This document shows positions 1 through 56,023 of a DNA stretch of 56,023 nucleotides, one piece after another. Numbering within the stretch: position 1 is the stretch's first letter; every line of letters begins with the position of its first letter. A program made the position numbers and the translations under genes. Source of the DNA: a virus (lineage: Duplodnaviria > Caudoviricetes); the IMG/VR virus record IMGVR_UViG_3300037310_000607, positions 1 through 56,023 of that record; one strand, written 5' to 3'. Under the pieces are notes generated by a model that saw only the letters and a list, made by a program, of their open reading frames with translations, was not told where the DNA came from and ran no database searches.

Positions 1-192
1 TCAGCCATCGTGCTTGCCCTTTCGCATGAGGACCTCGAACGCCTGACCCGGCCGGACCATGCGCCTCTTCTTCCGCGGCTTCGAGACGTAGGTGTCCTTC
101 ATCTCGTCCGACGGGAAGGGCGAGTGCTTGGTGAAGTTCTTGAGCGGTTCCCCCGGGGTGTGGAACTTCGTCCAGTTGGTCTCGGCGGGCAT
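1..192 (-). CDS. small basic hypothetical protein (virion gene block)
   Basis: 63-aa ORF directly after 196..729; its stop overlaps a probable next ATG at position 8 that runs off the window. Confidence 0.6.
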   Translation of the reverse strand: MPAETNWTKFHTPGEPLKNFTKHSPFPSDEMKDTYVSKPRKKRRMVRPGQAFEVLMRKGKHDG

Positions 193-195
193 GGC

Positions 196-729
196 TCAGT
201 AGGCCTTGCCGTACTTCTGCGCGTACCAGTCGGCCGCGGCGCTCTCTGCCGCATCGCGCGTGCTCGGGATCGCCATGTAGCCGCGAGCCTGGTTCATGCG
301 CTTCTTGGCGTAAGCCTGTTGAGCCGCGCGTTCTTCGGAGATTGTTCGCTGCCGTTCGGTTTCGGCCAGCTTCTCGGCGCGCTTCGCAGCCGCGCGGGAC
401 TCTCGGCCAGAGGTGATCCTCTCTCCAGCCTCAGCGCGCTCGATGTCGGCGCGTTCCCTGGCCAGGGCTCGTTCCTGCTTCGAGCGCTCCAGTTCCTCGG
501 CGCCCTTCTTCTTCTTCAGCTCGAACATCGAGGCGATCGTTGGATCGGCCATGAGCGCGGAGAACATCGAGCTGACCTGGCCCCCGCCTCCGGCGCCAGC
601 TCCGGCCGCGCCGCCGTAGCCGCCGGCCGCGCCTCCGCCGTAGCCATAGGTGCCACCGGGCGCGCTCCCGGTGTCGAAGGTCATGCGTCCGCCGCTTCCT
701 GCGGCGGTTCCACTGAGCGGGTAAGCCAT
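196..729 (-). CDS. putative internal virion/ejection protein
   Basis: Gly-rich N-terminus plus charged coiled coil; GGAGGGG RBS; position after nozzle genes. Confidence 0.55.
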   Translation of the reverse strand: MAYPLSGTAAGSGGRMTFDTGSAPGGTYGYGGGAAGGYGGAAGAGAGGGGQVSSMFSALMADPTIASMFELKKKKGAEELERSKQERALARERADIERAEAGERITSGRESRAAAKRAEKLAETERQRTISEERAAQQAYAKKRMNQARGYMAIPSTRDAAESAAADWYAQKYGKAY

Positions 730-743
730 CGTAGTCCCCTCCC

Positions 744-1529
744 TTAGAAGGACATGCTCACGGAGTTGAGCAGCGACGTCCAGAGCTGGTTCTGGGCGCT
801 CTGCCGATTCGTGTCGGCGTTATAGCGGCCCGTCTCCGCGTTGTAGCCTTCGAGGCCGACGCGGGCGGCATCGCGGCTCGCGGCGCCTCGGCCGAGGTAG
901 TAGTCCATCAGCGTCTTCTGCTGATCGAGGTTGTGGCGGCTCATGTCGAGCGCCATCTGCCCGCCGGCCGTGACGACGCCGAGGCCTTGCGTCATGTGAC
1001 CGAGCATCGCCTCGTCGCGCGCCCGAGCGGAGTCGGCCTGCGCTTTGTACTTCCCGCGCGCCAGCTCGGCACGCATCTTCTCTTCGTCGAAGGGCCGCCC
1101 CTCTGACGCCGCCTGCTGGCGCGCAGCGGAGACCTGACGCTCGATGTCGGCGTTCGTCTCCTCCATCGCGGCCGCCTGAGCTGCTGAGGCGCCCTTCTCG
1201 AATTCTCCGAGCTTGCCCTCGAACTTCTGCCGATAGGCCGTGACCTCGGCTGGAGCTTCCGCCTTCGTGCTGAGGCTCGTGATCTCGGGCGGCATGTAGA
1301 CGTTCGCCCCGCCCGGCAGAGCCGGACTCACTGGCACGCCGCCGCCACCGCCGCCGCCGCCGCCACCGAGGGGCGGGGCCGGAGTCGGGGCCGGAGCGGC
1401 GGCCGGCTTCGCCTGCCCGCCGATCGCGGCGCGCTGACCGCTCTTGACGCTGACTCCACCACCACTCGGCGAGCGGGTTGAGCCTCCGAACCCGCCGACG
1501 CTGCTGCCACTCGATCCGAAGCCTGCCAT
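744..1529 (-). CDS. putative internal virion/ejection (pilot-like) protein
   Basis: Gly/Ser/Pro-rich N-terminus, Ala/Gln helical C-terminus, AGGAG RBS; podovirus synteny. Confidence 0.55.
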   Translation of the reverse strand: MAGFGSSGSSVGGFGGSTRSPSGGGVSVKSGQRAAIGGQAKPAAAPAPTPAPPLGGGGGGGGGGVPVSPALPGGANVYMPPEITSLSTKAEAPAEVTAYRQKFEGKLGEFEKGASAAQAAAMEETNADIERQVSAARQQAASEGRPFDEEKMRAELARGKYKAQADSARARDEAMLGHMTQGLGVVTAGGQMALDMSRHNLDQQKTLMDYYLGRGAASRDAARVGLEGYNAETGRYNADTNRQSAQNQLWTSLLNSVSMSF

Positions 1530-1543
1530 GACGTGCAGCTCCT

Positions 1544-3673
1544 TTAGTTCACGATCTGCATGGTAATCCCAGACGGGTTATTTTCGGAAGGGTTGCTGTC
1601 GCCGTCGGTCACGTCGATCTGGATCGTGGACTCGTAGACGTTCGCTTCGACTTGCGTCCAGTCGAAGATGTACTCGGTGTCAGGCGAGGCGATCGTGTCG
1701 GTCACGACGGGGAAGCCGGTGGGGTTGCCGGTCTCGGAAACGATCGCGCTCACCACGTCGAAGTCGTAGACGAGTGGCGTGAGGGGCGAGACGACGACCT
1801 TCACCTGTCGGTCCAGATCCCCGCCTGGTGCGAATCCGACCTCGATGGTGAACTCTCCGGTCAGCGGGTCTGCCTCGACCTCGGTCCAATCGACGGCGAC
1901 CAGGAGCTTGTGGTAGAGGCGCAGCTCGAATCCCTGACGAACCTGGATCAGTGGCCGGAAAGCCGGGCCTGGCTTGTAGAGCCCGCCGTAGCCGCGATAC
2001 TTCATCCCGATCGGGGCGACGGCCTGGATCTCCAGCGTCATGCCGCGGCCAGAGACCTTCTCCGGCGTGAAGAAGTGGACGCTCTTCGCGGCCCAGGTCC
2101 CGAGGAACTGGTCGCCGCCGAGCGTGACCAGCTCCTCCTTCTCCGACGCCACGACAGGCGCCGTCCAGAAGTAGACGCCGTTGTCCGGCCTGATCTGGCG
2201 CCAGGCATCCTCGTCCCCGCCGAGCAGGTACAGCGTCCAAGCGTTCAGCTCCGACTCGACGTAGGCCCAGAGGTTCGTGATCGTCTTGCCGCCCTCGATG
2301 TCGTCGCCGGGATCGAAGAAGAGCGCGTGGCCGTGACGGATCACCAGGCGCTTCTGCACCGTGTCGCCGTCGTCGTCCCCATCGGCCTCGTCGTGGCGCC
2401 GGATCTTCCCGTCGCACGAGCCCACGAGGAGATTGCCGTCCTCGTCGAAGAGGATCGAGCTGTCACGCCGGCCCTTCAGATCGAGAGACCAGTCCGGCTG
2501 ATCGTTCGTCCCGCCCATCGTCCGCTCGAACAGCTCGTAGGATCCGACGTAGTCCACGGTGCCTACGTCGGCGATCCCCTCGAAGAGCTGCGCCGGATCG
2601 CGTGGCGTCTTGAAGACGTAGACCTTGTTCACGATGTCGTCGGCGGCGAAGCCCTGGGAGAATGCACCCTTGTTCGCGAGGTAGTCGTCGCGCCAGTAGG
2701 GGCGCATGTCCTTCATCGCGTAGTAGAAGGACCCGTCGTAGAGCCAGACGCCGTCCTCGGCCGGGAACCAGAGCTTGTTGTGGATCTCGACGATCCCCCA
2801 GTGCGACACGCACCCCACGCTCGAATCGAGGCGCTGGAGCACCCAGTCGTCATCCACGTTGTTCTGGTCGAAGGCGCGCACCAGGAGCGTCGAGCGCCGG
2901 CAAAAGACGATCAGCTCGTTCTTGCCCTTCGCGATCCCAGTGATCGCAGCCCGGTCGGGCGTGTCGCGATAGGACAGCTCACCGACGTACTGCGGATTGC
3001 CGGGCTCGCTCGCCCAGAGCCGGTAGGGGTGCTCGGTCGTTCGCGCGTACCAGCCGCGGCCCGCGAACTCGACGCCGAAGTAGAGGCCAGACGGCGGCTG
3101 CCCGTGATCGACCGGCCCGACGTCCAGCAGATAGGTGAGGCGCGTGTTCTCGAAGAAGCTCGTGATGCCGTAGGGCGCTTCCCATGCCATGCGGTAGTCG
3201 CTGCCGTTCATCGAGCGGTAGCCGCGCACGTGCGTCACGCGCATATCTGCGCCCTCGTCCTGGATGTTGCTCCAGACGAAGCCCTGCCCCGTGATCCCTT
3301 CGAGCGTCACGTAGTTCGACGGGTCGCTCTCGGCGAGAATCAGATCTCCCTGCTTGTGCAGGAAGGTCGTGTACATGACGGCGTTGCCCTCGTCGCCGCC
3401 GCTGCCGCTCCCGAGTGCGACCGTGAGCCGTTTCGTCGGCGCCTTGATGCCGGCGACCAGGTAGCGCTGGTCCTGCTTCGGCCGATAGACGACCTTCGAG
3501 TAGCACCCGACCAGGTAGGTGTCGCCGCGGAAGGTGAAGATCGAGGGCCGCCGGCCGGTCGAGATCACGCCCTGCGCGCTCCAGTAGTCGGCGGCGAACG
3601 TGGCGCCTGGACCGAGGATGTCGGTCAGCCACTTGTTGCCGACGCGGCGCGAAAGTGTGAAACCGAGAGCCAT
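1544..3673 (-). CDS. tail nozzle/stabilisation protein (tail tubular B / P22 gp10-like), C-terminal portion
   Basis: beta-propeller-like motifs RLWASEPGNP, ITGIAKGKNELIVF, GCVSHWGIVE, GVWLYDG; synteny. Confidence 0.65.
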   Translation of the reverse strand: MALGFTLSRRVGNKWLTDILGPGATFAADYWSAQGVISTGRRPSIFTFRGDTYLVGCYSKVVYRPKQDQRYLVAGIKAPTKRLTVALGSGSGGDEGNAVMYTTFLHKQGDLILAESDPSNYVTLEGITGQGFVWSNIQDEGADMRVTHVRGYRSMNGSDYRMAWEAPYGITSFFENTRLTYLLDVGPVDHGQPPSGLYFGVEFAGRGWYARTTEHPYRLWASEPGNPQYVGELSYRDTPDRAAITGIAKGKNELIVFCRRSTLLVRAFDQNNVDDDWVLQRLDSSVGCVSHWGIVEIHNKLWFPAEDGVWLYDGSFYYAMKDMRPYWRDDYLANKGAFSQGFAADDIVNKVYVFKTPRDPAQLFEGIADVGTVDYVGSYELFERTMGGTNDQPDWSLDLKGRRDSSILFDEDGNLLVGSCDGKIRRHDEADGDDDGDTVQKRLVIRHGHALFFDPGDDIEGGKTITNLWAYVESELNAWTLYLLGGDEDAWRQIRPDNGVYFWTAPVVASEKEELVTLGGDQFLGTWAAKSVHFFTPEKVSGRGMTLEIQAVAPIGMKYRGYGGLYKPGPAFRPLIQVRQGFELRLYHKLLVAVDWTEVEADPLTGEFTIEVGFAPGGDLDRQVKVVVSPLTPLVYDFDVVSAIVSETGNPTGFPVVTDTIASPDTEYIFDWTQVEANVYESTIQIDVTDGDSNPSENNPSGITMQIVN

Positions 3674-3966
3674 CAGAGGAAGACCACGTCCTGTGGACAG
3701 AGGGTCTCTTCGTCGAGGATGCCGAACGCGACGACGCCGCCTGGGTAGGAGAACGTGGCGATCCTGGGTCGCTCATCCAGCAGAGGCCCGGGATCCCAGT
3801 GCTCAGGCCCAGCGCTGGCGAATACAATCGAGCCAGCGAACGGTTTCCAGAAGCCGAAGTCCGAGTCGTAGTCCTGGAACCAGTGGATCTGCCCTCCGGC
3901 GAAGTCTCCGTCGAAGTCGTCGGCCTCGATGTCGCTCCAGCCGATCGCGTTGTAGCTCACAGCCAT
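3673..3966 (-). CDS. hypothetical virion protein (possible middle fragment of nozzle)
   Basis: 97 aa, TGATG-coupled to the next gene, beta-rich. Confidence 0.55.
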   Translation of the reverse strand: MAVSYNAIGWSDIEADDFDGDFAGGQIHWFQDYDSDFGFWKPFAGSIVFASAGPEHWDPGPLLDERPRIATFSYPGGVVAFGILDEETLCPQDVVFL

Positions 3967-3970
3967 TCGC

Positions 3971-5263
3971 TTACCCCACCGTCACGAACCAGAGGATACC
4001 GCCAAGGAGCGCAGCCCTGATCGGATAGCTGCCAACGTTGGGCAGGCCGACGTTGTACTCCCAGAAGATGTGCGGCGGGCCAGAGCTGCCGATCGGGCCA
4101 GCGTTGCCGCCGCCGCCCCATCGCATCGCGCACGGCGCCTGACCGCTCAGCGGGACAAAGCCCTGCAACCGTCCGAGGCGCATCCCGTAGAAGACGACGT
4201 AACCCTGGGCCTCGACCACGCCGAGACACAGGAAATAGCCCGGATCGACGTCGCCCTGCGTAGCGTCCGGCCACGCCGAGTGGATCCAGGGCTGGGTCAC
4301 GTCCTCGTGGTAGGCGAAGCCGCTCTCGGTGCTCCCGATCGCGACGATGCCGCGCTCGAAGTAGGTGAAGACACGCACGTTCGAGATCGGCACCGGGACC
4401 GTGGCGAAGTCGAACACGGTCTCCAGCATCGTCCCGTCATAGCGCAGGACCTTGCCGTCCGCCGTCCCGATGTAGATGACGGAAAGCGTCTCCGGGTCTC
4501 CGGTGATCGGATTGTCGCGTCGCTCCTGGCGGACGCACATCGAGTGGATATAGGCGCGGCCGGCGACGCCACCGTTTGCCGGAGCGGCGCCATCGTCGAG
4601 CGGCCAGTCCTCTTTCACGACGACGAGCCTGGAGGTGGACAGCTCGTCCGGCTCGTCAGGATCGACCGTCAGCAGGTAGAGCGAGTGGTTCCGAAAGTCG
4701 GGGTCCCCGTTCGTTGCCGGCTCCCAGATCGGCACGATGGTCTGGCTCTTCCAACGCAGGAAAGCCTGAAACGGGCCGATCGTGTAGAACGGCGGCGCAG
4801 GTAGGCCGAATGGCGGAGCCGAGCCTAGGTAGAGCATCCCGCCGCTCTCTTCCATCCGAGGCGCCTGGCCGTAATACTCCCCGTTGATCGCGAACTGCCA
4901 TTCCTTCGAGAACGGATCGGCCTGGGAGTTGAACTGAGCGACCGCCAGACCAACGACCACGGGCGGAAGGTCGATGGTCCCGAATGTCTGCGGATAGCAC
5001 GTGCCGCCGATCGCCTGGTTGAAGAGGTTCCACATGCCGGTGATGCACCCCTCGGCGCCGACATCCTGGAAAAGCGTGAGACCGGGGCGGGACGACATTT
5101 CGCCCTCGCCCGTGCGAGCGTTGATGAGCAGGTGGAACTGGGTCGGCGGGATCGAGGCCGGGTCCCCGCGCCGGAACATGCCGCGGAACGGCGGCATCTG
5201 GGCTGCGACGGGCCGAAACTCGAAGGGCTTGAGCGCCTCGCCCGCGTTGCGCTTCGCAGGCAT
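3971..5263 (-). CDS. tail nozzle-like protein, N-terminal portion
   Basis: N-terminal FRGM..GDP..IP......IN.......SRPG pattern typical of gp10/tubular-B N-termini; follows adaptor gene. Confidence 0.55.
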   Translation of the reverse strand: MPAKRNAGEALKPFEFRPVAAQMPPFRGMFRRGDPASIPPTQFHLLINARTGEGEMSSRPGLTLFQDVGAEGCITGMWNLFNQAIGGTCYPQTFGTIDLPPVVVGLAVAQFNSQADPFSKEWQFAINGEYYGQAPRMEESGGMLYLGSAPPFGLPAPPFYTIGPFQAFLRWKSQTIVPIWEPATNGDPDFRNHSLYLLTVDPDEPDELSTSRLVVVKEDWPLDDGAAPANGGVAGRAYIHSMCVRQERRDNPITGDPETLSVIYIGTADGKVLRYDGTMLETVFDFATVPVPISNVRVFTYFERGIVAIGSTESGFAYHEDVTQPWIHSAWPDATQGDVDPGYFLCLGVVEAQGYVVFYGMRLGRLQGFVPLSGQAPCAMRWGGGGNAGPIGSSGPPHIFWEYNVGLPNVGSYPIRAALLGGILWFVTVG

Positions 5264-5961
5264 CAGCGGCCGAAGAAGCTCGGGAGCTGGCGCATGGTGC
5301 CCTGGAAGCGTCTGGACTCGGCCTTCATCCAGTCGATGCCCTTCTCGAACTTCGCCTCGTCCTCCTGCGCGCGGTTGTCGCCCTTCGAGCGGCGCGCGAG
5401 ATAGCGGACCCCAGGGACGAGCACGGTCTGGTGGTAGCGCTCCGGGATCCTCCGCAGGTTCTCGACGTTCGCCGCCTCGTCGAGAGTCGGCGGCAGCACG
5501 TGGTACTGGATCGTGAAGATCAGCTCGCGGCTGGAAATCGGGATCTGCACCAGCTCGCGGAACGTCGGCGTCGGCCCGGTCTCGTCCACTCCGAAGATCG
5601 AGAAGACCCAGGGAAGGTCCTGCTTCGCGTCACGCTGGCGGATGATGTTGATCTCGTGCTCCGGCCTCCATTCGAGCTTGCCTCCGCCGTTCGAGAGGGA
5701 GTGGTAGAGGCCACCGTAGTCGCCGAGCTTCGAGTAGTCGGCTGGCACGGGACCCCATCCCTGGAGCGCAGGGACCGTGACCGTGCCGCCGCCAGACTTG
5801 CGGGTGAACGGCCAGTCGCGGCGAAACCAGACCTCGTTGAAGGTCTCGACCACGTACTCCAGGATGCGGATGCGCCGATCCGCATTCTCGGAGTCGGAGG
5901 CGCCGATGTTGTCGGTGTGGCTGAGGATCTGGTCGATCAGCTCAGTGACGTTCATCGGCAC
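5263..5961 (-). CDS. head-tail adaptor / tail tubular protein A-like
   Basis: MNVTELIDQI start, RRDWPFTRK and IPERYHQTVLV motifs; synteny. Confidence 0.7.
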   Translation of the reverse strand: MPMNVTELIDQILSHTDNIGASDSENADRRIRILEYVVETFNEVWFRRDWPFTRKSGGGTVTVPALQGWGPVPADYSKLGDYGGLYHSLSNGGGKLEWRPEHEINIIRQRDAKQDLPWVFSIFGVDETGPTPTFRELVQIPISSRELIFTIQYHVLPPTLDEAANVENLRRIPERYHQTVLVPGVRYLARRSKGDNRAQEDEAKFEKGIDWMKAESRRFQGTMRQLPSFFGR

Positions 5962-5973
5962 CCCCTCACGGCA

Positions 5974-6765
5974 TCACGCGCTCGCGCGCGCCTCCTCGTA
6001 CTTCGACGCGATCCGGTCGAGCATCTCCTGGCGGCCCTCGCCCTTCAAGAGCGAGATCATCTCGCCCTTGGTGAGCGAGATCCCGGCGGCCTCCGCCTGG
6101 GCGAAGATGTCCTCCGCCGTCAGCTCCGCCACGGGCTTGTCGTGGAACATCTGCTTCGGCGGCTCGGGCGCAGCCGGCGGCGGCGGCAGCTTCACGCCGC
6201 CGAGAGCCGCCTTGATAGCGCTCTCGCTCACGGCCGGACGCCGCGCCTCCGCGGTCTCCAGGTGCTTGATCGCCCAGAGTACGCGGTGTTCGGACGAGCT
6301 GGGCGGCGGCGGCACGCCCTTCTCCTCCCACTTCTTGCGCCTGGCCAGCTCGCTCTGGAGCGTCTCGCGCGCGAGGTTGTCCTGGCTCTTGTCGTAGCGC
6401 GGCCGGCCCTCGGCCATCGCGGCGGCGACGTCCTCCGGGTCCATCACGATCGAGAAGCCCTGGGCGATCAGCTCGGTTCGGTTCTCCTCGATCCAGGTGC
6501 AGGCCTCCATTGCGTCGAAGACCTTGCGGTAGCCGCCGCTCTGGAGAGTGACGATCTGGTCCTTCAGCACGATCGTCCCGGGCAGCGGAACGCCCCTGAG
6601 CTTCGCCGACTCGAACTGGTATGGCGAGCCCAGCCCCACCTCGGCGACGACGTCGTGAGGCGGCATCGACAGCGTGTGGCCGTCGTAGCCGACCTGCTTG
6701 ATCTCGTCACCTGGCCACACGAGGATGAACTCCTGGAGCTTGCGGAACAGCTTCGGAAGAGGCAT
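5974..6765 (-). CDS. hypothetical protein (head gene block)
   Basis: 263-aa ORF, AGGAG RBS, GC3-rich codons. Confidence 0.7.
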   Translation of the reverse strand: MPLPKLFRKLQEFILVWPGDEIKQVGYDGHTLSMPPHDVVAEVGLGSPYQFESAKLRGVPLPGTIVLKDQIVTLQSGGYRKVFDAMEACTWIEENRTELIAQGFSIVMDPEDVAAAMAEGRPRYDKSQDNLARETLQSELARRKKWEEKGVPPPPSSSEHRVLWAIKHLETAEARRPAVSESAIKAALGGVKLPPPPAAPEPPKQMFHDKPVAELTAEDIFAQAEAAGISLTKGEMISLLKGEGRQEMLDRIASKYEEARASA

Positions 6766-6771
6766 GGTGCG

Positions 6772-7476
6772 TCACTCCTTGGGCGGGGGCGACCCGCTTG
6801 TGATCCCGGCGAGGGGGGCGACCCCCCGCACGTGTACGAACGGCTTCGGCTGTCGCAGCCCAGCCGCCCTGACGCCGATCCGCTGCGCTACAACGTAGCG
6901 CTCCCAGTCGGCGCGCGAAAGCGTGGCTGCCTTCCGCATGAGGTACGGCTCGATCTGCTTCCGCCGGTAGTCTAGCTCCTCGCGGTGCTTCCTGCGAAGC
7001 TCCTCGTAGCGCTGCTTCTTCCGCTCGATGAGCTGGTCGTAGTGGCGCACCGTCAGGTAGCCGAACTTCGAGCGTGTGTAGTAGTACGCCGCCCAGCCGA
7101 AGGCCTGGTAGGCTCCGGGGCCGCCCGGGGCGACCGGCGCTCCCTCGAAGAAGCATTCCAGGAAATTCGGCCGACGGTGCTCCGCCCCCTGCGGCATTCG
7201 CACGTAGAAGCCGGTGCGCTTCCACTGCGGCGCGGTCGAGATGCGTGCGATGCCGGCATGAGCGAACGGGCGAGGCTCGACGAAGCCGGGGACCCTCCAG
7301 AGCTGGATGCGCCAGATCGGGAGGACCCCCGGATCGAACTCGTGGATCGCTGCGAGAGCGACTGGATCGTAGGCGCAGCCTGGCGGCGGGACGCACGTGT
7401 AGTAGTCGCCCCCCACCTGCTCCCAGCGTCCGGCCGGGAGCGGCGGCGTCTCGGAGACCCAGTCGCTCCAGCTCAC
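6772..7476 (-). CDS. hypothetical protein
   Basis: probable GTG start overlapping the stop of 7473..8297; the upstream part of the 519-aa track ORF is a shadow frame. Confidence 0.6.
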   Translation of the reverse strand: MSWSDWVSETPPLPAGRWEQVGGDYYTCVPPPGCAYDPVALAAIHEFDPGVLPIWRIQLWRVPGFVEPRPFAHAGIARISTAPQWKRTGFYVRMPQGAEHRRPNFLECFFEGAPVAPGGPGAYQAFGWAAYYYTRSKFGYLTVRHYDQLIERKKQRYEELRRKHREELDYRRKQIEPYLMRKAATLSRADWERYVVAQRIGVRAAGLRQPKPFVHVRGVAPLAGITSGSPPPKE

Positions 7477-8297
7477 TTCTTGCCGATCTGCGAGAGACGC
7501 CCGACCTCGAAGTCGGTCAGGTTGAACGTCGTCAGGTCCGCGGCCTCGATGAAGTAGATGAACGGCACCACGACCTCGGCGTCGTCGAACTGGTACTCCG
7601 GGGCCGTCTGGATCTCGCGGCCGTCGAAGTACAGCTTGACCTTGCCGTTGCCGTAGAGCACCGCGAGGAACTCGTGCTCCTCGCCGTCGGCCCAGTCGTA
7701 GCCGCTGTCCACGCTGACGGTAGCCGCGTTGTTCAGGATGCTCTCGCGGAAGACGTTCCCCGAGATCACGTTGACCGCGGCCAGCTCGTCGTAGTCGTCG
7801 ATCGCCGCCTGCGGCGCCTCGGCCTTGCGGAAGCCGACCGCGAAGTCGTCCGTGCCGGAGACGTCCTGGAGCACGCCGCGCAGGCGGATGAAGACGCCGT
7901 CCGGGGGGTTCAGGCCCGCGGTGCGCTCGACGACCGTGCGCCACGCACCGAGCAGCCCGCCCGGAACGTAGTTCACGCCGTCGTCGTCGGTCAGGTCCAG
8001 GTTGAGGAAGAGCCCGGCCGCGTCGGCGATCGGACCCAGGACGGCGGCCGCGGCGATCGGCGTGTAGTGCAGCGGCAGTCCGTTCGGCAGCAGCGCCACG
8101 TGCTCGACCGCATCGGCACCGGACGCGAAGCCGGTGTTGTCCGCCAGGAAGAGCCGCGGCTGGCCCGCGCCCTGATAGCGCAGGTACTCGCCGGAGAGCA
8201 CGTCGGGGTGGATGCGGTCCCCGCGCACGCCCTCCTGCTTGATCGACAGGCTGGTGATCCCGCCTCGGCGGGTGCGTCGTGTCCCTACGGATGCCAT
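7473..8297 (-). CDS. capsid-associated/decoration protein (beta-sandwich-like)
   Basis: directly after MCP, AAGGAG RBS, beta-rich with KLYFDG motif. Confidence 0.55.
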   Translation of the reverse strand: MASVGTRRTRRGGITSLSIKQEGVRGDRIHPDVLSGEYLRYQGAGQPRLFLADNTGFASGADAVEHVALLPNGLPLHYTPIAAAAVLGPIADAAGLFLNLDLTDDDGVNYVPGGLLGAWRTVVERTAGLNPPDGVFIRLRGVLQDVSGTDDFAVGFRKAEAPQAAIDDYDELAAVNVISGNVFRESILNNAATVSVDSGYDWADGEEHEFLAVLYGNGKVKLYFDGREIQTAPEYQFDDAEVVVPFIYFIEAADLTTFNLTDFEVGRLSQIGKK

Positions 8298-8333
8298 CGT
8301 CCTCTTCTCCTTTCAGGGGGTTCCCCCCCAAGT

Positions 8334-8359
8334 CCCGGGGGGCGATGGGGCCCCCCGGG
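8334..8359 (-). terminator. GC-rich hairpin after the capsid gene (partial terminator or mRNA stabiliser)
   Basis: 10-bp perfect stem CCCGGGGGGC/GCCCCCCGGG with 6-nt loop; no clear U-tract. Confidence 0.4.
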
Positions 8360-8382
8360 GGATCGGTGTCAGCGAGCGGCGG

Positions 8383-9654
8383 TTAGTCGCCGCAGATGGG
8401 GTCGTTCAGGTCGGCGAGCTTCACGTTGGCGCGCGGCATCGTGTTGATCTGGTTCTCGACGGACCCGACGTAGGCCAGGAAGCCGCCGTCGTGCCCGCCG
8501 TCGCTCGGGACCATCTTGAGCAGCGAGTCGTCGTCGATCCAGTCCAGGCCCATCGCCTCGTAGAGCCCGAACGTCTCCCACGTCAGGAAGAAGATCGCCC
8601 GCGGCTCGATGTCGAAGTCCACCTCCAGGCGGACGTTGACGCCGGGCGCGAGGATCTGGAGCGACTCCTCGTCGTAGCCGACCGTGTACTTCGGAGCGGA
8701 GCCCTGCGGCCCCATGTAGCGGCGCTCGGCCTGGATCATCTCGACGTACTTGCGGGCCTGGCCGCTGTTGCAGAGCGCCCGGGTGATGCGCTTCCCGGTC
8801 TCACGCCGCGGCTTGTCGATCGCCGCGAGGATCACCTGCTCGTCCACGTCGCGCATCCCCGAAGGCCCGTACTCGACGAAGGCCTTCAGCTCCGGGTACG
8901 TCGTCCGGGACTGCCCGAAGATCGAGGCGGCGTAGGTGCCGTCGTCCACGATCATGGGCAGCGTCCAGAAGTTGCGCCCGAAGGTGTTGGTGACGTAGAC
9001 GCCGTCGCCCGCCACGATCGCCGCGGTGTCGTCGCCCTCGTAGACGAACGACCCGGCGGTGCGGTCGATCGACAGGATCTTCCGGTTCGTCGAGTCCGCC
9101 TCGGCGAGATCCTGCCGCACCGCGCCCGCGGGGGACAGGATGTCCACGCGCATGTTGCGGTTCAGCAGCTCGGTCATGAGCGGCTTGTTCACGACCAGGG
9201 TGTTCGAGCCGCTGTTCGCGAAGACCTGCGCGAGCTTGCCCTTGTTGGAGCCCGCGTAGACCTTGTTGATGTACTTGCCCAGGTCGGCGACGGTCGCCTC
9301 GACGCGATCCGCCATGATGCCGCCGTTGTTGAAGGTCCCGACCTTGCTCTTGGCCGCGACCTTCGTCTTGATGCCGATCTGGAAGGAGCCCACGAACAGC
9401 TCCGGCGTGACCTCGCCCTGCACGCGCGCGGGGTCGATCGGCGTGGGCATCGGGCCGAGATCCGCGATGGCCCCGACGTTCCACGCGCTCGCCAGGCCGA
9501 GCGGGAACTTCGCGATCCCCTCGCTCATCTTGAGGTTCACGCGCTGGAGGCTCTTGCGGTACGGCGCCTCCTTGTTGACCGGGTCCTCGAAGGTGCCCGG
9601 CGGGTAAGCGTTCTTCAGCTCGGTGCTGATGTCCTCGATTGCGCCTGTGGCCAT
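8383..9654 (-). CDS. major capsid protein
   Basis: 423 aa after scaffold; N-terminal ELKNAYP and C-terminal PRANVKLADL patterns typical of HK97-fold coats; strong codon bias. Confidence 0.8.
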   Translation of the reverse strand: MATGAIEDISTELKNAYPPGTFEDPVNKEAPYRKSLQRVNLKMSEGIAKFPLGLASAWNVGAIADLGPMPTPIDPARVQGEVTPELFVGSFQIGIKTKVAAKSKVGTFNNGGIMADRVEATVADLGKYINKVYAGSNKGKLAQVFANSGSNTLVVNKPLMTELLNRNMRVDILSPAGAVRQDLAEADSTNRKILSIDRTAGSFVYEGDDTAAIVAGDGVYVTNTFGRNFWTLPMIVDDGTYAASIFGQSRTTYPELKAFVEYGPSGMRDVDEQVILAAIDKPRRETGKRITRALCNSGQARKYVEMIQAERRYMGPQGSAPKYTVGYDEESLQILAPGVNVRLEVDFDIEPRAIFFLTWETFGLYEAMGLDWIDDDSLLKMVPSDGGHDGGFLAYVGSVENQINTMPRANVKLADLNDPICGD

Positions 9655-9683
9655 GTGGCCCTCTCTTCAGTGTGCAGCCGACC

Positions 9684-10826
9684 TCACAGGCCGGAACGCG
9701 CCAGGCGCTCTCGCGCCTTGAGCATCCCGTCGGGGAGATCCTGCACGCCAAGAGCGGTCACGTCCTTCGGAGGGCCAGGCCGGCTTCCAGCCGGACGAGG
9801 CGTCCCCGAAGTCGGGCGCGCGCCCGATACCTCGCGCTTCTGACGGGAGGTTTCCGCGAACGTCGTGCGCTTGATGAGATCCCGAGATCGACCGTAACGC
9901 TCGACCAGGGACCGCACCATGCCCTCGATGTCCACCTCGCTGATGCCCTGCTCTTCCATCCTGAAGAGGGCGATCCCGAGCCTGGCCTTGACGTCTTCGA
10001 CCAGGTCGTCACGCATCGCCTTGTCCTTGATGGGCAGCTTCAGTGCAGCAGCGGTGTCGTCCACGAGGGCGGCAACTTCGTTCGGGAACTCACGCTCGAA
10101 GCGCTCGTGTGACTGCCGCTCGGACTCTTGCCTTGCCTCGGTCTCGCGGATCAGGTTCCGAGTCCAGTGCCGATCGTTCGTCAGCCGTTCGTGCTCGTAG
10201 CGGAGTCCTTCGCGTCGATCTGCCAGGTCGCGGAAGCGCGCCATGAGGTTGTCCTTCCTCATGGTCAGCGTTTCCTTGCGCTGTTCGAGGATGGCGCGCT
10301 GCCACTCGTCAGCGTCTTCGAGCTTGGCTTCGATCTTCGCTAGCTCCTCCGCAACGGACGCGCTCTGCTGAAGCGCTTCGTTCTGGGCGTCGTAAGCCTG
10401 CTTGTCGCGAGATTCGAGACCTTGGATGCGGGCGTCGAGTCGCTGAATGTCGGGATGGGGTGGCGCGTCCTCGGGCCGTTCGTCGGCCGCTGGCTTGCCT
10501 TTGCGAGCCGCTTCCAGCTCGCGTTCGGCCCGCTCGGCTCGCTCCCGTTGCTCGGTCGCGTAGCGGACCTTCTCCCAATACTGCTTCCCGATGACCCTCT
10601 TGCGTTCGTCTGGGTCCCGGACCTTCTCGTACTTGCGCTCCAGCGCTTTCCAAGAGTCCTCATCCGCGGGCTCGTCGTCGCTGCCAGAGGGCGGCTCCGC
10701 AGCGTCACCGGACGGGTCGTCCGTCCTTCCGTCGTCGTCAGTATCGGGGGGCGTCCCCGCCTCGGGCTCGGGCTCGGGCTCTGCTTCTGCTCCGGGCGCG
10801 GCGTCGAGGTTTGGATCGTCAGGCAT
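9684..10826 (-). CDS. scaffolding protein
   Basis: acidic disordered N-terminus, long coiled coil, immediately upstream of MCP. Confidence 0.65.
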   Translation of the reverse strand: MPDDPNLDAAPGAEAEPEPEPEAGTPPDTDDDGRTDDPSGDAAEPPSGSDDEPADEDSWKALERKYEKVRDPDERKRVIGKQYWEKVRYATEQRERAERAERELEAARKGKPAADERPEDAPPHPDIQRLDARIQGLESRDKQAYDAQNEALQQSASVAEELAKIEAKLEDADEWQRAILEQRKETLTMRKDNLMARFRDLADRREGLRYEHERLTNDRHWTRNLIRETEARQESERQSHERFEREFPNEVAALVDDTAAALKLPIKDKAMRDDLVEDVKARLGIALFRMEEQGISEVDIEGMVRSLVERYGRSRDLIKRTTFAETSRQKREVSGARPTSGTPRPAGSRPGPPKDVTALGVQDLPDGMLKARERLARSGL

Positions 10827-10906
10827 CTATCGGCCCTCTCTCTGCGGGGGGCGGCCCCGCGTGTGCGTGAAAGAATGGAGCAGAAGTCGCTCCTCCGTCA
10901 AGCGCC

Positions 10907-11209
10907 TCAGTCGTTCGACGGCTGCGGCGTGCGCCACGCGAGCACTTCGTCCTCGCGCAGCAGAAGAAAGTCCTCTCCGAGATCGGCGATCGGGATCCCG
11001 GCGAACGGGCTGAACAAGACCTCCTGGCCGACGAAGAGCGACAGCGCCCAGGTGATCCCGCTCGGCAGCAGGCGTCCGGGTCCGACGGCGACGATGACGC
11101 CCTTCGCCTGCGGGACCCGCGCGGCGTCGGGGATCTCGACCGTGCCCTCGTGGGTCTTGGTCGCGGCGCGCTGCACGATCAGGTGATCGAACGTGGGATT
11201 CCAGCTCAT
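10907..11209 (-). CDS. groES: co-chaperonin GroES (Cpn10) family protein
   Basis: PTFDHLIV...GVIVAVGPG...VGQEVLFSPFAG...LLLREDEVLA; ATG at 11209 coupled TGATG. Confidence 0.9.
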   Translation of the reverse strand: MSWNPTFDHLIVQRAATKTHEGTVEIPDAARVPQAKGVIVAVGPGRLLPSGITWALSLFVGQEVLFSPFAGIPIADLGEDFLLLREDEVLAWRTPQPSND

Positions 11210-11550
11210 CAGAGCCCTCCTGAATAGCGGCTCGGATCGTATCCCATGAGCGCCTTGGCTGCCTGCTTCGTGTCGAAGTCCATGTCGAACGTCGAGCCCT
11301 GCTGGAGCTTCCGCAGTCGGCTCGCCGACTCGACGCCGAGGTTCCACTCGTTCATCTGCTCCGGGTTGTCGCGCCCTGCGATGTCGTACTCGGCTTCGAT
11401 TGCGGCCTGGTCTTCGAGGGAGCGCACCTTGCCTGCGCGCTCGGCGCGCCGCTCCTCCGGTGTCCGCTGGCGCTTCTTGACCGGGAGCCCGCGCTCGTCG
11501 CTGACGATCTTGCCGTACTGGTCGCGCTCGTATTCGTCGTCGAGTGGCAT
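11209..11550 (-). CDS. small protein with TKQAAKALM motif
   Basis: 113 aa in tightly packed operon; shared motif near C-terminus. Confidence 0.7.
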   Translation of the reverse strand: MPLDDEYERDQYGKIVSDERGLPVKKRQRTPEERRAERAGKVRSLEDQAAIEAEYDIAGRDNPEQMNEWNLGVESASRLRKLQQGSTFDMDFDTKQAAKALMGYDPSRYSGGL

Positions 11551-11554
11551 GAGG

Positions 11555-11743
11555 CTACCCCCTCATCAGCGCGCGCCCGGCGTCCTTCGTGCTGCGCTTC
11601 TTGTGGCGGCTCGTGACCGGGCGCTTCTTGTGCTTCGCGTTGTAGATCGCGGCCGCCTTCGCCTGGGCGCGATCGTACTTCGGCGAGTCCTCGTCGGCGC
11701 CCTGGGCGAACTTGTCGCGCATCGCCTCGTAGGCCTTCGGCAT
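11555..11743 (-). CDS. small basic protein with C-terminal TKDAGRALMRG
   Basis: 62 aa, GGAGG RBS. Confidence 0.75.
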   Translation of the reverse strand: MPKAYEAMRDKFAQGADEDSPKYDRAQAKAAAIYNAKHKKRPVTSRHKKRSTKDAGRALMRG

Positions 11744-11753
11744 CGGTTCCTCC

Positions 11754-12044
11754 CTACTTCATCAGCGCGCGCCCGGCGTCCTTTGTCGTCGGGCCGGCCG
11801 TGCCGCCGCCTTCCTGCCGCTTCTTGCGGAAGTCGGCGAACTTGTCCGCGTGCTGCTTCTTCGACGCCGCGAAGGAGAGCTTGTTCGCCAGCTTGTAGGC
11901 GGTCCAGTCCTCGGCCTCGGAGACCTCCTCGCCGGAGGCGAAGCGCTCCTTGGCCCTGGCGCCCTCGACGTGCTTCGAGCCCTGAGCCTCGCCTCCGCCG
12001 TGCGTGTACCGCGGCGACTGGATGTTTCCCGTGACCCCTGCCAT
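11754..12044 (-). CDS. small protein with C-terminal TKDAGRALMK
   Basis: 96 aa, GAGGGGG RBS. Confidence 0.75.
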   Translation of the reverse strand: MAGVTGNIQSPRYTHGGGEAQGSKHVEGARAKERFASGEEVSEAEDWTAYKLANKLSFAASKKQHADKFADFRKKRQEGGGTAGPTTKDAGRALMK

Positions 12045-12047
12045 GCG

Positions 12048-12245
12048 CTACCCCCTCATCAGCGCCTTGCCGGCGCTCTTCGTCGTGAAGCCCTTCGGGC
12101 GCTTGCCCTTCTTCTTCATCTTCGCCTTGAGCGACGCGCGCGGCCCCATCACGTCGCAGGGCACGTCGTCCATGTTGCCCTCGGTCATGCGCGTGCCGGA
12201 GCCCTTGCCCTTCTTCGTGAAGTCCTCGGCACCGTAATCCGCCAT
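12048..12245 (-). CDS. small Lys-rich protein with C-terminal TKSAGKALMRG
   Basis: 65 aa from ATG 12245 with AGGAGG RBS right after portal stop. Confidence 0.75.
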   Translation of the reverse strand: MADYGAEDFTKKGKGSGTRMTEGNMDDVPCDVMGPRASLKAKMKKKGKRPKGFTTKSAGKALMRG

Positions 12246-12255
12246 CGTCTGCCTC

Positions 12256-14973
12256 CTAGCCTGCCGGCGCAGGCGCGGGCGCCGCCGCCGGTGCTCCAGC
12301 TCCGCCGGGCGCCGGGGGCGGAGCACCGGCAGCGCCCGACGCGAGGTTCTTGTACGTCGTGATGACCGCGAACATCTGAAGCAGCAGGTCCGTCTCCATC
12401 ACGCGCTTCGCCTGCGGGAGATCCGCCCCGAGCGCCTTGCTCACCGCAATCGCCTTCTCGGCGCTCTTCAGCATCGGGAGCATCCGGCGCCAGATCTGGT
12501 AGAGCCGCTTCTCGGGTTGCTTCGGCAGGAAGCCGTCAGCGGGCGGGGGCGGGATGAACTCCTCCACTGGCGCCGGCCCGCCGAGCAGCGCCGCCGCCCG
12601 CGCCTGGGTCTCGAAGCGCTCCTTCGCCATGCCGAGGCTCTGCTCGTAGATCTTGATCCACTGCTCGGCGGGATACTGCGCGTAGAGCATCTGCTGTTTC
12701 GCATCGAGCTGCTCGAACTCTGCCGCGCGCTGCTCCCAGCCCGCGAGCTGCTCCAGGACGGCGTCCCACTCGTACATCTTCCGCTTCGAGTAGCAGCGAT
12801 CGTCCTTCATCCAGCGCTTGCCGAGCACGGCGAACCAGATCTGGTAGTCGTTGAGCGTCGTGTCGATCGTCGGCACGTCGCCCTTCTTCATGAAGTCGGA
12901 CCACGCCATCTCGGCGCGGTCGATCTGCACGCTCGCCTCCTCGTTCACGTCGTCGGGTAGCTTCATCAGCTTGAGGATCTTGTCGCGCGCGACCGGCGTG
13001 TCCACGACGTAGAGCCCGGCCTGGAGCGCCTCGCCGGCCGCTTCCTTGTTGTAGAGCGTCTGGTCGTATCCGGCGCGGGCGTCCACCTTGACCTTCACGT
13101 CACCGAGCAGGTTCTCTCCGACGAAGCTCTTCTTCTCGTACAGGCTCCCCAGCTCGCGCACCTCGTAGGTGGATTCCTCCTTGCGGAAGACCCACGTGAG
13201 ATCGAGGTAGTGCTGCCAGAGCGTCTCGTACATCTCGGCGAGCGCACGCTCGCGCGGCCCGCGCTTCTGGCTCGCCTCCTCAGACAGCAGCATGAGGCCG
13301 GACGTGGTCTTCACCGATCCGGGCGCCTGGCCCATCTCGATGTCGGCCGCGGCCCCGATCCGCTGCATGTCTTCGAGGCACTGCGCCCGCTCCTGGAAGT
13401 AGTTGTTCCCGGTGAGCGGCGTGCCAGGGAAGATCGCTTGGCCTGGGTTCCACTGCGGATTCGGCGAGTCGAACTCGACCACGGTGAGGCTGCCGTAGTT
13501 CTCGTCCTTCGTCGCCAGCTCGGTGTTCTTCGGGGTCCAGATCGTCGGCTTCCCGCGCTCGCGCAGGTCGATCGCCTGGGCGTCGGTCTCGTTCAGCCGG
13601 CGCTGCACCGGGACCAGGTCGTCAACGAAGGTCCTGCCGTAGAAGAAGTGCGGGATGCGCTTGAAGCGCGCGAATGCGTAGCGGACGCGCGGCACGAAGC
13701 GAGGGCCGTCGGGCGTGTCCACCTTCACCATCAGCGGCCGCGACACCAGCTCGTTGCAGACCTGGACGAAGTGGGCGCCGTGCTCCAGGCCGTCGATGCC
13801 TGGCATCGGGTCGATCACGACTTCGCGCACGCGCGCGTGGCGCTCGTAGGCCTCGACCGCTCCGGTGTATCCGCCCTCGCCGTAGTTGCCGCCGATGGCA
13901 CCGACCATCGTGAAGACCGGCTCGTTGAAGAGCGGGTTGAGCCGCAGAAGCTCTTGGGGCGTCTCGGGCTCGATCTTGCCCTCCAGCTCCGGCCAGTGCT
14001 GGAAGATCCACTCCAGCGGCTTCACCGTCATCTGGTGCTTGATCTTGCTCTCGCGCGGCTCGATGCCGATCCCGGTGTTCTCCGGGTAGAACTCGTGGAC
14101 GGAGAGCACGTCGAGCGCCGCCTCGCCCTTCGGCACCACCATCCCCATCGGGCGCCCGAAGACGTCGAGATCCAGCTCAGCCTCCTCCTCGGAGACCATG
14201 TAATCGACGAGCTGGATCGGCATCTCGCAGAATGGGCAGTGCGTAAGCTCGACCTGCGCGATCCCCTTCGGGTGCATCGCCGAGCCCTCGCCGGTCAGCT
14301 CGACGTCGCGGAGCGACTCCTTGTTGAACATCGGGACCGGGCCGGCTTGGGTCGGCATCCCGATCGTGGCGAAACCGCGGGGGACGCGCCGCGAAGCGTA
14401 GCGGCGCTCGCAGTGCGGGCATTTCGCCGAGCCGTCAGCCGCGATCGTGACGGTGTCGAGGACGTTCTCGTCCCAGTAACTCCGCGCGATCGCCATGCCT
14501 TCGAGGCACAGCTTCATCCCGATCTCTTCGCGCTTGTCCGCCCAGACCGTCTTGCTCATCTCCCAGAGCAGCAGGTCGCGCGCGAGCCGCGCGGCCTGGA
14601 TCCACTCGGGGTCGTTCTTGCCGGCGTGGGCGTCGGGGACCAGCTCCTTGCGCCCCAGCCTGGCGGTCTCGTTGTCCACGGCCGGCCCGATCATGTTCGT
14701 GACCGGGCGTGGGAAGGTGCCGAGACCGTTGCGGAACAGCTCGCGGAAGTGATAGACGCCGGAGCCAGCCACCAGCTCGGCGACCGGCTCGATCCACTGC
14801 CGGCCCATGTAGAACCAGGTGTTGAGCGCCGCGCGCTGCGTGTTCCAGCGGCGCCGCGGCGACCACGGGTTGATGTGGCGGGAGATGTAGTCCTTGACGT
14901 TCGCCTCGGGCGAGACGAGCGTGGGGAGCTTCTGTAGCCACGGCTGCTTCGCCGCCTGGGGCTGAGTGCTCAT
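12256..14973 (-). CDS. portal protein (podovirus type) with Zn-ribbon-like insertion
   Basis: 905 aa downstream of TerL; FYMGRQW, FYGRTFVDDLVPVQRRLN, GSVKTTSG motifs. Confidence 0.8.
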   Translation of the reverse strand: MSTQPQAAKQPWLQKLPTLVSPEANVKDYISRHINPWSPRRRWNTQRAALNTWFYMGRQWIEPVAELVAGSGVYHFRELFRNGLGTFPRPVTNMIGPAVDNETARLGRKELVPDAHAGKNDPEWIQAARLARDLLLWEMSKTVWADKREEIGMKLCLEGMAIARSYWDENVLDTVTIAADGSAKCPHCERRYASRRVPRGFATIGMPTQAGPVPMFNKESLRDVELTGEGSAMHPKGIAQVELTHCPFCEMPIQLVDYMVSEEEAELDLDVFGRPMGMVVPKGEAALDVLSVHEFYPENTGIGIEPRESKIKHQMTVKPLEWIFQHWPELEGKIEPETPQELLRLNPLFNEPVFTMVGAIGGNYGEGGYTGAVEAYERHARVREVVIDPMPGIDGLEHGAHFVQVCNELVSRPLMVKVDTPDGPRFVPRVRYAFARFKRIPHFFYGRTFVDDLVPVQRRLNETDAQAIDLRERGKPTIWTPKNTELATKDENYGSLTVVEFDSPNPQWNPGQAIFPGTPLTGNNYFQERAQCLEDMQRIGAAADIEMGQAPGSVKTTSGLMLLSEEASQKRGPRERALAEMYETLWQHYLDLTWVFRKEESTYEVRELGSLYEKKSFVGENLLGDVKVKVDARAGYDQTLYNKEAAGEALQAGLYVVDTPVARDKILKLMKLPDDVNEEASVQIDRAEMAWSDFMKKGDVPTIDTTLNDYQIWFAVLGKRWMKDDRCYSKRKMYEWDAVLEQLAGWEQRAAEFEQLDAKQQMLYAQYPAEQWIKIYEQSLGMAKERFETQARAAALLGGPAPVEEFIPPPPADGFLPKQPEKRLYQIWRRMLPMLKSAEKAIAVSKALGADLPQAKRVMETDLLLQMFAVITTYKNLASGAAGAPPPAPGGAGAPAAAPAPAPAG

Positions 14974-15227
14974 GACACCTCGACGCCGTCATGCGGCGGT
15001 GCAGGTTCGTAGCCAGGGAAGTTCGGAGCGGGCGGCTTCGGAGCCGTCTGCTTCTGGGGGTACACCGACACTGTCGGGCGCACGCGGAAGCTGACCCCAG
15101 GATCGACCATCTCCGCCAGCCGCTTCACCATGCCGTCGTTCTGCTGCTGGAGCCAGTCGATCTGAGCGAGCAGGTGCTTGATCTCAGCGTCCTTCGCTTC
15201 GCATACGGAGCAGCCGAAGAGCTTCAT
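14970..15227 (-). CDS. hypothetical protein (CxxC plus coiled coil)
   Basis: MKLFGCSVCEAKDAEI; ATGA overlaps on both sides. Confidence 0.6.
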   Translation of the reverse strand: MKLFGCSVCEAKDAEIKHLLAQIDWLQQQNDGMVKRLAEMVDPGVSFRVRPTVSVYPQKQTAPKPPAPNFPGYEPAPPHDGVEVS

Positions 15228-15631
15228 GATTCCCCCCAGGGTAGCGCGCCAATCCCCTTCAAGAGTCCGGCGCATTCGCCGCGCAGCTCAAGCAGATCTC
15301 GCTTCGCCACTGCTCGCTTGACGCCGTGGTGCTTCAGCGCGTGCCGGATCATGCGCGCGCGCACGTAGCGGTTCCGGCAGAACTCGAAGAGGATTGCGGC
15401 GAGCGCGGCTTCGCGCAGGCCGTCAGATCCTCTGGTCTCGCGCGTCTCCTGAAGAGCGTGGGCCAGGAGCGGGAGCTGCTCGGCCTTCATGACTCCGCGC
15501 TCGACGACGACCTGGATGACGTCGGTGTTCCCAGGTGAGCTTGTGCAGCCGCCGGTCAGGTCGATCGCCAGCTTGAGCATGTTGCCATGCCGGAGCGATC
15601 TCCCCGTGGTGGGGTCAATGAGGCTTGGCAC
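15224..15631 (-). CDS. hypothetical protein
   Basis: 135-aa ORF in operon. Confidence 0.55.
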   Translation of the reverse strand: MPSLIDPTTGRSLRHGNMLKLAIDLTGGCTSSPGNTDVIQVVVERGVMKAEQLPLLAHALQETRETRGSDGLREAALAAILFEFCRNRYVRARMIRHALKHHGVKRAVAKRDLLELRGECAGLLKGIGALPWGES

Positions 15632-15782
15632 CAGCGCGTTCCTTGCACGCGGAGCATAGCACCGGAGTCGGCGGGTACGTCAACGGGTCGTCTACGTCGG
15701 GCTTGCAGGAGACCTCCTGGCAGCAGAACCAGCGCCAGCAGAGACGGCAGAAATGCCGGTGGTCGAACCTCAGCTCGGCCAA
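15615..15782 (-). CDS. small Cys-rich (Zn-finger-like) protein
   Basis: CRLC...CCQEVSC...CSAC; probable TTG start overlapping TerL end. Confidence 0.4.
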   Translation of the reverse strand: MAELRFDHRHFCRLCWRWFCCQEVSCKPDVDDPLTYPPTPVLCSACKERAGAKPH

Positions 15783-17266
15783 TGCAGGTCCCTCGCGAAC
15801 TTCGGCAGCTTCGCCTGGAGCTTGATCTTCTCGTGGATCTTCTTCCAGAGCTTGCGGTCGAGGACCTCGCGCGTCGTCTGGGGCGGCTTCTCCGCCCGCA
15901 GCGCGGCTGACTCCGCCACCCAGCCCCGCGGCATCAGGTAGGTGAGCCCCTGCGTGAGCATGTCCACGTAGTCGTCGTGGGCCGCGTTCGGGAAGTCGCG
16001 GAACTCGTTCACCAGCTCCTTGGCCCAGCGCGCCGACGCCGGCAGCCAGACGCGCCGGCCCTCGATGAGCCCGGCCACCGACGAGACGCCCCAGTGCAGG
16101 CGCACCGCCTTCGAGCCGACAGGGGGGATCGGAGCGATCCCGGGCATCTCGTGGGAAAGAAGCTGGATCACGGCCGGCCCGGAGGCTGCCTCCTCGATCA
16201 GCTTCCGGTAGGCGGTGGGCCACCGCTTCGAGACGGCCTGGATGGCGCGGATCGTCTCCGGCGTGTTCAGCCGGTCGTGAACGCAGTCGAGCACGTAGTA
16301 GTCGCCGCCGATCCGGCCGATGACGCCTCCGCACACGAAGTCGGAAGTGGCGATCGCCTTGAAGGTCAGGTCCCAGGACTGGAGGATCTCGTCGAAGTCT
16401 TCGAGCTTCGGTGGCTCGTCGTACCACTGCCACCATTCCGGGCTGATCGCGAAGCCCTCGGCCGGCGCCGGCCGCTGCTGGTAGAGCGCGGCGAAGGGGG
16501 CCGACGACATCTCTTTCAGCCGGATCGCCAGCCACTCCTCGTTGAAGCGATCTGGCCACAGCGCCTCGCCGGGCGTGCGTCCCAGCGGGTCATCGGCCTC
16601 GGCGAGCGCCGGCAGCGAGACGACGCGCCACTGGTCCGCGGTCTCGCTCGCCAGGATCCGGCCTGCCAGGTCGTCCTGCGCCCAGCGGGTCATAATGAGC
16701 ACGCAGATCGAGTCCATCCGGTCGAGGCGGGTGAGCGCGGTGGTCTTCCACCACTCCCAGACCTTGTCCTTGATGACCTTCGACGTGGCCTCCTCGGCGT
16801 TCTTCACCGGGTCGTCCACGATCAGCAGATGACAGCCCTTGCCGGTGATCGGCCCGCCGACGCCGGCCGTCTCCATCCCTCCGCCCGCGCTCGTCTCCCA
16901 GCGGTGCGAGGCCTTGGAGTCCTCCATCAGCTTCACGCCGATCACCGGCATGTGCTTCTCGACGGTGCGCCGGCACGCGCGGCCGTAGCCGGCGGCGAAC
17001 TCCGACTCGTAGCTGGTGAAGATGACCTTCGTCGCCGGGTCGAGCGCCCAGTTCCAGGTAGGGAACCAGTGCGAGCAGGTCTCGCTCTTGCCGTTCCGCG
17101 GCGGCATGAAGACCATGAGCTTCCGCGGCCAGCCAGGCTCGCGCTTCCAGAGCTGGACCAGCTCGTCCGACAGGAGCTTCAGGTGGCGCGGCGCGCCGAG
17201 CGGTTCCTTGTCGTCGGTGGTGAGCGCTATCCCGAGCTGTAGTGGACTGAGGAGATGCTCATGCAC
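15770..17266 (-). CDS. terL: terminase large subunit
   Basis: Walker A MPPRNGKS, Walker B LLIVDDP, IMTRW coupling motif, nuclease SWD...IEE...HDDYVD. Confidence 0.95.
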   Translation of the reverse strand: MHEHLLSPLQLGIALTTDDKEPLGAPRHLKLLSDELVQLWKREPGWPRKLMVFMPPRNGKSETCSHWFPTWNWALDPATKVIFTSYESEFAAGYGRACRRTVEKHMPVIGVKLMEDSKASHRWETSAGGGMETAGVGGPITGKGCHLLIVDDPVKNAEEATSKVIKDKVWEWWKTTALTRLDRMDSICVLIMTRWAQDDLAGRILASETADQWRVVSLPALAEADDPLGRTPGEALWPDRFNEEWLAIRLKEMSSAPFAALYQQRPAPAEGFAISPEWWQWYDEPPKLEDFDEILQSWDLTFKAIATSDFVCGGVIGRIGGDYYVLDCVHDRLNTPETIRAIQAVSKRWPTAYRKLIEEAASGPAVIQLLSHEMPGIAPIPPVGSKAVRLHWGVSSVAGLIEGRRVWLPASARWAKELVNEFRDFPNAAHDDYVDMLTQGLTYLMPRGWVAESAALRAEKPPQTTREVLDRKLWKKIHEKIKLQAKLPKFARDLHWPS

Positions 17267-17657
17267 TCCGCTCGGCCTCGACCGTATCGGCGTCGATCAC
17301 CTCGCCGGCTGGCAGGCGCTCGGGCTGCCGCAGCGACGGGAGCGAACGGATCGCGGCGATCGCGGCCTCGCGCGCGGCGATGAGCTTGCGCTCGCGCTCG
17401 GCCTCGTCGATCGCCTCCTTCGGCTTGCCGTAGGCGTAGAGCCAGAGCAGGCTCTCCATCGGCCCGGCCGTCCCCTCGCGGAGCCGGCGCCGCAGCTCGC
17501 GGCGGTACTCGGGATCCTCGACGAGCCGCTTCGCCTGGATGCGAACGTCCTTCGTGTTCGTCGGCTTGCGCTGGTCCTTGCGGAGTCCGCGCAGGAGTCT
17601 CCCCTTCGCGCCAGCGGCGGCGAGGTTGGGGTTGCGCTGGATCCCGAAGTCGCCCAT
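17259..17657 (-). CDS. terS: terminase small subunit (putative)
   Basis: directly upstream of TerL; helical, YAYGKP motif. Confidence 0.6.
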   Translation of the reverse strand: MGDFGIQRNPNLAAAGAKGRLLRGLRKDQRKPTNTKDVRIQAKRLVEDPEYRRELRRRLREGTAGPMESLLWLYAYGKPKEAIDEAERERKLIAAREAAIAAIRSLPSLRQPERLPAGEVIDADTVEAERSA

Positions 17658-17968
17658 CAGAACGCCTTGACGAGCTTCGCCTCGGCGCCGATGTCGCCCT
17701 TCGTCCAGTCCTTGAAGGCCGCGGCCATGATCGTCGAGCCGAAGGGGCCGCGCGCCACGATCGAGACCTTCGTGACGTTCTCGACCGCGGTGCCGTCCTG
17801 GTTGTAGACGTGATGGACGACGGCGGCCACGCTCTTGTCAGCCGGCAGCGCGGCGAAAGCGTCGTCGATCGCGCTCTGGAGCTTGGCGTTCGTGAAGCGC
17901 CGGGCGCCCGCCCCGGTCTCGTACTTGGCGAGCGGGTTGTAGGGCACGGCGGGCTGAGGCGTGCTCAT
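17657..17968 (-). CDS. hypothetical protein: helix plus four beta strands, C-terminal Phe
   Basis: ATG at 17968 overlapping the upstream stop. Confidence 0.55.
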   Translation of the reverse strand: MSTPQPAVPYNPLAKYETGAGARRFTNAKLQSAIDDAFAALPADKSVAAVVHHVYNQDGTAVENVTKVSIVARGPFGSTIMAAAFKDWTKGDIGAEAKLVKAF

Positions 17969-18324
17969 CCGTTGACCCCGTGCTCGACGACCGTGGTCTT
18001 GCCCTCGTTGCCGGCGATGGCCAGGGCCGCGGAGACGACGCCTGCCAGGACCGCCTGCCAGGTCCCCTCGCGGAGCTGGGTCGTGAGCTGGGTCACGACG
18101 GACATGGCGATGCTGAAGAGGAACGGCGTCGCGTAGACCACCGACCTCGGGAGCGTGGGCTTCAGCTTCCGCAGCCCGTAGGTGAAGAGCCACGCCAGGA
18201 TCGCCGTGGCCCCCGTGACGACTTCGGGCGGGGCGGAGAATGCGACGGCGGCTTCGGCTTCCTGCGCCAGCACGACAGCGGCGGGCAGCAGGACCAGCAA
18301 CGTCAGGGCGAGCCTTCTCAGCAT
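17965..18324 (-). CDS. holin-like membrane protein
   Basis: signal-like N-terminus plus about three hydrophobic segments. Confidence 0.55.
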   Translation of the reverse strand: MLRRLALTLLVLLPAAVVLAQEAEAAVAFSAPPEVVTGATAILAWLFTYGLRKLKPTLPRSVVYATPFLFSIAMSVVTQLTTQLREGTWQAVLAGVVSAALAIAGNEGKTTVVEHGVNG

Positions 18325-18327
18325 GAG

Positions 18328-18717
18328 CTACCTCGTGGGCTCTTCGGCCGGCATGGCGGCAGCCGGGGGAGCCGAAATGTCCAGCTTCGCTTCGAGCCAG
18401 GTGAGCCTGCGCTCGATCCGCTTGAGCGCATCCTCCCGCTCCTTCTCTTCGACCTCGACGCGCTGAGCAAAGCCTTCACGGATCATGCGGATGTCAGCCT
18501 GGAGCGCGAGGACCTCGCTGCGATTCGACTGCACGACCGCGTTGTGCTCGGCGTCACCGACCTGCCGCGTCGCCATCCCGCTACCAGCCCCGATCGCTGC
18601 GATGACGGCCCAGCGAACCAGGTGCTCGATGAGCTTGTGGTCGTCCATCTTCCGCTTCGCCTTTCGGATCAGCGTGTCGGTCGGCTTCTCGACCTCGACC
18701 AGCTCGTCGTCCCCCAT
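18328..18717 (-). CDS. membrane-anchored coiled-coil protein (lysis-associated?)
   Basis: one hydrophobic segment WAVIAAIGAGSG then coiled coil. Confidence 0.5.
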   Translation of the reverse strand: MGDDELVEVEKPTDTLIRKAKRKMDDHKLIEHLVRWAVIAAIGAGSGMATRQVGDAEHNAVVQSNRSEVLALQADIRMIREGFAQRVEVEEKEREDALKRIERRLTWLEAKLDISAPPAAAMPAEEPTR

Positions 18718-18718
18718 A

Positions 18719-18856
18719 CTACATCCCCAGGACCATCCAGAGTAGCCAGAGGATGATCGGAACGACCGCGACGACCGAGAGCCAGCCGAGTCGGCCCAGG
18801 TCGTCTTCGCCGCGCCACCAGTCGGCCAGGCGTGTTCTGAGCCGCCGTCGTCTCAT
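18719..18856 (-). CDS. small single-TM protein
   Basis: MRRRRLRTRLADWW...LGWLSVVAVVPIILWLLWMVLGM; fills gap between genes. Confidence 0.5.
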   Translation of the reverse strand: MRRRRLRTRLADWWRGEDDLGRLGWLSVVAVVPIILWLLWMVLGM

Positions 18857-18859
18857 CCC

Positions 18860-20083
18860 TCAGTACCAGCCACCGCAGACGCGGCCGTCACCGACGCTGC
18901 ACAGGCGGCAGTTGCCGTTGTTCGGGAAGAACTGGAGCGGGTTGTTGTGGGCGAACGAGCACGAGGCCCCATTGCGGGATTCGAGCTTCGTGCCGCCGGT
19001 GAGGTACTGCTCGCACGCGACGCGCTCCTCGCACTTGAAGCCCGGGCACTCGTTCCGCACCGGGCATCCGCACCGCGGTTGCCCACCCATCTCTCCCATC
19101 CCGATCGCGGTGCAGTAGTCGCAGGCGTGCGGGGAGACCTTCGGCGTGCAGTCCACGACGTTCCCGTGCGGCGTACAGCCCAGCTCCCATCGAGGCTGCC
19201 CGATCTGGTCTGAGCCCCATCCGTCGGGCAGCGTCTCAGGCGTCCAGACCTTCGGCGGCAGCGGGGCCGAGCACCCGTCGGTGGACGGCGGATCCGGCGG
19301 CGCCGTCCCGCCGCTGCCGGTGTAGGTGTACCACCCGTGAACCGTGAACGCGCCGTCGCCCGTGATGAGACACCCGTTCCCGTAGTAGAAGAGCTTCGAG
19401 GCGTTCCAGTCCTTCGAGCCAGACGAGCGCTCGATCCACAGGTGGTCCTTGAGCTGACCGTCCACGACTGCGTGACTCGCCTTGGTTCCCGCGGCTTGTA
19501 GCGCAGCGCTGATGAGCCGGTAGCCGTCGTTGATCCCGGACGGCCCAGCCGACAGGCAGTCCCCGCTCCACGCGCTCGGGCATGACGCCTGCGCGGCCCG
19601 CACGCCGTTCCACACGCCCTGCTTCCACTCGGACGGGAGCGACTGGTCGGCGGCCGCTGGCCACTCGCTATCGGATCCGACCGGCGCGCTCTTCGCCGGG
19701 TCGAGCGTCGGATTGCAGCCGGTGGTGGGCGGCGGAATCGGCTTCGGCACGCACCCGACGGCGGGGTCCTTGCACTCCTGGCCTTCCGGGCACTGCGGAC
19801 AGCTCGGCGGCGGCGGCGGTGCCGCGGGGCACTGTGCCGGCCCGCCCACCACGTCGATGACGCCCACCACGCCGCCGTTCGCGTCGTAGACCGGACAGGC
19901 GTAGAGCCAGGTCCGAGAGTCCGGCGGGAAATGCCAGCACGAGTGCGTCTGCCCCTCGACGCACTGTGGCTCCGGCGGCGGTGGTGTCGGCGGAACCGGG
20001 TCCGGCGGTGGCTTCACGCCGCAGCCCGGCAGGTAGCCTGCGAGGGCGAGGCCCATCAGCAGGCGGCGAAGAGTCTCCATCAT
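18860..20083 (-). CDS. Cys/Pro-rich predicted lipoprotein
   Basis: signal peptide ending LPGC; >20 Cys; Pro-rich linkers; GGAGGG RBS. Confidence 0.7.
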   Translation of the reverse strand: MMETLRRLLMGLALAGYLPGCGVKPPPDPVPPTPPPPEPQCVEGQTHSCWHFPPDSRTWLYACPVYDANGGVVGVIDVVGGPAQCPAAPPPPPSCPQCPEGQECKDPAVGCVPKPIPPPTTGCNPTLDPAKSAPVGSDSEWPAAADQSLPSEWKQGVWNGVRAAQASCPSAWSGDCLSAGPSGINDGYRLISAALQAAGTKASHAVVDGQLKDHLWIERSSGSKDWNASKLFYYGNGCLITGDGAFTVHGWYTYTGSGGTAPPDPPSTDGCSAPLPPKVWTPETLPDGWGSDQIGQPRWELGCTPHGNVVDCTPKVSPHACDYCTAIGMGEMGGQPRCGCPVRNECPGFKCEERVACEQYLTGGTKLESRNGASCSFAHNNPLQFFPNNGNCRLCSVGDGRVCGGWY

Positions 20084-20135
20084 GGGATCCCTCCCTCTGT
20101 GCGTTGTCGGGGACTATACCGCACCTGGCAAGGGG

Positions 20136-21125
20136 TCAGTAGTCCTCGGGCTTGCAGACGCACCCCGTCCAGTGCGAGACCTCCTTGCCGTTCGAGCACT
20201 CTTCGGCCTGAGCGTCGTAGGTCTGGACGATCCGGTCGTTGCCCGCCTTGCAGATGTAGAAGTCAGGGTCCTCGTCGTCCGCGGCCCTGAAGTTCCCGAA
20301 GGCCTCGCACTCCGAGTCGGGATCACCGGCTCCCGTGAAGGTCTCTGTCGTCCCGATGGCCGGCACCTCGCACTGCTCCTCGGAGCACTCGCACGGCGTC
20401 GTCTCGGTCGTCACGGTGCGAGACTTCTCGCGCCTCGACTTCGTGCATGAGCTGATCTCATAGCGGATGAGCGTGACGGTGCGTGACCGCCGACACGGCG
20501 ACACCGTAGCCTCGCCGAATCCGGTCTCGGTGAGGATGCGCTCGCAGGCGCCCCACTCGCCGGTGATCGTCTCCGGCTCGCCGCGCTCCTCGATCCACTC
20601 CTCCACGCACGGCGGCGTCTTGCACGACTCCGTGGCCGCCTGCGCGGTGGCGGGCTTACCGTCCTTGTCGAAGTAGCAGTGTCCGGCAGGCCGGCCGCTG
20701 ATGGGCTCGGCGTCCGACTGGTGGCAGGCCGGGAACGTCCGTCCCCACGAGGCCCCCTTCGCCAGCACCTTGCGCTCGACGCCGTACTTGGCAGGCCCGT
20801 CGAAGGACGTGTAGAACGTCTCGACCTCGGCGTGCGACGCCTCGCCGTCGTAGGCGACGGTCATGCTCCCGCCTGCGGCGCAGGTCACGCCCCAGCCCGT
20901 GCCGCTCGGCTCTCCCACGACTTGCTGCGGCGGAGGGGTCCCGGTCGCCGCGGTCGGCGCAGCGGGAGTCGCCTTCACCTCCGGCTTGCTCGGCTCGGTC
21001 GGGCTCACCCCGCAGCGGCTCGTCGCGAGTAGCGCGGCGAAGCCGGCGGCGCCGAGCGCCATCCCGACTGCGATCTTCAGGCGATCGGTCTTCCTGCGTC
21101 CGAATCCACGTCTGGTAGGCTGCAT
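20136..21125 (-). CDS. Cys-rich exported/lipoprotein-like protein
   Basis: basic n-region with TRRGF, hydrophobic h-region ending ..TSRC; many Cys; GGAG RBS. Confidence 0.65.
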   Translation of the reverse strand: MQPTRRGFGRRKTDRLKIAVGMALGAAGFAALLATSRCGVSPTEPSKPEVKATPAAPTAATGTPPPQQVVGEPSGTGWGVTCAAGGSMTVAYDGEASHAEVETFYTSFDGPAKYGVERKVLAKGASWGRTFPACHQSDAEPISGRPAGHCYFDKDGKPATAQAATESCKTPPCVEEWIEERGEPETITGEWGACERILTETGFGEATVSPCRRSRTVTLIRYEISSCTKSRREKSRTVTTETTPCECSEEQCEVPAIGTTETFTGAGDPDSECEAFGNFRAADDEDPDFYICKAGNDRIVQTYDAQAEECSNGKEVSHWTGCVCKPEDY

Positions 21126-21152
21126 GTTCAGGTTCTCCCCTTTGGAGCAGGG

Positions 21153-21182
21153 ATCAGAACCCAGCACACGTCAGCTTGTCAA
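21153..21182 (-). promoter_or_regulatory. sigma70-like promoter with operator copy
   Basis: TTGACA-N18-TCTGAT; 12/16 match to AAGCCCACGTGGGCTT at 21162-21177. Confidence 0.5.
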
Positions 21183-21189
21183 GAGCGAT

Positions 21190-21534
21190 TCAGTCGCACT
21201 TGAAGACGCGCTCGATGAGCCGCAGCGCGCGCCCGTCCTGGACCATCTTCGACGTCACCCGCAGCACGGTCCAGCCGAGGAGCTGCGCCTCGTTGAGCTT
21301 CTCGTAGTCGGAGTCTCGCATGTGCTGGCCGACCGGCTTGAGGCCGGCGGCGGTGCGCCTCACGAGGAAGCGCCCGCCGTCCACCTCGCAGGCGACCTTG
21401 TGATCCGGCCAGGCGAAGTCGAAGCGCCAGCGGCGGGGAGGGGCGAAGACGTGCTGGATCTCGGGCTGGACCGGGACCCTCGCACGCGAGAGCTGGAGGG
21501 CGAACTGGCGCTCGTACAGTGACCCGAGCTTCAC
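21190..21534 (-). CDS. PD-(D/E)XK / Vsr-like (DUF559-type) endonuclease
   Basis: RRWRFDFAWP...VACEVDGG...DYEKLNEAQLLGWTVLRVT. Confidence 0.75.
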   Translation of the reverse strand: MKLGSLYERQFALQLSRARVPVQPEIQHVFAPPRRWRFDFAWPDHKVACEVDGGRFLVRRTAAGLKPVGQHMRDSDYEKLNEAQLLGWTVLRVTSKMVQDGRALRLIERVFKCD

Positions 21535-21539
21535 GCCGT

Positions 21540-21836
21540 TCAGCCGAGCGAGCTGCCGCCTTTGGCGGCAATGATCCCACCAGGCCCGGCGTCGGCCCCA
21601 GCGGTTCCCGGCGCGGTCAAGTGCCGGCACAGGTGGCAGGTGTCCCCTTCCGCATGGACCATGAGCAGGCGGTTCGCCTGCTCCGTGACCTTCACCTTGC
21701 TCGGGTCCTGAGCCAGCTCGACGGCCTGCGCCCAGACCTTCGGGGTTACGCGGCTGCCCTTCACCAGCTCCTCGACCGGATCGAACGGCTCCGTCATCCA
21801 GCCGACGACCGTCACACCATGCGCGATCAGACCCAT
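21540..21836 (-). CDS. hypothetical protein
   Basis: 98 aa, GGAGG RBS, H...CxxC. Confidence 0.55.
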   Translation of the reverse strand: MGLIAHGVTVVGWMTEPFDPVEELVKGSRVTPKVWAQAVELAQDPSKVKVTEQANRLLMVHAEGDTCHLCRHLTAPGTAGADAGPGGIIAAKGGSSLG

Positions 21837-21864
21837 TCTGCCCTCCAGGCACCGTAAGCCTACC

Positions 21865-22299
21865 TCAGTTCGGAAAGAAGCGTCGCGCCATCGTGGCCGC
21901 CGAATCGACGACGATGCGGTACAGCCGTTTGCCGAGTGCCCTCTTTGCCAGATCCTCGACGCCCTCGTGCTCGGCGTCTCGCTGGGCGCGGCTCATCGCC
22001 TTCCAAGCCTCCATGCGCTTGTGGTCCTCGCGCTTCACGTGTGCGACCTCGTGATACGCGAGCCACGTCAGCGCGTCCGGGAATGACTCCCCCGTCATGA
22101 GCACACGGCGGTCCACCCAGATCACCGGCTCGCCGCGGTCGGCCACCGTGAAGGCCCACGGCTGCGGATAGCCGGGCTCGGGCGTGATCTCGTGCGTCGC
22201 GAAGACCTCGATGCGCGGCTTGGGAATCTGGTACGCGCGAGCGGCCTCCGTCACGCGCGCGTCGAAGAGTGCGAACTGCGCCAGCAGTGCCAGGATCAT
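21865..22299 (-). CDS. small HExxH zincin-like metallopeptidase
   Basis: LAYHEVAH; AGGAGG RBS; hydrophobic N-terminus. Confidence 0.6.
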   Translation of the reverse strand: MILALLAQFALFDARVTEAARAYQIPKPRIEVFATHEITPEPGYPQPWAFTVADRGEPVIWVDRRVLMTGESFPDALTWLAYHEVAHVKREDHKRMEAWKAMSRAQRDAEHEGVEDLAKRALGKRLYRIVVDSAATMARRFFPN

Positions 22300-22317
22300 T
22301 GGCAACCTCCTGGCCAC

Positions 22318-22347
22318 AGTGTCGCCTATCGCACGTGGGCTTGTCAA
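22318..22347 (-). promoter_or_regulatory. promoter with operator copy
   Basis: TTGACA at 22342-22347; 13/16 operator match at 22327-22342; weak -10. Confidence 0.5.
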
Positions 22348-22589
22348 GCCTTCGTCTCGTCGAGCTTGTGGTCTCCACACCAGTCGCTCGTGTAGACCGC
22401 AGGGAATCCCTGCATCGTTGGCGCGTGGCGCCGGCAGCGGCCGAGCACGCCGCTCGCCGAGGCCTCCTTCAGCACGAACCACATGCAGCTCGCGCAGCGC
22501 ATGTTCGCCGAGCGATGGCGCCAGGGGTCCTTCGACTCGGGCGGGATCGGGTCCGGGTTGAAGGGCACCGGCGGGTAATCGTTCGCCAT
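22344..22589 (-). CDS. four-Cys metal-binding protein (HiPIP-like phage family)
   Basis: CASC...GRCRRHAP...P.V...DWCG. Confidence 0.6.
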   Translation of the reverse strand: MANDYPPVPFNPDPIPPESKDPWRHRSANMRCASCMWFVLKEASASGVLGRCRRHAPTMQGFPAVYTSDWCGDHKLDETKA

Positions 22590-22592
22590 GTC

Positions 22593-22805
22593 TCACTCCT
22601 TCGGCCCTTCGATCAGGCCGTGGTGTACGAGGTTCGACCAGACGCGGCAGCAAACCTTCGCCGTCCGGCCGTCCGTCAGCTTGCGGACCTTGTGCAGCAC
22701 CATCGCCTCGTCGTCAGGGCGTCCACTGTGGCAGACCGGGCAGCAGTCGGAGACGTACCCGTGGACGGCTTCGCGGATCGTGTCGCACGTGAGCGGCTCG
22801 GCCAC
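22593..22805 (-). CDS. small Cys-rich hypothetical protein
   Basis: CCPVCH...VCC; GAGG RBS. Confidence 0.55.
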   Translation of the reverse strand: MAEPLTCDTIREAVHGYVSDCCPVCHSGRPDDEAMVLHKVRKLTDGRTAKVCCRVWSNLVHHGLIEGPKE

Positions 22806-22806
22806 G

Positions 22807-23055
22807 TCAGTCCTCGTGGAGCGGAGGCTCCGGCATCGGCGCCGGAGGCGTAGTCTCGTACTCCTCCTCGACGATCGACGTCAGCTCGTGGGTCATGCCC
22901 TTCCCTTCGAGGTAGTCGTCGAGCGTGCAGACCTCATCGGCTGCGTAGCCGAGCGCCAGGTTGCGGGCCTCGGCCTCGTCCACCGGGTCGAAGATCTCCG
23001 CCTCCCACGTCACCGTCGTCCTACCGCTGATGCGGTACAGCTTGCCTTTGCTCAC
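22807..23055 (-). CDS. small acidic hypothetical protein
   Basis: GTG start with AAGGAGG RBS. Confidence 0.5.
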   Translation of the reverse strand: MSKGKLYRISGRTTVTWEAEIFDPVDEAEARNLALGYAADEVCTLDDYLEGKGMTHELTSIVEEEYETTPPAPMPEPPLHED

Positions 23056-23434
23056 GTTCCCTCCTTGCCGCCTCACGATCCTCGTTCTGGATCTTGCACA
23101 AGAACTCGGCGTAGCGATCCGGGTCGGCCACGTAGTCGCTGCACCGGATGTTGGTCCCACGTATCACGGCGTTCTCTTCACCGCCTGTTGACTTCCCCTC
23201 GCCGCGCGCGTAGCGCAGGATCGTAGCGATCGTCGGGAAGCGCTCCTCCGACTTCAGGATCTCCTGGGTCGCGCGTTCGAGCTGGTAGTCGGTGACGCCA
23301 GCCCGGTCGAGCGTGCGGTGGTAGATCACCGTCATGTCCAGGGAGATCTTCCGGTGCAGGGCGGAGGCGAGCAGATGCAGGGCGGAGGCGACCGCCGCCT
23401 CGCTCAGCGCGTCCGGCGTCTCGAACGGCATCAC
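23021..23434 (-). CDS. helicase loader/inhibitor-like protein (lambda P / SPP1 G39P type)
   Basis: directly after initiator; RFPTIATI motif. Confidence 0.55.
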   Translation of the reverse strand: MMPFETPDALSEAAVASALHLLASALHRKISLDMTVIYHRTLDRAGVTDYQLERATQEILKSEERFPTIATILRYARGEGKSTGGEENAVIRGTNIRCSDYVADPDRYAEFLCKIQNEDREAARREREQRQAVPHQR

Positions 23435-24249
23435 GGCTTCCCGCTCGGGAGCTGGCGCTGCGCCGTCCCGCTCTTGAGGAACTGCTGGAGCACGCGCTTG
23501 TTCCCGGTCTCGACCGTCTTCGCGCTGCCCTCCGCGCCGCCCTCGTAGACCGAGCCGTCAGCCCACGCTCCGAACTTCGCGGCGAAGTCCTGGGGGCTCG
23601 CGTAGGTGGGGTCCTTCTCGTCGAGGTAGCGGCGCCAGATCGGCCGCACCTTCTCCCACGTGTGCGCCTCGACCAGCTTCGTGAGCGCGGCGCCGATCCT
23701 CCCGGGCTGAGCTGACCCCTTCCCGAAGCGCTCGTCCCAGTCGGTCGCCGCCTCGCGTGGCCAGGACTGCTTCCGCCTCGGTGGATCGAACGGCAGTCCC
23801 GGCCCCGCCGCGTCAGCGGCGGACTCGATCACCTCCTGGGGGGGTAGGGGGGGTTCTCTGTCTCTGCCTCTGCCTCTGTCTCTGTCTCTGTCTCTGGCTA
23901 GCATCCTGCTAGCGTCTGCTAGCGGCTTGCTAGCAAGCTCTTCTTGAGTCAGCGTGAGGCCGATCAGCTTTGAGGCGTCAAGTATCCTAAGTAGCTGAAT
24001 GATATCGACTTGGAAGTCAAGCCTCATCCTCCAGCGAAGCTCCTCGCAACTTGTCTCAACAACTCCTTTCCCTTCAACGACTTCGTTCTCTGACGCCATG
24101 AGCCACAGGAAGATCAGCATCACCTGGGCCTGCGCGTCGAGGATGATGAAGTCGTAGTTCTCGAAGACCTTACGGTGGATCTTGATCCAGGGCGGCCGCC
24201 GCTGGCGGTAGTGCTGGTAGTCCGAGAAGTTCGGGATCAGGATCTTCAT
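23431..24249 (-). CDS. phage replication initiator (replisome organiser)
   Basis: N-terminal NFSDYQHYRQRRPPWIKIH; central iteron/low-complexity linker; helical C-terminal domain. Confidence 0.75.
   Translation of the reverse strand: MKILIPNFSDYQHYRQRRPPWIKIHRKVFENYDFIILDAQAQVMLIFLWLMASENEVVEGKGVVETSCEELRWRMRLDFQVDIIQLLRILDASKLIGLTLTQEELASKPLADASRMLARDRDRDRGRGRDREPPLPPQEVIESAADAAGPGLPFDPPRRKQSWPREAATDWDERFGKGSAQPGRIGAALTKLVEAHTWEKVRPIWRRYLDEKDPTYASPQDFAAKFGAWADGSVYEGGAEGSAKTVETGNKRVLQQFLKSGTAQRQLPSGKP
23856..23934. repeat. putative replication origin: (AGAGRC)n tract plus four GCTAGC repeats
   Basis: GCTAGC at 23897, 23908, 23918, 23929 inside the initiator gene, a lambda-ori-like placement. 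Confidence 0.65.
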
Positions 24250-24288
24250 GGCCTCGCTCGCGCTCCGCTTGCCTCGTGCTCGTGGGAT

Positions 24289-24326
24289 GCTTGCGACTGC
24301 TAGCAACGCGCTAGCATCTTGCTAGC
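24289..24326. repeat. phased GCTAGC repeats upstream of initiator
   Basis: GCTAGC at 24299, 24310, 24321. Confidence 0.65.
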
Positions 24327-24440
24327 GTGCCCTCTGAAGAGCCGGCCTCACCGCCCGGACGGGTGGCACCGTCGGGGTTGAGCCCACGGCTGGCGGCGCG
24401 TGGGCCGGAGGTGGATGAGGCCAGCTCATCAGAGGGCACG
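24326..24440 (-). ncRNA. putative structured RNA (27-bp stem closing a three-way junction)
   Basis: 24326-24352 pairs with 24414-24440 (two G-U wobbles on minus strand, one U-U); two internal hairpins; intergenic. Confidence 0.5.
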
Positions 24441-24449
24441 TGTCCTGTC

Positions 24450-25352
24450 CTACTCGGGCGGCTCTTCGAGGTTCCCTGGCCAGGCGCAGACGCCGCAGAC
24501 GTCGAACATGGCCACGCTGTCGTCCCCGCAGCGCGGGCAGCGGTCGTGCTTCACTCCGCGCTCGGAGACGGCTTGCTCGATGACGCTCTGTCGCGCCGGC
24601 TGGATGACTTCGGTCACGGTGGCTTGCACGGGCTCAGCCGGCGGCGTCACCACCTGCCCGGTCAGCTCTGCGAGCAACGGATCCGGCAGAGCGGGCGGCG
24701 CCATGAGCCCGCGCGGGGCCGGCCCATCCAGCGCGGGCAGCGGGCCGACGCCTCCGGCCTCCACGTCGTCAGCCATCGGCACGCCGCCGAGTGGCTCGGG
24801 GAAGTGGAAGCGCCCCAGGTCCCCGATCGCCCGCCACTCCAGCATGTTCCCTCGGCGCGTGGCCCAGGGTCCATCCTTCGTCAGCAGGCCCGCGGCCTTG
24901 GCGTCGGCCAGGCTGAACGTGCGCGTGAACGGCTGGTCGTATCCCTTGCGGAGCGCCGTCGCGATCCCTCGCGCGTTCGCCTTCATGTCGTAGGGATCGC
25001 CCTCGACCCAGCTCTTGAAGGTGCCGGGCACGACGAGGCCCGACGACTGGATCAGCGCAACGGCGGCCCAGCCTCGCCAGCTCAGGACCCCGTTGATGAC
25101 GACCGCGGCCTGGAGCCCGCCCATCACGCCGAGCCCGCGCTCCATCCCCGCCTGGATGGCGATCGCCGCCATGCCGATGTTCATCCCCTTCGGAGCGGCG
25201 TTGCTCTCGACCGCCATCTTGGCGAAGCGGAGCAGGTCGTCCATGCTCTGAAGGATCAGCCCGCCCTTCGTCATTGCCACCTGCGGGCGAGGCACAGGCT
25301 TCGCCACCACTGCCACTGCGCCCTCGGGGTTCGTCCCCGTGGTGTCGCTCAC
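24450..25352 (-). CDS. RecT/Redbeta-like single-strand annealing protein
   Basis: AIQAGMERGL, AVVING, GPW...NML..RA....R..FPE.LGG motifs; follows RecE-like gene; C-terminal CxxC..CxxC. Confidence 0.7.
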   Translation of the reverse strand: MSDTTGTNPEGAVAVVAKPVPRPQVAMTKGGLILQSMDDLLRFAKMAVESNAAPKGMNIGMAAIAIQAGMERGLGVMGGLQAAVVINGVLSWRGWAAVALIQSSGLVVPGTFKSWVEGDPYDMKANARGIATALRKGYDQPFTRTFSLADAKAAGLLTKDGPWATRRGNMLEWRAIGDLGRFHFPEPLGGVPMADDVEAGGVGPLPALDGPAPRGLMAPPALPDPLLAELTGQVVTPPAEPVQATVTEVIQPARQSVIEQAVSERGVKHDRCPRCGDDSVAMFDVCGVCAWPGNLEEPPE

Positions 25353-25362
25353 GGCCCACCTC

Positions 25363-26205
25363 CTACTCGCTGGAGATCGTCTTGTACACCCAGCCCGGGA
25401 GGCCCAGCAAGTCCACCCCCTCGGGATACCCTGGCCAGTTGCCGGTGCGCTTGCACTCGGCCCACGTCTTCGCGTACCGCTGGTAGCGGTCGCGCCCCCA
25501 CTGGAGCGGCTCCTGGTCCGCCTCCCAGACCTGCACGCAGAACGGCGGCTCGCTCTCGCAGGCGAGCCACATGAACCGCCGGTAGTGGCCGCCGTCCGGC
25601 ATCGGGCGCAGCACGTCGAGCCCGTCAACGTACATCGAGGCCTGCTCCCAGTAGCCGAAGCGGTGCGCGGCGCGCTCGAAGTTGAAGCGGTCGGCGTGCT
25701 CGCAGCTCTTGAGATCGAGGATCACGGGCCAGCCTTCGAGGCTCGTCACCCGGTCGATGCGCGCCTTGAGGCGCAGGCCCTCCCAGTCCCAGACGAGTGA
25801 GACCTCGTTCGCCCCCTGCCCGTTGAGCAGCATCCGCGCTGTCTCGTGGCGTGAGACCGACTCGCGGATTCCGTTGATCGCTTCGCGCTCGTCAGGCGTG
25901 AGCAGGACCTTGCCCTTGTGCTTGGCCTCGAACGCGGACCATGCCAGCTTGCCGGCCTTCGTCTTGCGCTCGGTGCCTTCCGGGACCGATGCCACCTCCA
26001 GCTCGAAGCGGCTCGGCTCCAAGAGCGCCAGGTGCAAGGCCCACCCGAATTGCAGCGACTTCGACGTGCGCTGGTGCGTGATCGCGTGGCGCGCGTGCGC
26101 TGGCGTCTCGCGGAAGTGGATGAGCGACGAGTGGTTCATCGCGTCCCACGTGGCGTACTCGTCGTAGCTCACGCCAGGGTAGACGCCCGGCTTCTGCTCT
26201 GCCAT
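25363..26205 (-). CDS. RecE/exonuclease VIII-like PD-(D/E)XK nuclease (DUF3799 type)
   Basis: FGWALH, EVS..W, KARIDR, ILDLKS, YWEQASMY, WPGY. Confidence 0.85.
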   Translation of the reverse strand: MAEQKPGVYPGVSYDEYATWDAMNHSSLIHFRETPAHARHAITHQRTSKSLQFGWALHLALLEPSRFELEVASVPEGTERKTKAGKLAWSAFEAKHKGKVLLTPDEREAINGIRESVSRHETARMLLNGQGANEVSLVWDWEGLRLKARIDRVTSLEGWPVILDLKSCEHADRFNFERAAHRFGYWEQASMYVDGLDVLRPMPDGGHYRRFMWLACESEPPFCVQVWEADQEPLQWGRDRYQRYAKTWAECKRTGNWPGYPEGVDLLGLPGWVYKTISSE

Positions 26206-26206
26206 G

Positions 26207-26392
26207 CTACTCCTCGCTGGGGCGGGGCATCGAGGGGTCCTCGGGACCGCACGCTGGCCCGCCTTGTGCGGCAGTCGGCTCGGGACCGCCCCAGTTCCAG
26301 GGCTCCTCGGCCTGGGCCTTCCTGAACTCGCCGCGACCGATCGCCCGGCAGTTCTCCTCGTAGCTCAGCTCGGGCGACGTGAGCAGCCTCAC
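26207..26392 (-). CDS. small hypothetical protein
   Basis: GTGA overlap with the M15 stop; fills gap. Confidence 0.4.
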   Translation of the reverse strand: MRLLTSPELSYEENCRAIGRGEFRKAQAEEPWNWGGPEPTAAQGGPACGPEDPSMPRPSEE

Positions 26393-26754
26393 AGGTCTGC
26401 CTTGCCTTCGCCGTAGCTCACGTGGTTCGGGTCGTTGAAGCGGACGCCAGAGACGCAGAGCGGGTCGTACCCCTCCCAGATCCCCTGGAGCTGGACGTAG
26501 ACTGCATGGTTGCCGTCCCGCAGGTACTCGCCGTCCTTGTAGATCAGCAGGTCTGCCGCCAACCCCCTGCGGTGGAAAGACTTGCGGATGTGGACGGCAT
26601 CCTCGACGAGGACACGCTCGGTGCCCAGGCGCGCAGCGCGGGGGGAGTGGATCGTCACCTCGTCGAAGGCTACCTCGTACCCCAGCCCCCGAAGGTCCCA
26701 CACGAGCCGGCAGAGCAGCTCGGTGAAACGGCAGCGCGCCTCTCGGCGCGTCAT
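26389..26754 (-). CDS. M15 family peptidoglycan peptidase (endolysin-like)
   Basis: SFH..GLAADL...DPNHVS zinc-ligand pattern. Confidence 0.75.
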   Translation of the reverse strand: MTRREARCRFTELLCRLVWDLRGLGYEVAFDEVTIHSPRAARLGTERVLVEDAVHIRKSFHRRGLAADLLIYKDGEYLRDGNHAVYVQLQGIWEGYDPLCVSGVRFNDPNHVSYGEGKADL

Positions 26755-26960
26755 CGGCGCGGGCTCCGCCTGCGCTTCAGGATCCGGCGCTTCATCTCCT
26801 CGCTGCGCTGCTCCTCGGTCATGCCATCCCAGCTCGCGGAGCCGGCCTTCGACGCGAGGCGCACCCGCTCGTCCTTCGTCATCTTCGCGTAGCGCTTGCG
26901 GATCATCGCCGAAGCGGCGCGCGACACGGCGTCGTCCGTCGGAGGCTTCCTCTTGCTCAT
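26751..26960 (-). CDS. small basic helical protein (candidate nucleic-acid binder/regulator)
   Basis: repeats MTKDERVRLASKAG / MTEEQRSEEMKR; AGGAG RBS. Confidence 0.6.
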   Translation of the reverse strand: MSKRKPPTDDAVSRAASAMIRKRYAKMTKDERVRLASKAGSASWDGMTEEQRSEEMKRRILKRRRSPRR

Positions 26961-27196
26961 GCCTGATTCTCCTGTGCGCGCTCACGATAGTATGAAGCCC
27001 GCGTGGGCGTCAAGCGGATTACGCGCCCGACGCTCGGCCTCGCATGGTGCAGCAGCGCGCCCCAGCGCTCGTGATACCGGATGAAGCGCTCGACCTTCTC
27101 CTGGCGGTAGCGGAGCAGCCGCTCGGTGGCGAGGCGCTGCGCGTGCCCGCGCACGTCGTCCTCGCCCAGCAGCGCGTCGATGAAGGCGGCGATCAT
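26957..27196 (-). CDS. early hypothetical protein
   Basis: ATGA-coupled chain. Confidence 0.5.
   Translation of the reverse strand: MIAAFIDALLGEDDVRGHAQRLATERLLRYRQEKVERFIRYHERWGALLHHARPSVGRVIRLTPTRASYYRERAQENQA
26984..27013 (-). promoter_or_regulatory. promoter with the best operator copy
   Basis: TTGACG-N18-TATCGT; 14/16 palindrome match at 26995-27010. Confidence 0.55.
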
Positions 27197-27357
27197 GCCG
27201 CGTTCCTGGCCGTGAGCTGCGCGCGCAGCGCCTCGGCTGCGGCTTCGGCGGCGGCCTGCGACTGGTAGACCTTGACCGTCGTGTGCCCGTTCATCACGAG
27301 CCAGAAGCGCCCGCTCGGCCCCAAGTATGGGACCACCATCACTCGATGGACCTTCAT
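27193..27357 (-). CDS. early hypothetical protein
   Basis: ATGA-coupled, GAGGAGG RBS. Confidence 0.55.
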   Translation of the reverse strand: MKVHRVMVVPYLGPSGRFWLVMNGHTTVKVYQSQAAAEAAAEALRAQLTARNAA

Positions 27358-27692
27358 GCTTCCTCCTCGTGGACGTAGGGATCTCCGCGCCGGAACCCGG
27401 CGTCCACCAGCTCCGCCGCCTCGCGCCGCAGCGCGTTGATCTCGCCCTGGAGCTTCCGCCACTCCAGCTCCATCCCCGGCGGCATCACGCGCACGTGCTC
27501 GGAGCGGCCGCGCTTCAGCGGGTAGCCGACGCTCCCGATCAGCAGATGGCCCTTCGGGTTCTTGAGGCCCGGCAAACCGCGGCCGAACCTGATCTTGCTG
27601 GCGTACTCTTCGGTCGAGGTGACATCGGCCACGCGCACCTTCGCCTTCTCGTGCTCCGAGTCGTACCAGTACGGACGGTGCAGGACCAGCAT
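27354..27692 (-). CDS. early hypothetical protein
   Basis: TGATG-coupled. Confidence 0.55.
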   Translation of the reverse strand: MLVLHRPYWYDSEHEKAKVRVADVTSTEEYASKIRFGRGLPGLKNPKGHLLIGSVGYPLKRGRSEHVRVMPPGMELEWRKLQGEINALRREAAELVDAGFRRGDPYVHEEEA

Positions 27693-27940
27693 CACAGCAC
27701 CGGCGCCGCAACGCGATCGGCCATCGCGTCGAGGCAGAAGCGCACGAGGCAGAGCCGGTCGAAGCTCGGCTCGACGAGCGTGCTGAAGTCCACGAGCTGC
27801 GGCTTGGACCACGCCACGGCCGGCGCGATCTCGCTCCGCGGACCCAGGTAGGCGGCCCACAGCTCGCCGCCCGCCACCTGGTAGGCGAAGCCGTCGTCGA
27901 TGATGGACAGCTCCGGCACTCGGATTTCCTCGGGTCTCAT
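27692..27940 (-). CDS. early hypothetical protein
   Basis: GGAGGAGG RBS, coupled. Confidence 0.55.
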   Translation of the reverse strand: MRPEEIRVPELSIIDDGFAYQVAGGELWAAYLGPRSEIAPAVAWSKPQLVDFSTLVEPSFDRLCLVRFCLDAMADRVAAPVL

Positions 27941-28242
27941 GGCACCTCCTCCAACTCGTCGCCCTCGATCGCCTCGACGATCGGGAAGGGCGGCTGCGTC
28001 TCGTTCGGGTTCAGGCCCGGCGCGACGAGCACCACGAAGTCGTGGTCGTTCTCGATCGCGTTCGCCAGCTCGTCGGCCTGGATCGCCTGGAGCATGGCCG
28101 CGCCGTCGAAGTAGTCCGGCAGCGCGCCCAGCTCCATCGCCAGCGCTTCCTCGTGGTCCTGCTCGATGCTCCACTGACACACGAGGCAGCGCCGATGGAC
28201 GCCGCGCGCGACGTGAGTGGACATGACCGAGCGCCTGCTCAT
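27937..28242 (-). CDS. early hypothetical protein
   Basis: coupled; CxxC. Confidence 0.55.
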   Translation of the reverse strand: MSRRSVMSTHVARGVHRRCLVCQWSIEQDHEEALAMELGALPDYFDGAAMLQAIQADELANAIENDHDFVVLVAPGLNPNETQPPFPIVEAIEGDELEEVP

Positions 28243-28454
28243 CGGCCACCTCGCTCGGCGTCCAGCTTCGCAACGCGCCACGCCACCATCTCGGCGACAA
28301 CGGCGAGCGGCAGCCGGTACTCGCTGCGCTTCCCGTGCGGCTTGACCGTGAGGAACGTCGAGCCGTCGGCGCGCGGGTCGATCGTGACGCTCGCCTCCCG
28401 GGCGCCGTCGATGTGGACGCCGGCCACCTTGAAGTGCGCCGCCGTCAGCCTCAC
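28239..28454 (-). CDS. early hypothetical protein
   Basis: coupled 71-aa ORF. Confidence 0.55.
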   Translation of the reverse strand: MRLTAAHFKVAGVHIDGAREASVTIDPRADGSTFLTVKPHGKRSEYRLPLAVVAEMVAWRVAKLDAERGGR

Positions 28455-28726
28455 GACTTGGCCTCGCGGTGCGCCTTGCGTAGCGCGTGGGAGAACTTCG
28501 TCACCTTCTCGGGCGTACCCCAGGCGCTCGCCGGGGCGTTGTTGTAGATGTAGCGCACGAGCGGCACGAGGCCAGCCAGGGAGTAGCGGTCGGCGTGCGC
28601 GATCGCGCGCGAGAGGTTGTTCTCCAGCACGGCCAGCAGGAAGTCACCCGGCAGGATGCCCTCCTTGATGTAGAGCTGGAGCCCCTCCATCACGGCCGGC
28701 GGGATCACCTCGTAGTCGTTGCTCAC
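28451..28726 (-). CDS. conserved phage hypothetical protein
   Basis: PGDFLLAVLENNL...AD...P..AWG pattern. Confidence 0.65.
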   Translation of the reverse strand: MSNDYEVIPPAVMEGLQLYIKEGILPGDFLLAVLENNLSRAIAHADRYSLAGLVPLVRYIYNNAPASAWGTPEKVTKFSHALRKAHREAKS

Positions 28727-29013
28727 AGGGCACCCCCCTCGGCGAGCGGCTCCACCTCGTAGACCGGCTCGACGGCGGCGAGGCCCTCGTAGCTGGAGCG
28801 CGTGTAGACCCCGAGCGAGATCCGCTCGCCGTTGCCGTTGCTCCCGGGGGTGAGCCAGACCTCGACCACCTCCACCCCGTTCACGATGCGCGCCTCCGTC
28901 TCGACGCCCAGCTCCCAGCCGCGCACGTGCGCCGTGACCGGGCTGTTCTTCGAGCCGCAGCGCGTCGCCTTCGTCTTGGCCCGCCCGTTCAGCGTCCCGT
29001 ACAGTGCAGCCAT
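28723..29013 (-). CDS. early hypothetical protein
   Basis: first gene after a consensus promoter; GGAGGTG RBS. Confidence 0.7.
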   Translation of the reverse strand: MAALYGTLNGRAKTKATRCGSKNSPVTAHVRGWELGVETEARIVNGVEVVEVWLTPGSNGNGERISLGVYTRSSYEGLAAVEPVYEVEPLAEGGAL

Positions 29014-29031
29014 CTTGCCACCTCCATCTTC

Positions 29032-29060
29032 ATCATACCAAACTCACGAGCGCTTGTCAA
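29032..29060 (-). promoter_or_regulatory. near-consensus sigma70 promoter with operator
   Basis: TTGACA-N17-TATGAT; 12/16 operator at 29040-29055. Confidence 0.85.
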
Positions 29061-29232
29061 GTCGCCGCTGGAAGTACGGCACCGCCGCCAGGCCGAGCGC
29101 CGCCCGCCGAGCGGCATAGCGCGTCTGGCACTCCGAGCTGCGCTCGTGCGCCGCGCGCCCCAGCGCATTCGTCGTCACCAGGGCGCGGCACCACCGGCAC
29201 TGCCGCTTCGAGAAGCGGCGCCTCCGACTCAT
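29044..29232 (-). CDS. small Zn-finger-like protein
   Basis: CRWC...HE...C. Confidence 0.45.
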   Translation of the reverse strand: MSRRRRFSKRQCRWCRALVTTNALGRAAHERSSECQTRYAARRAALGLAAVPYFQRRLDKRS

Positions 29233-29269
29233 GTCGTGCTCCCCGGCAGATCGAAGCCCGCCAGCTTCT

Positions 29270-29461
29270 TCATGCCACCTCCTCGGGCTCGTAAGCCCCC
29301 TTCGGAATCGTGAACTTGACCTTGTGGATCTTCTCCCAGCGGCGCACGCACGCCTCGCAGATCGGCTCCCCCTTGATCGAGGGGACCAGGGCCGGGTTGA
29401 ACTGGATCGGCTGCCGGCAGGCACCGCACGCCGCCATCGCCATCATGAAGGCCACGGTCAC
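29270..29461 (-). CDS. small Zn-finger protein
   Basis: CGAC...FNPALVPS...PICEAC. Confidence 0.6.
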   Translation of the reverse strand: MTVAFMMAMAACGACRQPIQFNPALVPSIKGEPICEACVRRWEKIHKVKFTIPKGAYEPEEVA

Positions 29462-29661
29462 ACCACCTTTCGCACGAGCGGGTCGCCAGTGAACTTCGAC
29501 TTGCCCTCGACCGCGAAGGCCTTGCTGCGCGTGTAGCCTGTGCCCGTCGTATAGCGCACCGTGATCCGGCTCAGGCCGACCTTCTCGACCGTGCCGCGGT
29601 AGTAGCCCCCGAAGGAGAACACCTCGACCACCTCGCCGATCCTGAAATCGCTCGCCACCAT
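29458..29661 (-). CDS. small SH3-like beta protein
   Basis: FRIGEVVEV...RGTVEKV; first gene after promoter. Confidence 0.65.
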   Translation of the reverse strand: MVASDFRIGEVVEVFSFGGYYRGTVEKVGLSRITVRYTTGTGYTRSKAFAVEGKSKFTGDPLVRKVV

Positions 29662-29678
29662 CTGCCACCTCCACCGAC

Positions 29679-29707
29679 ATCATGAGCTAGCGTGGGCTTG
29701 TTGTCAA
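29679..29707 (-). promoter_or_regulatory. sigma70 promoter with operator
   Basis: TTGACA-N17-CATGAT; 12/16 operator at 29684-29699. Confidence 0.8.
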
Positions 29708-29863
29708 GCCGAGCCGGATCGCCTCCGACTTCAGCAGGACCGTATCCCGCTTGCGGCTGTTCGCTCCGCACTTCAGGCACAGGCGCCAGCCCTCCCGCGG
29801 CGTCGAGACGTAGAGCACGTCGCCTCCGCAGCCATCGTGCAGACCTATCACCCGCTCGGTCAT
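29687..29863 (-). CDS. small Zn-ribbon-like protein
   Basis: HDGC...CLKC; ATGA-coupled. Confidence 0.45.
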   Translation of the reverse strand: MTERVIGLHDGCGGDVLYVSTPREGWRLCLKCGANSRKRDTVLLKSEAIRLGLTTSPR

Positions 29864-30273
29864 GCCGGCTCCGCGAGACCGGCGATCACGTGGCGTGCAA
29901 CCCACTTCAGGATGCACACCCGCTCGGCCACCGACCAGTAGGCGCGCAGCTTCTTGCCGTCGCGCTCGTAGGGCCTCCATGCGTCGGCCCACACCCCCTC
30001 GATTGCCATCCGCGGGTCATTGCCGACGGTCCTGCCAACCGTCCCGACGAAGCAGCGACAGCTCTTGCAGTGCGGGTTGGCGGCGAAGATGCTGACGATG
30101 CCCGCCGCCTTGTCCCAGCTCGCCATTGGGATCGAGTTGAGGTGCTCGTCGCCCGCGGCGAGCGCCGCCCGGATCCGCTCCTCGCTGGCCGGCACGAGCT
30201 TCGCCAGCTCCGCAAGGCCGAGCGCCTCGGCCTTCGCCTTGTACTTCTCGTAATGCTCGCGCGCAGCGCTCAC
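29860..30273 (-). CDS. early hypothetical protein
   Basis: DEHLNSIPMASWD...SVAERVCILK; GGAGG RBS. Confidence 0.65.
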   Translation of the reverse strand: MSAAREHYEKYKAKAEALGLAELAKLVPASEERIRAALAAGDEHLNSIPMASWDKAAGIVSIFAANPHCKSCRCFVGTVGRTVGNDPRMAIEGVWADAWRPYERDGKKLRAYWSVAERVCILKWVARHVIAGLAEPA

Positions 30274-30542
30274 CGTTCACCTCCCCATGCCAAGTCTCTC
30301 GGGCAGTCCGCGGCCCGCAGCGCCGCCGCTCCGTAGTGGGCCGCCGTCCAGGCCGCCCACACCGCAGCCTCCTCGAAGTGCGATTCCACCATCTCGCTGA
30401 AGATCGAGGCGTCGCGCGTCTCGGTCTCGTCCATGCCGATCGAGACCGCGTGCGCGGCGCGCAGCTCGCGCATGGCCAGGAGGCCGACGCTCGCCAGCCT
30501 CCCGTAACGCTTCGCCAGGAAGCGCCCCTCGTCGAAGGTCAT
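30270..30542 (-). CDS. early hypothetical protein
   Basis: GGAGG RBS, coupled. Confidence 0.55.
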   Translation of the reverse strand: MTFDEGRFLAKRYGRLASVGLLAMRELRAAHAVSIGMDETETRDASIFSEMVESHFEEAAVWAAWTAAHYGAAALRAADCPRDLAWGGER

Positions 30543-30742
30543 GACGCCTCCGCGAAGAACGCCGGCTCGCAGTGCCGGTGCTTGTTCGACAGGCGCCCGG
30601 CCTTCGTCACGTAGAAGGCATGGCCGGCGAGGTAGGCCTCGTCGGTTGGCCACGCCTTGCGGGCCAGGTGCCGGTGAACGTAGCGCGCGAGCACTTCGCG
30701 CTTCAGGCTGTGGCTCAGCTTGTCGCCGCGGATCAGCTTCAT
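30539..30742 (-). CDS. early hypothetical protein
   Basis: GAGGAGG RBS, coupled. Confidence 0.6.
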   Translation of the reverse strand: MKLIRGDKLSHSLKREVLARYVHRHLARKAWPTDEAYLAGHAFYVTKAGRLSNKHRHCEPAFFAEAS

Positions 30743-30876
30743 GACTCCTCCTCGGGCTCGGGCTCCTCGTAGAATCGGTGTCGCTCTTCCTCGCGCCGCT
30801 CGAATTCCCTCGCGTCGTTCGCCTCGATCTGCGCCCACTGCTCGGGCGTCAGGTCCTCGTCGAAGATCGGCATCAT
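30739..30876 (-). CDS. small very acidic protein (45 aa)
   Basis: MMPIFDEDLTPEQWAQIEANDAREFERREEERHRFYEEPEPEEES; first gene after promoter. Confidence 0.55.
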   Translation of the reverse strand: MMPIFDEDLTPEQWAQIEANDAREFERREEERHRFYEEPEPEEES

Positions 30877-30891
30877 TACCCCCTCACCCAC

Positions 30892-30920
30892 ATCATGAGC
30901 CATCGTGGGTTCGCTGTCAA
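30892..30920 (-). promoter_or_regulatory. sigma70 promoter with operator
   Basis: TTGACA-N17-CATGAT; 11/16 operator. Confidence 0.8.
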
Positions 30921-30987
30921 AGGAAGCGCTCCGCCTTGCGGCTGTCGCTGCGGTAGCCCGGAGCGCAGAGGTGGAGCGGAAGCCGCT

Positions 30988-31356
30988 TCATCGGCGCGCC
31001 TCCGCCGCCTCCAGCTCGGCCGGCGTCCAGCACGGCGGGCAGGCCTTCCCATCGTTCGGGCAGCACACGTCGCCGCAGCGCGTCACGATGCAGGGACCCT
31101 GCCGCGGGACACGCGCGCAGCCGGCGAGCGCGAGCCCGAGCGCCAGGACGAGGCCGGCCCGGCGGCCAGCCGCCAGCAGTCGAGCGCTGGCCTCACGGCA
31201 CAGGCTCATGTACTCCGCGACGGCGGCCCGCCGCTCGATGTCGCCGCGCTCGGGCATCTTGCGCGTGAGCGCATGAAGCACCGCCTCTTGGAGCGCGAAC
31301 TCCAGGCGGATCCGGCGCGCGTTGCCGCCTCGGCGCGCCAGCGTCCGGCGATTCAC
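30988..31356 (-). CDS. paralog of 35015..35266 fused to a lipobox-like Cys-rich tail
   Basis: RRIRLEFALQEAVL...LCREASARL then LVLALGLALAGC... Confidence 0.5.
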   Translation of the reverse strand: MNRRTLARRGGNARRIRLEFALQEAVLHALTRKMPERGDIERRAAVAEYMSLCREASARLLAAGRRAGLVLALGLALAGCARVPRQGPCIVTRCGDVCCPNDGKACPPCWTPAELEAAEARR

Positions 31357-31673
31357 GGGCGCACCCAATCGCAGGGCTTGAGCACGGCGCCGGCCCACTC
31401 CGACAGGACCGAGCCGCATTCGGAGCACCGGAACCCCAGCCCGCCCGCGCCAGGATCCCCGGAGCGCTCCGCCGCCAGGGATGCGAGCGGGTAGCCGGCG
31501 CCGTGCAGGCACGCCGCCGCCGCCTCGCGCAACTTGCCCTCCGCACGCAGGCGCAGCATCCGCTTGTGCCCGCGCGCGTACTCGCGGCCCGCGGCCTCCA
31601 GCTCGGCCTGCTCGCAGTCCGCCTGGAAGCGCTCGGCCTCGATCGCCTCGGGATCCATCCACCCTCCGCTCAT
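31353..31673 (-). CDS. early hypothetical protein (Zn-ribbon)
   Basis: CLH...CSECG; GGAGGG RBS. Confidence 0.55.
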   Translation of the reverse strand: MSGGWMDPEAIEAERFQADCEQAELEAAGREYARGHKRMLRLRAEGKLREAAAACLHGAGYPLASLAAERSGDPGAGGLGFRCSECGSVLSEWAGAVLKPCDWVRP

Positions 31674-31797
31674 GCCACCCCTCCCTCTCAGGATCCAATC
31701 CGGGCGTAATAGCCCGGCGCCGTCACCAGGGTCCGCCCCTCGCCGGCCGGCGTGAAGCTCGCCCCGCCGCCCGCGAAGAACGAGATCGCCTCCTCGA

Positions 31798-32091
31798 TCA
31801 GCTCACGGCCTGGAGCTGCTCCAGAATCCACACCTTGAGCCGCTTGGTCGTCTGGCTGTCGCCGTCCACCGTGCGGAGGAAGTCGAAGAACCGCCGCTCG
31901 TTCCCCGGGCCGAACGCCCGGGACGGGAAGGTGACGTACTTGTCGCCCTCGGGAGAGCGCCAGACGGAGAAGCCGACAAGCTTCATGCCGTCCAGGGGGC
32001 CGAACTCGTGGCCGACGAAGTGCAGCTCGGCCTCGCAGACGAGCCCCTCGGGAGCAGACTCGCGGGTGATGAAGTTGACCAATATGCTCAT
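31798..32091 (-). CDS. SpoVG-like / PC4-fold nucleic-acid-binding protein
   Basis: AELHF...LDGMKLVGFSVW...VTFPSR...FFDFLR. Confidence 0.6.
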   Translation of the reverse strand: MSILVNFITRESAPEGLVCEAELHFVGHEFGPLDGMKLVGFSVWRSPEGDKYVTFPSRAFGPGNERRFFDFLRTVDGDSQTTKRLKVWILEQLQAVS

Positions 32092-32273
32092 GCCCTGCCT
32101 CTTTCTGGCGCATCCGCACCCAGGAACCGCCTCACGTCCTCGACTGCCATCAGCCGGTGCATACCGTCGCCCGCCTGTAGCTCATGCACGCGGGACACGG
32201 CGCCGGGCAGCTCGCCCTCCGCCGCAAGGCGCCGTTCGGCTCGCTTCACCCGCGCCTTGAACCCCTTGAGCAT
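32088..32273 (-). CDS. early hypothetical protein
   Basis: first gene after promoter, GGAGGTG RBS. Confidence 0.6.
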   Translation of the reverse strand: MLKGFKARVKRAERRLAAEGELPGAVSRVHELQAGDGMHRLMAVEDVRRFLGADAPERGRA

Positions 32274-32291
32274 CTCGCCACCTCCACCAGA

Positions 32292-32320
32292 ATCATAACC
32301 CTCGTGGGCTTGTGTGTCAA
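32292..32320 (-). promoter_or_regulatory. near-consensus sigma70 promoter with operator
   Basis: TTGACA-N17-TATGAT; 13/16 operator at 32296-32311. Confidence 0.85.
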
Positions 32321-32360
32321 GGCGGCGAGGCGTGAATCACCCCGCCGCCCCACCCCCAGC

Positions 32361-32723
32361 TCAGGCCGCCGCCACCGCGCGCAGCTCGCGCTCCGCGCGC
32401 TCGACCACCATGCGGCCGAGCTTCGCCTCGAAGGCCTTGCGCGTCTTGCCCGGAAACACGTTGGTCCGCAGGCCGATGCGGCGCACGAGCCACTCGCGCT
32501 TCGCCGGGATCACGCCGGCCTCGCCGCCCTCGAAGAGCGGGAACCCGGCCGCCTCCAGGGCGCGCAGGCGCACCATCCACTCGCCGATGTTCTTGGGCTC
32601 GATCGACCCCAGCTCCACCGCGAGCGTCGCCCACACGAGGCGGTCGGTGATTGCGCGCTCCTCCTCGCTCTCCGCGAGCGCCTTCCAGTTCTCGACGTTC
32701 TCGATCGACCAGTTCAGAGCCAT
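32361..32723 (-). CDS. early hypothetical protein
   Basis: MALNWSIENV...IGLRTNV; GGAGGT RBS. Confidence 0.65.
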   Translation of the reverse strand: MALNWSIENVENWKALAESEEERAITDRLVWATLAVELGSIEPKNIGEWMVRLRALEAAGFPLFEGGEAGVIPAKREWLVRRIGLRTNVFPGKTRKAFEAKLGRMVVERAERELRAVAAA

Positions 32724-32746
32724 CGTTTCTACCTCCACCCACAAAC

Positions 32747-32775
32747 AATATGAGCTTTCGCGGGCTTGTCTGCAA
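32747..32775 (-). promoter_or_regulatory. sigma70-like promoter with operator
   Basis: TTGCAG-N17-CATATT; 11/16 operator. Confidence 0.65.
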
Positions 32776-32794
32776 GCCCATCAGTCGGCAGAAC

Positions 32795-33025
32795 TTAGAC
32801 GCGCACCCCCTCGCCGCGCGCCCACAGGTAGAGGCCCTCGTCGTTGGCGATCCACTCCCGGATCTCGGAGGCCGAGAGCTTCGGCGCGGGGTGAGTGTGC
32901 TCGGTGCGCGACAGCGGGCAGTCGCAGCTCGCGCTCGCCGGCACGCGGCCCAGGACGCGCCCGATCGCCGCCTCCAGCTCCGCCCGGTTCTCCCGGATGA
33001 AGTCGGCCATGCTCTTGCGTTTCAC
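32795..33025 (-). CDS. conserved phage hypothetical protein
   Basis: FIRENRAEL...WIANDEGLYLWAR. Confidence 0.6.
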   Translation of the reverse strand: MKRKSMADFIRENRAELEAAIGRVLGRVPASASCDCPLSRTEHTHPAPKLSASEIREWIANDEGLYLWARGEGVRV

Positions 33026-33038
33026 GTGGAACCCCCCT

Positions 33039-33257
33039 TCAAAAGCACGTGTCGCACGTGCAATGCGGCCGCCTCCCCGAGCGGCAGGTTTCGAGCGCCT
33101 TGTGCCGCGGAGCGAACACGTCCTCCGGCATCTTGTCGGTCGCCGCGTAGACCTCACGCTGGCAGAAGGCACACTCGGGATCGAGCATCCCCTCGCGCTC
33201 CCAGCGCCGGAGCTGCTCCTCGCGCGTCTCGCCCCCGTAGCCTCGCAGCTCGGTCAT
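33039..33257 (-). CDS. small Cys/His metal-binding protein
   Basis: CAFC...PRH....CRSG..HCTCDTCF. Confidence 0.6.
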   Translation of the reverse strand: MTELRGYGGETREEQLRRWEREGMLDPECAFCQREVYAATDKMPEDVFAPRHKALETCRSGRRPHCTCDTCF

Positions 33258-33577
33258 AGCCCCTCCACGATCCCGTGAACCGGGCAGCCGAACGAGGCGC
33301 CCGACAGCGGACCATGCGCGCGCTCGCATCCAGGGCGCGAGCACTTCACCGCGCGGAGCTGCACCAGCATGTGCTCCGCGCGCGTCCCGTTCGCCACCGC
33401 ATACGTCGCCGGCTCGCCCGTGAAGCGCGTCCCGTTCGCCTCGATTGACACGCTCAGCACGCCCGGATAGCCCGGCCGCTCGCCCGGCTCGTGCCGCAGG
33501 ACGATCCGGCCCTCCGGCGCCTCGATGACCCACTCGCGCGGCCGCGGGCCGTAGCCGAACGCCTTGTGTCGCGCCAT
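33254..33577 (-). CDS. early hypothetical protein
   Basis: GAGGGGGAG RBS; C-terminal Cys/His. Confidence 0.55.
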   Translation of the reverse strand: MARHKAFGYGPRPREWVIEAPEGRIVLRHEPGERPGYPGVLSVSIEANGTRFTGEPATYAVANGTRAEHMLVQLRAVKCSRPGCERAHGPLSGASFGCPVHGIVEGL

Positions 33578-33588
33578 GTCTCCCCCTC

Positions 33589-33840
33589 TCAGGCGGCGAA
33601 GCGCGCGATCGTCTCGCCGCCCGCCACGTTGCGCTTGATCTCCGCCGCGAGGACCTTGGTCACGCCCAAGTGCTCGTTCGGCCCCCCGGGCTTCGTCCCC
33701 TCCTCGAACTTCGCCACGAAGCGCGCGAGGTTCGCCGCGGTCGGGCGCCCGTACTCGCGGCGCCACACGAAGGGCGAGATGACGAACGGTCCCGCCACCC
33801 TCAGCTCCAGCTTCCACTTCGGCGTCACGATGCGTCCCAC
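33589..33840 (-). CDS. early hypothetical protein
   Basis: GTG after GGAGGTG; first gene after promoter. Confidence 0.65.
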   Translation of the reverse strand: MGRIVTPKWKLELRVAGPFVISPFVWRREYGRPTAANLARFVAKFEEGTKPGGPNEHLGVTKVLAAEIKRNVAGGETIARFAA

Positions 33841-33858
33841 TTTGCCACCTCCATTCAC

Positions 33859-33887
33859 ATTGTACTCTCGTGGGTTCGTCCAGTCAA
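33859..33887 (-). promoter_or_regulatory. sigma70 promoter with degenerate operator
   Basis: TTGACT-N17-TACAAT; CCCACGAG core. Confidence 0.8.
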
Positions 33888-34378
33888 GCCTCTCGCGCCC
33901 AGCGCCCGAGCGCCGCGGCCACGGCCGGGCGCCCGTAGAAGGCCGCCAGCTCGCGGTTTCGCGCCCGCACGCTCGCCTCCTCCGCCTCCAGGGCGGCGCG
34001 ATTCCGCCAGAGCGCGGCCTGCTCCAGCCAGTAGCGCGCCGCCGCGAGGTTCATAGCGCGGCTCACGCCGGCCGCCTCCCACCCGCACGGCGTCGGCCAT
34101 CCCGCGTGGCCGCGTCCCGGCCCGCCGTGCGCGAGGCGCCCCCAGGGCACCCCCGACAGCGGCTCGTTCCCGGCGAGCTGCGGCGCCGCCCAGCTCTTGC
34201 CGGCGGACCAGCGGTAGAAGGCCGCGCGTTCCAGGGCGGCCGCTCCGCGCGCCGCCGCCGACGGCGAGGCCTCGCCCACCCGGCGCAGGACGTGGCCGGC
34301 CTTGCGCTCCGCGCGCGCCTCGCGCCTGGACAGGCCGCCGACGCCCACGCCGCACGTCTCGCAGTAGAATCGTCGCAT
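33884..34378 (-). CDS. early hypothetical protein
   Basis: 164 aa, purine-rich RBS. Confidence 0.45.
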   Translation of the reverse strand: MRRFYCETCGVGVGGLSRREARAERKAGHVLRRVGEASPSAAARGAAALERAAFYRWSAGKSWAAPQLAGNEPLSGVPWGRLAHGGPGRGHAGWPTPCGWEAAGVSRAMNLAAARYWLEQAALWRNRAALEAEEASVRARNRELAAFYGRPAVAAALGRWAREA

Positions 34379-34390
34379 CCTCGCCCCCCC

Positions 34391-34540
34391 TCAGAAGCCC
34401 GTCACCGTGACGTACCACCCGCCGCGCCCGGCAGACTCCTCGATCATGTAGGCCGCGCCCAGGCGCGTCAGCTCGAACACGTAGCGCGCCAGGAGCCCGA
34501 TCTCCTCGTGCGCGAAGAACGCCGCATTGCTGCTCGCCAT
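34391..34540 (-). CDS. small early protein
   Basis: GGAGGTG RBS after a class-II promoter. Confidence 0.55.
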   Translation of the reverse strand: MASSNAAFFAHEEIGLLARYVFELTRLGAAYMIEESAGRGGWYVTVTGF

Positions 34541-34558
34541 CTCACCACCTCCACTCAC

Positions 34559-34587
34559 AACATGAGCCGGGCGCCGGCCCGGCGCTA
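34559..34587 (-). promoter_or_regulatory. variant promoter (class II)
   Basis: TAGCGC-N17-CATGTT with the same leader geometry as TTGACA promoters. Confidence 0.5.
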
Positions 34588-34875
34588 GAAGCCGCCCGCC
34601 GCGTTCGGCCCGCAGCAGCCGCAGCAGGGCGCGTCCTCGCAATGCGACGCGCGCACGCGCTCGCCGCCCCACCACTTGAGGCCCTCGCCACTCGCGCGCC
34701 CGTGGCAGCTCAGCCCGTAGACCCGCCCGCGCCCGTACCAGCGCGCCTGCTCGCCCACGGCCAGCTCCGCGCCGCATTCGGCGCAGCTCGCCGGGTAGCG
34801 GAGGGAGATCACCCCGCCCCGCCCCGCGCGCACCCGCGAACCCGAACCCCAGGCCCGCCCGTAGACCTTACGCAT
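34585..34875 (-). CDS. Cys-rich early protein
   Basis: CAECG...CH...CEDAPCCGCC. Confidence 0.55.
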   Translation of the reverse strand: MRKVYGRAWGSGSRVRAGRGGVISLRYPASCAECGAELAVGEQARWYGRGRVYGLSCHGRASGEGLKWWGGERVRASHCEDAPCCGCCGPNAAGGF

Positions 34876-34942
34876 ACTCCACCTCCACCCGGCCCACGCC
34901 GAGCACCATCAGCACGTATTCGACCCAGAACATGAGCGCCAC
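34868..34942 (-). CDS. 24-aa hydrophobic peptide
   Basis: GTG after GGAGGTG and a class-II promoter; MALMFWVEYVLMVLGVGRVEVEYA. Confidence 0.4.
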   Translation of the reverse strand: MALMFWVEYVLMVLGVGRVEVEYA

Positions 34943-34960
34943 GATCCCACCTCCAACTCC

Positions 34961-35013
34961 AATCTGAGCCGCCACGTAGCACCGCGCTAGCACCTTGCTA
35001 GCACCGCGCTAGC
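34961..35013 (-). promoter_or_regulatory. class-II promoter overlapped by phased GCTAGC repeats
   Basis: TAGCGC-N17-CAGATT; GCTAGC at 34986, 34997, 35008. Confidence 0.5.
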
Positions 35014-35014
35014 G

Positions 35015-35266
35015 TCATGCTCCCGCCAGCCGCGCCGAGGCCTCCCGGCACAAGGCGAGGTAGCTCCCCGCCGCCCGGACCTTCGAGGAGTAGCTCGCCG
35101 GCCCCGCCGCGGCCGCCGTGTGCTCCGCCCACCCGCCCGCGCGCCGCTCCCACTCCCCGGACGGCTCGCAGAGCAGCGCGAGCACCGCTTCTTGGAGCGC
35201 GTGCTCCAGGCGCAGGCGCCGCGCGTGCTCCGCCACCGCCGCCCCCCGTCCCGCGCGAGCGCTCAC
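35015..35266 (-). CDS. early hypothetical protein (paralog of 30988..31356 N-part)
   Basis: RRLRLEHALQEAVL...LCREASARL. Confidence 0.55.
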   Translation of the reverse strand: MSARAGRGAAVAEHARRLRLEHALQEAVLALLCEPSGEWERRAGGWAEHTAAAAGPASYSSKVRAAGSYLALCREASARLAGA

Positions 35267-35445
35267 GAGAGCACCGCCGCCGCGCGTCCGGCGAACAGCG
35301 GCCGCACCCCCTCGTGGTACGCGCGCGCCTCAGTCACCGGCCCCGCCGTCCACGGCCCGCCCGTCCAGGCGAGCACGAGCACCCCGCCGACCGCCACCAG
35401 AAGCACCCCCACCACCGCCGCCGCCGCCACGAGCACCTGTCCCAC
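35263..35445 (-). CDS. small membrane protein
   Basis: GTG after GGAGGTG; one long hydrophobic segment. Confidence 0.5.
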   Translation of the reverse strand: MGQVLVAAAAVVGVLLVAVGGVLVLAWTGGPWTAGPVTEARAYHEGVRPLFAGRAAAVLS

Positions 35446-35462
35446 TTGCCACCTCCACCCAC

Positions 35463-35491
35463 AACATGAGCCGCCCACCCGGCCCGCGCCA
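35463..35491 (-). promoter_or_regulatory. variant promoter (class II)
   Basis: TGGCGC-N17-CATGTT. Confidence 0.5.
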
Positions 35492-35601
35492 CCCCGCGGC
35501 TGGCCGAAGTGAAGAGCCGCCCCCTCACAAGAGGACCACCCGCCCAGCCGTTCGCGTGCTCCGGGTGCGTCCCCGCCCGCCGCGCCCCGTCCAGGCGCCA
35601 C

Positions 35602-35662
35602 GCTAGCGCCACGCCCGCCCACCGCTAGCACGATGCCGGCGCCACGCTAGCGCCGCGGTAGC
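35602..35662. repeat. phased GCTAGC repeats
   Basis: GCTAGC at 35602, 35624, 35646; GGTAGC at 35657. Confidence 0.55.
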
Positions 35663-36010
35663 AGAGGAAGAGAGGTAGAGGGCGCCCCGCATGTCGCGCC
35701 CGCGCTCGCCGAGAGGCCCCCCCGGCCCCCCGCCCCCACCCAGGTGAGGACCGCGCGAGGCCTGGAAGCGCTCGTGAGATCGAGCGTATATAACGTGGAT
35801 TATCGGAACTTGCTTACGGCTCAGCGACTTAGCCGGCCTCGATTGGCGAAGCCTTGGCGAAAGCCCCACCCCTTGTGGTCGAGGCCCTCCGCCTCGCGGC
35901 GCCCGGCGCCCCCACCCCCACCCCCCCCGGGGGGGCCTATGAGTTCCCGGGCCGGGGGGGCAAGCAGTCCGGTAAGGGTCCCATCTTCCAGCCGCGGCCC
36001 ATTTTTCCAC

Positions 36011-36039
36011 TTGACCCACGTGGGCTTGGGGCCTAGAAT
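36011..36039 (+). promoter_or_regulatory. rightward sigma70 promoter with palindromic operator
   Basis: TTGACC-N17-TAGAAT; CCCACGTGGG core, 13/16 at 36012-36027. Confidence 0.8.
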
Positions 36040-36171
36040 GCGGGTGCTGGAGCCAATCGGGCCTGTTTCGGGGGTGATTGTGAGCGAGCGAGAAACGGTG
36101 GCCTCGGGCCCCGTCGAGTCGTCGTCTGGTGGCGGATCGGGCCGGAAACCGGGGACTTCTGGTGCGGAGCC

Positions 36172-36504
36172 GTGGAAGTGAGGGAGGCTCGGGAGGCGAA
36201 GCTGCCGCGGTGGGCGCAGGTGGAGTTGGGGCGGCTGCGGGCGAACCTGGCTGACCTTCACCGGCGGATGAACGCGGCGGCCGCGGGCGGGGACGGGTCG
36301 ATCCAGATCGAGGAGGAGGGGGACGGGAACCTGTTGCCGATGCGGCCGCTCGCGACGCGGCGGGTGCAGTTCGTGGTGGACGGGGCGCGGTTCGAGGCGC
36401 GGGTGGATGTTGCGCGCGGGGTGATCTTCTCGTCCTGGGACGGGGTGCTGCTCGTCGAGCCGTCGGCGTCGAACGTGGTGATCCTGTCCAAGAGGGACCG
36501 ATGA
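36172..36504 (+). CDS. hypothetical protein
   Basis: first gene of rightward operon; KLPRWAQ...LLVEPSASNVV. Confidence 0.6.
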   Translation: MEVREAREAKLPRWAQVELGRLRANLADLHRRMNAAAAGGDGSIQIEEEGDGNLLPMRPLATRRVQFVVDGARFEARVDVARGVIFSSWDGVLLVEPSASNVVILSKRDR

Positions 36505-36740
36505 TGCCGGCTCTGAAGCTCGCGCTGCTGGGGTGGGCGTGGGGCGTCGTGCTCATCGGCGTCCTCGACGGGTGGCGAGCGCACCGGCTCTACGTCGAGG
36601 GCGACGCGAAGCCGGATGGGTCTGGGGGTCAGCTCGCGGGGGTCGTGCTCACGATCCTCTGGCCGCTCTGGCTGCCGTGGTTCCTGCTCGGGCTGCTGGG
36701 GCGGCTGGCCTTCCTGATCGTGAGCGGGAGGGCCTCGTGA
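36501..36740 (+). CDS. two-TM membrane protein
   Basis: hydrophobic, LWPLWLPW. Confidence 0.6.
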   Translation: MMPALKLALLGWAWGVVLIGVLDGWRAHRLYVEGDAKPDGSGGQLAGVVLTILWPLWLPWFLLGLLGRLAFLIVSGRAS

Positions 36741-37027
36741 CGCTCATCGAGGTGCTGGAGGACTTCGCGGAGTGGGGGGTGATGTCGCGGGAGCGGCGGT
36801 GCGCGGTGTCTGAGGCTGTGGCCGCGCTCAAGGAGTGCGAGGCGGATCACCCGCCGGAGCCGGAGTACCTGGAGTGGGTGGCGGCGGGCAAGCCGGGGAC
36901 GGTGCTTGAAGAGCGGGCTGCCTTGCTCCGACTGCTCGACGAGCTGCGCGGCGGGATGCGAGAGCCTGGTGCGCTCGTCTCGGCCGACTACATCCAGCAC
37001 TGGATCGAGAAGAGGAGCGGGGCATGA
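36737..37027 (+). CDS. hypothetical protein
   Basis: GTGA-coupled. Confidence 0.55.
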   Translation: MTLIEVLEDFAEWGVMSRERRCAVSEAVAALKECEADHPPEPEYLEWVAAGKPGTVLEERAALLRLLDELRGGMREPGALVSADYIQHWIEKRSGA

Positions 37028-37446
37028 TCGAGCAGGCGGTGGCGCTGGCGTTGACGTTCCTCGTCGCCTGGGGCGGCCGGGACCGGGTCTGGCATCCGAC
37101 GTTCGAGGCGGCGGGGCGGGAACGCTTCGCGCTGGCGATGGAGCACTACCGCGAGCGGATGGGGTTCCAGGAGGAGTTCGCGTGGAGCCTCGACCCGGGC
37201 GAGCACTGCGCGCGGGTGCGTCTCGTCGAGGTGCGGGTGCCTGGCTTCGAGGTGCAGGAGGTCGTCGAGGCGGCGTACCGGGGCGGGGCCTGGTGCGACG
37301 GGAAGGCGCCGGAGTTCTGGGCGCTCCACGAGGCGTGCCACCTGCGGATGATGCACCACCGCGGCGCCGGGCCGGCCTCGCGGAAGGACCGCGAGCGCGA
37401 GGTCGAGACGTGCATGGGCTGGTACTCGGAGAAGTGGAGGCGGTGA
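37024..37446 (+). CDS. small HExxH metallopeptidase-like protein with signal/anchor
   Basis: WALHEACH...E; hydrophobic N-terminus. Confidence 0.55.
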   Translation: MIEQAVALALTFLVAWGGRDRVWHPTFEAAGRERFALAMEHYRERMGFQEEFAWSLDPGEHCARVRLVEVRVPGFEVQEVVEAAYRGGAWCDGKAPEFWALHEACHLRMMHHRGAGPASRKDREREVETCMGWYSEKWRR

Positions 37447-37655
37447 TGCCTACGACCGCGGCGGACATGTCGGAGAAGGTGGACCTGGAGAACAAGCTCT
37501 GCCGGGCGGCGCTCGCCTGGGAGCGCGCCGATCACGGCAACGATCCGGGGGGGCTGCGTGAGGCCGTCGAGGCTCTGCGCTTCGCGGCGCGGGCCTACCG
37601 CGACTACGTGGAGGCAGAGGCGCTCCCGATCAAGGGCGGCCCGGAGCCGGCGTGA
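37446..37655 (+). CDS. hypothetical protein
   Basis: TGATG-coupled, GGAGG RBS. Confidence 0.55.
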   Translation: MPTTAADMSEKVDLENKLCRAALAWERADHGNDPGGLREAVEALRFAARAYRDYVEAEALPIKGGPEPA

Positions 37656-37834
37656 AGAAGCCGAGCCGCTACTGGCGCCGCCGCGAGTGGGCGGAGATGG
37701 CGCTACGTACCGCTCGCCAGGAGCGGACGCTCGCCGAGAACGCGCTCAGCCGGGCACGGCGTCGGTTCGACCGTGCGGTCGAGAACTACGTGGCCGCCGT
37801 CGAGCGCGCGCGCTCCTTCGGGCTCGACGCATGA
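37652..37834 (+). CDS. hypothetical protein
   Basis: coupled 60-aa ORF. Confidence 0.5.
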   Translation: MKKPSRYWRRREWAEMALRTARQERTLAENALSRARRRFDRAVENYVAAVERARSFGLDA

Positions 37835-38124
37835 AGCGCGACGCCACGATCGAATACCTTCAGGCCCGCAACGCCGCCTACGAGCGGTTCTGCGAGGAGT
37901 TCCCCCACTCGTCGGCGCTCATGTCCTGCATCGCGTCAGACCCCGACGGGTGGCCTGGGCTCAAGGCCGAGGTGCGGCGTCTCCGCCGCGCGCTGTTCAT
38001 GGCGCGGACCCCGTTCGGGAGCCCCTACGGCCCGCCGAAGGCGGAGGACGTCAAGCGCTGGAAGGAGAGCCGCGGGCCGGTTCCGAAGCCGTCGAACTAC
38101 GGCCGCGGCCGCACGAGGTTCTGA
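37831..38124 (+). CDS. hypothetical protein
   Basis: ATGA-coupled. Confidence 0.5.
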   Translation: MKRDATIEYLQARNAAYERFCEEFPHSSALMSCIASDPDGWPGLKAEVRRLRRALFMARTPFGSPYGPPKAEDVKRWKESRGPVPKPSNYGRGRTRF

Positions 38125-38363
38125 TGAGCGAGCTTCGCTGGCTCGACGACCCGGACGACCCGGAGACCCACCGGAGGGTCCAGCTCCAGCGCAAGAACTG
38201 GTGGGACTGCATCCTGTGGCTGGAGTCGCTCGGCAACGCGGAGGACGAGTGGACCGCGGGCTGGATGCGTGTCTGTGAGAAGACCGGCGGCCACCCGATT
38301 CCGAACCTCACGCTCTTCCGCCGTGTCGAGGCGGCGATGGCGCGCTGGAGGGCGCGGTCATGA
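38124..38363 (+). CDS. hypothetical protein
   Basis: TGATG-coupled. Confidence 0.5.
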   Translation: MSELRWLDDPDDPETHRRVQLQRKNWWDCILWLESLGNAEDEWTAGWMRVCEKTGGHPIPNLTLFRRVEAAMARWRARS

Positions 38364-38608
38364 AAGGGAGTTCGACCCATGTTCTCGGCGCGTGTTTTCC
38401 TGAACGATGCGAGGAGTGCCTGATCCGCACGGGAGAGTACAAGAGGCCGGAGAAGGTCTTCGCTGTCGAAGTGCGCGTCACGCCACGATCCCGTCAGTGG
38501 ATCGTGCAGGAGGGCTCGTACACCCCATTCAGATCCGTGGCGACATCGCGGGCGAAGCTGCTTCGGGGCAGTGTCGTCACCTACCGGCGCGAGAAGGAGG
38601 CCCAGTGA
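38360..38608 (+). CDS. hypothetical protein
   Basis: ATGA-coupled. Confidence 0.45.
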   Translation: MKGSSTHVLGACFPERCEECLIRTGEYKRPEKVFAVEVRVTPRSRQWIVQEGSYTPFRSVATSRAKLLRGSVVTYRREKEAQ

Positions 38609-38865
38609 AGCTCCGAGCATCGACGTTCGGCGACTACTTCGACATCGACCCGCAGGGCAAGGACCTGATCGTAGTCTTCATCCGCTCCACGGAGCGCGAT
38701 CCGATCTGGCTCCTGCTGCCGCACCAGCTCTACCGCGCGAAGGTCACGGAGCTGCTCAAGCAGGCGCCGCACGGCGCCGTCGTCGAGATCGTGCGGATCA
38801 ACGCGAAGGACATCGAACTTGTCGCAACGAAGGAGGAGACCGAATGGCCGATCTCAAGAGCGTGA
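38605..38865 (+). CDS. hypothetical protein
   Basis: GTGA-coupled, AAGGAGG RBS. Confidence 0.55.
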   Translation: MKLRASTFGDYFDIDPQGKDLIVVFIRSTERDPIWLLLPHQLYRAKVTELLKQAPHGAVVEIVRINAKDIELVATKEETEWPISRA

Positions 38866-39257
38866 AGCGCCTGCTGCTCGTGAAGCTGACCTTGGACGAG
38901 GTGGCCGATCGCGCGCAGGAGCTTGCGAAGGCGGAGCTGTACCGCGGGCAGGTCCAGGGTGACTTCGCGTCGGAGGCGGAGGACTGGAAGGAGCAGAAGA
39001 AGCTCTGGGAGTCGAAGGTCCTCACGGCGTCGGAGGCGTGCCTGCGCCTCGGCCGCGTCGTGAAGGACCGCGAGGAGCACCGCGAGGTGGAGTGCGCGGT
39101 GAAGATCGAAGGCGGCGTCTACCTGATGATCCGCCTCGACACGGGCGAGATCGTCGTCCAGCGGCCGGCGACGACCGAGGAGCTTCAGATGGCGCTCCCG
39201 ATGCCGGAGCCGCTCGACCCGATCACGCACGTCAAGACCGAGGAGCTGAAGCCGTGA
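38844..39257 (+). CDS. conserved phage coiled-coil protein
   Basis: KLTLDEV...EHREVEC...IRLDTGEIV..RP.T.EELQ. Confidence 0.65.
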   Translation: MADLKSVKRLLLVKLTLDEVADRAQELAKAELYRGQVQGDFASEAEDWKEQKKLWESKVLTASEACLRLGRVVKDREEHREVECAVKIEGGVYLMIRLDTGEIVVQRPATTEELQMALPMPEPLDPITHVKTEELKP

Positions 39258-39616
39258 GCGACAAGGTCGTCCTGCCGCTCGCGAGCTACCAGGCCTGGAA
39301 CATCGGGCCGCTCCCGAAGGACGGCGAGACGCCTCCCGCTCCGCCGCCGGAGGTGCGCGCGGAGGCGTGCCGAGCCGGGGACATGACGCTGCGCTACCAC
39401 ACCGGCAAGCTCGACAAGCCGGGGCTGCTGATCTTCCGCGGCAACGAGCTGGTCGCGGTGCTGTGGCCGGAGCAGCTCGGACTCGTCATGAGCTACTGGA
39501 TGCCGGAGCGCTGCGCGATCGCAATGCGGCACGCTGACTGGCTGGAGCGGGAAGCTGGAGAGCCAACACCCGAGTCGAGCGCCATCCGTGCTCTCGTCGG
39601 AATGGCCGAGCGATGA
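39254..39616 (+). CDS. hypothetical protein
   Basis: GTGA-coupled. Confidence 0.5.
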   Translation: MSDKVVLPLASYQAWNIGPLPKDGETPPAPPPEVRAEACRAGDMTLRYHTGKLDKPGLLIFRGNELVAVLWPEQLGLVMSYWMPERCAIAMRHADWLEREAGEPTPESSAIRALVGMAER

Positions 39617-39834
39617 GCGCGCGCACGAAGAAGTGCCCAGTGCCGAACTGCTGGGAGAAGATCGGCGAGCACCAGGCGCTCTGCCGCGCCTGCACGAGCT
39701 GGTGGTACAGGATGGCGCTGCGGGACGCGCACGATCTCGCGCGCTACATGAAGCGCCTGTCGCGGATGAACGGCCGCGTCGAGCGCTCGAACTTCCTCGA
39801 CTATCTCGCCGCCAGGCGTAGGAGGGCAGCATGA
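39613..39834 (+). CDS. small Zn-finger protein
   Basis: CPVPNC...LCRAC. Confidence 0.55.
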   Translation: MSARTKKCPVPNCWEKIGEHQALCRACTSWWYRMALRDAHDLARYMKRLSRMNGRVERSNFLDYLAARRRRAA

Positions 39835-40304
39835 AGAAGCAGATGTTCGTCGGCGTGAAGCCTGGATCCCCGAGCCATCGGCAGGCCGTGGCGATCGTCA
39901 AGGAGGCGCTCGCGCCGGATCTCTTCCGCACGGCCGCCCGGCCGGTACGGATTCGGCCCCGCCCTGGCTATCTGGTGCGGCCTCGCATCATCGCGAAGCT
40001 CGGCCGTCGTGCCTACGTGATCGGCTTCCGCGGTGCGCTCGGCGAGGCCAAGATGCTCGGCATCCTCGACTGGCTCCGCCGGACGCGCCGCGTGCGTGCG
40101 ACGCAGATCTACCTCTCGATCGAGAACGCGCGCGAGTTCCTTGCCTCCGTGTCGGCCACCGAGAGGCGCAGCTACCACACCGCGAGCCCGGAGCCATCGC
40201 AGCAGTACGAGACGATGATGCTCATGAAGCCAGGGGTCCAGGCCTTCCTGAAGCCGGTCGCGTTCCTGGAGCGCGGCCGCATGATCGTGGAGGTGAGAGC
40301 GTGA
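39831..40304 (+). CDS. basic hypothetical protein
   Basis: AGGAGG RBS, coupled. Confidence 0.55.
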   Translation: MKKQMFVGVKPGSPSHRQAVAIVKEALAPDLFRTAARPVRIRPRPGYLVRPRIIAKLGRRAYVIGFRGALGEAKMLGILDWLRRTRRVRATQIYLSIENAREFLASVSATERRSYHTASPEPSQQYETMMLMKPGVQAFLKPVAFLERGRMIVEVRA

Positions 40305-40684
40305 CCTACGACGACTACGCCCGCGTGAAAGCCCACATCGAGGTGCTGCGAAGCATCGACGAGGGGCGCGTCCAGCTCGCCCAGGAGCCGAAGCACACGC
40401 TCACCATCAGCTCGATGGAGAAGATCCTCGCGGCTTTCGACTGGGCTTACGAGTTCCGGCGAATGCTCGCGTCCGTGCTCGGCCGCTTCGAGGACGAGTA
40501 CAAGAAGCTCGCGCCCGCGGAGACGCGCTACGACCCTGGCGACCAGCCGATCGACGCCGACCTGCTCGCCGCCTGCACGGCTCCCTTCCGGGCGGCCGGG
40601 CGTGGAGCGCAGGACTCGATCGACCACGCGAAGCAGGTGATCGAGACGGCGCGCTACGTCGCCTTCAAGCAGCGGAGGTCATGA
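40301..40684 (+). CDS. hypothetical protein
   Basis: GGAGGTG RBS, coupled. Confidence 0.6.
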   Translation: MTYDDYARVKAHIEVLRSIDEGRVQLAQEPKHTLTISSMEKILAAFDWAYEFRRMLASVLGRFEDEYKKLAPAETRYDPGDQPIDADLLAACTAPFRAAGRGAQDSIDHAKQVIETARYVAFKQRRS

Positions 40685-41052
40685 TGCCTGCGAAGAGCCT
40701 GCTCCGGGATCTCGACGCTCTGCTCCGTTCGATCGAACTGCCGGAGGGGATCCGATGGCTCGACGACGATCTTCCGTCCTGCCTCCTCGCGCGCGGTCAG
40801 ACCTACGGGCACCTGGCCTGCTTCGTGAGCTGGCTGCTGCACTTCACGCCCGCGACAGGTCCCGAGGGCCAGGGCGTGAGGATGTACGTCTGGAGGATCA
40901 GCATCCCCCTCACGACGTCGCTCATGGCCTCGATGGACGAGGAGCATCGCGCGGCCTTCTGGGCGCGGATCCAGGAGGAGATCGCGGGTTTCCAGGCGGC
41001 GCTCGCCGCGGGGACGGCGATCGAGATCCAGGACGGGGAGAACCTGCCATGA
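40681..41052 (+). CDS. hypothetical protein
   Basis: GGAGG RBS, coupled. Confidence 0.55.
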   Translation: MMPAKSLLRDLDALLRSIELPEGIRWLDDDLPSCLLARGQTYGHLACFVSWLLHFTPATGPEGQGVRMYVWRISIPLTTSLMASMDEEHRAAFWARIQEEIAGFQAALAAGTAIEIQDGENLP

Positions 41053-41399
41053 AGCTCAGCGAGTGCCGCACGTGCAAGGAGCCGATCTTCTGGGTCGTGA
41101 CCGACAAGGGCAAGAGGATGCCGATGGACGCCGAGCCGGTGTCGTCCGGCAAGTGGGTGGTCCGCGACGGCGAGACGGTGCGCGCGAGCTACATCGGCGA
41201 CAAGCCCTACAACGGCGACCGCTACAGCTCCCACTTCCAGACGTGCCCGCAGGCGGCCGAGCACAGCCGCCGCGAGCGCGACAAGCCCGCGATGGAGGGC
41301 GAGTGCAAGCCGAGTGAGGACGGCTTCTGCTCGACGCATCCGACGTGCGATCTCGTCCGCGTGACGCTCGAATCTCTCAGGAGGAACGTGAAGGCATGA
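41049..41399 (+). CDS. conserved phage Zn-binding protein
   Basis: CRTCKEPIFW...GKRMPMD...SHFQTCP. Confidence 0.65.
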   Translation: MKLSECRTCKEPIFWVVTDKGKRMPMDAEPVSSGKWVVRDGETVRASYIGDKPYNGDRYSSHFQTCPQAAEHSRRERDKPAMEGECKPSEDGFCSTHPTCDLVRVTLESLRRNVKA

Positions 41400-41614
41400 G
41401 CACCACGACGATCACCGGCAACAGCGGGCTCTACGCCCGCCACCAGAAGCTCAAGGCCCGGAAGCTCTGCGGCTTCACCTGGACGTCGAGGAGCGCGGCG
41501 CCTGGCCACGTCCACTCCTGCGCGGTGTTCGCCGGGCACGCGCGCAAGGTACACTCGTGCCGCTGCGGCTGCGCCTGCGCGCGCAACCAGAAGGGGAAGG
41601 TGGACCACCTGTGA
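41396..41614 (+). CDS. small Cys/His-rich protein
   Basis: C...HSC...H...HSCRCG. Confidence 0.5.
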   Translation: MSTTTITGNSGLYARHQKLKARKLCGFTWTSRSAAPGHVHSCAVFAGHARKVHSCRCGCACARNQKGKVDHL

Positions 41615-42088
41615 AGATCGGACGACGTGGCTTCCTGGCGGGGCTCCTCGCCACCCCGGCGCTCGCCAAGGCGACGAAGATCCGCGGCTTGCTCGGCAAG
41701 CTCTTCGGCTACCCGGTGCGCGAGACCGGGATGGCCACGGCCAACCTGGAGTCGATCGCCGCCTCGCTGAAGCACGCCTACCCGACGAGCCTGCGAGGCG
41801 CACATCAACAGGGAGAGCCCGTTCTTCGCCGCCTTGAAGCGCTCCGCCGCGCTGGAGGCGCAGATGCCGAGGGCGAACGCGAAGATCGTGGGCATCGACG
41901 ACCCCTACGCCGACGACAACCCACCGCCCAGGGACTCGATCTGGATCGACGACATCGACGACAACCCCGACAACCTACCTTCGGAGGATGAGCATGGCAG
42001 TCCACGTCGTCAAGTTGAAGCGCACGCTGACCTACGAGGTTCGCATCGACGAAGGCGGCGAGGACGGGCGCGAGGAGATCTCGCGTGA
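41611..42088 (+). other. Tat-signal protein with major-capsid-derived segments, interrupted by a frameshift near 41785-41794
   Basis: GRRGFL signal; MATANLESIAASLKHAYP (first frame) then EAHINRESPFFAALKR and MPRANAKIVGIDDP (+1 frame) match the MCP termini. Confidence 0.6.
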
Positions 42089-42230
42089 CGAGGCGATCTC
42101 CGATGCGAAGGACTTCGCGGACGAGGACTGCTACGTCTCGATCGAGCCGGAGGAGTACGCGAGCGCGACGGACAGCGAGTGGCAGCTCGACGAGTACAAG
42201 GTCGAGCCCGACGAGCCCGCCGAACCGTAA
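41988..42230 (+). CDS. small acidic protein
   Basis: GGAGG RBS; GC3-rich codons. Confidence 0.6.
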   Translation: MSMAVHVVKLKRTLTYEVRIDEGGEDGREEISRDEAISDAKDFADEDCYVSIEPEEYASATDSEWQLDEYKVEPDEPAEP

Positions 42231-42496
42231 GGCGTGCTGGGTCCCGTGCCCGGGCGGGTGTGGCGAGTATTGGTGTCTGACGCACGTGCAGCACGTCGCC
42301 GACTGCCCGTGTCCGCCGATCGAGGCATGGGGCGGCGTCGATCCATACCTCGGCAGGTGGCCATGATCGAACGGCAGTTCCGCCGCATCCGATCTCGGAC
42401 GCAGCCGCCGCTCGTTTTCAGCGAAGAGCGGTGCGCCTGCTGTCGAGGGCATATCTACACGCTCTGGAAGCTCGACCTTCCGCGATGGTGGTGGGG

Positions 42497-42742
42497 ATGG
42501 TGAAGAAGCGGGCGCCCTGGTCGATGAAGCTCGTCCGCACGCTCGATCTCGGCCAGGACAAGAAGCTCGTCCGCCTGAGCGTCACGAAGGACGGCGCCCT
42601 CCTGCGCGTCTCCCACTCGCGGAAGAAGTTCTGGCTGCCGGCGCGCGAGCTGGTGGACGTCGTCTTCCGCGCGGCGCAGCGCCGCTACTGCGAGATCAAG
42701 CTCTCAGGGAGAAGGCCGAGTGCGCCTCCGCCGCCTGCGTGA
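42497..42742 (+). CDS. hypothetical protein
   Basis: GC3-rich codons in operon. Confidence 0.5.
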   Translation: MVKKRAPWSMKLVRTLDLGQDKKLVRLSVTKDGALLRVSHSRKKFWLPARELVDVVFRAAQRRYCEIKLSGRRPSAPPPPA

Positions 42743-42871
42743 CCCGGACGTCGTCGCGGGCCTCATGCTCGCGGCCGGTGGCGCCGCCTGGCTCCTGGGC
42801 GAGCCGAACCTAGGCTGCTGGTACTTGGGTGGCGCCGCTGTGACGGCGCTCACCGCGCTCCTCGCCAGGGA

Positions 42872-43102
42872 ATGAGCCCGGAGGATCTGAGGGGGCGAGT
42901 CCCGAAGGTCTACCAGGGCATCGTGCTCCGCGCCCTAGAGGGCAAGGGAGGCCGCGCGAACGCCATCCGCGCGAAGTGCCTCGACTGCTGCGCCTACCAG
43001 CGCGAGATGATCCGCGACTGCGCTAGCGTCCGCTGCCCGCTCCACCCGTGGCGGCCGTACCAAACCGATCCCAAGGACGCTCCGGGTGAGCCAGAGTCGT
43101 GA
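42872..43102 (+). CDS. conserved phage Cys protein
   Basis: AIRAKCLDCC...C....CPLHPWR. Confidence 0.65.
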   Translation: MSPEDLRGRVPKVYQGIVLRALEGKGGRANAIRAKCLDCCAYQREMIRDCASVRCPLHPWRPYQTDPKDAPGEPES

Positions 43103-43298
43103 CTTCGACCACCGGCTTCTGCTGAGAGAGCGCTGAGCGGATCCGGCGCGGCGGGAGCTTCAGGCCGTGCCTGTTGCGGTGGTTGTAGCACGCGCAGCAG
43201 AGCCCGCGACGCAGCCACCCCATCCAGGGGGGGACGCGGTTGCAGTCGGCGCACCGGCCTGGAGCCCACGTCGGGTTGCGGACGATCTTGCGTCCCAT
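43023..43298 (-). CDS. small Zn-finger protein
   Basis: CADC...RGLCCACY; TGATG-coupled; convergent overlap with 42872..43102. Confidence 0.45.
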   Translation of the reverse strand: MGRKIVRNPTWAPGRCADCNRVPPWMGWLRRGLCCACYNHRNRHGLKLPPRRIRSALSQQKPVVEVTTLAHPERPWDRFGTAATGGAGSGR

Positions 43299-44227
43299 CA
43301 GTGGGTGATGATGACGGCGATCCCGCTCGCGCCTGCTCCACCTGCGCCAGAGTTGGAGCCGTTGACGGAAGCTCCTCCACCGCCTCCGCCACCGCCGTAG
43401 ATGCCACCGGCCGCGCCGCTACCTCCGACACCGGCCGAGTTGCCAGATCCGCCGCCGCCGCCCTGGCCGCCATAGGGTTCTCCGACGAGTACGGACGAGC
43501 CAGCCGTTCCGCTCTGGCCCTCTGACGAGCCACCGCCTCCGGCTGCCCCGCCCACGAACCTCGCGACTGAGAAGCTGCCCGAGTTGCCAGATCCGAAGAG
43601 GTTCGCCGCACCGACACCACCGCCGCCACCCCCGCCGCCGGCAGCGCGGCCGAACGTGATGACCGTAGCTCCAGCGCTCGCCTGGGTGGGACCGACGCTC
43701 CCGGCCCCCCCGCTGGCTCCGGCGGCGCAATTCGCCATCGAGCCGGAGGACCCAGCGCTCCCGCCCACGAGATTCCCGCCGCCTCCGCCGATGAGGCCAG
43801 CCGGATTCGCCTGAAGATGCGTGCCGAAAGACGTAGGTCCACCACCACCACCATCGCTGCCAGCGGTGTCGTCCGTTGTGACGGCAGCTCCGCCGGCACC
43901 GCCACTTCCGACCGTGACGCTGACGGTAGCCCCGAGCGCGGCGGCATCGAAGATTCCGTAGGAGCAAGAGCCTCCGCCGCCACCACCGCCTCCGCCACGT
44001 GGCGACGCGGCAGCTCCGCGACGACCGGCTCCGCCCCCGCCTCCGCCGCCGATGAGCCATACCTCAACCCACTGCGCCCCGGCAGGCTTAGTCCAGGTGC
44101 CGCTGGCCGTGAAGGTCTGCATCGCTCCGGTCAGCGTGGTGCTTCCGCCCCCGGTGGCGCCAGGCGGATAGGTCGTCTGCTGCACCGGCAGCAGGACCGC
44201 GAGGACAGCGAGCGCGTGGATCTTCAT
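43298..44227 (-). CDS. glycine-rich tail-fibre-like protein with signal-like N-terminus
   Basis: QTFTASGTWTKPAGA...V.V..IGGGGGGG...GASGIAVII glycine-rich domain. Confidence 0.65.
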   Translation of the reverse strand: MKIHALAVLAVLLPVQQTTYPPGATGGGSTTLTGAMQTFTASGTWTKPAGAQWVEVWLIGGGGGGGAGRRGAAASPRGGGGGGGGGSCSYGIFDAAALGATVSVTVGSGGAGGAAVTTDDTAGSDGGGGGPTSFGTHLQANPAGLIGGGGGNLVGGSAGSSGSMANCAAGASGGAGSVGPTQASAGATVITFGRAAGGGGGGGGVGAANLFGSGNSGSFSVARFVGGAAGGGGSSEGQSGTAGSSVLVGEPYGGQGGGGGSGNSAGVGGSGAAGGIYGGGGGGGGASVNGSNSGAGGAGASGIAVIITH

Positions 44228-44236
44228 GCCTCTCTC

Positions 44237-44953
44237 CTAGATTAGCGACCGCCAGGCGTAGACATCGGCGGCGTCCTTCGAGCACACCTCGATGGTGTCC
44301 GCGACTCCGGCGCCCCCCTCGTCGAACCAGAACGTCCCGCGGGTTGTCGAATTGCAGGTCGGTTTCGAGCCAGCATCCGCCAGATCGAAGCCGGTCGCGC
44401 TCCAACGCGAGATCAGCGTCCCTCCGATAGTGACAGAGGCCTGCGACGTGCTGCCGTTCAACTCGATCTTGCTCGTGCTGGATACGAGTCGCGCGATCTC
44501 ACCGCCACTTGCCGTGGCCTCGAAGTAGGGCTGCGTGCTGGCGATCGAGTAGCTCTTGACGCGCACCGACGTGGTGTCGGGGAAGTACATGCCAGCCTGG
44601 CCGGCGGGGGAGGATGCGGTCGAGCCATAGGTGACGTTGTCGTCAGTGCCACCCGGCCCGCGGAACCTGGTGGTCGAAGTAACAAGGCTAGACGAAAACG
44701 TGACTCGGTTCGTGCCGCTCAGGCGCACTGCGATCTGCGATGTGACAGGCGAGCACACCCCAGTCGTCGCGTCGCTCGTGAAGGAATAAGGCGGCGTGGT
44801 GCAATTGTCGGCCGCTGGCGCAGCCAGTGGGTAACTCGGAGCCCCACCGCCACCGCCTCCAGCGGTTTGCGGCGGATAGCTCTGCTGCGCGAGGCCGATT
44901 GCCCCGAGTGCGATCGAGAAGGAGATCAGGAAGGCGAGGCCGCGACTCCTCAT
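44237..44953 (-). CDS. tail-fibre-like protein with signal peptide
   Basis: signal MRSRGLAFLISFSIALGAIGLA; PPYSFTSDATTG and KPTC...RGTFW...VC fibre-like motifs. Confidence 0.55.
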   Translation of the reverse strand: MRSRGLAFLISFSIALGAIGLAQQSYPPQTAGGGGGGAPSYPLAAPAADNCTTPPYSFTSDATTGVCSPVTSQIAVRLSGTNRVTFSSSLVTSTTRFRGPGGTDDNVTYGSTASSPAGQAGMYFPDTTSVRVKSYSIASTQPYFEATASGGEIARLVSSTSKIELNGSTSQASVTIGGTLISRWSATGFDLADAGSKPTCNSTTRGTFWFDEGGAGVADTIEVCSKDAADVYAWRSLI

Positions 44954-45708
44954 GGAGTCACCGCGATCGTGGCCGTGATCTCGTCCCTGGTCCCTCCGTC
45001 GGCCGTCACGTAGGCCAGACCCACGCGGCATTGCGTGAAGGGGTTCGGGGCGACGACGGCCGAGAGGCGTGCCGTGATGCCTGGCGTCGCGTAAGAGCAG
45101 CGATCGGTCGAGAGCGTCCCGCCGATGCCGCAGTCGCTCGACTCGCCTGGGTAGACGATCACCGGCTGCGAGCCAACCGAGCCGCTCTTGCACTCGAAGC
45201 GGACGACGAGCGCCGTCAGGTCTCCCGACTCGTACTGGACGGTGAGCGTGCCGGTCTTCCCGCCCGAGATGCTGATCCAGCCGTCGTCGGCCGTGGTGCC
45301 GCAGCTCTGGTCGAGCCAGGTGAACTGGTGCCCGGCGCTGTCGGTCAGCGTGAGCGCCGTTGAGACGGTGATCGAGGCGCCGCTCGCCTTCGCGGTCAGG
45401 ATCACCCGCTGGGTGACACCGTTCGCGTCGGTGACGATCAGCGTGTCGCCCACGACCAGGTTCGTGAATGGGTTCGTCGAAGCGGTAAACTCGGTGACGG
45501 TGGTGCTCGATCCGACCGTCTTGATCCTGGCGGATCCGACGAGCGCGGATCCGAACGGATCCCCCTGCTGGCCGCGGGCCGCGCAGTAGGTGAGCGACGT
45601 CGAGCCCACGTCGTAAAGGTGCGCGAAGGTCGCGAACTTCGGCGCCGTCTGGGCACCAGCGGTGGCGGCGAGCACCAGCGCGAGCAGAAACGGCAGCAGC
45701 TTCCTCAT
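44950..45708 (-). CDS. secreted beta-rich protein in tail-fibre block
   Basis: clear Sec signal MRKLLPFLLALVLAATAGA|Q; Thr/Ser/Gly-rich. Confidence 0.65.
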   Translation of the reverse strand: MRKLLPFLLALVLAATAGAQTAPKFATFAHLYDVGSTSLTYCAARGQQGDPFGSALVGSARIKTVGSSTTVTEFTASTNPFTNLVVGDTLIVTDANGVTQRVILTAKASGASITVSTALTLTDSAGHQFTWLDQSCGTTADDGWISISGGKTGTLTVQYESGDLTALVVRFECKSGSVGSQPVIVYPGESSDCGIGGTLSTDRCSYATPGITARLSAVVAPNPFTQCRVGLAYVTADGGTRDEITATIAVTP

Positions 45709-45965
45709 TCCGATTCTCCCTTCTTGCGGCGCCTCGGCGCCCTGAGCGCGTCCATTATCCGCTCTTCTTCGTTCTCGATGTGCGACAGCAGCTTCGCGCT
45801 CAGCTCACGCACCTCGTCCCTGGTCGCCTTCACCGTAGTCGCGACGCCGTTTTCCAGCTTGGTCTCCAGTGCGACGACCTTCTTCCCGAGGGCCACCGTC
45901 TCCTTCAGGTTCCAGCCGATCAGTGCGGTCCAGCCGAGCTTCACGAGCGTGTCGTAGTCGATCAT
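45705..45965 (-). CDS. small TM plus coiled-coil protein (holin/hemolysin-like?)
   Basis: LVKLGWTALIGW then coiled coil; AGGAG RBS. Confidence 0.5.
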   Translation of the reverse strand: MIDYDTLVKLGWTALIGWNLKETVALGKKVVALETKLENGVATTVKATRDEVRELSAKLLSHIENEEERIMDALRAPRRRKKGESE

Positions 45966-45966
45966 T

Positions 45967-47223
45967 TCAGACACCTACTCCCAGGAGCGCGAGCGATGGC
46001 ACCTCCGCTGCGACGGGGGTGTCGCCCATGCCGATGTACCAGAAGACCCGCTGCGTCGGGTCGGCGTCGTCCATCACGAACGTCACCCCGTCGCCGTCGA
46101 AGCTCTGCACGTCCATCTCCCCGACCATCCCTGCGCCGCCCGTGAGGTTCTGGTAGACCCCGTCGAACATGATCCCGTTCCAGACGTCGGACGTTCCGAG
46201 CCCGTCTGGCTCCTCGGTCGATTGGCACCCGCGAGAGGTGGGGGAGTTCGCCGCCCCCATCGAGATCATCATCTGGGCGTTCGGTGTGCCAGGCGTCGCG
46301 TTCTGGGAGGTGGCGCAGTGCGAAGCGACCATGACGCCGCGAGGCGTGAAGCCGTAGCCGCTCGTTACCGTCGTCGTGAGCGCCGTCTGCGTCAGGTCGT
46401 TGCCGACCTTCCAGCCGCCGCCCTTGATGGCGAGGTAGAGCATGGCGCAGGTGGCCGTGCCCTCGTTCCAGTTGATCGTGAAGCCGTCGCTGTCCATCGA
46501 GACGAAGGTGCCGCGGTTCACGGTCCCGGTGTTGGCCCTCACGAGGACGCACTCGTCGAAGCGCACGTAGCGTTCCGTGTTGGAGGTGCCGACAGCATCT
46601 TCCGAGTAGCCGAAGATGACACTCTGTTCGGCCGCCGACCGTGCAGCGCCGAAGCAGTAGCGGGCAGCGGAATCCGAGTCTGGGAATCCGCTCGCTTCCC
46701 CGGTGGCGAGCAAGAACAGCATGTCGGGCTGGAAGCCCACGCCGGTCACGGCCTGATTCCCGGTCGAGCCAGCCTTCGCGAAGCTCCCGACCTTGACGTT
46801 CGTGATGTCGGCGCCTCCGAGACAGAGCGCGTGGACGCGCGGCGAGTTGGCCGTCGAGGCGTCCTGATCGACGATGATCGTGAAGCCGTCCACGTCCATC
46901 GACACCAGGTCCCACCGACCCACCGCCAGGTCGGTGCCGTCCACCGTCATCACGAGCTGCTCGTTCCTGATCCCGCAGGCCGTCTCCGTCGTGCCCTCGT
47001 TGTCGTTCACCCACGCCGCGATGCAGCCGCGCTCCGAGGACGAGACTCCGAAGCCCATCCCGAAGTGGCTGTTCTGCGTGGCGACCGAATCGGTGGCCGA
47101 CTGGTTCCCGCCCCAGAACAGGATCACGGCCTTCGGCTGGAAGCCGACGCCGGTGATTGCCTGCGTCGTGCCGACCACATCGTCGGTCAGCAGGAACGAA
47201 ACTACCTTGGCAGAGAGCGCCAT
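45967..47223 (-). CDS. tail fibre/spike-associated protein with three internal repeats
   Basis: three repeats TGVGFQP/SGYGFTP ... DGFT/DGVT. Confidence 0.6.
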   Translation of the reverse strand: MALSAKVVSFLLTDDVVGTTQAITGVGFQPKAVILFWGGNQSATDSVATQNSHFGMGFGVSSSERGCIAAWVNDNEGTTETACGIRNEQLVMTVDGTDLAVGRWDLVSMDVDGFTIIVDQDASTANSPRVHALCLGGADITNVKVGSFAKAGSTGNQAVTGVGFQPDMLFLLATGEASGFPDSDSAARYCFGAARSAAEQSVIFGYSEDAVGTSNTERYVRFDECVLVRANTGTVNRGTFVSMDSDGFTINWNEGTATCAMLYLAIKGGGWKVGNDLTQTALTTTVTSGYGFTPRGVMVASHCATSQNATPGTPNAQMMISMGAANSPTSRGCQSTEEPDGLGTSDVWNGIMFDGVYQNLTGGAGMVGEMDVQSFDGDGVTFVMDDADPTQRVFWYIGMGDTPVAAEVPSLALLGVGV

Positions 47224-47227
47224 CGCT

Positions 47228-47560
47228 CTACGTGAACGCCAGCACCCGGTTCACGAACGCCGCCTGGGTGGTGTAGGCGTAGCGCCCCTCAGCGAGCATC
47301 AGGCAGTCGTGCATGAGGATGCGAAACTCAGGCCGCCGCGCCGCGGAGAGGCCCGCCGCTTTGGCGATGAGCGCGTCCAGATCGGCCTCCTCGGATGGCG
47401 CGATCCCGAAGGCGGCGATCACCTGCGCCCTGGTGACAGAGCCTCGGGCCAGCTCCGCGAGGCCGCCGACGAAGGCGTGGATGCCGAGCTTCGCCTCGCC
47501 CTCGGGCAGAGGAGCGGCCCCGCCGTTCGTGTAGCCGACCAGTCTGTCGAAGAGCGCCAT
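47228..47560 (-). CDS. hypothetical protein (fibre chaperone-like position)
   Basis: AGGAGG RBS; helical, 110 aa. Confidence 0.55.
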   Translation of the reverse strand: MALFDRLVGYTNGGAAPLPEGEAKLGIHAFVGGLAELARGSVTRAQVIAAFGIAPSEEADLDALIAKAAGLSAARRPEFRILMHDCLMLAEGRYAYTTQAAFVNRVLAFT

Positions 47561-47568
47561 GCTGCCTC

Positions 47569-48717
47569 CTAGGGGGCGAGGTAGTAGTCGGTGATGTTCA
47601 CGTCCACGTCGCCCGCGGCGTCGAGGTTCACGACGAGCGCCGTGTTCGACGTGAGCGCCCACCCGTGCGAGCCGAAGTCGATCAGAGATCCACCGCCGTT
47701 GATGCCCAGCTCCGCCCTCCAGCGCACCGTGCCTCCCGCGCCGTCCGTGAGCGCGACGACGCGCGTCGTGCCCGCCCGGTTGTGGACGCTCGCCCGCCTG
47801 ACGTGGATGCTGACGCCACCCCCGGGCGCGGCGATGACCGTCGTGTTCCCGCTCGCGGTCGCGTTCAGGCTGACGGGGGCCTCGGGGTTCGGGTGCCCGT
47901 CGATCGTCACGAGCCTGCCGTGCAGGTCCGCCCACAGGTGCGTGGCGTCGGCATCAGCAACAGCGGTCGGCTCGTTCATGTTCGCTCGCGCCCCCGCCAG
48001 CACGGGGTTGCCGGCGACGGCCGCGTCGTGCGCCGCGTTGCCCTGCACCGGGACCGGGTTCGTCCCGGCCGCGTTGTTCACCGTCACGTCGCCGATGTCC
48101 ACGCCAGGCTGCGTCTGGAGCGCGGCCGTCGCTGCTCCGGTCGGGAGAGGCAGCGACGCTGCGCTGATTGGTTGCGTTACGGCAGAGCCGTCCACCCTGA
48201 CTGCGCCAGCCGCCGTGATGTCGGCGATGTCTACCCCATCGGTGAGTAGCACACTGGCGATCCCGCTGATCGACACCGTGCCGTCCACCGTGAGAGATCC
48301 ACCGTTGTCGTCCACGCTCACCGGCTCGGTGAGGCCACCACCGGCCGCACCACCGGCCTCGGAGAGCGTCCCCTGGCCAGCCTTCACGGTGACGTCCGCC
48401 GTCCCCGCGGTGTAGGCCGAGACCCGCGCGCGGAAGTGATTGCACCCGCCGACGGCGACCGCCCAGATACCGTCGGTCGTCGTCGTGGTCGCGAGCGCAC
48501 CGTCTGAGAGTCGGATGCCTCGGGCCGCGGACCAGTTCGAGCCGTCCACGCTCGCCTCGAAGGCGATCGTCATCGTGCCGATGTTGGCGACCTGAACGGC
48601 CACGACCGCCTGGCCGTGGAGATCGACTTCGACTTCGGCGTTCAGCGCTCCGAGAGAGCCTGAGCCCTCGACGTCTTCGAGGACCGGGTTGCCTACCGCG
48701 TCTTGGATCCGGGCCAT
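47569..48717 (-). CDS. tail fibre-like protein
   Basis: VSVDDNGGSLTVDG, VDGSAVTQPIS, LPLPTGAAT fibre motifs. Confidence 0.6.
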   Translation of the reverse strand: MARIQDAVGNPVLEDVEGSGSLGALNAEVEVDLHGQAVVAVQVANIGTMTIAFEASVDGSNWSAARGIRLSDGALATTTTTDGIWAVAVGGCNHFRARVSAYTAGTADVTVKAGQGTLSEAGGAAGGGLTEPVSVDDNGGSLTVDGTVSISGIASVLLTDGVDIADITAAGAVRVDGSAVTQPISAASLPLPTGAATAALQTQPGVDIGDVTVNNAAGTNPVPVQGNAAHDAAVAGNPVLAGARANMNEPTAVADADATHLWADLHGRLVTIDGHPNPEAPVSLNATASGNTTVIAAPGGGVSIHVRRASVHNRAGTTRVVALTDGAGGTVRWRAELGINGGGSLIDFGSHGWALTSNTALVVNLDAAGDVDVNITDYYLAP

Positions 48718-48725
48718 CTCTCACC

Positions 48726-49523
48726 TCACGCGAGGACGTAGTTGAACTTGTACTTCCCGAGCACGCTCCCGAGCAAGCTCGTCGCGTAGACGCGGAAGCT
48801 CCCGGCGAGCGGCTGGCAGCGACAGTCGATCGCGTCGAATTCGGCCTCGTCAGCGTCTCGCCCCGTTGCCGCGGCGCCAGACTGGTTCATGATGATACGG
48901 GAAGCGGGCGTGCAGGCGGGGTCGATCACCGTGAAGACCTTCTCGACGACGGCTGGCGTGCCGAAGTCCAGCTCGACCTCGGCCATCGTTGGCACGCCGA
49001 GCGAGCCGAGCGACTTCCAAGTCTGATCTCCGGCGAGCACCGTAGTCGGGCTGGCGACGCCCGTCCCGAGCTGCCCGGTCGGGACGAGCGCACCGGCGTC
49101 GAGCGAGGCGTAGCCGTTCGCCATGCCCTCTTCGCTGCGGAGCTGATACTGCGGGTGGTCGTCGTCGCCGAGACCGTCGGTGCCCCCGTGGTCCACACGA
49201 TGCACGTGGTCGGCGCGCGCGAGAGCCTCCGAGATGCCCTCGAAGTTCGCCACACCCGTCGTGACCGGGATGTCCGTGACGACGCCGTGAACGTGTTTCG
49301 CGGTGGCGCTGCCGAGGGTCGGGTCTCCGACATCGGTCGGGACGACGCGGATCGGCTCCGGCGCGGTGTCGCCGGCCTCGCCGCCGACGCCCACCGGGAG
49401 CCCGCGGTCCAGAACGCCGGTGACGTACTCGATCCAGCGCTCGACGTGGTCGGCGCAGTCCGCCCAGACGCGGTGCTTGAGGCCCCGCGGCGGTGCGATC
49501 AGCTTCCGGCGGTAGAGCGGCAT
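48726..49523 (-). CDS. tail fibre protein
   Basis: ARADHVH, GLGDDDHPQY, NGYASLD, LAGDQTW motifs. Confidence 0.65.
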   Translation of the reverse strand: MPLYRRKLIAPPRGLKHRVWADCADHVERWIEYVTGVLDRGLPVGVGGEAGDTAPEPIRVVPTDVGDPTLGSATAKHVHGVVTDIPVTTGVANFEGISEALARADHVHRVDHGGTDGLGDDDHPQYQLRSEEGMANGYASLDAGALVPTGQLGTGVASPTTVLAGDQTWKSLGSLGVPTMAEVELDFGTPAVVEKVFTVIDPACTPASRIIMNQSGAAATGRDADEAEFDAIDCRCQPLAGSFRVYATSLLGSVLGKYKFNYVLA

Positions 49524-52500
49524 CAGGCCCGCAGTCTACTCGCAACCGAGCGGAGGACTGCCTTCCTGGCGGCGTCGTGTGCCATGCGGTAGAGGCTCTT
49601 GAGGACGTACTCCTGGTGCTCCGGCTGGAGATTCTCGAATTCCAGTGAGGCGGCGAGCCGCCGGGCCTGCGCGGTCGCGCGCGCGTTGTAGGCCCCGTAG
49701 ATCTCGCGCTCCTGGCGCGTGAGCGTCGCCTTGCGCCCGTAGGTGCCAGGGATCGTGATCTCGCGCGTCGGAGCCGACGGGATGTAGCCGGCGCGCAGGA
49801 ACGCGCGCTCCAGGTCCGCTTCCGAGCCCTTCTCCTTCGTGTAGCGGAACGGGCTGAAGAAGCGGGAGAACGGTCCCTCCTCACGTTGGACAGGCTCGCC
49901 CGTGCCGCTGAGACGCGACGGGAGCTGCTGTGAGAGACCAGGCACCCGGGCCATGATCGGCGGCACGATGTAGCCCAGACCACCCGGCAGCTCCATCTGG
50001 CTCGTGTCGCGGATCGTCGGGTCGATCGCGCGCGCGGCCGTCGCGAGCAGGTTCGGGACCGCCATCGCCCCGATCATCTTCTTCGCGTAGGTGCTGCCGT
50101 ACCGTTCCGGGTCCTGAACCGCCTCTACGAGCGAGGCGACGCCGTCCAGGTAGCTCTTCGACATGACGTTGTTCGTGAGCGTTGCCACGAGCTTGTCCGC
50201 CACGTCCCCAGCCTTCTTCGCGTCCTTCGCCTCGGAGAGATCCGCGGCGAGGCCGAGGATCGTGGCCATCGGCTCCAGGCGCGCCATCGAGACCCAGTTG
50301 TCGCCCACCTTCACGGCGTAGGGCTGCTTGCCGGTACGCTGCCAGGCGCGTTGCTCGTCCGGGTCGGTGGGGCCGGATCCGGTGATGAAGCCGGACTGCG
50401 CGAGCCCGTAGAGCGAGGCGCCGATCATCGAGCCCCACAGGCCGCGAGCCAGCTCGTCGGCCGCGGCGCCGCCGCGAGTCTCGCCCGTGTAGGCGCGTTT
50501 CGCCGCACGCGCGAGCCCGAGCGGAGTCCTGGCCATCGCTTGCGAGAGGATTCGGCTCGGCGTCGAGATGAACGGGACAAAGAGCGTCAGCCAGGGGTGC
50601 GTGGCGCGCAGATGGAGCGCGGCCCCCGTGAAGGCACCGACTTGGTCCTGGAAGGTGGACTGCTTCGCAGCCTCCGCGGCGCGCTCGCCCATCCCGGAGA
50701 GCTTCGGGTCGTTCAGGATCGCTCGCTCCGCCGCGCTCAGTGAGGCATCGCCCGCTAGCTGTCGCTGAAGGTCGATCCGGCGCCACTCCGCCATCTGCGT
50801 GCCGAGCTGCTGGCCGTTCTGGTTGATGAAGTCGCGCAGCTCCTTGCCCTGGAGGCCCTTCGCCCGCCCGGCGTTGAAGCCGTCACGGTAGGTCTCAGCG
50901 AAGACCTCGGCCTCGTAGGCTGCGGAGCGGGCCGCCTTGTCGAGTGCGCGGAGGAGACGGCCAGGCGTGCGCCAGACCTTGCCGAAGGTCCCGGGCAGCG
51001 CGGGCGGCCGGTACTCGCCCTTGACGGCCATCATCGTCGGGTCGAAGGGGTTCTCGCTCAGCGTGTCGCGGAGGACCTGCGTGAAGTGCTTCGCGCCGAA
51101 GCCGTGCTTCCACTGGCCCTTCAGCGCCTCGAAGGCCTCCCCGGGCAGCCGCTCCGGTGCCCGGCCCTGGCCCCTGGCGAGCGCCGCCTCGATGAGCCCG
51201 GAGAGACCGCGCTCTGGCGTGCGGAGCAGGACCTCGTGTCCCCAGTTGCCCGCGACGTTCGCTCCCCACGTCGGCGGCGCCGAGAGGATGTTGTTGATGA
51301 ACCACTCGTTCACCTTGTCCAAGAAGCTCGGCTTCAGGATCTCGCGCCCGAGCTTCTGCATCTTCGCGTGGTCCTTTTCGAGCACCGCGCGGGACAGCTC
51401 GTCGAGGAGCTTCGGCGAGAGGTTGCGTCGGAGGTTCGACTGGACGATCTGCTGGAACATCCGCTCTTCCGGCGTGAGGCCGGCCGAGAGCTTCTTGTGG
51501 ATGTTGAGCGCGCGCGCGACCTCGGCGCTGGCCGCGACACGGTGAGCTGTGATCGCCCCCCAGTTGAGCGCGTGCGAGATCATCTCGCGTTCGGCAGCTT
51601 CGGCGCCGATGTCGTCTCCGGCCTTGCGCGCCTCCTCCATGCGCGAGCGCGCGCTCTGGAAGCGCTCCGCCGCGTCGTTCATCAGTGCGCGGCCGCCCTC
51701 GATCGTGGCGTCGTCCACGACGCCCTGCTCCCTCACGACGCGCTTGAAGTCGGCCTCGGTGCGGCCGCTCTTCAGCCAGTTGTGGCGCGCCTCCTCCCAG
51801 GAGCGGTACTCCCGGTTCTGATTGAGCGTGCCCTTGAAGGCGTCGGCGAGGCGCTGCTGGGTCTCGCGCAGCTCGGTCGGCCCGCCCAGGCGCGTCGTGT
51901 TGATCGGGAAGTCTGTGCCGGCCGGCGTCTCCGGGCGGAGTGGTCCTTGCCTGGTGGCCGCCTCCGCCGCGGCCGCCCGGGCTTCGCCCCGTGTGGGCTC
52001 GACGACGTCGCGGATCCCGTATGGCGGCGGGGTCCTGCGCGGCGCCGGCCCTTCGCCGCCGAGCGGCGGCGCCACCGGTGGCTCGCCAGGGGGCGGGGTG
52101 CGGCCGCCTCCGGGTGGCGGTTCGCCTCCGCCGCCGAAGAGGTTGCGCGACCACTCCCACAGGTGGCGCAGCGACTTCGTCCCGCCCTCCAGTAGCCCGC
52201 CCAGACGCGAAGCCATTTCGCGCGCCCACGGCCCGAAGCTCGTGAGCCCGCTCTTGAGCAGCCGCGCGCCCATCGTGACCATGCTCCCGACGAGCTTCGC
52301 CGGCAGCAGGATCGGAGCCGCGAGCAGCTCGACGCTCACCGCGCCCGCCTCCGAGGCGCGCCGATCGACGACGGAGACCTTCTCCTTGCGGATCCCCTGG
52401 TAGGCCTCGGCCGCGCGCTCGGCGTCGCCGCGGGTGTTGAGCGGCTTCCCGGCGATCGTATCGACCGGGACGCCCTTCTCGTTGACGAGGACGAAGCGGC

Positions 52501-55500
52501 CAGAGAGCGGCGGGATCGGCCCCTTGATCTCCGGCTGACCCTTCTTCCGGCCCTTCACGTAGGCGTCCACGTTCACCGGCTGGCCCTTACCGGACTCGAA
52601 GTCGGCGCGCGCCTTGGCGACGGCCGCCTCTGCGTCGGCCACGAACTTCTCGTAGGCCGGCGTTCCCTCCGGCGGGACGTCGTCGAGCCCGAGCTTCTTC
52701 GCGGCCGCCTTCGAGACTCCGCCGAGGGCCTCGTAGCCGGCCCCGGTCTCGGCTTGCTCGCCGAAGGCCTTCGCGTTGCGCTCGGCGGCGTCGATCTGGC
52801 GCCGGAGCGCCGTCCAGGCGCGGAGCGGGTCCTGCCCGTAGATCTGGAGCGCCTGCTCGGTCGCGCTCATCCCGATCCCGCCACCTGCCTCACGGGCCGG
52901 CTGACGGGCCGCCGCGGCGCCGCTCAGCGGCCGCAACGGCTTCAGCTCTCCTGGGTGCGCCCAGCCCTTCTCGCCCGGCAGCTTCACGAAGCCCTCGGGG
53001 TGCTCGGCCGTGCCGGGCACGAACTCGCCGGTGAGCGTCTTGTGGAGGCGCTGCGCGGTCGCCGGCTCCAGCTTGAGCGTGCCGTCGTCTGGCACCTTGA
53101 TCGTGAGCGCGCCCTCCTTCTCGACGTCGAACTTCTTCGCGATCTGGTCTGCGACCGACTCGGCCTGCTTCTTCGTGAAGGCCGGGGCCTCGGGCGGCAC
53201 GCGCGTTGTGCGCCCACGCGGGGGCAGCTTCGCCTTCGCCGCGGGAATCACCCCTTCGGTCGTCATGGTCGGGTGGTGACGCTCGACGACGGTGTTCGTA
53301 GACGTGATCCCGAAGGGCTGCGTCTCGCCGGGCTTGAAGGCGTAGAGCGTCGGGAGCGGATCGTCCGTCGCGCGCCACTCCAGTTCCGGCACCGTCCCGC
53401 GCTTTCCCTTCGCGGTGCGCGTGGCCTCGGACATGATGTGTCCGACCTGCTCGGCGGCGCTCGCGACGATGCGGCCGTCCTGGAGCTTGATCCAGACGAC
53501 GTCCCGCTTCTTGCCATAGCCGCCCTCGAAGGCCGTCCCCTTGCTCCAGCCGACGATCGTGGCGGGCGCAGCCTTCTCGGCCGCCGTGAAGATCTGGCTC
53601 GCCTGCGGGTGGTCGAGCTGGGATGGCGGGACCTTGGGCGTCGCGCCGCGGACGAGCACGGTCCCGTCGCCCCAGTAGTTGCTGCCCTCGGGCGAGGACA
53701 GCTCGACCATGCGCGTCCCGTACCGTCCCCCGAAGCTCTTCGGGGCACGCGGCTTCGGCACGAAGCTCACCATCGGCTCCGCGCGCACACCCGTCTTGCC
53801 CTCCGGGACCTCGCCTACCTCAGCCGCGACTTCGGCTGGACGTGTCGGGGCTGGACGCGGGACCTCCGGCGCGGGCTCGATCTTCGGCGCCGCAGCCTTC
53901 GCCGCGCGAGGCGCGCGTGCAACGCGAGCCGGCTTCGGTGGTGCGACTGCCGCCTTGCCCTCGGTCGTCAGGCGATAGTCGGCCTGGTTCCGGTTGAACT
54001 TGACGAGGCCGTCAACTTCCAGCGAGCGGATCACCTTCCGCGCCGTGGGCGCGTCGAGGCCCTCCTGCTGGAGCATGTCGCTCGTCACGCGGCCGGCGTT
54101 CTCGCGAGCGACACGAAGGGCGAGCGCCTGGTTGTCAGGCGTCGCCTGCGGCTCCGCTACGCCGGGCTCTGGCCTCGCTTCCGGTTGACGTTCAGGCGCT
54201 CGACCAGCTCCTTCGCTTGGCGTTCGGCCCGCGCCGCGCCCGCCCGGGACTCCTCCTCGGACGTCAGCGGTCCCGACCAGCTCTCCCAGGGCGGCGCCAC
54301 GTAGGACTCGTCCGACGTCATCCGGCCTGTCGGCGTGCTCGGCGGCCCATTCTGATGCGGCCTTTCGGATGGCACTGCTCACCTCCTCCGGCTTGTATTC
54401 TAGCCCACGTAGGAACGAAACGCCAGCGGTATCGTTGAAAGTGCCGCCGCCGACGAGTACGGCCTTGGCCCCAGCGTTGTCTACCACGTGGACCGTGACG
54501 TCCGTTGGCCTGATCTTGCCTGCCTCGATGCCTTCGCCGAGCCACTCCCGGATCTTCAGATTCACCTGGGGAATCGTCGGGTAGGCCTGGGCGAAGTACG
54601 GTGCCTGGACCGCTCGTCCCTTGCCGAGCGCCCGATCGAGCGTCCGCTTGAAGTTCGGGCCGGGCTCGCCGCCGTGGATGTAGATGATGTCTGCGCGGCC
54701 GCCGGACTGGAGCGTCTGCGCGACCAGATCACGCGGCTTCGAGGCATCGACAGTGCCGTCTGGGTTGAACTTGCCGGCCATCGTCCCATCGAAGATGGCG
54801 AACGCCTTATCGACGAGGTGCGGCACCTGGCGCGAGGCCGTGGTCTTGCCGGATCCGGGAGCGCCGGCCATGAAGAGAACGCCCTTCGCCTTGTCGTCCG
54901 GCACCTTGCCGTCGCGGATTGCCGCGAGAGTCCTCTGGAATGCCTGCTTCACGATCCACGACGACGCCTCGTGGACGGCCGGCGCGTTCGCCGATCGCGT
55001 CTGGAGCGTCTCGGCGTACTCCGGGAACAGCTCCCGCGCCTCGTCGGCGTTCAGCTCGATCGTGCCGTTCTTCGAGTTGCGGCGGATGTACTCCTGGACG
55101 TACCACTCCGGGTCCGCTTCGACGCGCCGGTTGACCTCGGCCTGGATCTTCGACTGCGCCGGTGTGAGCCCAGCGTCGGCCGCGGCGCCTGCTCCATCTG
55201 GCAGTACGGGCAGCTTCGAGATCGCGCCTTCCGGCAGTGAGCCGGCGCGCGACTCGTGCGTCCACGTCTCCTCGGAGCGTGCGGTTCTCGGTTCGAGGGG
55301 AGCGTCAGGCGAGACTTCGAGGACCGGGCGCGGATCGTAGAACTGCTTCGTCGTCGGGTCCTGCTTGATGAGCCCCCGATCGACGGCTTCGCGGATCGCC
55401 GCGTTCGCTCCGCCCTCGCCGAGCTGATCGACGAGGCGCTCGCGGAGCGTCTCCAGCGTCATGAGCCTCGGCGCTTCGCCCTTCTTCGGAACCTCCGGGC

Positions 55501-56023
55501 GGTGCGGGCCGGCAGCGCGCACCGTGTCCAGGACCGTCTGCGCGGCCTCGCCGAGAGCCGCCTCAGTCGCCGGCCCACGGCGGGCCGGGTACTCGAAGGC
55601 GTATGGTTCGCCGGTCGCCGTGCGCCGCGGCTTGGCCGGCTCAGCCGGCGGCGGTGGGGCGGGCGCTGCCTCCTGGGCTTCGAGCGCGGCTGTGCGCTCC
55701 TGGACAGTCTGCTCCGTCGGGCGCATCGGACGGATGGGGACACCTTCGGCTCGGCCGAGCCTGTCGGGAGTTGGCACCGGCTCACGTGCCGCGACCATCG
55801 CAGCATCCAGGTCCGGCTCGCGGCCGGCGCGCTCGGCAGCGATGGCCTGCTGGACCGCGGCCTTCATGAACTTCTCGCCCGCGATGAAGCCGCGGTCGGG
55901 CTTGCTCCAGCGCAGGATGCCCGCGCGCGTGAGGCCCTGGAGCATGAGCCCGGCCTCGCGCGTCGAGACGCCCAGGCCCTCGGCGACGTCCTTGGCCTGG
56001 ACGCGCCCGTTCGCTTCCAGCAT
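49523..56023 (-). CDS. giant internal virion / polyvalent protein with zeta-toxin-like kinase and winged-helix domains (5' end probably truncated)
   Basis: 2166 aa; GAPGSGKT P-loop; C-terminal LFVPFISTP, ARLEP, KSYLDG motifs of ejected internal virion proteins. Confidence 0.75.
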   Translation of the reverse strand: MLEANGRVQAKDVAEGLGVSTREAGLMLQGLTRAGILRWSKPDRGFIAGEKFMKAAVQQAIAAERAGREPDLDAAMVAAREPVPTPDRLGRAEGVPIRPMRPTEQTVQERTAALEAQEAAPAPPPPAEPAKPRRTATGEPYAFEYPARRGPATEAALGEAAQTVLDTVRAAGPHRPEVPKKGEAPRLMTLETLRERLVDQLGEGGANAAIREAVDRGLIKQDPTTKQFYDPRPVLEVSPDAPLEPRTARSEETWTHESRAGSLPEGAISKLPVLPDGAGAAADAGLTPAQSKIQAEVNRRVEADPEWYVQEYIRRNSKNGTIELNADEARELFPEYAETLQTRSANAPAVHEASSWIVKQAFQRTLAAIRDGKVPDDKAKGVLFMAGAPGSGKTTASRQVPHLVDKAFAIFDGTMAGKFNPDGTVDASKPRDLVAQTLQSGGRADIIYIHGGEPGPNFKRTLDRALGKGRAVQAPYFAQAYPTIPQVNLKIREWLGEGIEAGKIRPTDVTVHVVDNAGAKAVLVGGGTFNDTAGVSFLRGLEYKPEEVSSAIRKAASEWAAEHADRPDDVGRVLRGAALGELVGTADVRGGVPGGRGAGRTPSEGAGRAPERQPEARPEPGVAEPQATPDNQALALRVARENAGRVTSDMLQQEGLDAPTARKVIRSLEVDGLVKFNRNQADYRLTTEGKAAVAPPKPARVARAPRAAKAAAPKIEPAPEVPRPAPTRPAEVAAEVGEVPEGKTGVRAEPMVSFVPKPRAPKSFGGRYGTRMVELSSPEGSNYWGDGTVLVRGATPKVPPSQLDHPQASQIFTAAEKAAPATIVGWSKGTAFEGGYGKKRDVVWIKLQDGRIVASAAEQVGHIMSEATRTAKGKRGTVPELEWRATDDPLPTLYAFKPGETQPFGITSTNTVVERHHPTMTTEGVIPAAKAKLPPRGRTTRVPPEAPAFTKKQAESVADQIAKKFDVEKEGALTIKVPDDGTLKLEPATAQRLHKTLTGEFVPGTAEHPEGFVKLPGEKGWAHPGELKPLRPLSGAAAARQPAREAGGGIGMSATEQALQIYGQDPLRAWTALRRQIDAAERNAKAFGEQAETGAGYEALGGVSKAAAKKLGLDDVPPEGTPAYEKFVADAEAAVAKARADFESGKGQPVNVDAYVKGRKKGQPEIKGPIPPLSGRFVLVNEKGVPVDTIAGKPLNTRGDAERAAEAYQGIRKEKVSVVDRRASEAGAVSVELLAAPILLPAKLVGSMVTMGARLLKSGLTSFGPWAREMASRLGGLLEGGTKSLRHLWEWSRNLFGGGGEPPPGGGRTPPPGEPPVAPPLGGEGPAPRRTPPPYGIRDVVEPTRGEARAAAAEAATRQGPLRPETPAGTDFPINTTRLGGPTELRETQQRLADAFKGTLNQNREYRSWEEARHNWLKSGRTEADFKRVVREQGVVDDATIEGGRALMNDAAERFQSARSRMEEARKAGDDIGAEAAEREMISHALNWGAITAHRVAASAEVARALNIHKKLSAGLTPEERMFQQIVQSNLRRNLSPKLLDELSRAVLEKDHAKMQKLGREILKPSFLDKVNEWFINNILSAPPTWGANVAGNWGHEVLLRTPERGLSGLIEAALARGQGRAPERLPGEAFEALKGQWKHGFGAKHFTQVLRDTLSENPFDPTMMAVKGEYRPPALPGTFGKVWRTPGRLLRALDKAARSAAYEAEVFAETYRDGFNAGRAKGLQGKELRDFINQNGQQLGTQMAEWRRIDLQRQLAGDASLSAAERAILNDPKLSGMGERAAEAAKQSTFQDQVGAFTGAALHLRATHPWLTLFVPFISTPSRILSQAMARTPLGLARAAKRAYTGETRGGAAADELARGLWGSMIGASLYGLAQSGFITGSGPTDPDEQRAWQRTGKQPYAVKVGDNWVSMARLEPMATILGLAADLSEAKDAKKAGDVADKLVATLTNNVMSKSYLDGVASLVEAVQDPERYGSTYAKKMIGAMAVPNLLATAARAIDPTIRDTSQMELPGGLGYIVPPIMARVPGLSQQLPSRLSGTGEPVQREEGPFSRFFSPFRYTKEKGSEADLERAFLRAGYIPSAPTREITIPGTYGRKATLTRQEREIYGAYNARATAQARRLAASLEFENLQPEHQEYVLKSLYRMAHDAARKAVLRSVASRLRA
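54157..54375 (-). CDS. nested out-of-frame small protein (candidate antitoxin/immunity protein)
   Basis: GGAGGAGGTG RBS, upstream TAGAAT, GC3-rich codons in the nested frame. Confidence 0.6.
   Translation of the reverse strand: MPSERPHQNGPPSTPTGRMTSDESYVAPPWESWSGPLTSEEESRAGAARAERQAKELVERLNVNRKRGQSPA
54397..54425 (-). promoter_or_regulatory. internal promoter with operator copy driving the nested ORF
   Basis: TGGCGT-N17-TAGAAT; 11/16 operator at 54401-54416. Confidence 0.55.

Follow-up and report, generated by a model that had tools for sequence, protein, structure and literature searches.

A rare family of small phage genes derived from the ends of a major capsid protein, and a member most likely inactivated in recent time

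The window, by which we mean the whole stretch of DNA that was analysed, is an entire IMG/VR record of 56,023 bases (68.6% G+C) that is classed as a provirus and estimated to be about 84% complete. On its minus strand, at 8383-9654, lies the gene for a 423-residue major capsid protein (MCP) of the HK97 fold. This assignment is based on a match to PHROG 14242 'major head protein' (E 8.3e-20), on an AlphaFold2 model (pLDDT 87.5, pTM 0.86) with a spine helix at 112-135, and on a Foldseek search with this model, in which solved phage capsids came out best, with Mic1 in first place (E 4e-12) and A-1(L), SU10 and HK97 next. Annotated Arthrobacter phage capsid genes gave weak tblastn matches to the MCP, at 24% identity. 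Directly upstream of the MCP gene, also on the minus strand, lies an ORF of 380 residues (9684-10826), which is acidic at its N-terminus, charged over a long central region and basic at its C-terminal end. It found no match among the PHROGs; its position and composition make it a candidate scaffolding protein and thereby the putative partner of the capsid N-arm. The large terminase gene is located at 15770-17266.

About 32 kb from the MCP gene, on the plus strand and in a run of small genes that have no assigned function, lies a gene that is the subject of this work (41611-42088). For the sake of simplicity, we will refer to it as the mini-gene and to its product as the mini. It had been pointed out in an earlier reading of the letters alone, in the following called the sequence-only reading, which also described it correctly as remote from the head genes. 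The GTG start codon of the mini-gene (41611-41613) overlaps the TGA stop codon of the upstream ORF (41612-41614) as GTGA. From this GTG, frame 1 encodes the leader RRGFLAGLLATPALA and then MATANLESIAASLKHAYPTS, which starts at ATG 41731. The order in frame 2 is EAHINRESPFFAALKR, SAALEAQ, MPRANAKIVGIDDPYADD (from ATG 41864) and an acidic tail.

Several segments can be distinguished along the plus strand. Firstly, the leader (41611-41667, KIGRRGFLAGLLATPALA) begins at the GTG and consists of a basic n-region with RR, an uncharged run of 13 residues, and ALA followed by K. Secondly, a variable linker (41668-41730, KATKIRGLLGKLFGYPVRETG), which is not conserved in homologs, connects the leader to the capsid-like part. 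The N-arm-like segment is divided between two frames: its first half in frame 1 (41731-41793, MATANLESIAASLKHAYPTSL) corresponds to MCP 1-19, its second half in frame 2 (41795-41821, EAHINRESP) to MCP ~23-31. The frameshift lesion lies at 41785-41794, where the DNA alignment shows two bases to be missing relative to the MCP gene. Next comes the capsid C-terminal-like segment in frame 2 (41822-41917, FFAALKRSAALEAQ then MPRANAKIVGIDDPYADD), corresponding to MCP ~392-423, and then an acidic, Trp-containing tail (41918-41974, NPPPRDSIWIDDIDDNPDN), similar to the tails of the homologous proteins P0117 and P0121 described below. The coding signal stops with this tail. Frame 2 itself runs on over 41975-42088 with a GC3 of 0.38, overlapping the next gene, up to a stop at 42086-42088; a stop of the type found in the family appears to have been lost from frame 2 of the window copy.

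The GC3 values give a clear description of this arrangement. In frame 1, GC3 is 0.95 over 41611-41787, in frame 2 it is 0.98 over 41792-41974, and the continuation of frame 1 past the shift reaches only 0.43. Thus both stretches were shaped as coding sequence, with a switch between them. As the GC3 of the MCP gene is also 0.98, the normal codon usage that the sequence-only reading had seen in the shifted frame is borne out. At its end, frame 1 stops at a TGA (41989-41991) that overlaps an ATG at 41988 as ATGA (41988-41991, plus strand), and GGAGGA at 41981-41986 precedes ATG 41994, the start of the downstream gene for an acidic protein.

Some further features of the region were recorded. A GGAGG at 41854-41858 stands five bases ahead of ATG 41864 (41854-41866, plus strand) and marks a possible internal start, from which a leaderless C-part peptide could be made; this is an observation only. 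The ends of the mini-gene share one frame and its middle has another, a pattern that fits two indels summing to three bases, or chance. An antisense ORF (41431-41895) passed a crude GC3 filter via third positions that it shares with frame 2; we regard it as a shadow ORF because GC3 in its phase falls to 0.55-0.65 over 41630-41780. A frame-2 piece also matched ParE_toxin weakly (E 0.011; 16.7 bits, the cut-off being 23), which we regard as fortuitous. Within 40500-43400 neither a sigma-70-like promoter nor a plus-strand terminator was found, and the one terminator-like site, on the minus strand, is a number not above that of shuffles.

The sequence-only reading had proposed that the mini joins an MCP-like N-part, from ATG 41731 behind the leader, to a part resembling the MCP C-terminus, from 41864 and followed by the acidic tail. 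Both resemblances were recovered by BLASTP of the mini against the MCP, with 10 of 18 identities at MCP 1-18 (E 4e-4) and 9 of 18 at MCP 406-423 (E 6e-4). A further match covered MCP 23-38 (6/16 identities, E 0.059). The three matches are colinear and located at the exact MCP termini. The mini was also compared with the MCP by a deletion-tolerant alignment, that is, a single alignment with a fixed price for one long deletion. The window mini scored 116, against 49.8 +/- 7.7 for shuffled minis, and this score was reached by 0 of 2000 shuffled minis and by 0 of 1000 shuffled MCPs. The similarity is thus significant against shuffled controls, a point on which the earlier proposal could have failed. 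In the case of P0117 and P0121, the same alignment to MCPs gave scores of 110-139, which none of 1000 shuffles reached. The ends of 28 further large proteins of the window served as a control, but low-complexity matches dominated the result and it was not used. A tblastn self-search at default settings found no other fragments, yet it missed the mini itself as well.

To find homologs, the read-through mini (joined by one four-letter step) was searched against 1.84 billion protein representatives, which gave five matches at E <= 0.001, namely two small proteins and three long repeat proteins. The repeat proteins (P0115, P0116 and P0118) resemble the acidic tail or a TPR-like unit only weakly, through their repeats, and were discarded as chance matches. 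P0117 (100 aa) aligns over its full length at 37% identity over 102 columns (E 3e-15) and contains, in a single frame, an RRGFL leader, ALKNAYPPGSF...SPF, NLENQMPKAN... and an acidic end. P0121 (112 aa), obtained by profile search, is 75% identical to P0117 and has an acidic tail containing Trp. P0119 has 80 aa, and P0120 is its 114-aa version with a longer start; here the identity is 45% over 73 columns (E 1e-14). The leader of P0119 is nearly letter-for-letter that of the window, and the protein continues with an N-arm-like part and soon ends.

A further mini is found in G010, a related phage with a complete genome (an IMG/VR record of 66,782 bases with terminal repeats). This mini has 60 aa in a single frame and consists of the leader and the N-arm-like part. 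Its GTG overlaps, as GTGA, the stop of an upstream protease gene (PHROG 20754, E 1.5e-46), and the ORF after it likewise starts by a GTGA over the stop of the mini. After this stop, no resemblance to the C-part was found in any frame of G010, and the short form is therefore an established gene and not a fresh break. Altogether, the family has five loci and its intact members have 60-112 aa, the long form being composed of leader, N-arm, last strand/C-terminal tail and acidic tail, the short form of leader and N-arm only. Intact homologs, on which the sequence-only reading had made its case depend, do therefore exist: in P0117 and P0121, a single frame encodes the leader, the N-part, the C-part and the acidic tail. 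Because these homologs share the same leader and the same junction, we conclude that this is a real but rare MCP-derived family. As to structure, P0117 modelled alone (AlphaFold2, alignment A6) reached a pLDDT of 57.9, and no stable fold is predicted for intact members taken by themselves.

The rarity of the family was evident in all collections. Among 19 IMG/VR relatives of the window's MCP, one carries a mini (G010); for 16 of them the mini profile was run on the whole record (alongside G020, thus 17 records), and G001-G003 were covered by tblastn. Among the relatives with terminal repeats (G001, G010 and G016) it is one in three. Pieces of the window used alone as queries found nothing, be it in a homolog search with residues 1-60, by blastn in GenBank phages or in G001-G003. 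A scan of IMG/VR with three profiles yielded no member besides G010, JGI metagenome contigs yielded no further member and only a leader-only contig, and GTDB genome contigs contained no mini. In 401 Planctomycetota genomes, 3 had a match (two MCP genes and one borderline case within a 1853-aa frame), and none of the matches was a small ORF. The minis had no match in Pfam, PHROGs, NCBIfam, PADLOC, PDB sequences or 50,697 GenBank phage records. A full-text literature search, judged from result listings, returned no such gene made of capsid ends and a leader. Judged by its letters, the window gene is a member of a rare, so far undescribed family of MCP-derived genes.

It is important to add that, by profile comparison, the MCP homology of the family is independent of the window copy. 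When a profile of the four non-window minis was aligned to the MCP family profile (hhalign), it matched MCP 2-41 (96.5%, E 8.6e-10). A mini profile (A3), built with the window's read-through included, found the MCP N-terminus in 15 of 16 MCP-bearing records, the 16th of which starts inside the gene, and the MCP C-terminus in 8 of the 16.

The junction could be located by means of P0117. After ...RSP, this protein continues with FLAY..., which aligns gap-free to MCP 392-419 (FLAYVGSVENQINTMPRAN...), and the junction is therefore best placed at MCP ~31 / ~392, with some ~360 central residues missing. The large central loss described in the sequence-only reading thus holds, and its count of ~365 residues is refined to ~360. 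From the window copy alone, the aligner cannot separate a 31/392 junction from one at 38/405. As the minis align to each other gap-free at this place, one junction is common to all five. Residues conserved in the MCP family that are retained in the minis include LK.AYP, P31, MP.AN and DP. Of other positions conserved in the MCPs, compared by eye, E12 is replaced in all five minis and R33 in four of them.

The best conserved part of the family is the leader. R, R, G and F are invariant in it, a proline after the hydrophobic run is kept, and all five minis read RRGFL or RRGFI. In its build, two to four basic residues that include RR are followed by an uncharged run of 8-13 residues and then by basic residues; a clean A-x-A (ALA-K) occurs only in the leader of the window copy. 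The Tat consensus is close to S/T-R-R-x-F-L-K. The leader thus resembles a signal peptide in its build and RRGFL comes close to this consensus, so that only the motif hints at Tat export. The curated models PF10518 and TIGR01409 gave no match for 7 leader proteins searched in Pfam/NCBIfam at E up to 10, nor did any Tat model in Pfam match the window ORF at E up to 0.1, in searches whose HMMER filters may lose weak short Tat matches. Language-model neighbours included Tat-signal clusters with scores of 0.80-0.83, which is under the 0.9 mark. The twin-arginine motif named in the sequence-only reading is present, but it is not backed by a Tat model of Pfam or NCBIfam.

The same leader was found outside the family. 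In the unrelated phage G020 it heads two small ORFs, in the forms RRGFL and RRGLL, which lie side by side immediately upstream of the gene for the terminase. By our own count, 15 of 17 residues of the G020 leader are identical to those of P0117, and the rest of these ORFs is unrelated to the MCP. The leader hence behaves as a portable module. The second G020 leader ORF has a sub-threshold match to Phage_cement_2 (E 0.0059). A general rule, according to which such a leader is joined to part of a head protein encoded by the same phage, was dropped, as no paralogous partner turned up in the G020 genome.

Regarding the origin of the minis, the sequence-only reading had named the phage's own MCP as the source, and this part of it did not hold. 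When the window mini was aligned to 106 family MCPs, scores of up to 119 were obtained and its own MCP, at 116, took rank 4; in the case of the G010 mini, the own MCP took rank 36 of 106. The minis are roughly equidistant from many family MCPs, and no mini resembles any MCP nearly as closely as the MCP termini of different phages resemble each other. The neighbourhoods of the mini-gene in the window and in G010 have no homologous genes in common, whereas their structural modules do share such genes. The common leader and junction, the shared changes at E12 and R33 and the ranks of the own MCPs speak for one old origin and against a recent copy. As far as sequences can tell, this points to a single old deletion-and-fusion event, with later divergence and transfer among phages. 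The family would have arisen once from an HK97-fold MCP gene by joining MCP ~1-31 to ~392-423, and a hydrophobic leader with RRGF(L/I) would have come to stand at the N-terminus of the deletion product.

What do the intact members do? All members have the leader and the capsid N-arm in common, and we tentatively propose, as a reading that we would hold at well under even odds, that an intact member acts by mimicry of the N-arm combined with targeting to the membrane or to export. A mini would occupy the partner of the N-arm, which could be the scaffold C-terminus (candidate at 9684-10826) or a neighbouring capsid subunit, and owing to the leader this would take place at the membrane or at the export machinery. 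As an outcome, capsid assembly would be modulated or poisoned, either that of the phage itself or that of related superinfecting phages. In P22 (PMC9965877), acidic residues of the coat N-arm hold the C-terminal helix-turn-helix of the scaffold in the procapsid, and after expansion the N-arm forms a loop extending into the subunit next to it. In 80alpha (PMC5644958), the C-terminal helix-and-hook of the scaffold packs on the capsid N-arm and CpmB competes at this site.

Several points weigh against N-arm mimicry. A fully exported protein could not meet a scaffold or capsid protein in the cytoplasm; this tension between export and mimicry would be resolved if the leader stayed membrane-bound or engaged the Tat pathway as a hitchhiker. 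Since E12 is replaced in 5/5 minis and R33 in 4/5, the minis may not bind the partner of the MCP N-arm. In addition, the gene neighbourhoods in the window and in G010 give no functional hint. A complex prediction of the MCP with residues 23-100 of P0117 gave a score of 0.00, was run without controls and counts neither way.

A different explanation is that the whole family is functionless debris, left by an ancient deletion in a duplicated capsid gene behind a leader ORF and decaying wherever it is found. The family is indeed rare, the gene is truncated in G010 and P0119 and frameshifted in the window, it has neither a fold of its own nor a family annotation, and three of the four lineages (counting P0117 and P0121 as one) are without the C-part or frameshifted, all of which fits a decaying relic. 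But the frames stay open while lineages have diverged to 37-45% identity, with the motif LK..YP, SPF, L+ preserved across members, and the leader is more conserved than the remainder. GC3 in the used frames is 0.95-0.98, integration into operons is evident in the window and in G010 from the overlaps of start and stop codons, and the short form in G010, with no C-part remnant past its stop, is established. Altogether we hold debris to be unlikely, though not far-fetched.

Beyond N-arm mimicry as such, a more specific reading of the intact members is a device for capsid interference, in which the leader would anchor the N-arm mimic in the membrane or at the Tat translocon. There the mimic would capture capsid or scaffold protein of a related, superinfecting rival and would either retain it at the membrane or export it as a hitchhiker. 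If this were true, the heads of the rival would become unbuildable, and the window copy would represent a lineage that has just lost its weapon. We consider this quite unlikely.

In an alternative acting on the host side, the mini would be a decoy for a capsid-sensing defence protein of the CapRel or Lit type, which it would titrate or blind. The decoy is one of three possible functions put forward in the sequence-only reading, besides an assembly inhibitor and a membrane tether. In its favour, what the mini takes from the MCP is confined to short, surface-accessible ends, no independent fold is predicted for it, and its gene is placed among small accessory genes. However, nine proteins, comprising the minis, the products of both window frames and those of neighbouring genes, gave 0 matches in PADLOC, so that a link to defence families is missing, an invariant leader of export or membrane type is unexpected for a protein that has to work in the cytoplasm, and the minis do not follow their cognate MCP (ranks 4 and 36 of 106). 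A decoy function is quite improbable in our view.

Turning to the window copy itself, its DNA alignment with the beginning of the MCP gene has a 2-base gap exactly at the frame change, and the window mini is one residue short at the break compared with all four homologous minis. The +1 frame change falls within 41785-41794, as had been read from the letters. Contigs from two public freshwater metagenome runs (X1 and X2), one of 45,414 bases at depth 26.7 and one of 45,295 bases at depth 11.5, are identical to the window across 41300-42300 (0 differences, 0 gaps), although these runs may be sources of the window's record and contigs hide rare variants. No homopolymer is present at the break, and the long genes near the mini-gene are intact. 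Because the 2-base deletion lies in the conserved core of the N-arm and the family stop is absent, a full-length protein is probably not made. The window copy is most probably dead, with a fixed 2-base deletion and no usable stop in the shifted frame, and most likely represents a recently inactivated member of the family. Among the explanations that the sequence-only reading had left side by side (recoding, mutation or sequencing error), mutation is thus the one favoured by the gap relative to the MCP gene, the two identical assemblies and the unshifted homologs.

A programmed +1 shift near 41790, by which a full-length mini-capsid protein would be produced here, would agree with the full coding character of the downstream frame (GC3 0.98), with a lesion fixed in two assemblies, and with a gene start and a frame-1 stop that both lie within translational-coupling overlaps. 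For such a site, we looked for a slippery P-site codon able to re-pair in +1 beside a slow codon, conserved in relatives, and 41779-41800 contains no re-pairing codon: inspected by eye, ACG AGC CTG CGA GAG offers the P-site tRNA nothing to re-pair with in +1. A homopolymer on which transcription could slip is likewise missing, neither the MCP nor any of the four homologs is shifted at the corresponding place, and the shifted frame has no stop before 42088, so that the product would bear 37 extra residues that carry no coding signal and overlap the next gene. Recoding is therefore very unlikely. That a gene intact in nature appears frameshifted through an error of sequencing or assembly, a general possibility in metagenome assemblies and nothing more, is barely credible, because two contigs from two runs (possibly the record's own sources) agree with 0 differences and 0 gaps, the site has no homopolymer and the long neighbouring genes are intact.

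Taken as a whole, our reading is that the window copy was recently inactivated, that it belongs to a rare accessory family and that the intact members are mimics of the N-arm; for this combination, the chances appear about even.

The minis can be compared with several known systems. With the HK97-fold MCP they share homology to ~1-31 and ~392-423. They differ in that the body of the A and P domains (~360 residues) is missing, and a mini can consequently not form a shell subunit; conversely, the MCPs of the family have neither leader nor acidic tail. The mini is therefore a derived fragment of the MCP family and not a functional member of it. Restriction factors derived from capsid genes are known in animals, namely Fv1 and enJS56A1, where a resident derivative of a capsid gene interferes with incoming relatives. 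They provide an analogy for the interference reading, but come from another domain of life, have another fold and carry no leader. From phages, small proteins are known that imitate parts of proteins involved in assembly.

The minis themselves sit in phage genomes that have their own terminase, a portal-sized gene and an MCP. CpmB of SaPI1 (PMC5644958), which imitates the C-terminus of the helper phage's scaffold, is a small accessory protein that reuses a piece of head assembly at the interface between capsid N-arm and scaffold, and the mini might work like it, although the two are not expected to be related in sequence. CpmB copies the scaffold side of this interface whereas the mini copies the capsid side, and CpmB is carried by a satellite and has no leader, in contrast to the mini, which is carried by the phage itself and has one. 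Taking a C-terminal helix-and-hook homologous to the helper's scaffold as the mark of a CpmB-type protein, the mini does not belong to this type, its copied parts being capsid-derived. Compared with Tat signals and hitchhiker export (PMC4273604), the minis are alike in having RR, then F and L/I, a short, apparently hydrophobic stretch and basic residues, and they differ in an uncharged run of only 8-13 residues and in a passenger that is predicted to be unfolded.

Should intact members influence how capsids are assembled or sensed, they would offer a compact natural tool for marking the functionally critical contact surface of an HK97-fold capsid, and they would represent a new class of interference between phages or between phage and host. 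The locus illustrates how a structural gene can be reduced to an accessory gene and afterwards be lost again.

In the related phage G010, which carries a short version of the mini gene (the small gene pairing an RRGF(L/I) leader with homology to the ends of the major capsid protein, MCP), the gene adjoining mini upstream encodes a serine protease (33876-34859 of G010, corresponding to 1677-2657 on the minus strand of its stretch L042; PHROG 20754, E 1.5e-46, with a weak Nal1_C match). Close to this protease, a lipoprotein-like ORF, a 51-aa signal-like ORF and an ORF whose C-terminal part is hydrophobic could be identified. The protease and its surrounding ORFs may form an envelope or lysis gene set.

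In the case of G020, a phage otherwise unrelated to the window phage, two neighbouring small plus-strand ORFs (4396-4653 and 4816-5106 of its stretch L013), situated just 5' of the large terminase, show a near-identical RRG(F/L)LGRLL leader. The second matched Phage_cement_2 at a sub-threshold E value of 0.0059, and a search of the G020 genome for a partner returned none for either ORF.

At the end of the window, a giant minus-strand ORF (49523-56023) encodes more than 2166 aa and continues past the window end, a size exceptional for a phage protein. Its G010 homolog (minus strand, 51479-65137, about 13.7 kb by a crude gene call) shares 39% identity across 953 residues. Between terminase and candidate scaffold lies a 905-aa ORF (12256-14973, minus strand), which is probably the portal carrying extra domains; its sole match was a weak one to the PHROG 'head-tail adaptor' (E 5e-4). 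Adjoining the tail-side genes, a 309-aa minus-strand ORF (43298-44227) combines a hydrophobic N-terminal start with long glycine runs (GGGGGG and longer context of this type).

Among GTDB genome contigs, the MCP family was detected in L015 and L016 only (4-5 kb each, 67% identity), binned in one Planctomycetota MAG and one Thermoguttaceae MAG. This binning gives a weak hint of the host, since short phage contigs readily end up in the wrong bin.

The plus-strand small-gene run, as listed, begins with a gene (36172-36504) matching DUF7239 (E 1e-13) and PHROG 3236, two families without assigned function. Directly 3' of the window's mini copy, the plus-strand gene at 41988-42230 encodes a strongly acidic, D/E-rich protein of 78-80 aa ending in EPDEPAEP. 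No family match was found for this product, whose composition we take to be reminiscent of DNA-mimic proteins.

Follow-up and report, generated by a model that had tools for sequence, protein, structure and literature searches.

In the epsilon/zeta and PezA/PezT toxin–antitoxin systems, the epsilon or PezA gene lies upstream of the toxin gene, and in EzeT of E. coli a cis-acting antitoxin domain and the zeta toxin are joined in one polypeptide. Small genes nested on the same strand inside larger ones are represented by comS inside srfAB of Bacillus subtilis and by Rz1 inside Rz of phage lambda. The epsilon and PezA antitoxins are described as three-helix bundles, and the antitoxin of ng_zeta1, from conjugative plasmids of Neisseria gonorrhoeae (PDB codes 6EPG, 6EPH, and 6EPI), as a non-globular, extended polypeptide with helices over the ATP site (PMC5923241). 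The ng_zeta1 toxin is of a 'rewired' Zeta_1 type, with a D-x-x-R-x-x-x-P-x-Y block before the P-loop (PMC5923241, Rocker et al. 2018). A zeta-toxin-like kinase is also described among the domains of the polyvalent proteins, where it was proposed to weaken the cell wall at injection (PMC5512222, Iyer et al. 2017).

The window was the whole analysed stretch of 56,023 nucleotides from a virus of the Caudoviricetes (IMG/VR record IMGVR_UViG_3300037310_000607), and all features described here are on its minus strand. The giant virion gene P0001 (49523..56023, 2166 codons), delimited from the ORF list and its translation, was composed of wHTH-like modules, a zeta-like kinase domain, a linker, and a C-terminal internal-virion-protein part. 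Residues 1493–2109, approximately, of the C-terminal part matched 'internal virion protein D' genes in 41 phage records (tblastn, 22–33% identity, best E 3e-23), and the phrog_6651 internal virion protein matched P0001 with an E value of 3.4e-23. This part was therefore similar to the T7-type internal virion protein D (gp16-like). Judged from sequence, P0001 would be present in the virion and would be ejected and delivered with the DNA. Like the polyvalent proteins, it is a giant multidomain chain in which a zeta-like kinase is combined with an internal virion protein, the delivery being probable in this case, and its distant homologues P0003, P0004, and P0006 carried other polyvalent-protein domains (PF18760, PF18763, and PF18834). 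Where zeta, antitoxin and immunity are treated in the account of the polyvalent proteins, neither a kinase partner nor an overlapping gene is described (PMC5512222).

The kinase domain of P0001 (residues 286–577; 54293..55168, the span of the alignment A3 profile) matched Pfam PF06414 Zeta_toxin with an E value of 7.5e-10 and 39 bits against a cut-off of 22.3. The A3 profile matched the 'Zeta_1 toxin' chains 6EPH_B and 6EPG_B of the PDB with an E value of 4.1e-22 over positions 6–260 of 265. With the PF06414 score above its cut-off and this full-length profile match, the domain was assigned by sequence to the Zeta_1 (ng_zeta1) subtype of the P-loop kinases. The Walker A motif GxxGxGK[ST], an Asp about 19 residues further on, and the D-x-x-R...P-x-Y block before the P-loop were all found, the D-x-x-R block at the same position as in ng_zeta1. 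Residues Asp43, Arg46, Gly103, Gly106, Gly108, Lys109, and Asp128 were invariant in alignments A1 and A3; by analogy with the published description (PMC5923241) and general background, they would have catalytic roles. Arg180 was likewise invariant. The domain ended in the conserved motif RVLRG (54296..54310), whose counterparts were TVLRG, TVARG, AVFRG, and TIYRR in P0003–P0005 and P0008, and ISExIYRG in viral loci.

The kinase of the window formed a very long branch, with a nearest relative (locus L015) of 30% identity, and the best kinases in protein searches were only 29–34% identical to it. A blastn search of phages with positions 53500–55500 gave no close DNA relatives, and none of the sequences of the window found a close relative when viral and genome contigs were scanned for loci with single proteins. 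The identical 2166-residue protein was found on a record from a 59.9-kb contig.

An open reading frame of 72 codons in frame +1 relative to P0001 ran from GTG at 54375 to TAG at 54157–54159 (54157..54375), so that the RVLRG motif was dual-coded. It was preceded by the Shine–Dalgarno-like sequence GGAGGAGGTG (54380..54389), in which GGAGG was located 6 nt before the GTG, giving a start signal of GGAGGAGG-N6-GTG, and its 72-residue product ended in ...SEEESRAGAARAERQAKELVERLNVNRKRGQSPA. The frame, the start, the length, and the ribosome-binding site of the original prediction were thus all present in the letters. An alternative internal ATG at 54321 would give 54 codons. The GTG and the ATG were located 89 and 35 nt, respectively, before the end of the kinase profile. 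The length of the ORF alone was uninformative in DNA of 68% GC, and 34% of the control anchors in the P0001 gene yielded an ORF of 72 or more codons in frame +1. The 72-residue protein had no match in a phmmer search of 1.84 billion representatives or in a tblastn search of phages, and BLASTP gave no alignment between it and the small ORF of L015.

Contigs of two runs, assembled independently, showed 0 differences and 0 gaps against positions 53000–56023, at depths of 26 and 12, with the caveat that both matching samples may themselves be the source of the record; a sequencing error in the nested region is unlikely. A compensated double frameshift or sequencing error was rejected as a candidate on the basis of these two identical contigs and of the RVLRG motif and linker type common to distant homologues. 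The fusion of two genes by one indel, with the second gene beginning at about 54160, was also rejected, since frame 0 contained no ATG, GTG, or TTG between about 54330 and 54088; despite the absent start codon, frame 0 looked coding from 54157 on.

Searches with profiles of the kinase domain brought in 47 loci from viruses and metagenomes, which made 48 with the window. The domain was complete at its end, with sufficient DNA beyond it, in 40 of the 48, and 35 of these were distinct. In 34 of the 35, an ORF in frame +1, 48 codons or longer, began about 41–125 nt before the domain end, against 9.25 expected from control anchors within the same genes, whereas an ORF of the same kind in frame +2 was found in 2 of 35. 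When only loci below 50% GC were considered, the +1 ORF was present in 13 of 14, against 1.84 expected. The GC content of relatives with the small ORF ranged from 33% to 70%. One of the 34 loci, L031, bore its family-like ORF in frame +2 instead. In nearly all loci the start codon, mostly ATG, was located 41–68 nt before the domain end; the GTG of the window was not at this usual place. In the family, the Shine–Dalgarno sequence and the start codon fell within the final 20–30 codons, approximately, of the kinase domain. Of 33 distinct relatives, 24 had a Shine–Dalgarno core 4–16 nt ahead of a candidate start, compared with a background of 0.10 per control position, and the spacing of 6–8 nt between core and start was of the initiation type. 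The ORF and its ribosome-binding site were therefore conserved among relatives in frame, place, start, and Shine–Dalgarno sequence across this GC range.

In most loci the kinase gene stopped within a few codons of the domain end, and the small ORF was a separate downstream gene overlapping it by 17–70 nt. The kinase frame continued past this point in the window and in nine or so further loci, where the small gene was fully nested. Fusion had more than one origin on the kinase tree, with five changes, of which at least two were forced by well-supported branches. The genomic contexts differed, with terminase genes downstream in L005, L007, and L014 and giant fusions elsewhere, and the kinase domain was the only constant neighbour. 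When 21 stand-alone pairs, which were mutually dependent, were compared over the part past the kinase stop, differences at codon positions 1, 2, and 3 numbered 207, 165, and 373, respectively, over 663 codon pairs. The substitution pattern in the non-overlapped small gene is therefore of the coding type. Inside the overlap, a comparison of the fused loci L002 and L003 gave no clear periodicity in either frame (0.33/0.39/0.31).

The small proteins of the family were 48–80 residues long and basic to neutral, with an N-terminus rich in Lys, Arg, Ser, Thr, and Pro. For a profile independent of the kinase frame, 22 stand-alone loci were used, each with only the tail of its small ORF beyond the overlap. 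Among 1840 six-frame segments, the first seven matches of this profile were the nested ORFs of L019, L024, L013, L003, L038, L002, and the window. The ORF of the window, at rank 7, was first among the 982 segments of the window, with 4.0 bits and a P value of 3.4e-3. When the whole-family profile was built without the window, the same ORF ranked second of the 982 segments (E 0.079), aligned through residues 40–70, and this alignment fell on the helix of the family. The profile scores of the window's ORF were weak when taken alone. Ranks with the tails-only profile were poor in three of the ten fused loci (58 in L017, 17 in L036, and 25 in L037), and the helix motif was kept in the other seven, including two of 42–44% GC (L019 and L038).

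In the AlphaFold2 prediction on alignment A4, a C-terminal helix was placed at nested residues 39–67 (54175..54261), bearing the family motif ...AKELVERLNVNRK, with mean pLDDT values of 90, 97, and 88 for residues 41–50, 51–60, and 61–70, respectively. The small protein is therefore predicted to consist of a disordered N-terminus and one helix; in the family this helix is conserved and amphipathic and ends in ...L-N-x-x-x-K/R. The window resembled the family in the frame and region of its start, in the motif as recognized by the profile built without it, and in its Shine–Dalgarno sequence.

None of 31 aligned family members matched a PHROG family, and none had a significant match in Pfam, the best E value being 0.011 to unrelated families. 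The A4 profile found no antitoxin chain and no relative in the PDB at E values up to 10, and an ESM Atlas look-up of one family member gave no usable match. Stand-alone members were called as 'hypothetical proteins' of 38–65 residues (17 matches), and the small gene was unannotated in MW202577.1, the one GenBank phage record bearing it. No published description of the family was found in the literature on zeta toxins, overlapping genes, and phage internal virion proteins. Taken as sequences, these genes form a previously unnamed family, attached in phages to the 3' end of a Zeta_1-type kinase in frame +1.

The main frame of P0001 read through the nested gene as a segment rich in Gly, Arg, Pro, Glu, and Ala (residues 578–625, approximately; 54149..54292, from the translation), as the original prediction had noted in calling it a linker, and a similar linker followed the conserved TVxRG motif in distant homologues. 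Between about 54331 and 54163, the codon log-likelihood of frame +1 was ahead of that of the main frame by about 40 bits. The main-frame GC3 was 0.57–0.61 across the nested ORF against 0.88 for the whole gene, and it returned to 0.88 directly after the nested stop. The GC3 of the nested frame was 0.93; it was 0.88–0.93 in all codon resamplings that kept the main-frame amino acids. Therefore, the switch in codon usage first read as a mark of the nested gene is real, at about 40 bits, whereas the high nested GC3 follows automatically from the main-frame composition. Conditional on the main-frame protein, the nested codon score had a z value of 2.7, in the top 2%, approximately, of 731 windows, at least 15 of which reached 2.7 or more. 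This test was judged too conservative, because the nested gene has itself shaped the main-frame 'protein' on which the test is conditioned. Upstream of the ORF, main-frame codon usage stayed poor to about 54493–54620, a further 120–250 nt or so, which the nested gene cannot explain. An antisense gene was rejected as the cause of the anomaly, as no plus-strand frame scored as coding there.

The same pattern was found in the relatives. In the six high-GC fused loci (the window, L002, L003, L013, L017, and L024), the main-frame GC3 inside the nested ORF was 0.36–0.61 against 0.77–0.89 for the whole frame, while the nested-frame GC3 was 0.80–0.88. After the nested stop, the main-frame value was 0.84–0.92 in five of the six and 0.48 in L024. 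The collapse of main-frame GC3 inside the nested ORF was thus present in every high-GC fused locus, and the Gly/Ala/Arg/Pro/Glu linker of these loci looks like a shadow of the GC3 of the nested gene.

An internal promoter with a copy of the phage operator, placing the nested gene under early control, had also been proposed. The hexamer pair TGGCGT-N17-TAGAAT was present (54397..54425), but a sigma-70 scan of 53900–54800 returned 0 sites, and TGGCGT has two of six bases in common with TTGACA. The 19–20-mers over the hexamer pair had no second copy in the window with up to 3 mismatches, and the shared 9–10-mers were near chance (10 shared 10-mers against about 7 expected), so that no operator copy was found. 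With neither a sigma-70-like site nor an operator copy, early control of the nested gene was unsupported. The support for the nested gene was comparative and did not come from the arguments with which it was first proposed.

From the recurrence of frame and position, the coding-type substitutions, and the result of the tails-only profile, the out-of-frame gene right after the zeta-like kinase was supported as real, and the nested ORF is very probably an expressed gene of the small +1 family. A functional coupling of this gene to the kinase is likely. That the small protein is specifically an inhibitor of the kinase, antitoxin- or immunity-like, is a plausible but more tentative reading. Taken loosely, the whole chain, that of a real gene whose product acts on the kinase, stands about evenly balanced.

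The small protein could instead be real and have another role, as an escort or adaptor for packaging, as an activator or specificity factor of the kinase, or as an unrelated traveller with the kinase gene. Such a role is rather unlikely, and it draws on several of the observations above. The strict linkage to the kinase indicates coupling and not the direction of the effect, and basic to neutral, largely disordered proteins would fit many roles. The lack of similarity to known antitoxins and the position of the small gene after the toxin domain, unlike the epsilon/zeta order, were counted against the inhibitor. On the other side, an unrelated job is improbable, because the kinase domain alone was constant across very different contexts. 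As between an escort and an inhibitor, nothing in the comparison favoured either.

It is improbable that the ORF of the window is a still-open fossil of a once separate downstream gene, overprinted at the fusion and untranslated now. At 70% GC, chance alone keeps a 72-codon +1 frame open in about one case in three, the match of the window to the family profile was weak and its start displaced, and the repeated fusion on the kinase tree means that some fusions may be young. However, a strong Shine–Dalgarno sequence and GTG were kept in the window, the helix motif survived in most of the fused loci, at 42–44% GC in two of them, and the main-frame GC3 deficit was unrelaxed in every high-GC fused locus. 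Furthermore, the fused layout and the nested ORF are both common to L002 and L003, with about 47% identity between the two nested peptides by a manual count.

A programmed +1 frameshift would give the kinase a helical tail ending at the TAG at 54157, so that a shorter, free form of the kinase would be made in addition to the giant protein, with no start of its own for the small frame. Slippage of +1 stimulated by a Shine–Dalgarno-like sequence occurs in prfB, and the 17–70-nt overlap with such a sequence in the kinase frame could in principle act likewise, which would account for the constant overlap of both frames. This reading is very improbable, since in nearly all loci a start codon, mostly ATG, was kept within the range of 41–68 nt from the domain end with initiation-type Shine–Dalgarno spacing, no slippery or stop-codon shift site was seen in the overlap of the window, and the small proteins were called as separate genes. 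Least credible of all is an artefact or chance, whether an open frame that arose at random in GC-rich DNA, a consequence of the composition of the linker, or paired sequencing errors or compensating frameshifts: the ORF length was non-significant, the nested GC3 was fixed by the main-frame composition, and RVLRG with a Gly/Pro/Arg-rich linker was common to distant homologues, which means that the main frame is genuine, but the same ORF in nearly every distinct locus down to 33% GC, the tails-only result, the coding-type substitutions, and identical independent contigs without indels all speak against it.

When the locus, read as a kinase with a small antitoxin-like partner, was compared with the described systems, it had a zeta-family P-loop kinase (PF06414) in common with streptococcal epsilon/zeta and PezA/PezT, together with a proposed small helical partner. 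In contrast to PezAT, the small protein had one predicted helix and no Pfam match, and its gene was downstream and out of frame. The antitoxin gene of epsilon/zeta is upstream in a two-gene operon, whereas here the kinase is an internal domain whose 3' end is overlapped by the partner, and no sequence relation to epsilon, PezA, or ng_epsilon1 was found (31 members against Pfam, A4 against the PDB). The predicted disordered stretch with one helix is compatible with a partner such as ng_epsilon1, as described in PMC5923241. There, ng_epsilon1 and ng_zeta1 form a bicistronic operon, while here the end of the kinase domain and the start of the candidate partner gene share DNA in different frames. 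The gonococcal pair serves plasmid maintenance, whereas the kinase here belongs to a phage virion protein and its candidate partner has no similarity to any PDB chain. As in EzeT, toxin and antidote would lie in the span of one gene; EzeT is one frame and one chain, and here two chains would come from two frames. As with comS and Rz1, a small gene with its own start is wholly contained in a larger gene of the same strand and is read in another frame, but the nesting appears secondary here, since the small gene is separate and partly overlapping in most relatives.

In the fused loci, the kinase frame has become welded to downstream domains, in this phage to a module of wHTH type and to an internal virion protein resembling T7 gp16. 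Because it is fused in this way, the kinase frame runs across the small gene, which is read as a 'linker' and left fully nested. In the proposed mechanism, internal initiation at the GTG at 54375 would yield the small protein alongside synthesis of the giant ejection protein. The small protein would thus be expressed in this phage and bind through its helix to the kinase domain in the producing cell, where it may inhibit the kinase and hold it inactive, or otherwise escort it. Packaging and ejection would then carry the kinase, free of the small protein, into the next host, where it could phosphorylate UDP-sugar cell-wall precursors. A broader and more doubtful reading is that, in phages injecting a zeta-toxin kinase, an out-of-frame gene across the end of the kinase encodes its antidote, and that the nested antidote survives fusion and dictates the composition of the linker. 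An antidote written across the kinase end would make toxin and inhibitor inseparable by recombination and place them on one mRNA.

If true, this would be a new toxin–immunity architecture, giving the producer cell immunity to a virion-delivered effector. The locus offers a candidate explanation, open to test, of how a phage can produce a kinase that poisons the cell wall late in infection and yet spare the cell that produces it. It would also illustrate clearly that a 'linker' of a giant protein can be the shadow of a gene in another frame, and gene calling and domain annotation would miss such genes in every case where the upstream frame runs on across them.

The giant gene ran from 56023 to 49523 on the minus strand (2166 codons in both the ORF list and the translation), and its product contained a zeta-toxin-like P-loop kinase at residues 286–577 (minus strand; Pfam PF06414, E 7.5e-10). 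A 72-codon ORF was nested on the minus strand in frame +1 of this gene, opening with GTG at 54375, ending with TAG at 54157 and containing an internal ATG at 54321. It was preceded by the SD-like sequence GGAGGAGGTG (54389–54380, minus strand) and by TGGCGT-N17-TAGAAT (54425–54397, minus strand); all letters of the original prediction were present. Long open frames were common, a +1 ORF of at least 72 codons occurring at 34% of control anchors in the giant gene, and the window sequence alone placed the nested ORF only partly beyond chance.

Close relatives of the window's own sequences were not found by DNA and protein searches of phages, protein representatives, and viral and genome contigs, and kinase-domain profiles were therefore used. 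These retrieved 13 viral and 34 metagenome loci, with 25–40% identity to the window's kinase and a GC content of 33% to 69%. With the window included there were 48 loci, each anchored at the end of the kinase profile. Six loci without a complete domain end (L006, L021, L033, L041, L043, and L046) and two too close to the DNA end (L032 and L039) were left out, which gave 40 loci, 35 of them distinct. A +1 ORF of at least 48 codons, starting about 41–125 nt before the domain end, was present in 34 of the 35 distinct loci, against 9.25 predicted from control anchors in the same genes; the frame +2 equivalent occurred in two. Below 50% GC the +1 ORF was found in 13 of 14 loci, with 1.84 expected. 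Locus L040 had no such small ORF. Locus L031, counted among the 34, had a +1 ORF unlike the family and a family-like ORF in frame +2 (about 3145–3350), a placement that could be a real variant or a contig indel.

In 25 of the 35 distinct loci the kinase frame closed no more than 36 nt from the domain end. The small ORF of these stand-alone loci was a separate downstream gene overlapping the kinase gene by 17–70 nt. The kinase frame read on in the other ten (the window, L002, L003, L013, L017, L019, L024, L036, L037, and L038), and there the small ORF was wholly or almost wholly nested. The fused state required five changes on the kinase tree, at least two of them forced by well-supported branches, which indicates that the kinase frame was welded to downstream domains more than once.

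The small ORF had the properties of a gene family. Its non-overlapped part showed 207, 165, and 373 differences at codon positions 1, 2, and 3 over 663 codon pairs, taken from 21 pairs of related loci that were not independent; this pattern points to a protein under purifying selection. In nearly all loci a start codon, mostly ATG, was present 41–68 nt ahead of the domain end. Of 33 distinct loci, 24 had an SD core in front of a candidate start, compared with 0.10 per control position (for example, AAGGAG-N7-8-ATG in L002, L005, and L014). The peptides could be aligned. Lys, Ser, Thr, and Pro were abundant in their N-terminal stretch, which is in part an imprint of the frame +1 reading of the kinase motif I-S/T-E-x-I-Y-R-G. 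The C-terminal end was a helix (for example, IADELINALNSKTKNL, IASAMVSNLNSRTKT, or MIQNLKRNVPE, and AKELVERLNVNRKRG in the window). Gene callers' records held 17 such proteins of 38–65 residues, labelled hypothetical and without Pfam domains. None of 31 family members matched a PHROG, and the members had no significant Pfam match and no matching PDB chain. The only GenBank phage record with the kinase, MW202577.1, annotates it as a thymidylate kinase and leaves unannotated a 40-codon family member (3234–3356) that overlaps the 3' end of the kinase gene; this ORF was the top match of its test set (E 0.0011) to the tails profile described below. A published description of the small gene was not found in searches of the main texts of open-access papers.

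A family profile built without the window ranked the window's ORF second of 982 six-frame window segments (E 0.079, 9.3 bits), behind a low-complexity match, and aligned its residues 40–70 to the family helix. The tails profile was built from 22 stand-alone small ORFs using only the parts beyond the kinase stop, and was therefore free of kinase-frame imprint. Its first seven hits among 1840 segments were the nested ORFs of L019, L024, L013, L003, L038, L002, and the window, while those of L036, L037, and L017 ranked 17, 25, and 58. The window's ORF was its best window segment (4.0 bits, P 3.4e-3). BLASTP gave no match between this ORF and its counterpart in L015, whose kinase is the nearest relative, and the window's kinase lay on a very long branch. 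On its own, the sequence match to the family was weak; combined with the shared frame and position and a strong SD, it makes the window's ORF very probably a family member. The predicted hidden gene after the kinase domain was thus borne out by its recurrence, its purifying-selection pattern, and the tails profile, and the small gene appears tied to the kinase.

Plasmid genes resembling Zeta_1, from Pandoraea (L050), sphingomonads (L051 and L052), and Moraxella bovis (L053), also had a +1 ORF of 66–87 codons at the kinase domain end, even at 40% GC. These ORFs shared the motif R-Q/R-E/K-V-A-x-R. They did not match the phage tails profile, and so may represent a second, unrelated nested family or a main-frame imprint.

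The predicted switch in codon usage was real: frame +1 was about 40 bits ahead of the main frame at about 54331–54163. No comparable switch occurred in other internal stretches of confident genes in the window, and the remaining outliers were ORF ends, probably called too long. The genome-like GC3 of the nested frame was present (0.93), but main-frame amino-acid composition dictated it in every codon resampling. Given the main-frame protein, the nested-frame codon score reached z 2.7, in the top 2% or so of 731 windows and not unique; this test is too conservative because that protein is itself shaped by the nested gene. Main-frame GC3 collapsed within the nested ORF in all high-GC fused loci, being 0.61 in the window (0.88 over the whole frame), 0.42 in L002 (0.85), 0.36 in L003 (0.83), 0.53 in L013 (0.80), 0.40 in L017 (0.89), and 0.53 in L024 (0.77). 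Nested-frame GC3 in the six was 0.80–0.88, and main-frame GC3 recovered directly past the nested stop in five, the exception being L024 (0.48). Third codon positions in the nested frame coincide with first positions in the main frame, so a GC-rich third position forces the main frame into codons with an initial G or C (Gly, Ala, Arg, Pro, Glu, Val, and Asp). In the giant proteins the "linker" is therefore best read as a shadow of the small gene.

Main-frame codon usage was exceptionally poor at the nested ORF (z -5 to -6), and remained so upstream to about 54493–54620, where no other frame was open or resembled coding sequence. GC fell to 0.61–0.64 for 120–250 nt in this main-frame stretch (54376–54620, minus strand). 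The nested gene does not account for this upstream patch, which could be of mosaic origin or reflect clustering of rare codons where the kinase domain ends.

A sequencing error or compensating frameshift pair, which would mimic a frame switch, is unlikely given identical contigs and a genuine main frame. Independently assembled contigs from two runs had 0 differences and 0 gaps against 53000–56023 (depth 26 and 12), although both samples may be the record's own source. The main-frame motif RVLRG (54310–54296) aligned with TVLRG, TVARG, AVFRG, and TIYRR, which end the kinase domain in distant homologues, and a Gly/Pro/Arg/Glu-rich linker followed in all of them as in the window; the main frame is therefore genuine. 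Fusion of two genes by one indel was rejected, as frame 0 lacked any start codon from about 54330 to 54088; it was coding-like from 54157 on.

The window, 56,023 bases long with about 68% GC, is a provirus record from IMG/VR and has a major head protein gene elsewhere. The C-terminal third of the giant protein resembled T7-type internal virion protein D in 41 phage records (tblastn) and matched phrog_6651 (E 3.4e-23); as a whole, the giant protein is ordinary among polyvalent or internal virion proteins. By eye, it seemed to contain three similar winged-helix-like modules at residues about 1–57, 165–235, and 625–690 (56023–55850, about 55530–55320, and about 54150–53950, minus strand), for example MLEANGRVQAKDVAEGLGVS... 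and ARENAGRVTSDMLQQEGLDA...; the sole formal winged-helix match was a weak one to Pfam TrmB (residues 4–37, E 0.052). Contigs of both runs (14.4-kb records) extended several kilobases past base 56023, and a database entry for the giant protein comes from a 59.9-kb contig, so the provirus record seems to have been truncated precisely at the ATG of the giant gene. In the window, the ORF at 23431–24306 (minus strand) stood out for its synonymous codon usage, easily the most atypical (z down to -10.8); either the gene was acquired recently or its frame was called wrongly.

The proposed early control of the nested gene was not supported. TGGCGT-N17-TAGAAT failed a standard scan for a sigma-70-type promoter, and the supposed operator copy had no second occurrence in the window with up to 3 mismatches in 19–20 bases; shared 9–10-mers elsewhere in the window were near chance. 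The 10-mer TCCTACGTGG occurred twice in the giant gene, at 54297–54306 and 54405–54414 (minus strand), 108 nt apart, and was not enriched in the window as a whole (4 matches against 2.2 expected). Both copies encoded Leu-Arg-Gly (FLRG and VLRG) with the rare codons CTA CGT. The original observation was partly confirmed and its interpretation partly supported.

The kinase profile gave a full-length match to the solved Neisseria gonorrhoeae Zeta_1 toxin (6EPH_B, E 4.1e-22). This subtype is reported to differ from streptococcal zeta toxins by a swap of two sequence blocks; it acts by phosphorylating UDP-activated sugars and brings about lysis, and its antitoxin is an extended polypeptide with helices over the ATP site rather than a three-helix bundle (Rocker et al. 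2018, PMC5923241). Zeta-toxin-like kinases are among the polyvalent-protein domains of phages and conjugative elements, with a proposed role in wall weakening at DNA entry, and the passages of that paper on zeta, antitoxin or immunity name no partner for the domain (Iyer et al. 2017, PMC5512222).

AlphaFold2, run on the small-ORF family alignment, predicted for the window's protein 38 low-confidence N-terminal residues and one confident helix at 39–67. A disordered protein with one conserved helix, encoded on the same mRNA as the kinase and never separated from it, fits an inhibitor that would shield the producer cell up to packaging of the kinase. An escort of the kinase fits about as well. 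The putative antitoxin role is a reasonable proposal. Unlike epsilon/zeta systems, whose partner lies upstream, the small gene is not upstream of the kinase, its product appears unrelated to the antitoxins epsilon, PezA, and ng_epsilon1, and any neutralisation of the kinase would be putative; strictly, the pair is therefore no member of the epsilon/zeta family. The layout also resembles same-strand nested genes such as comS within srfAB and Rz1 within Rz. The small gene and the kinase would work like a toxin with a linked, putative antidote.
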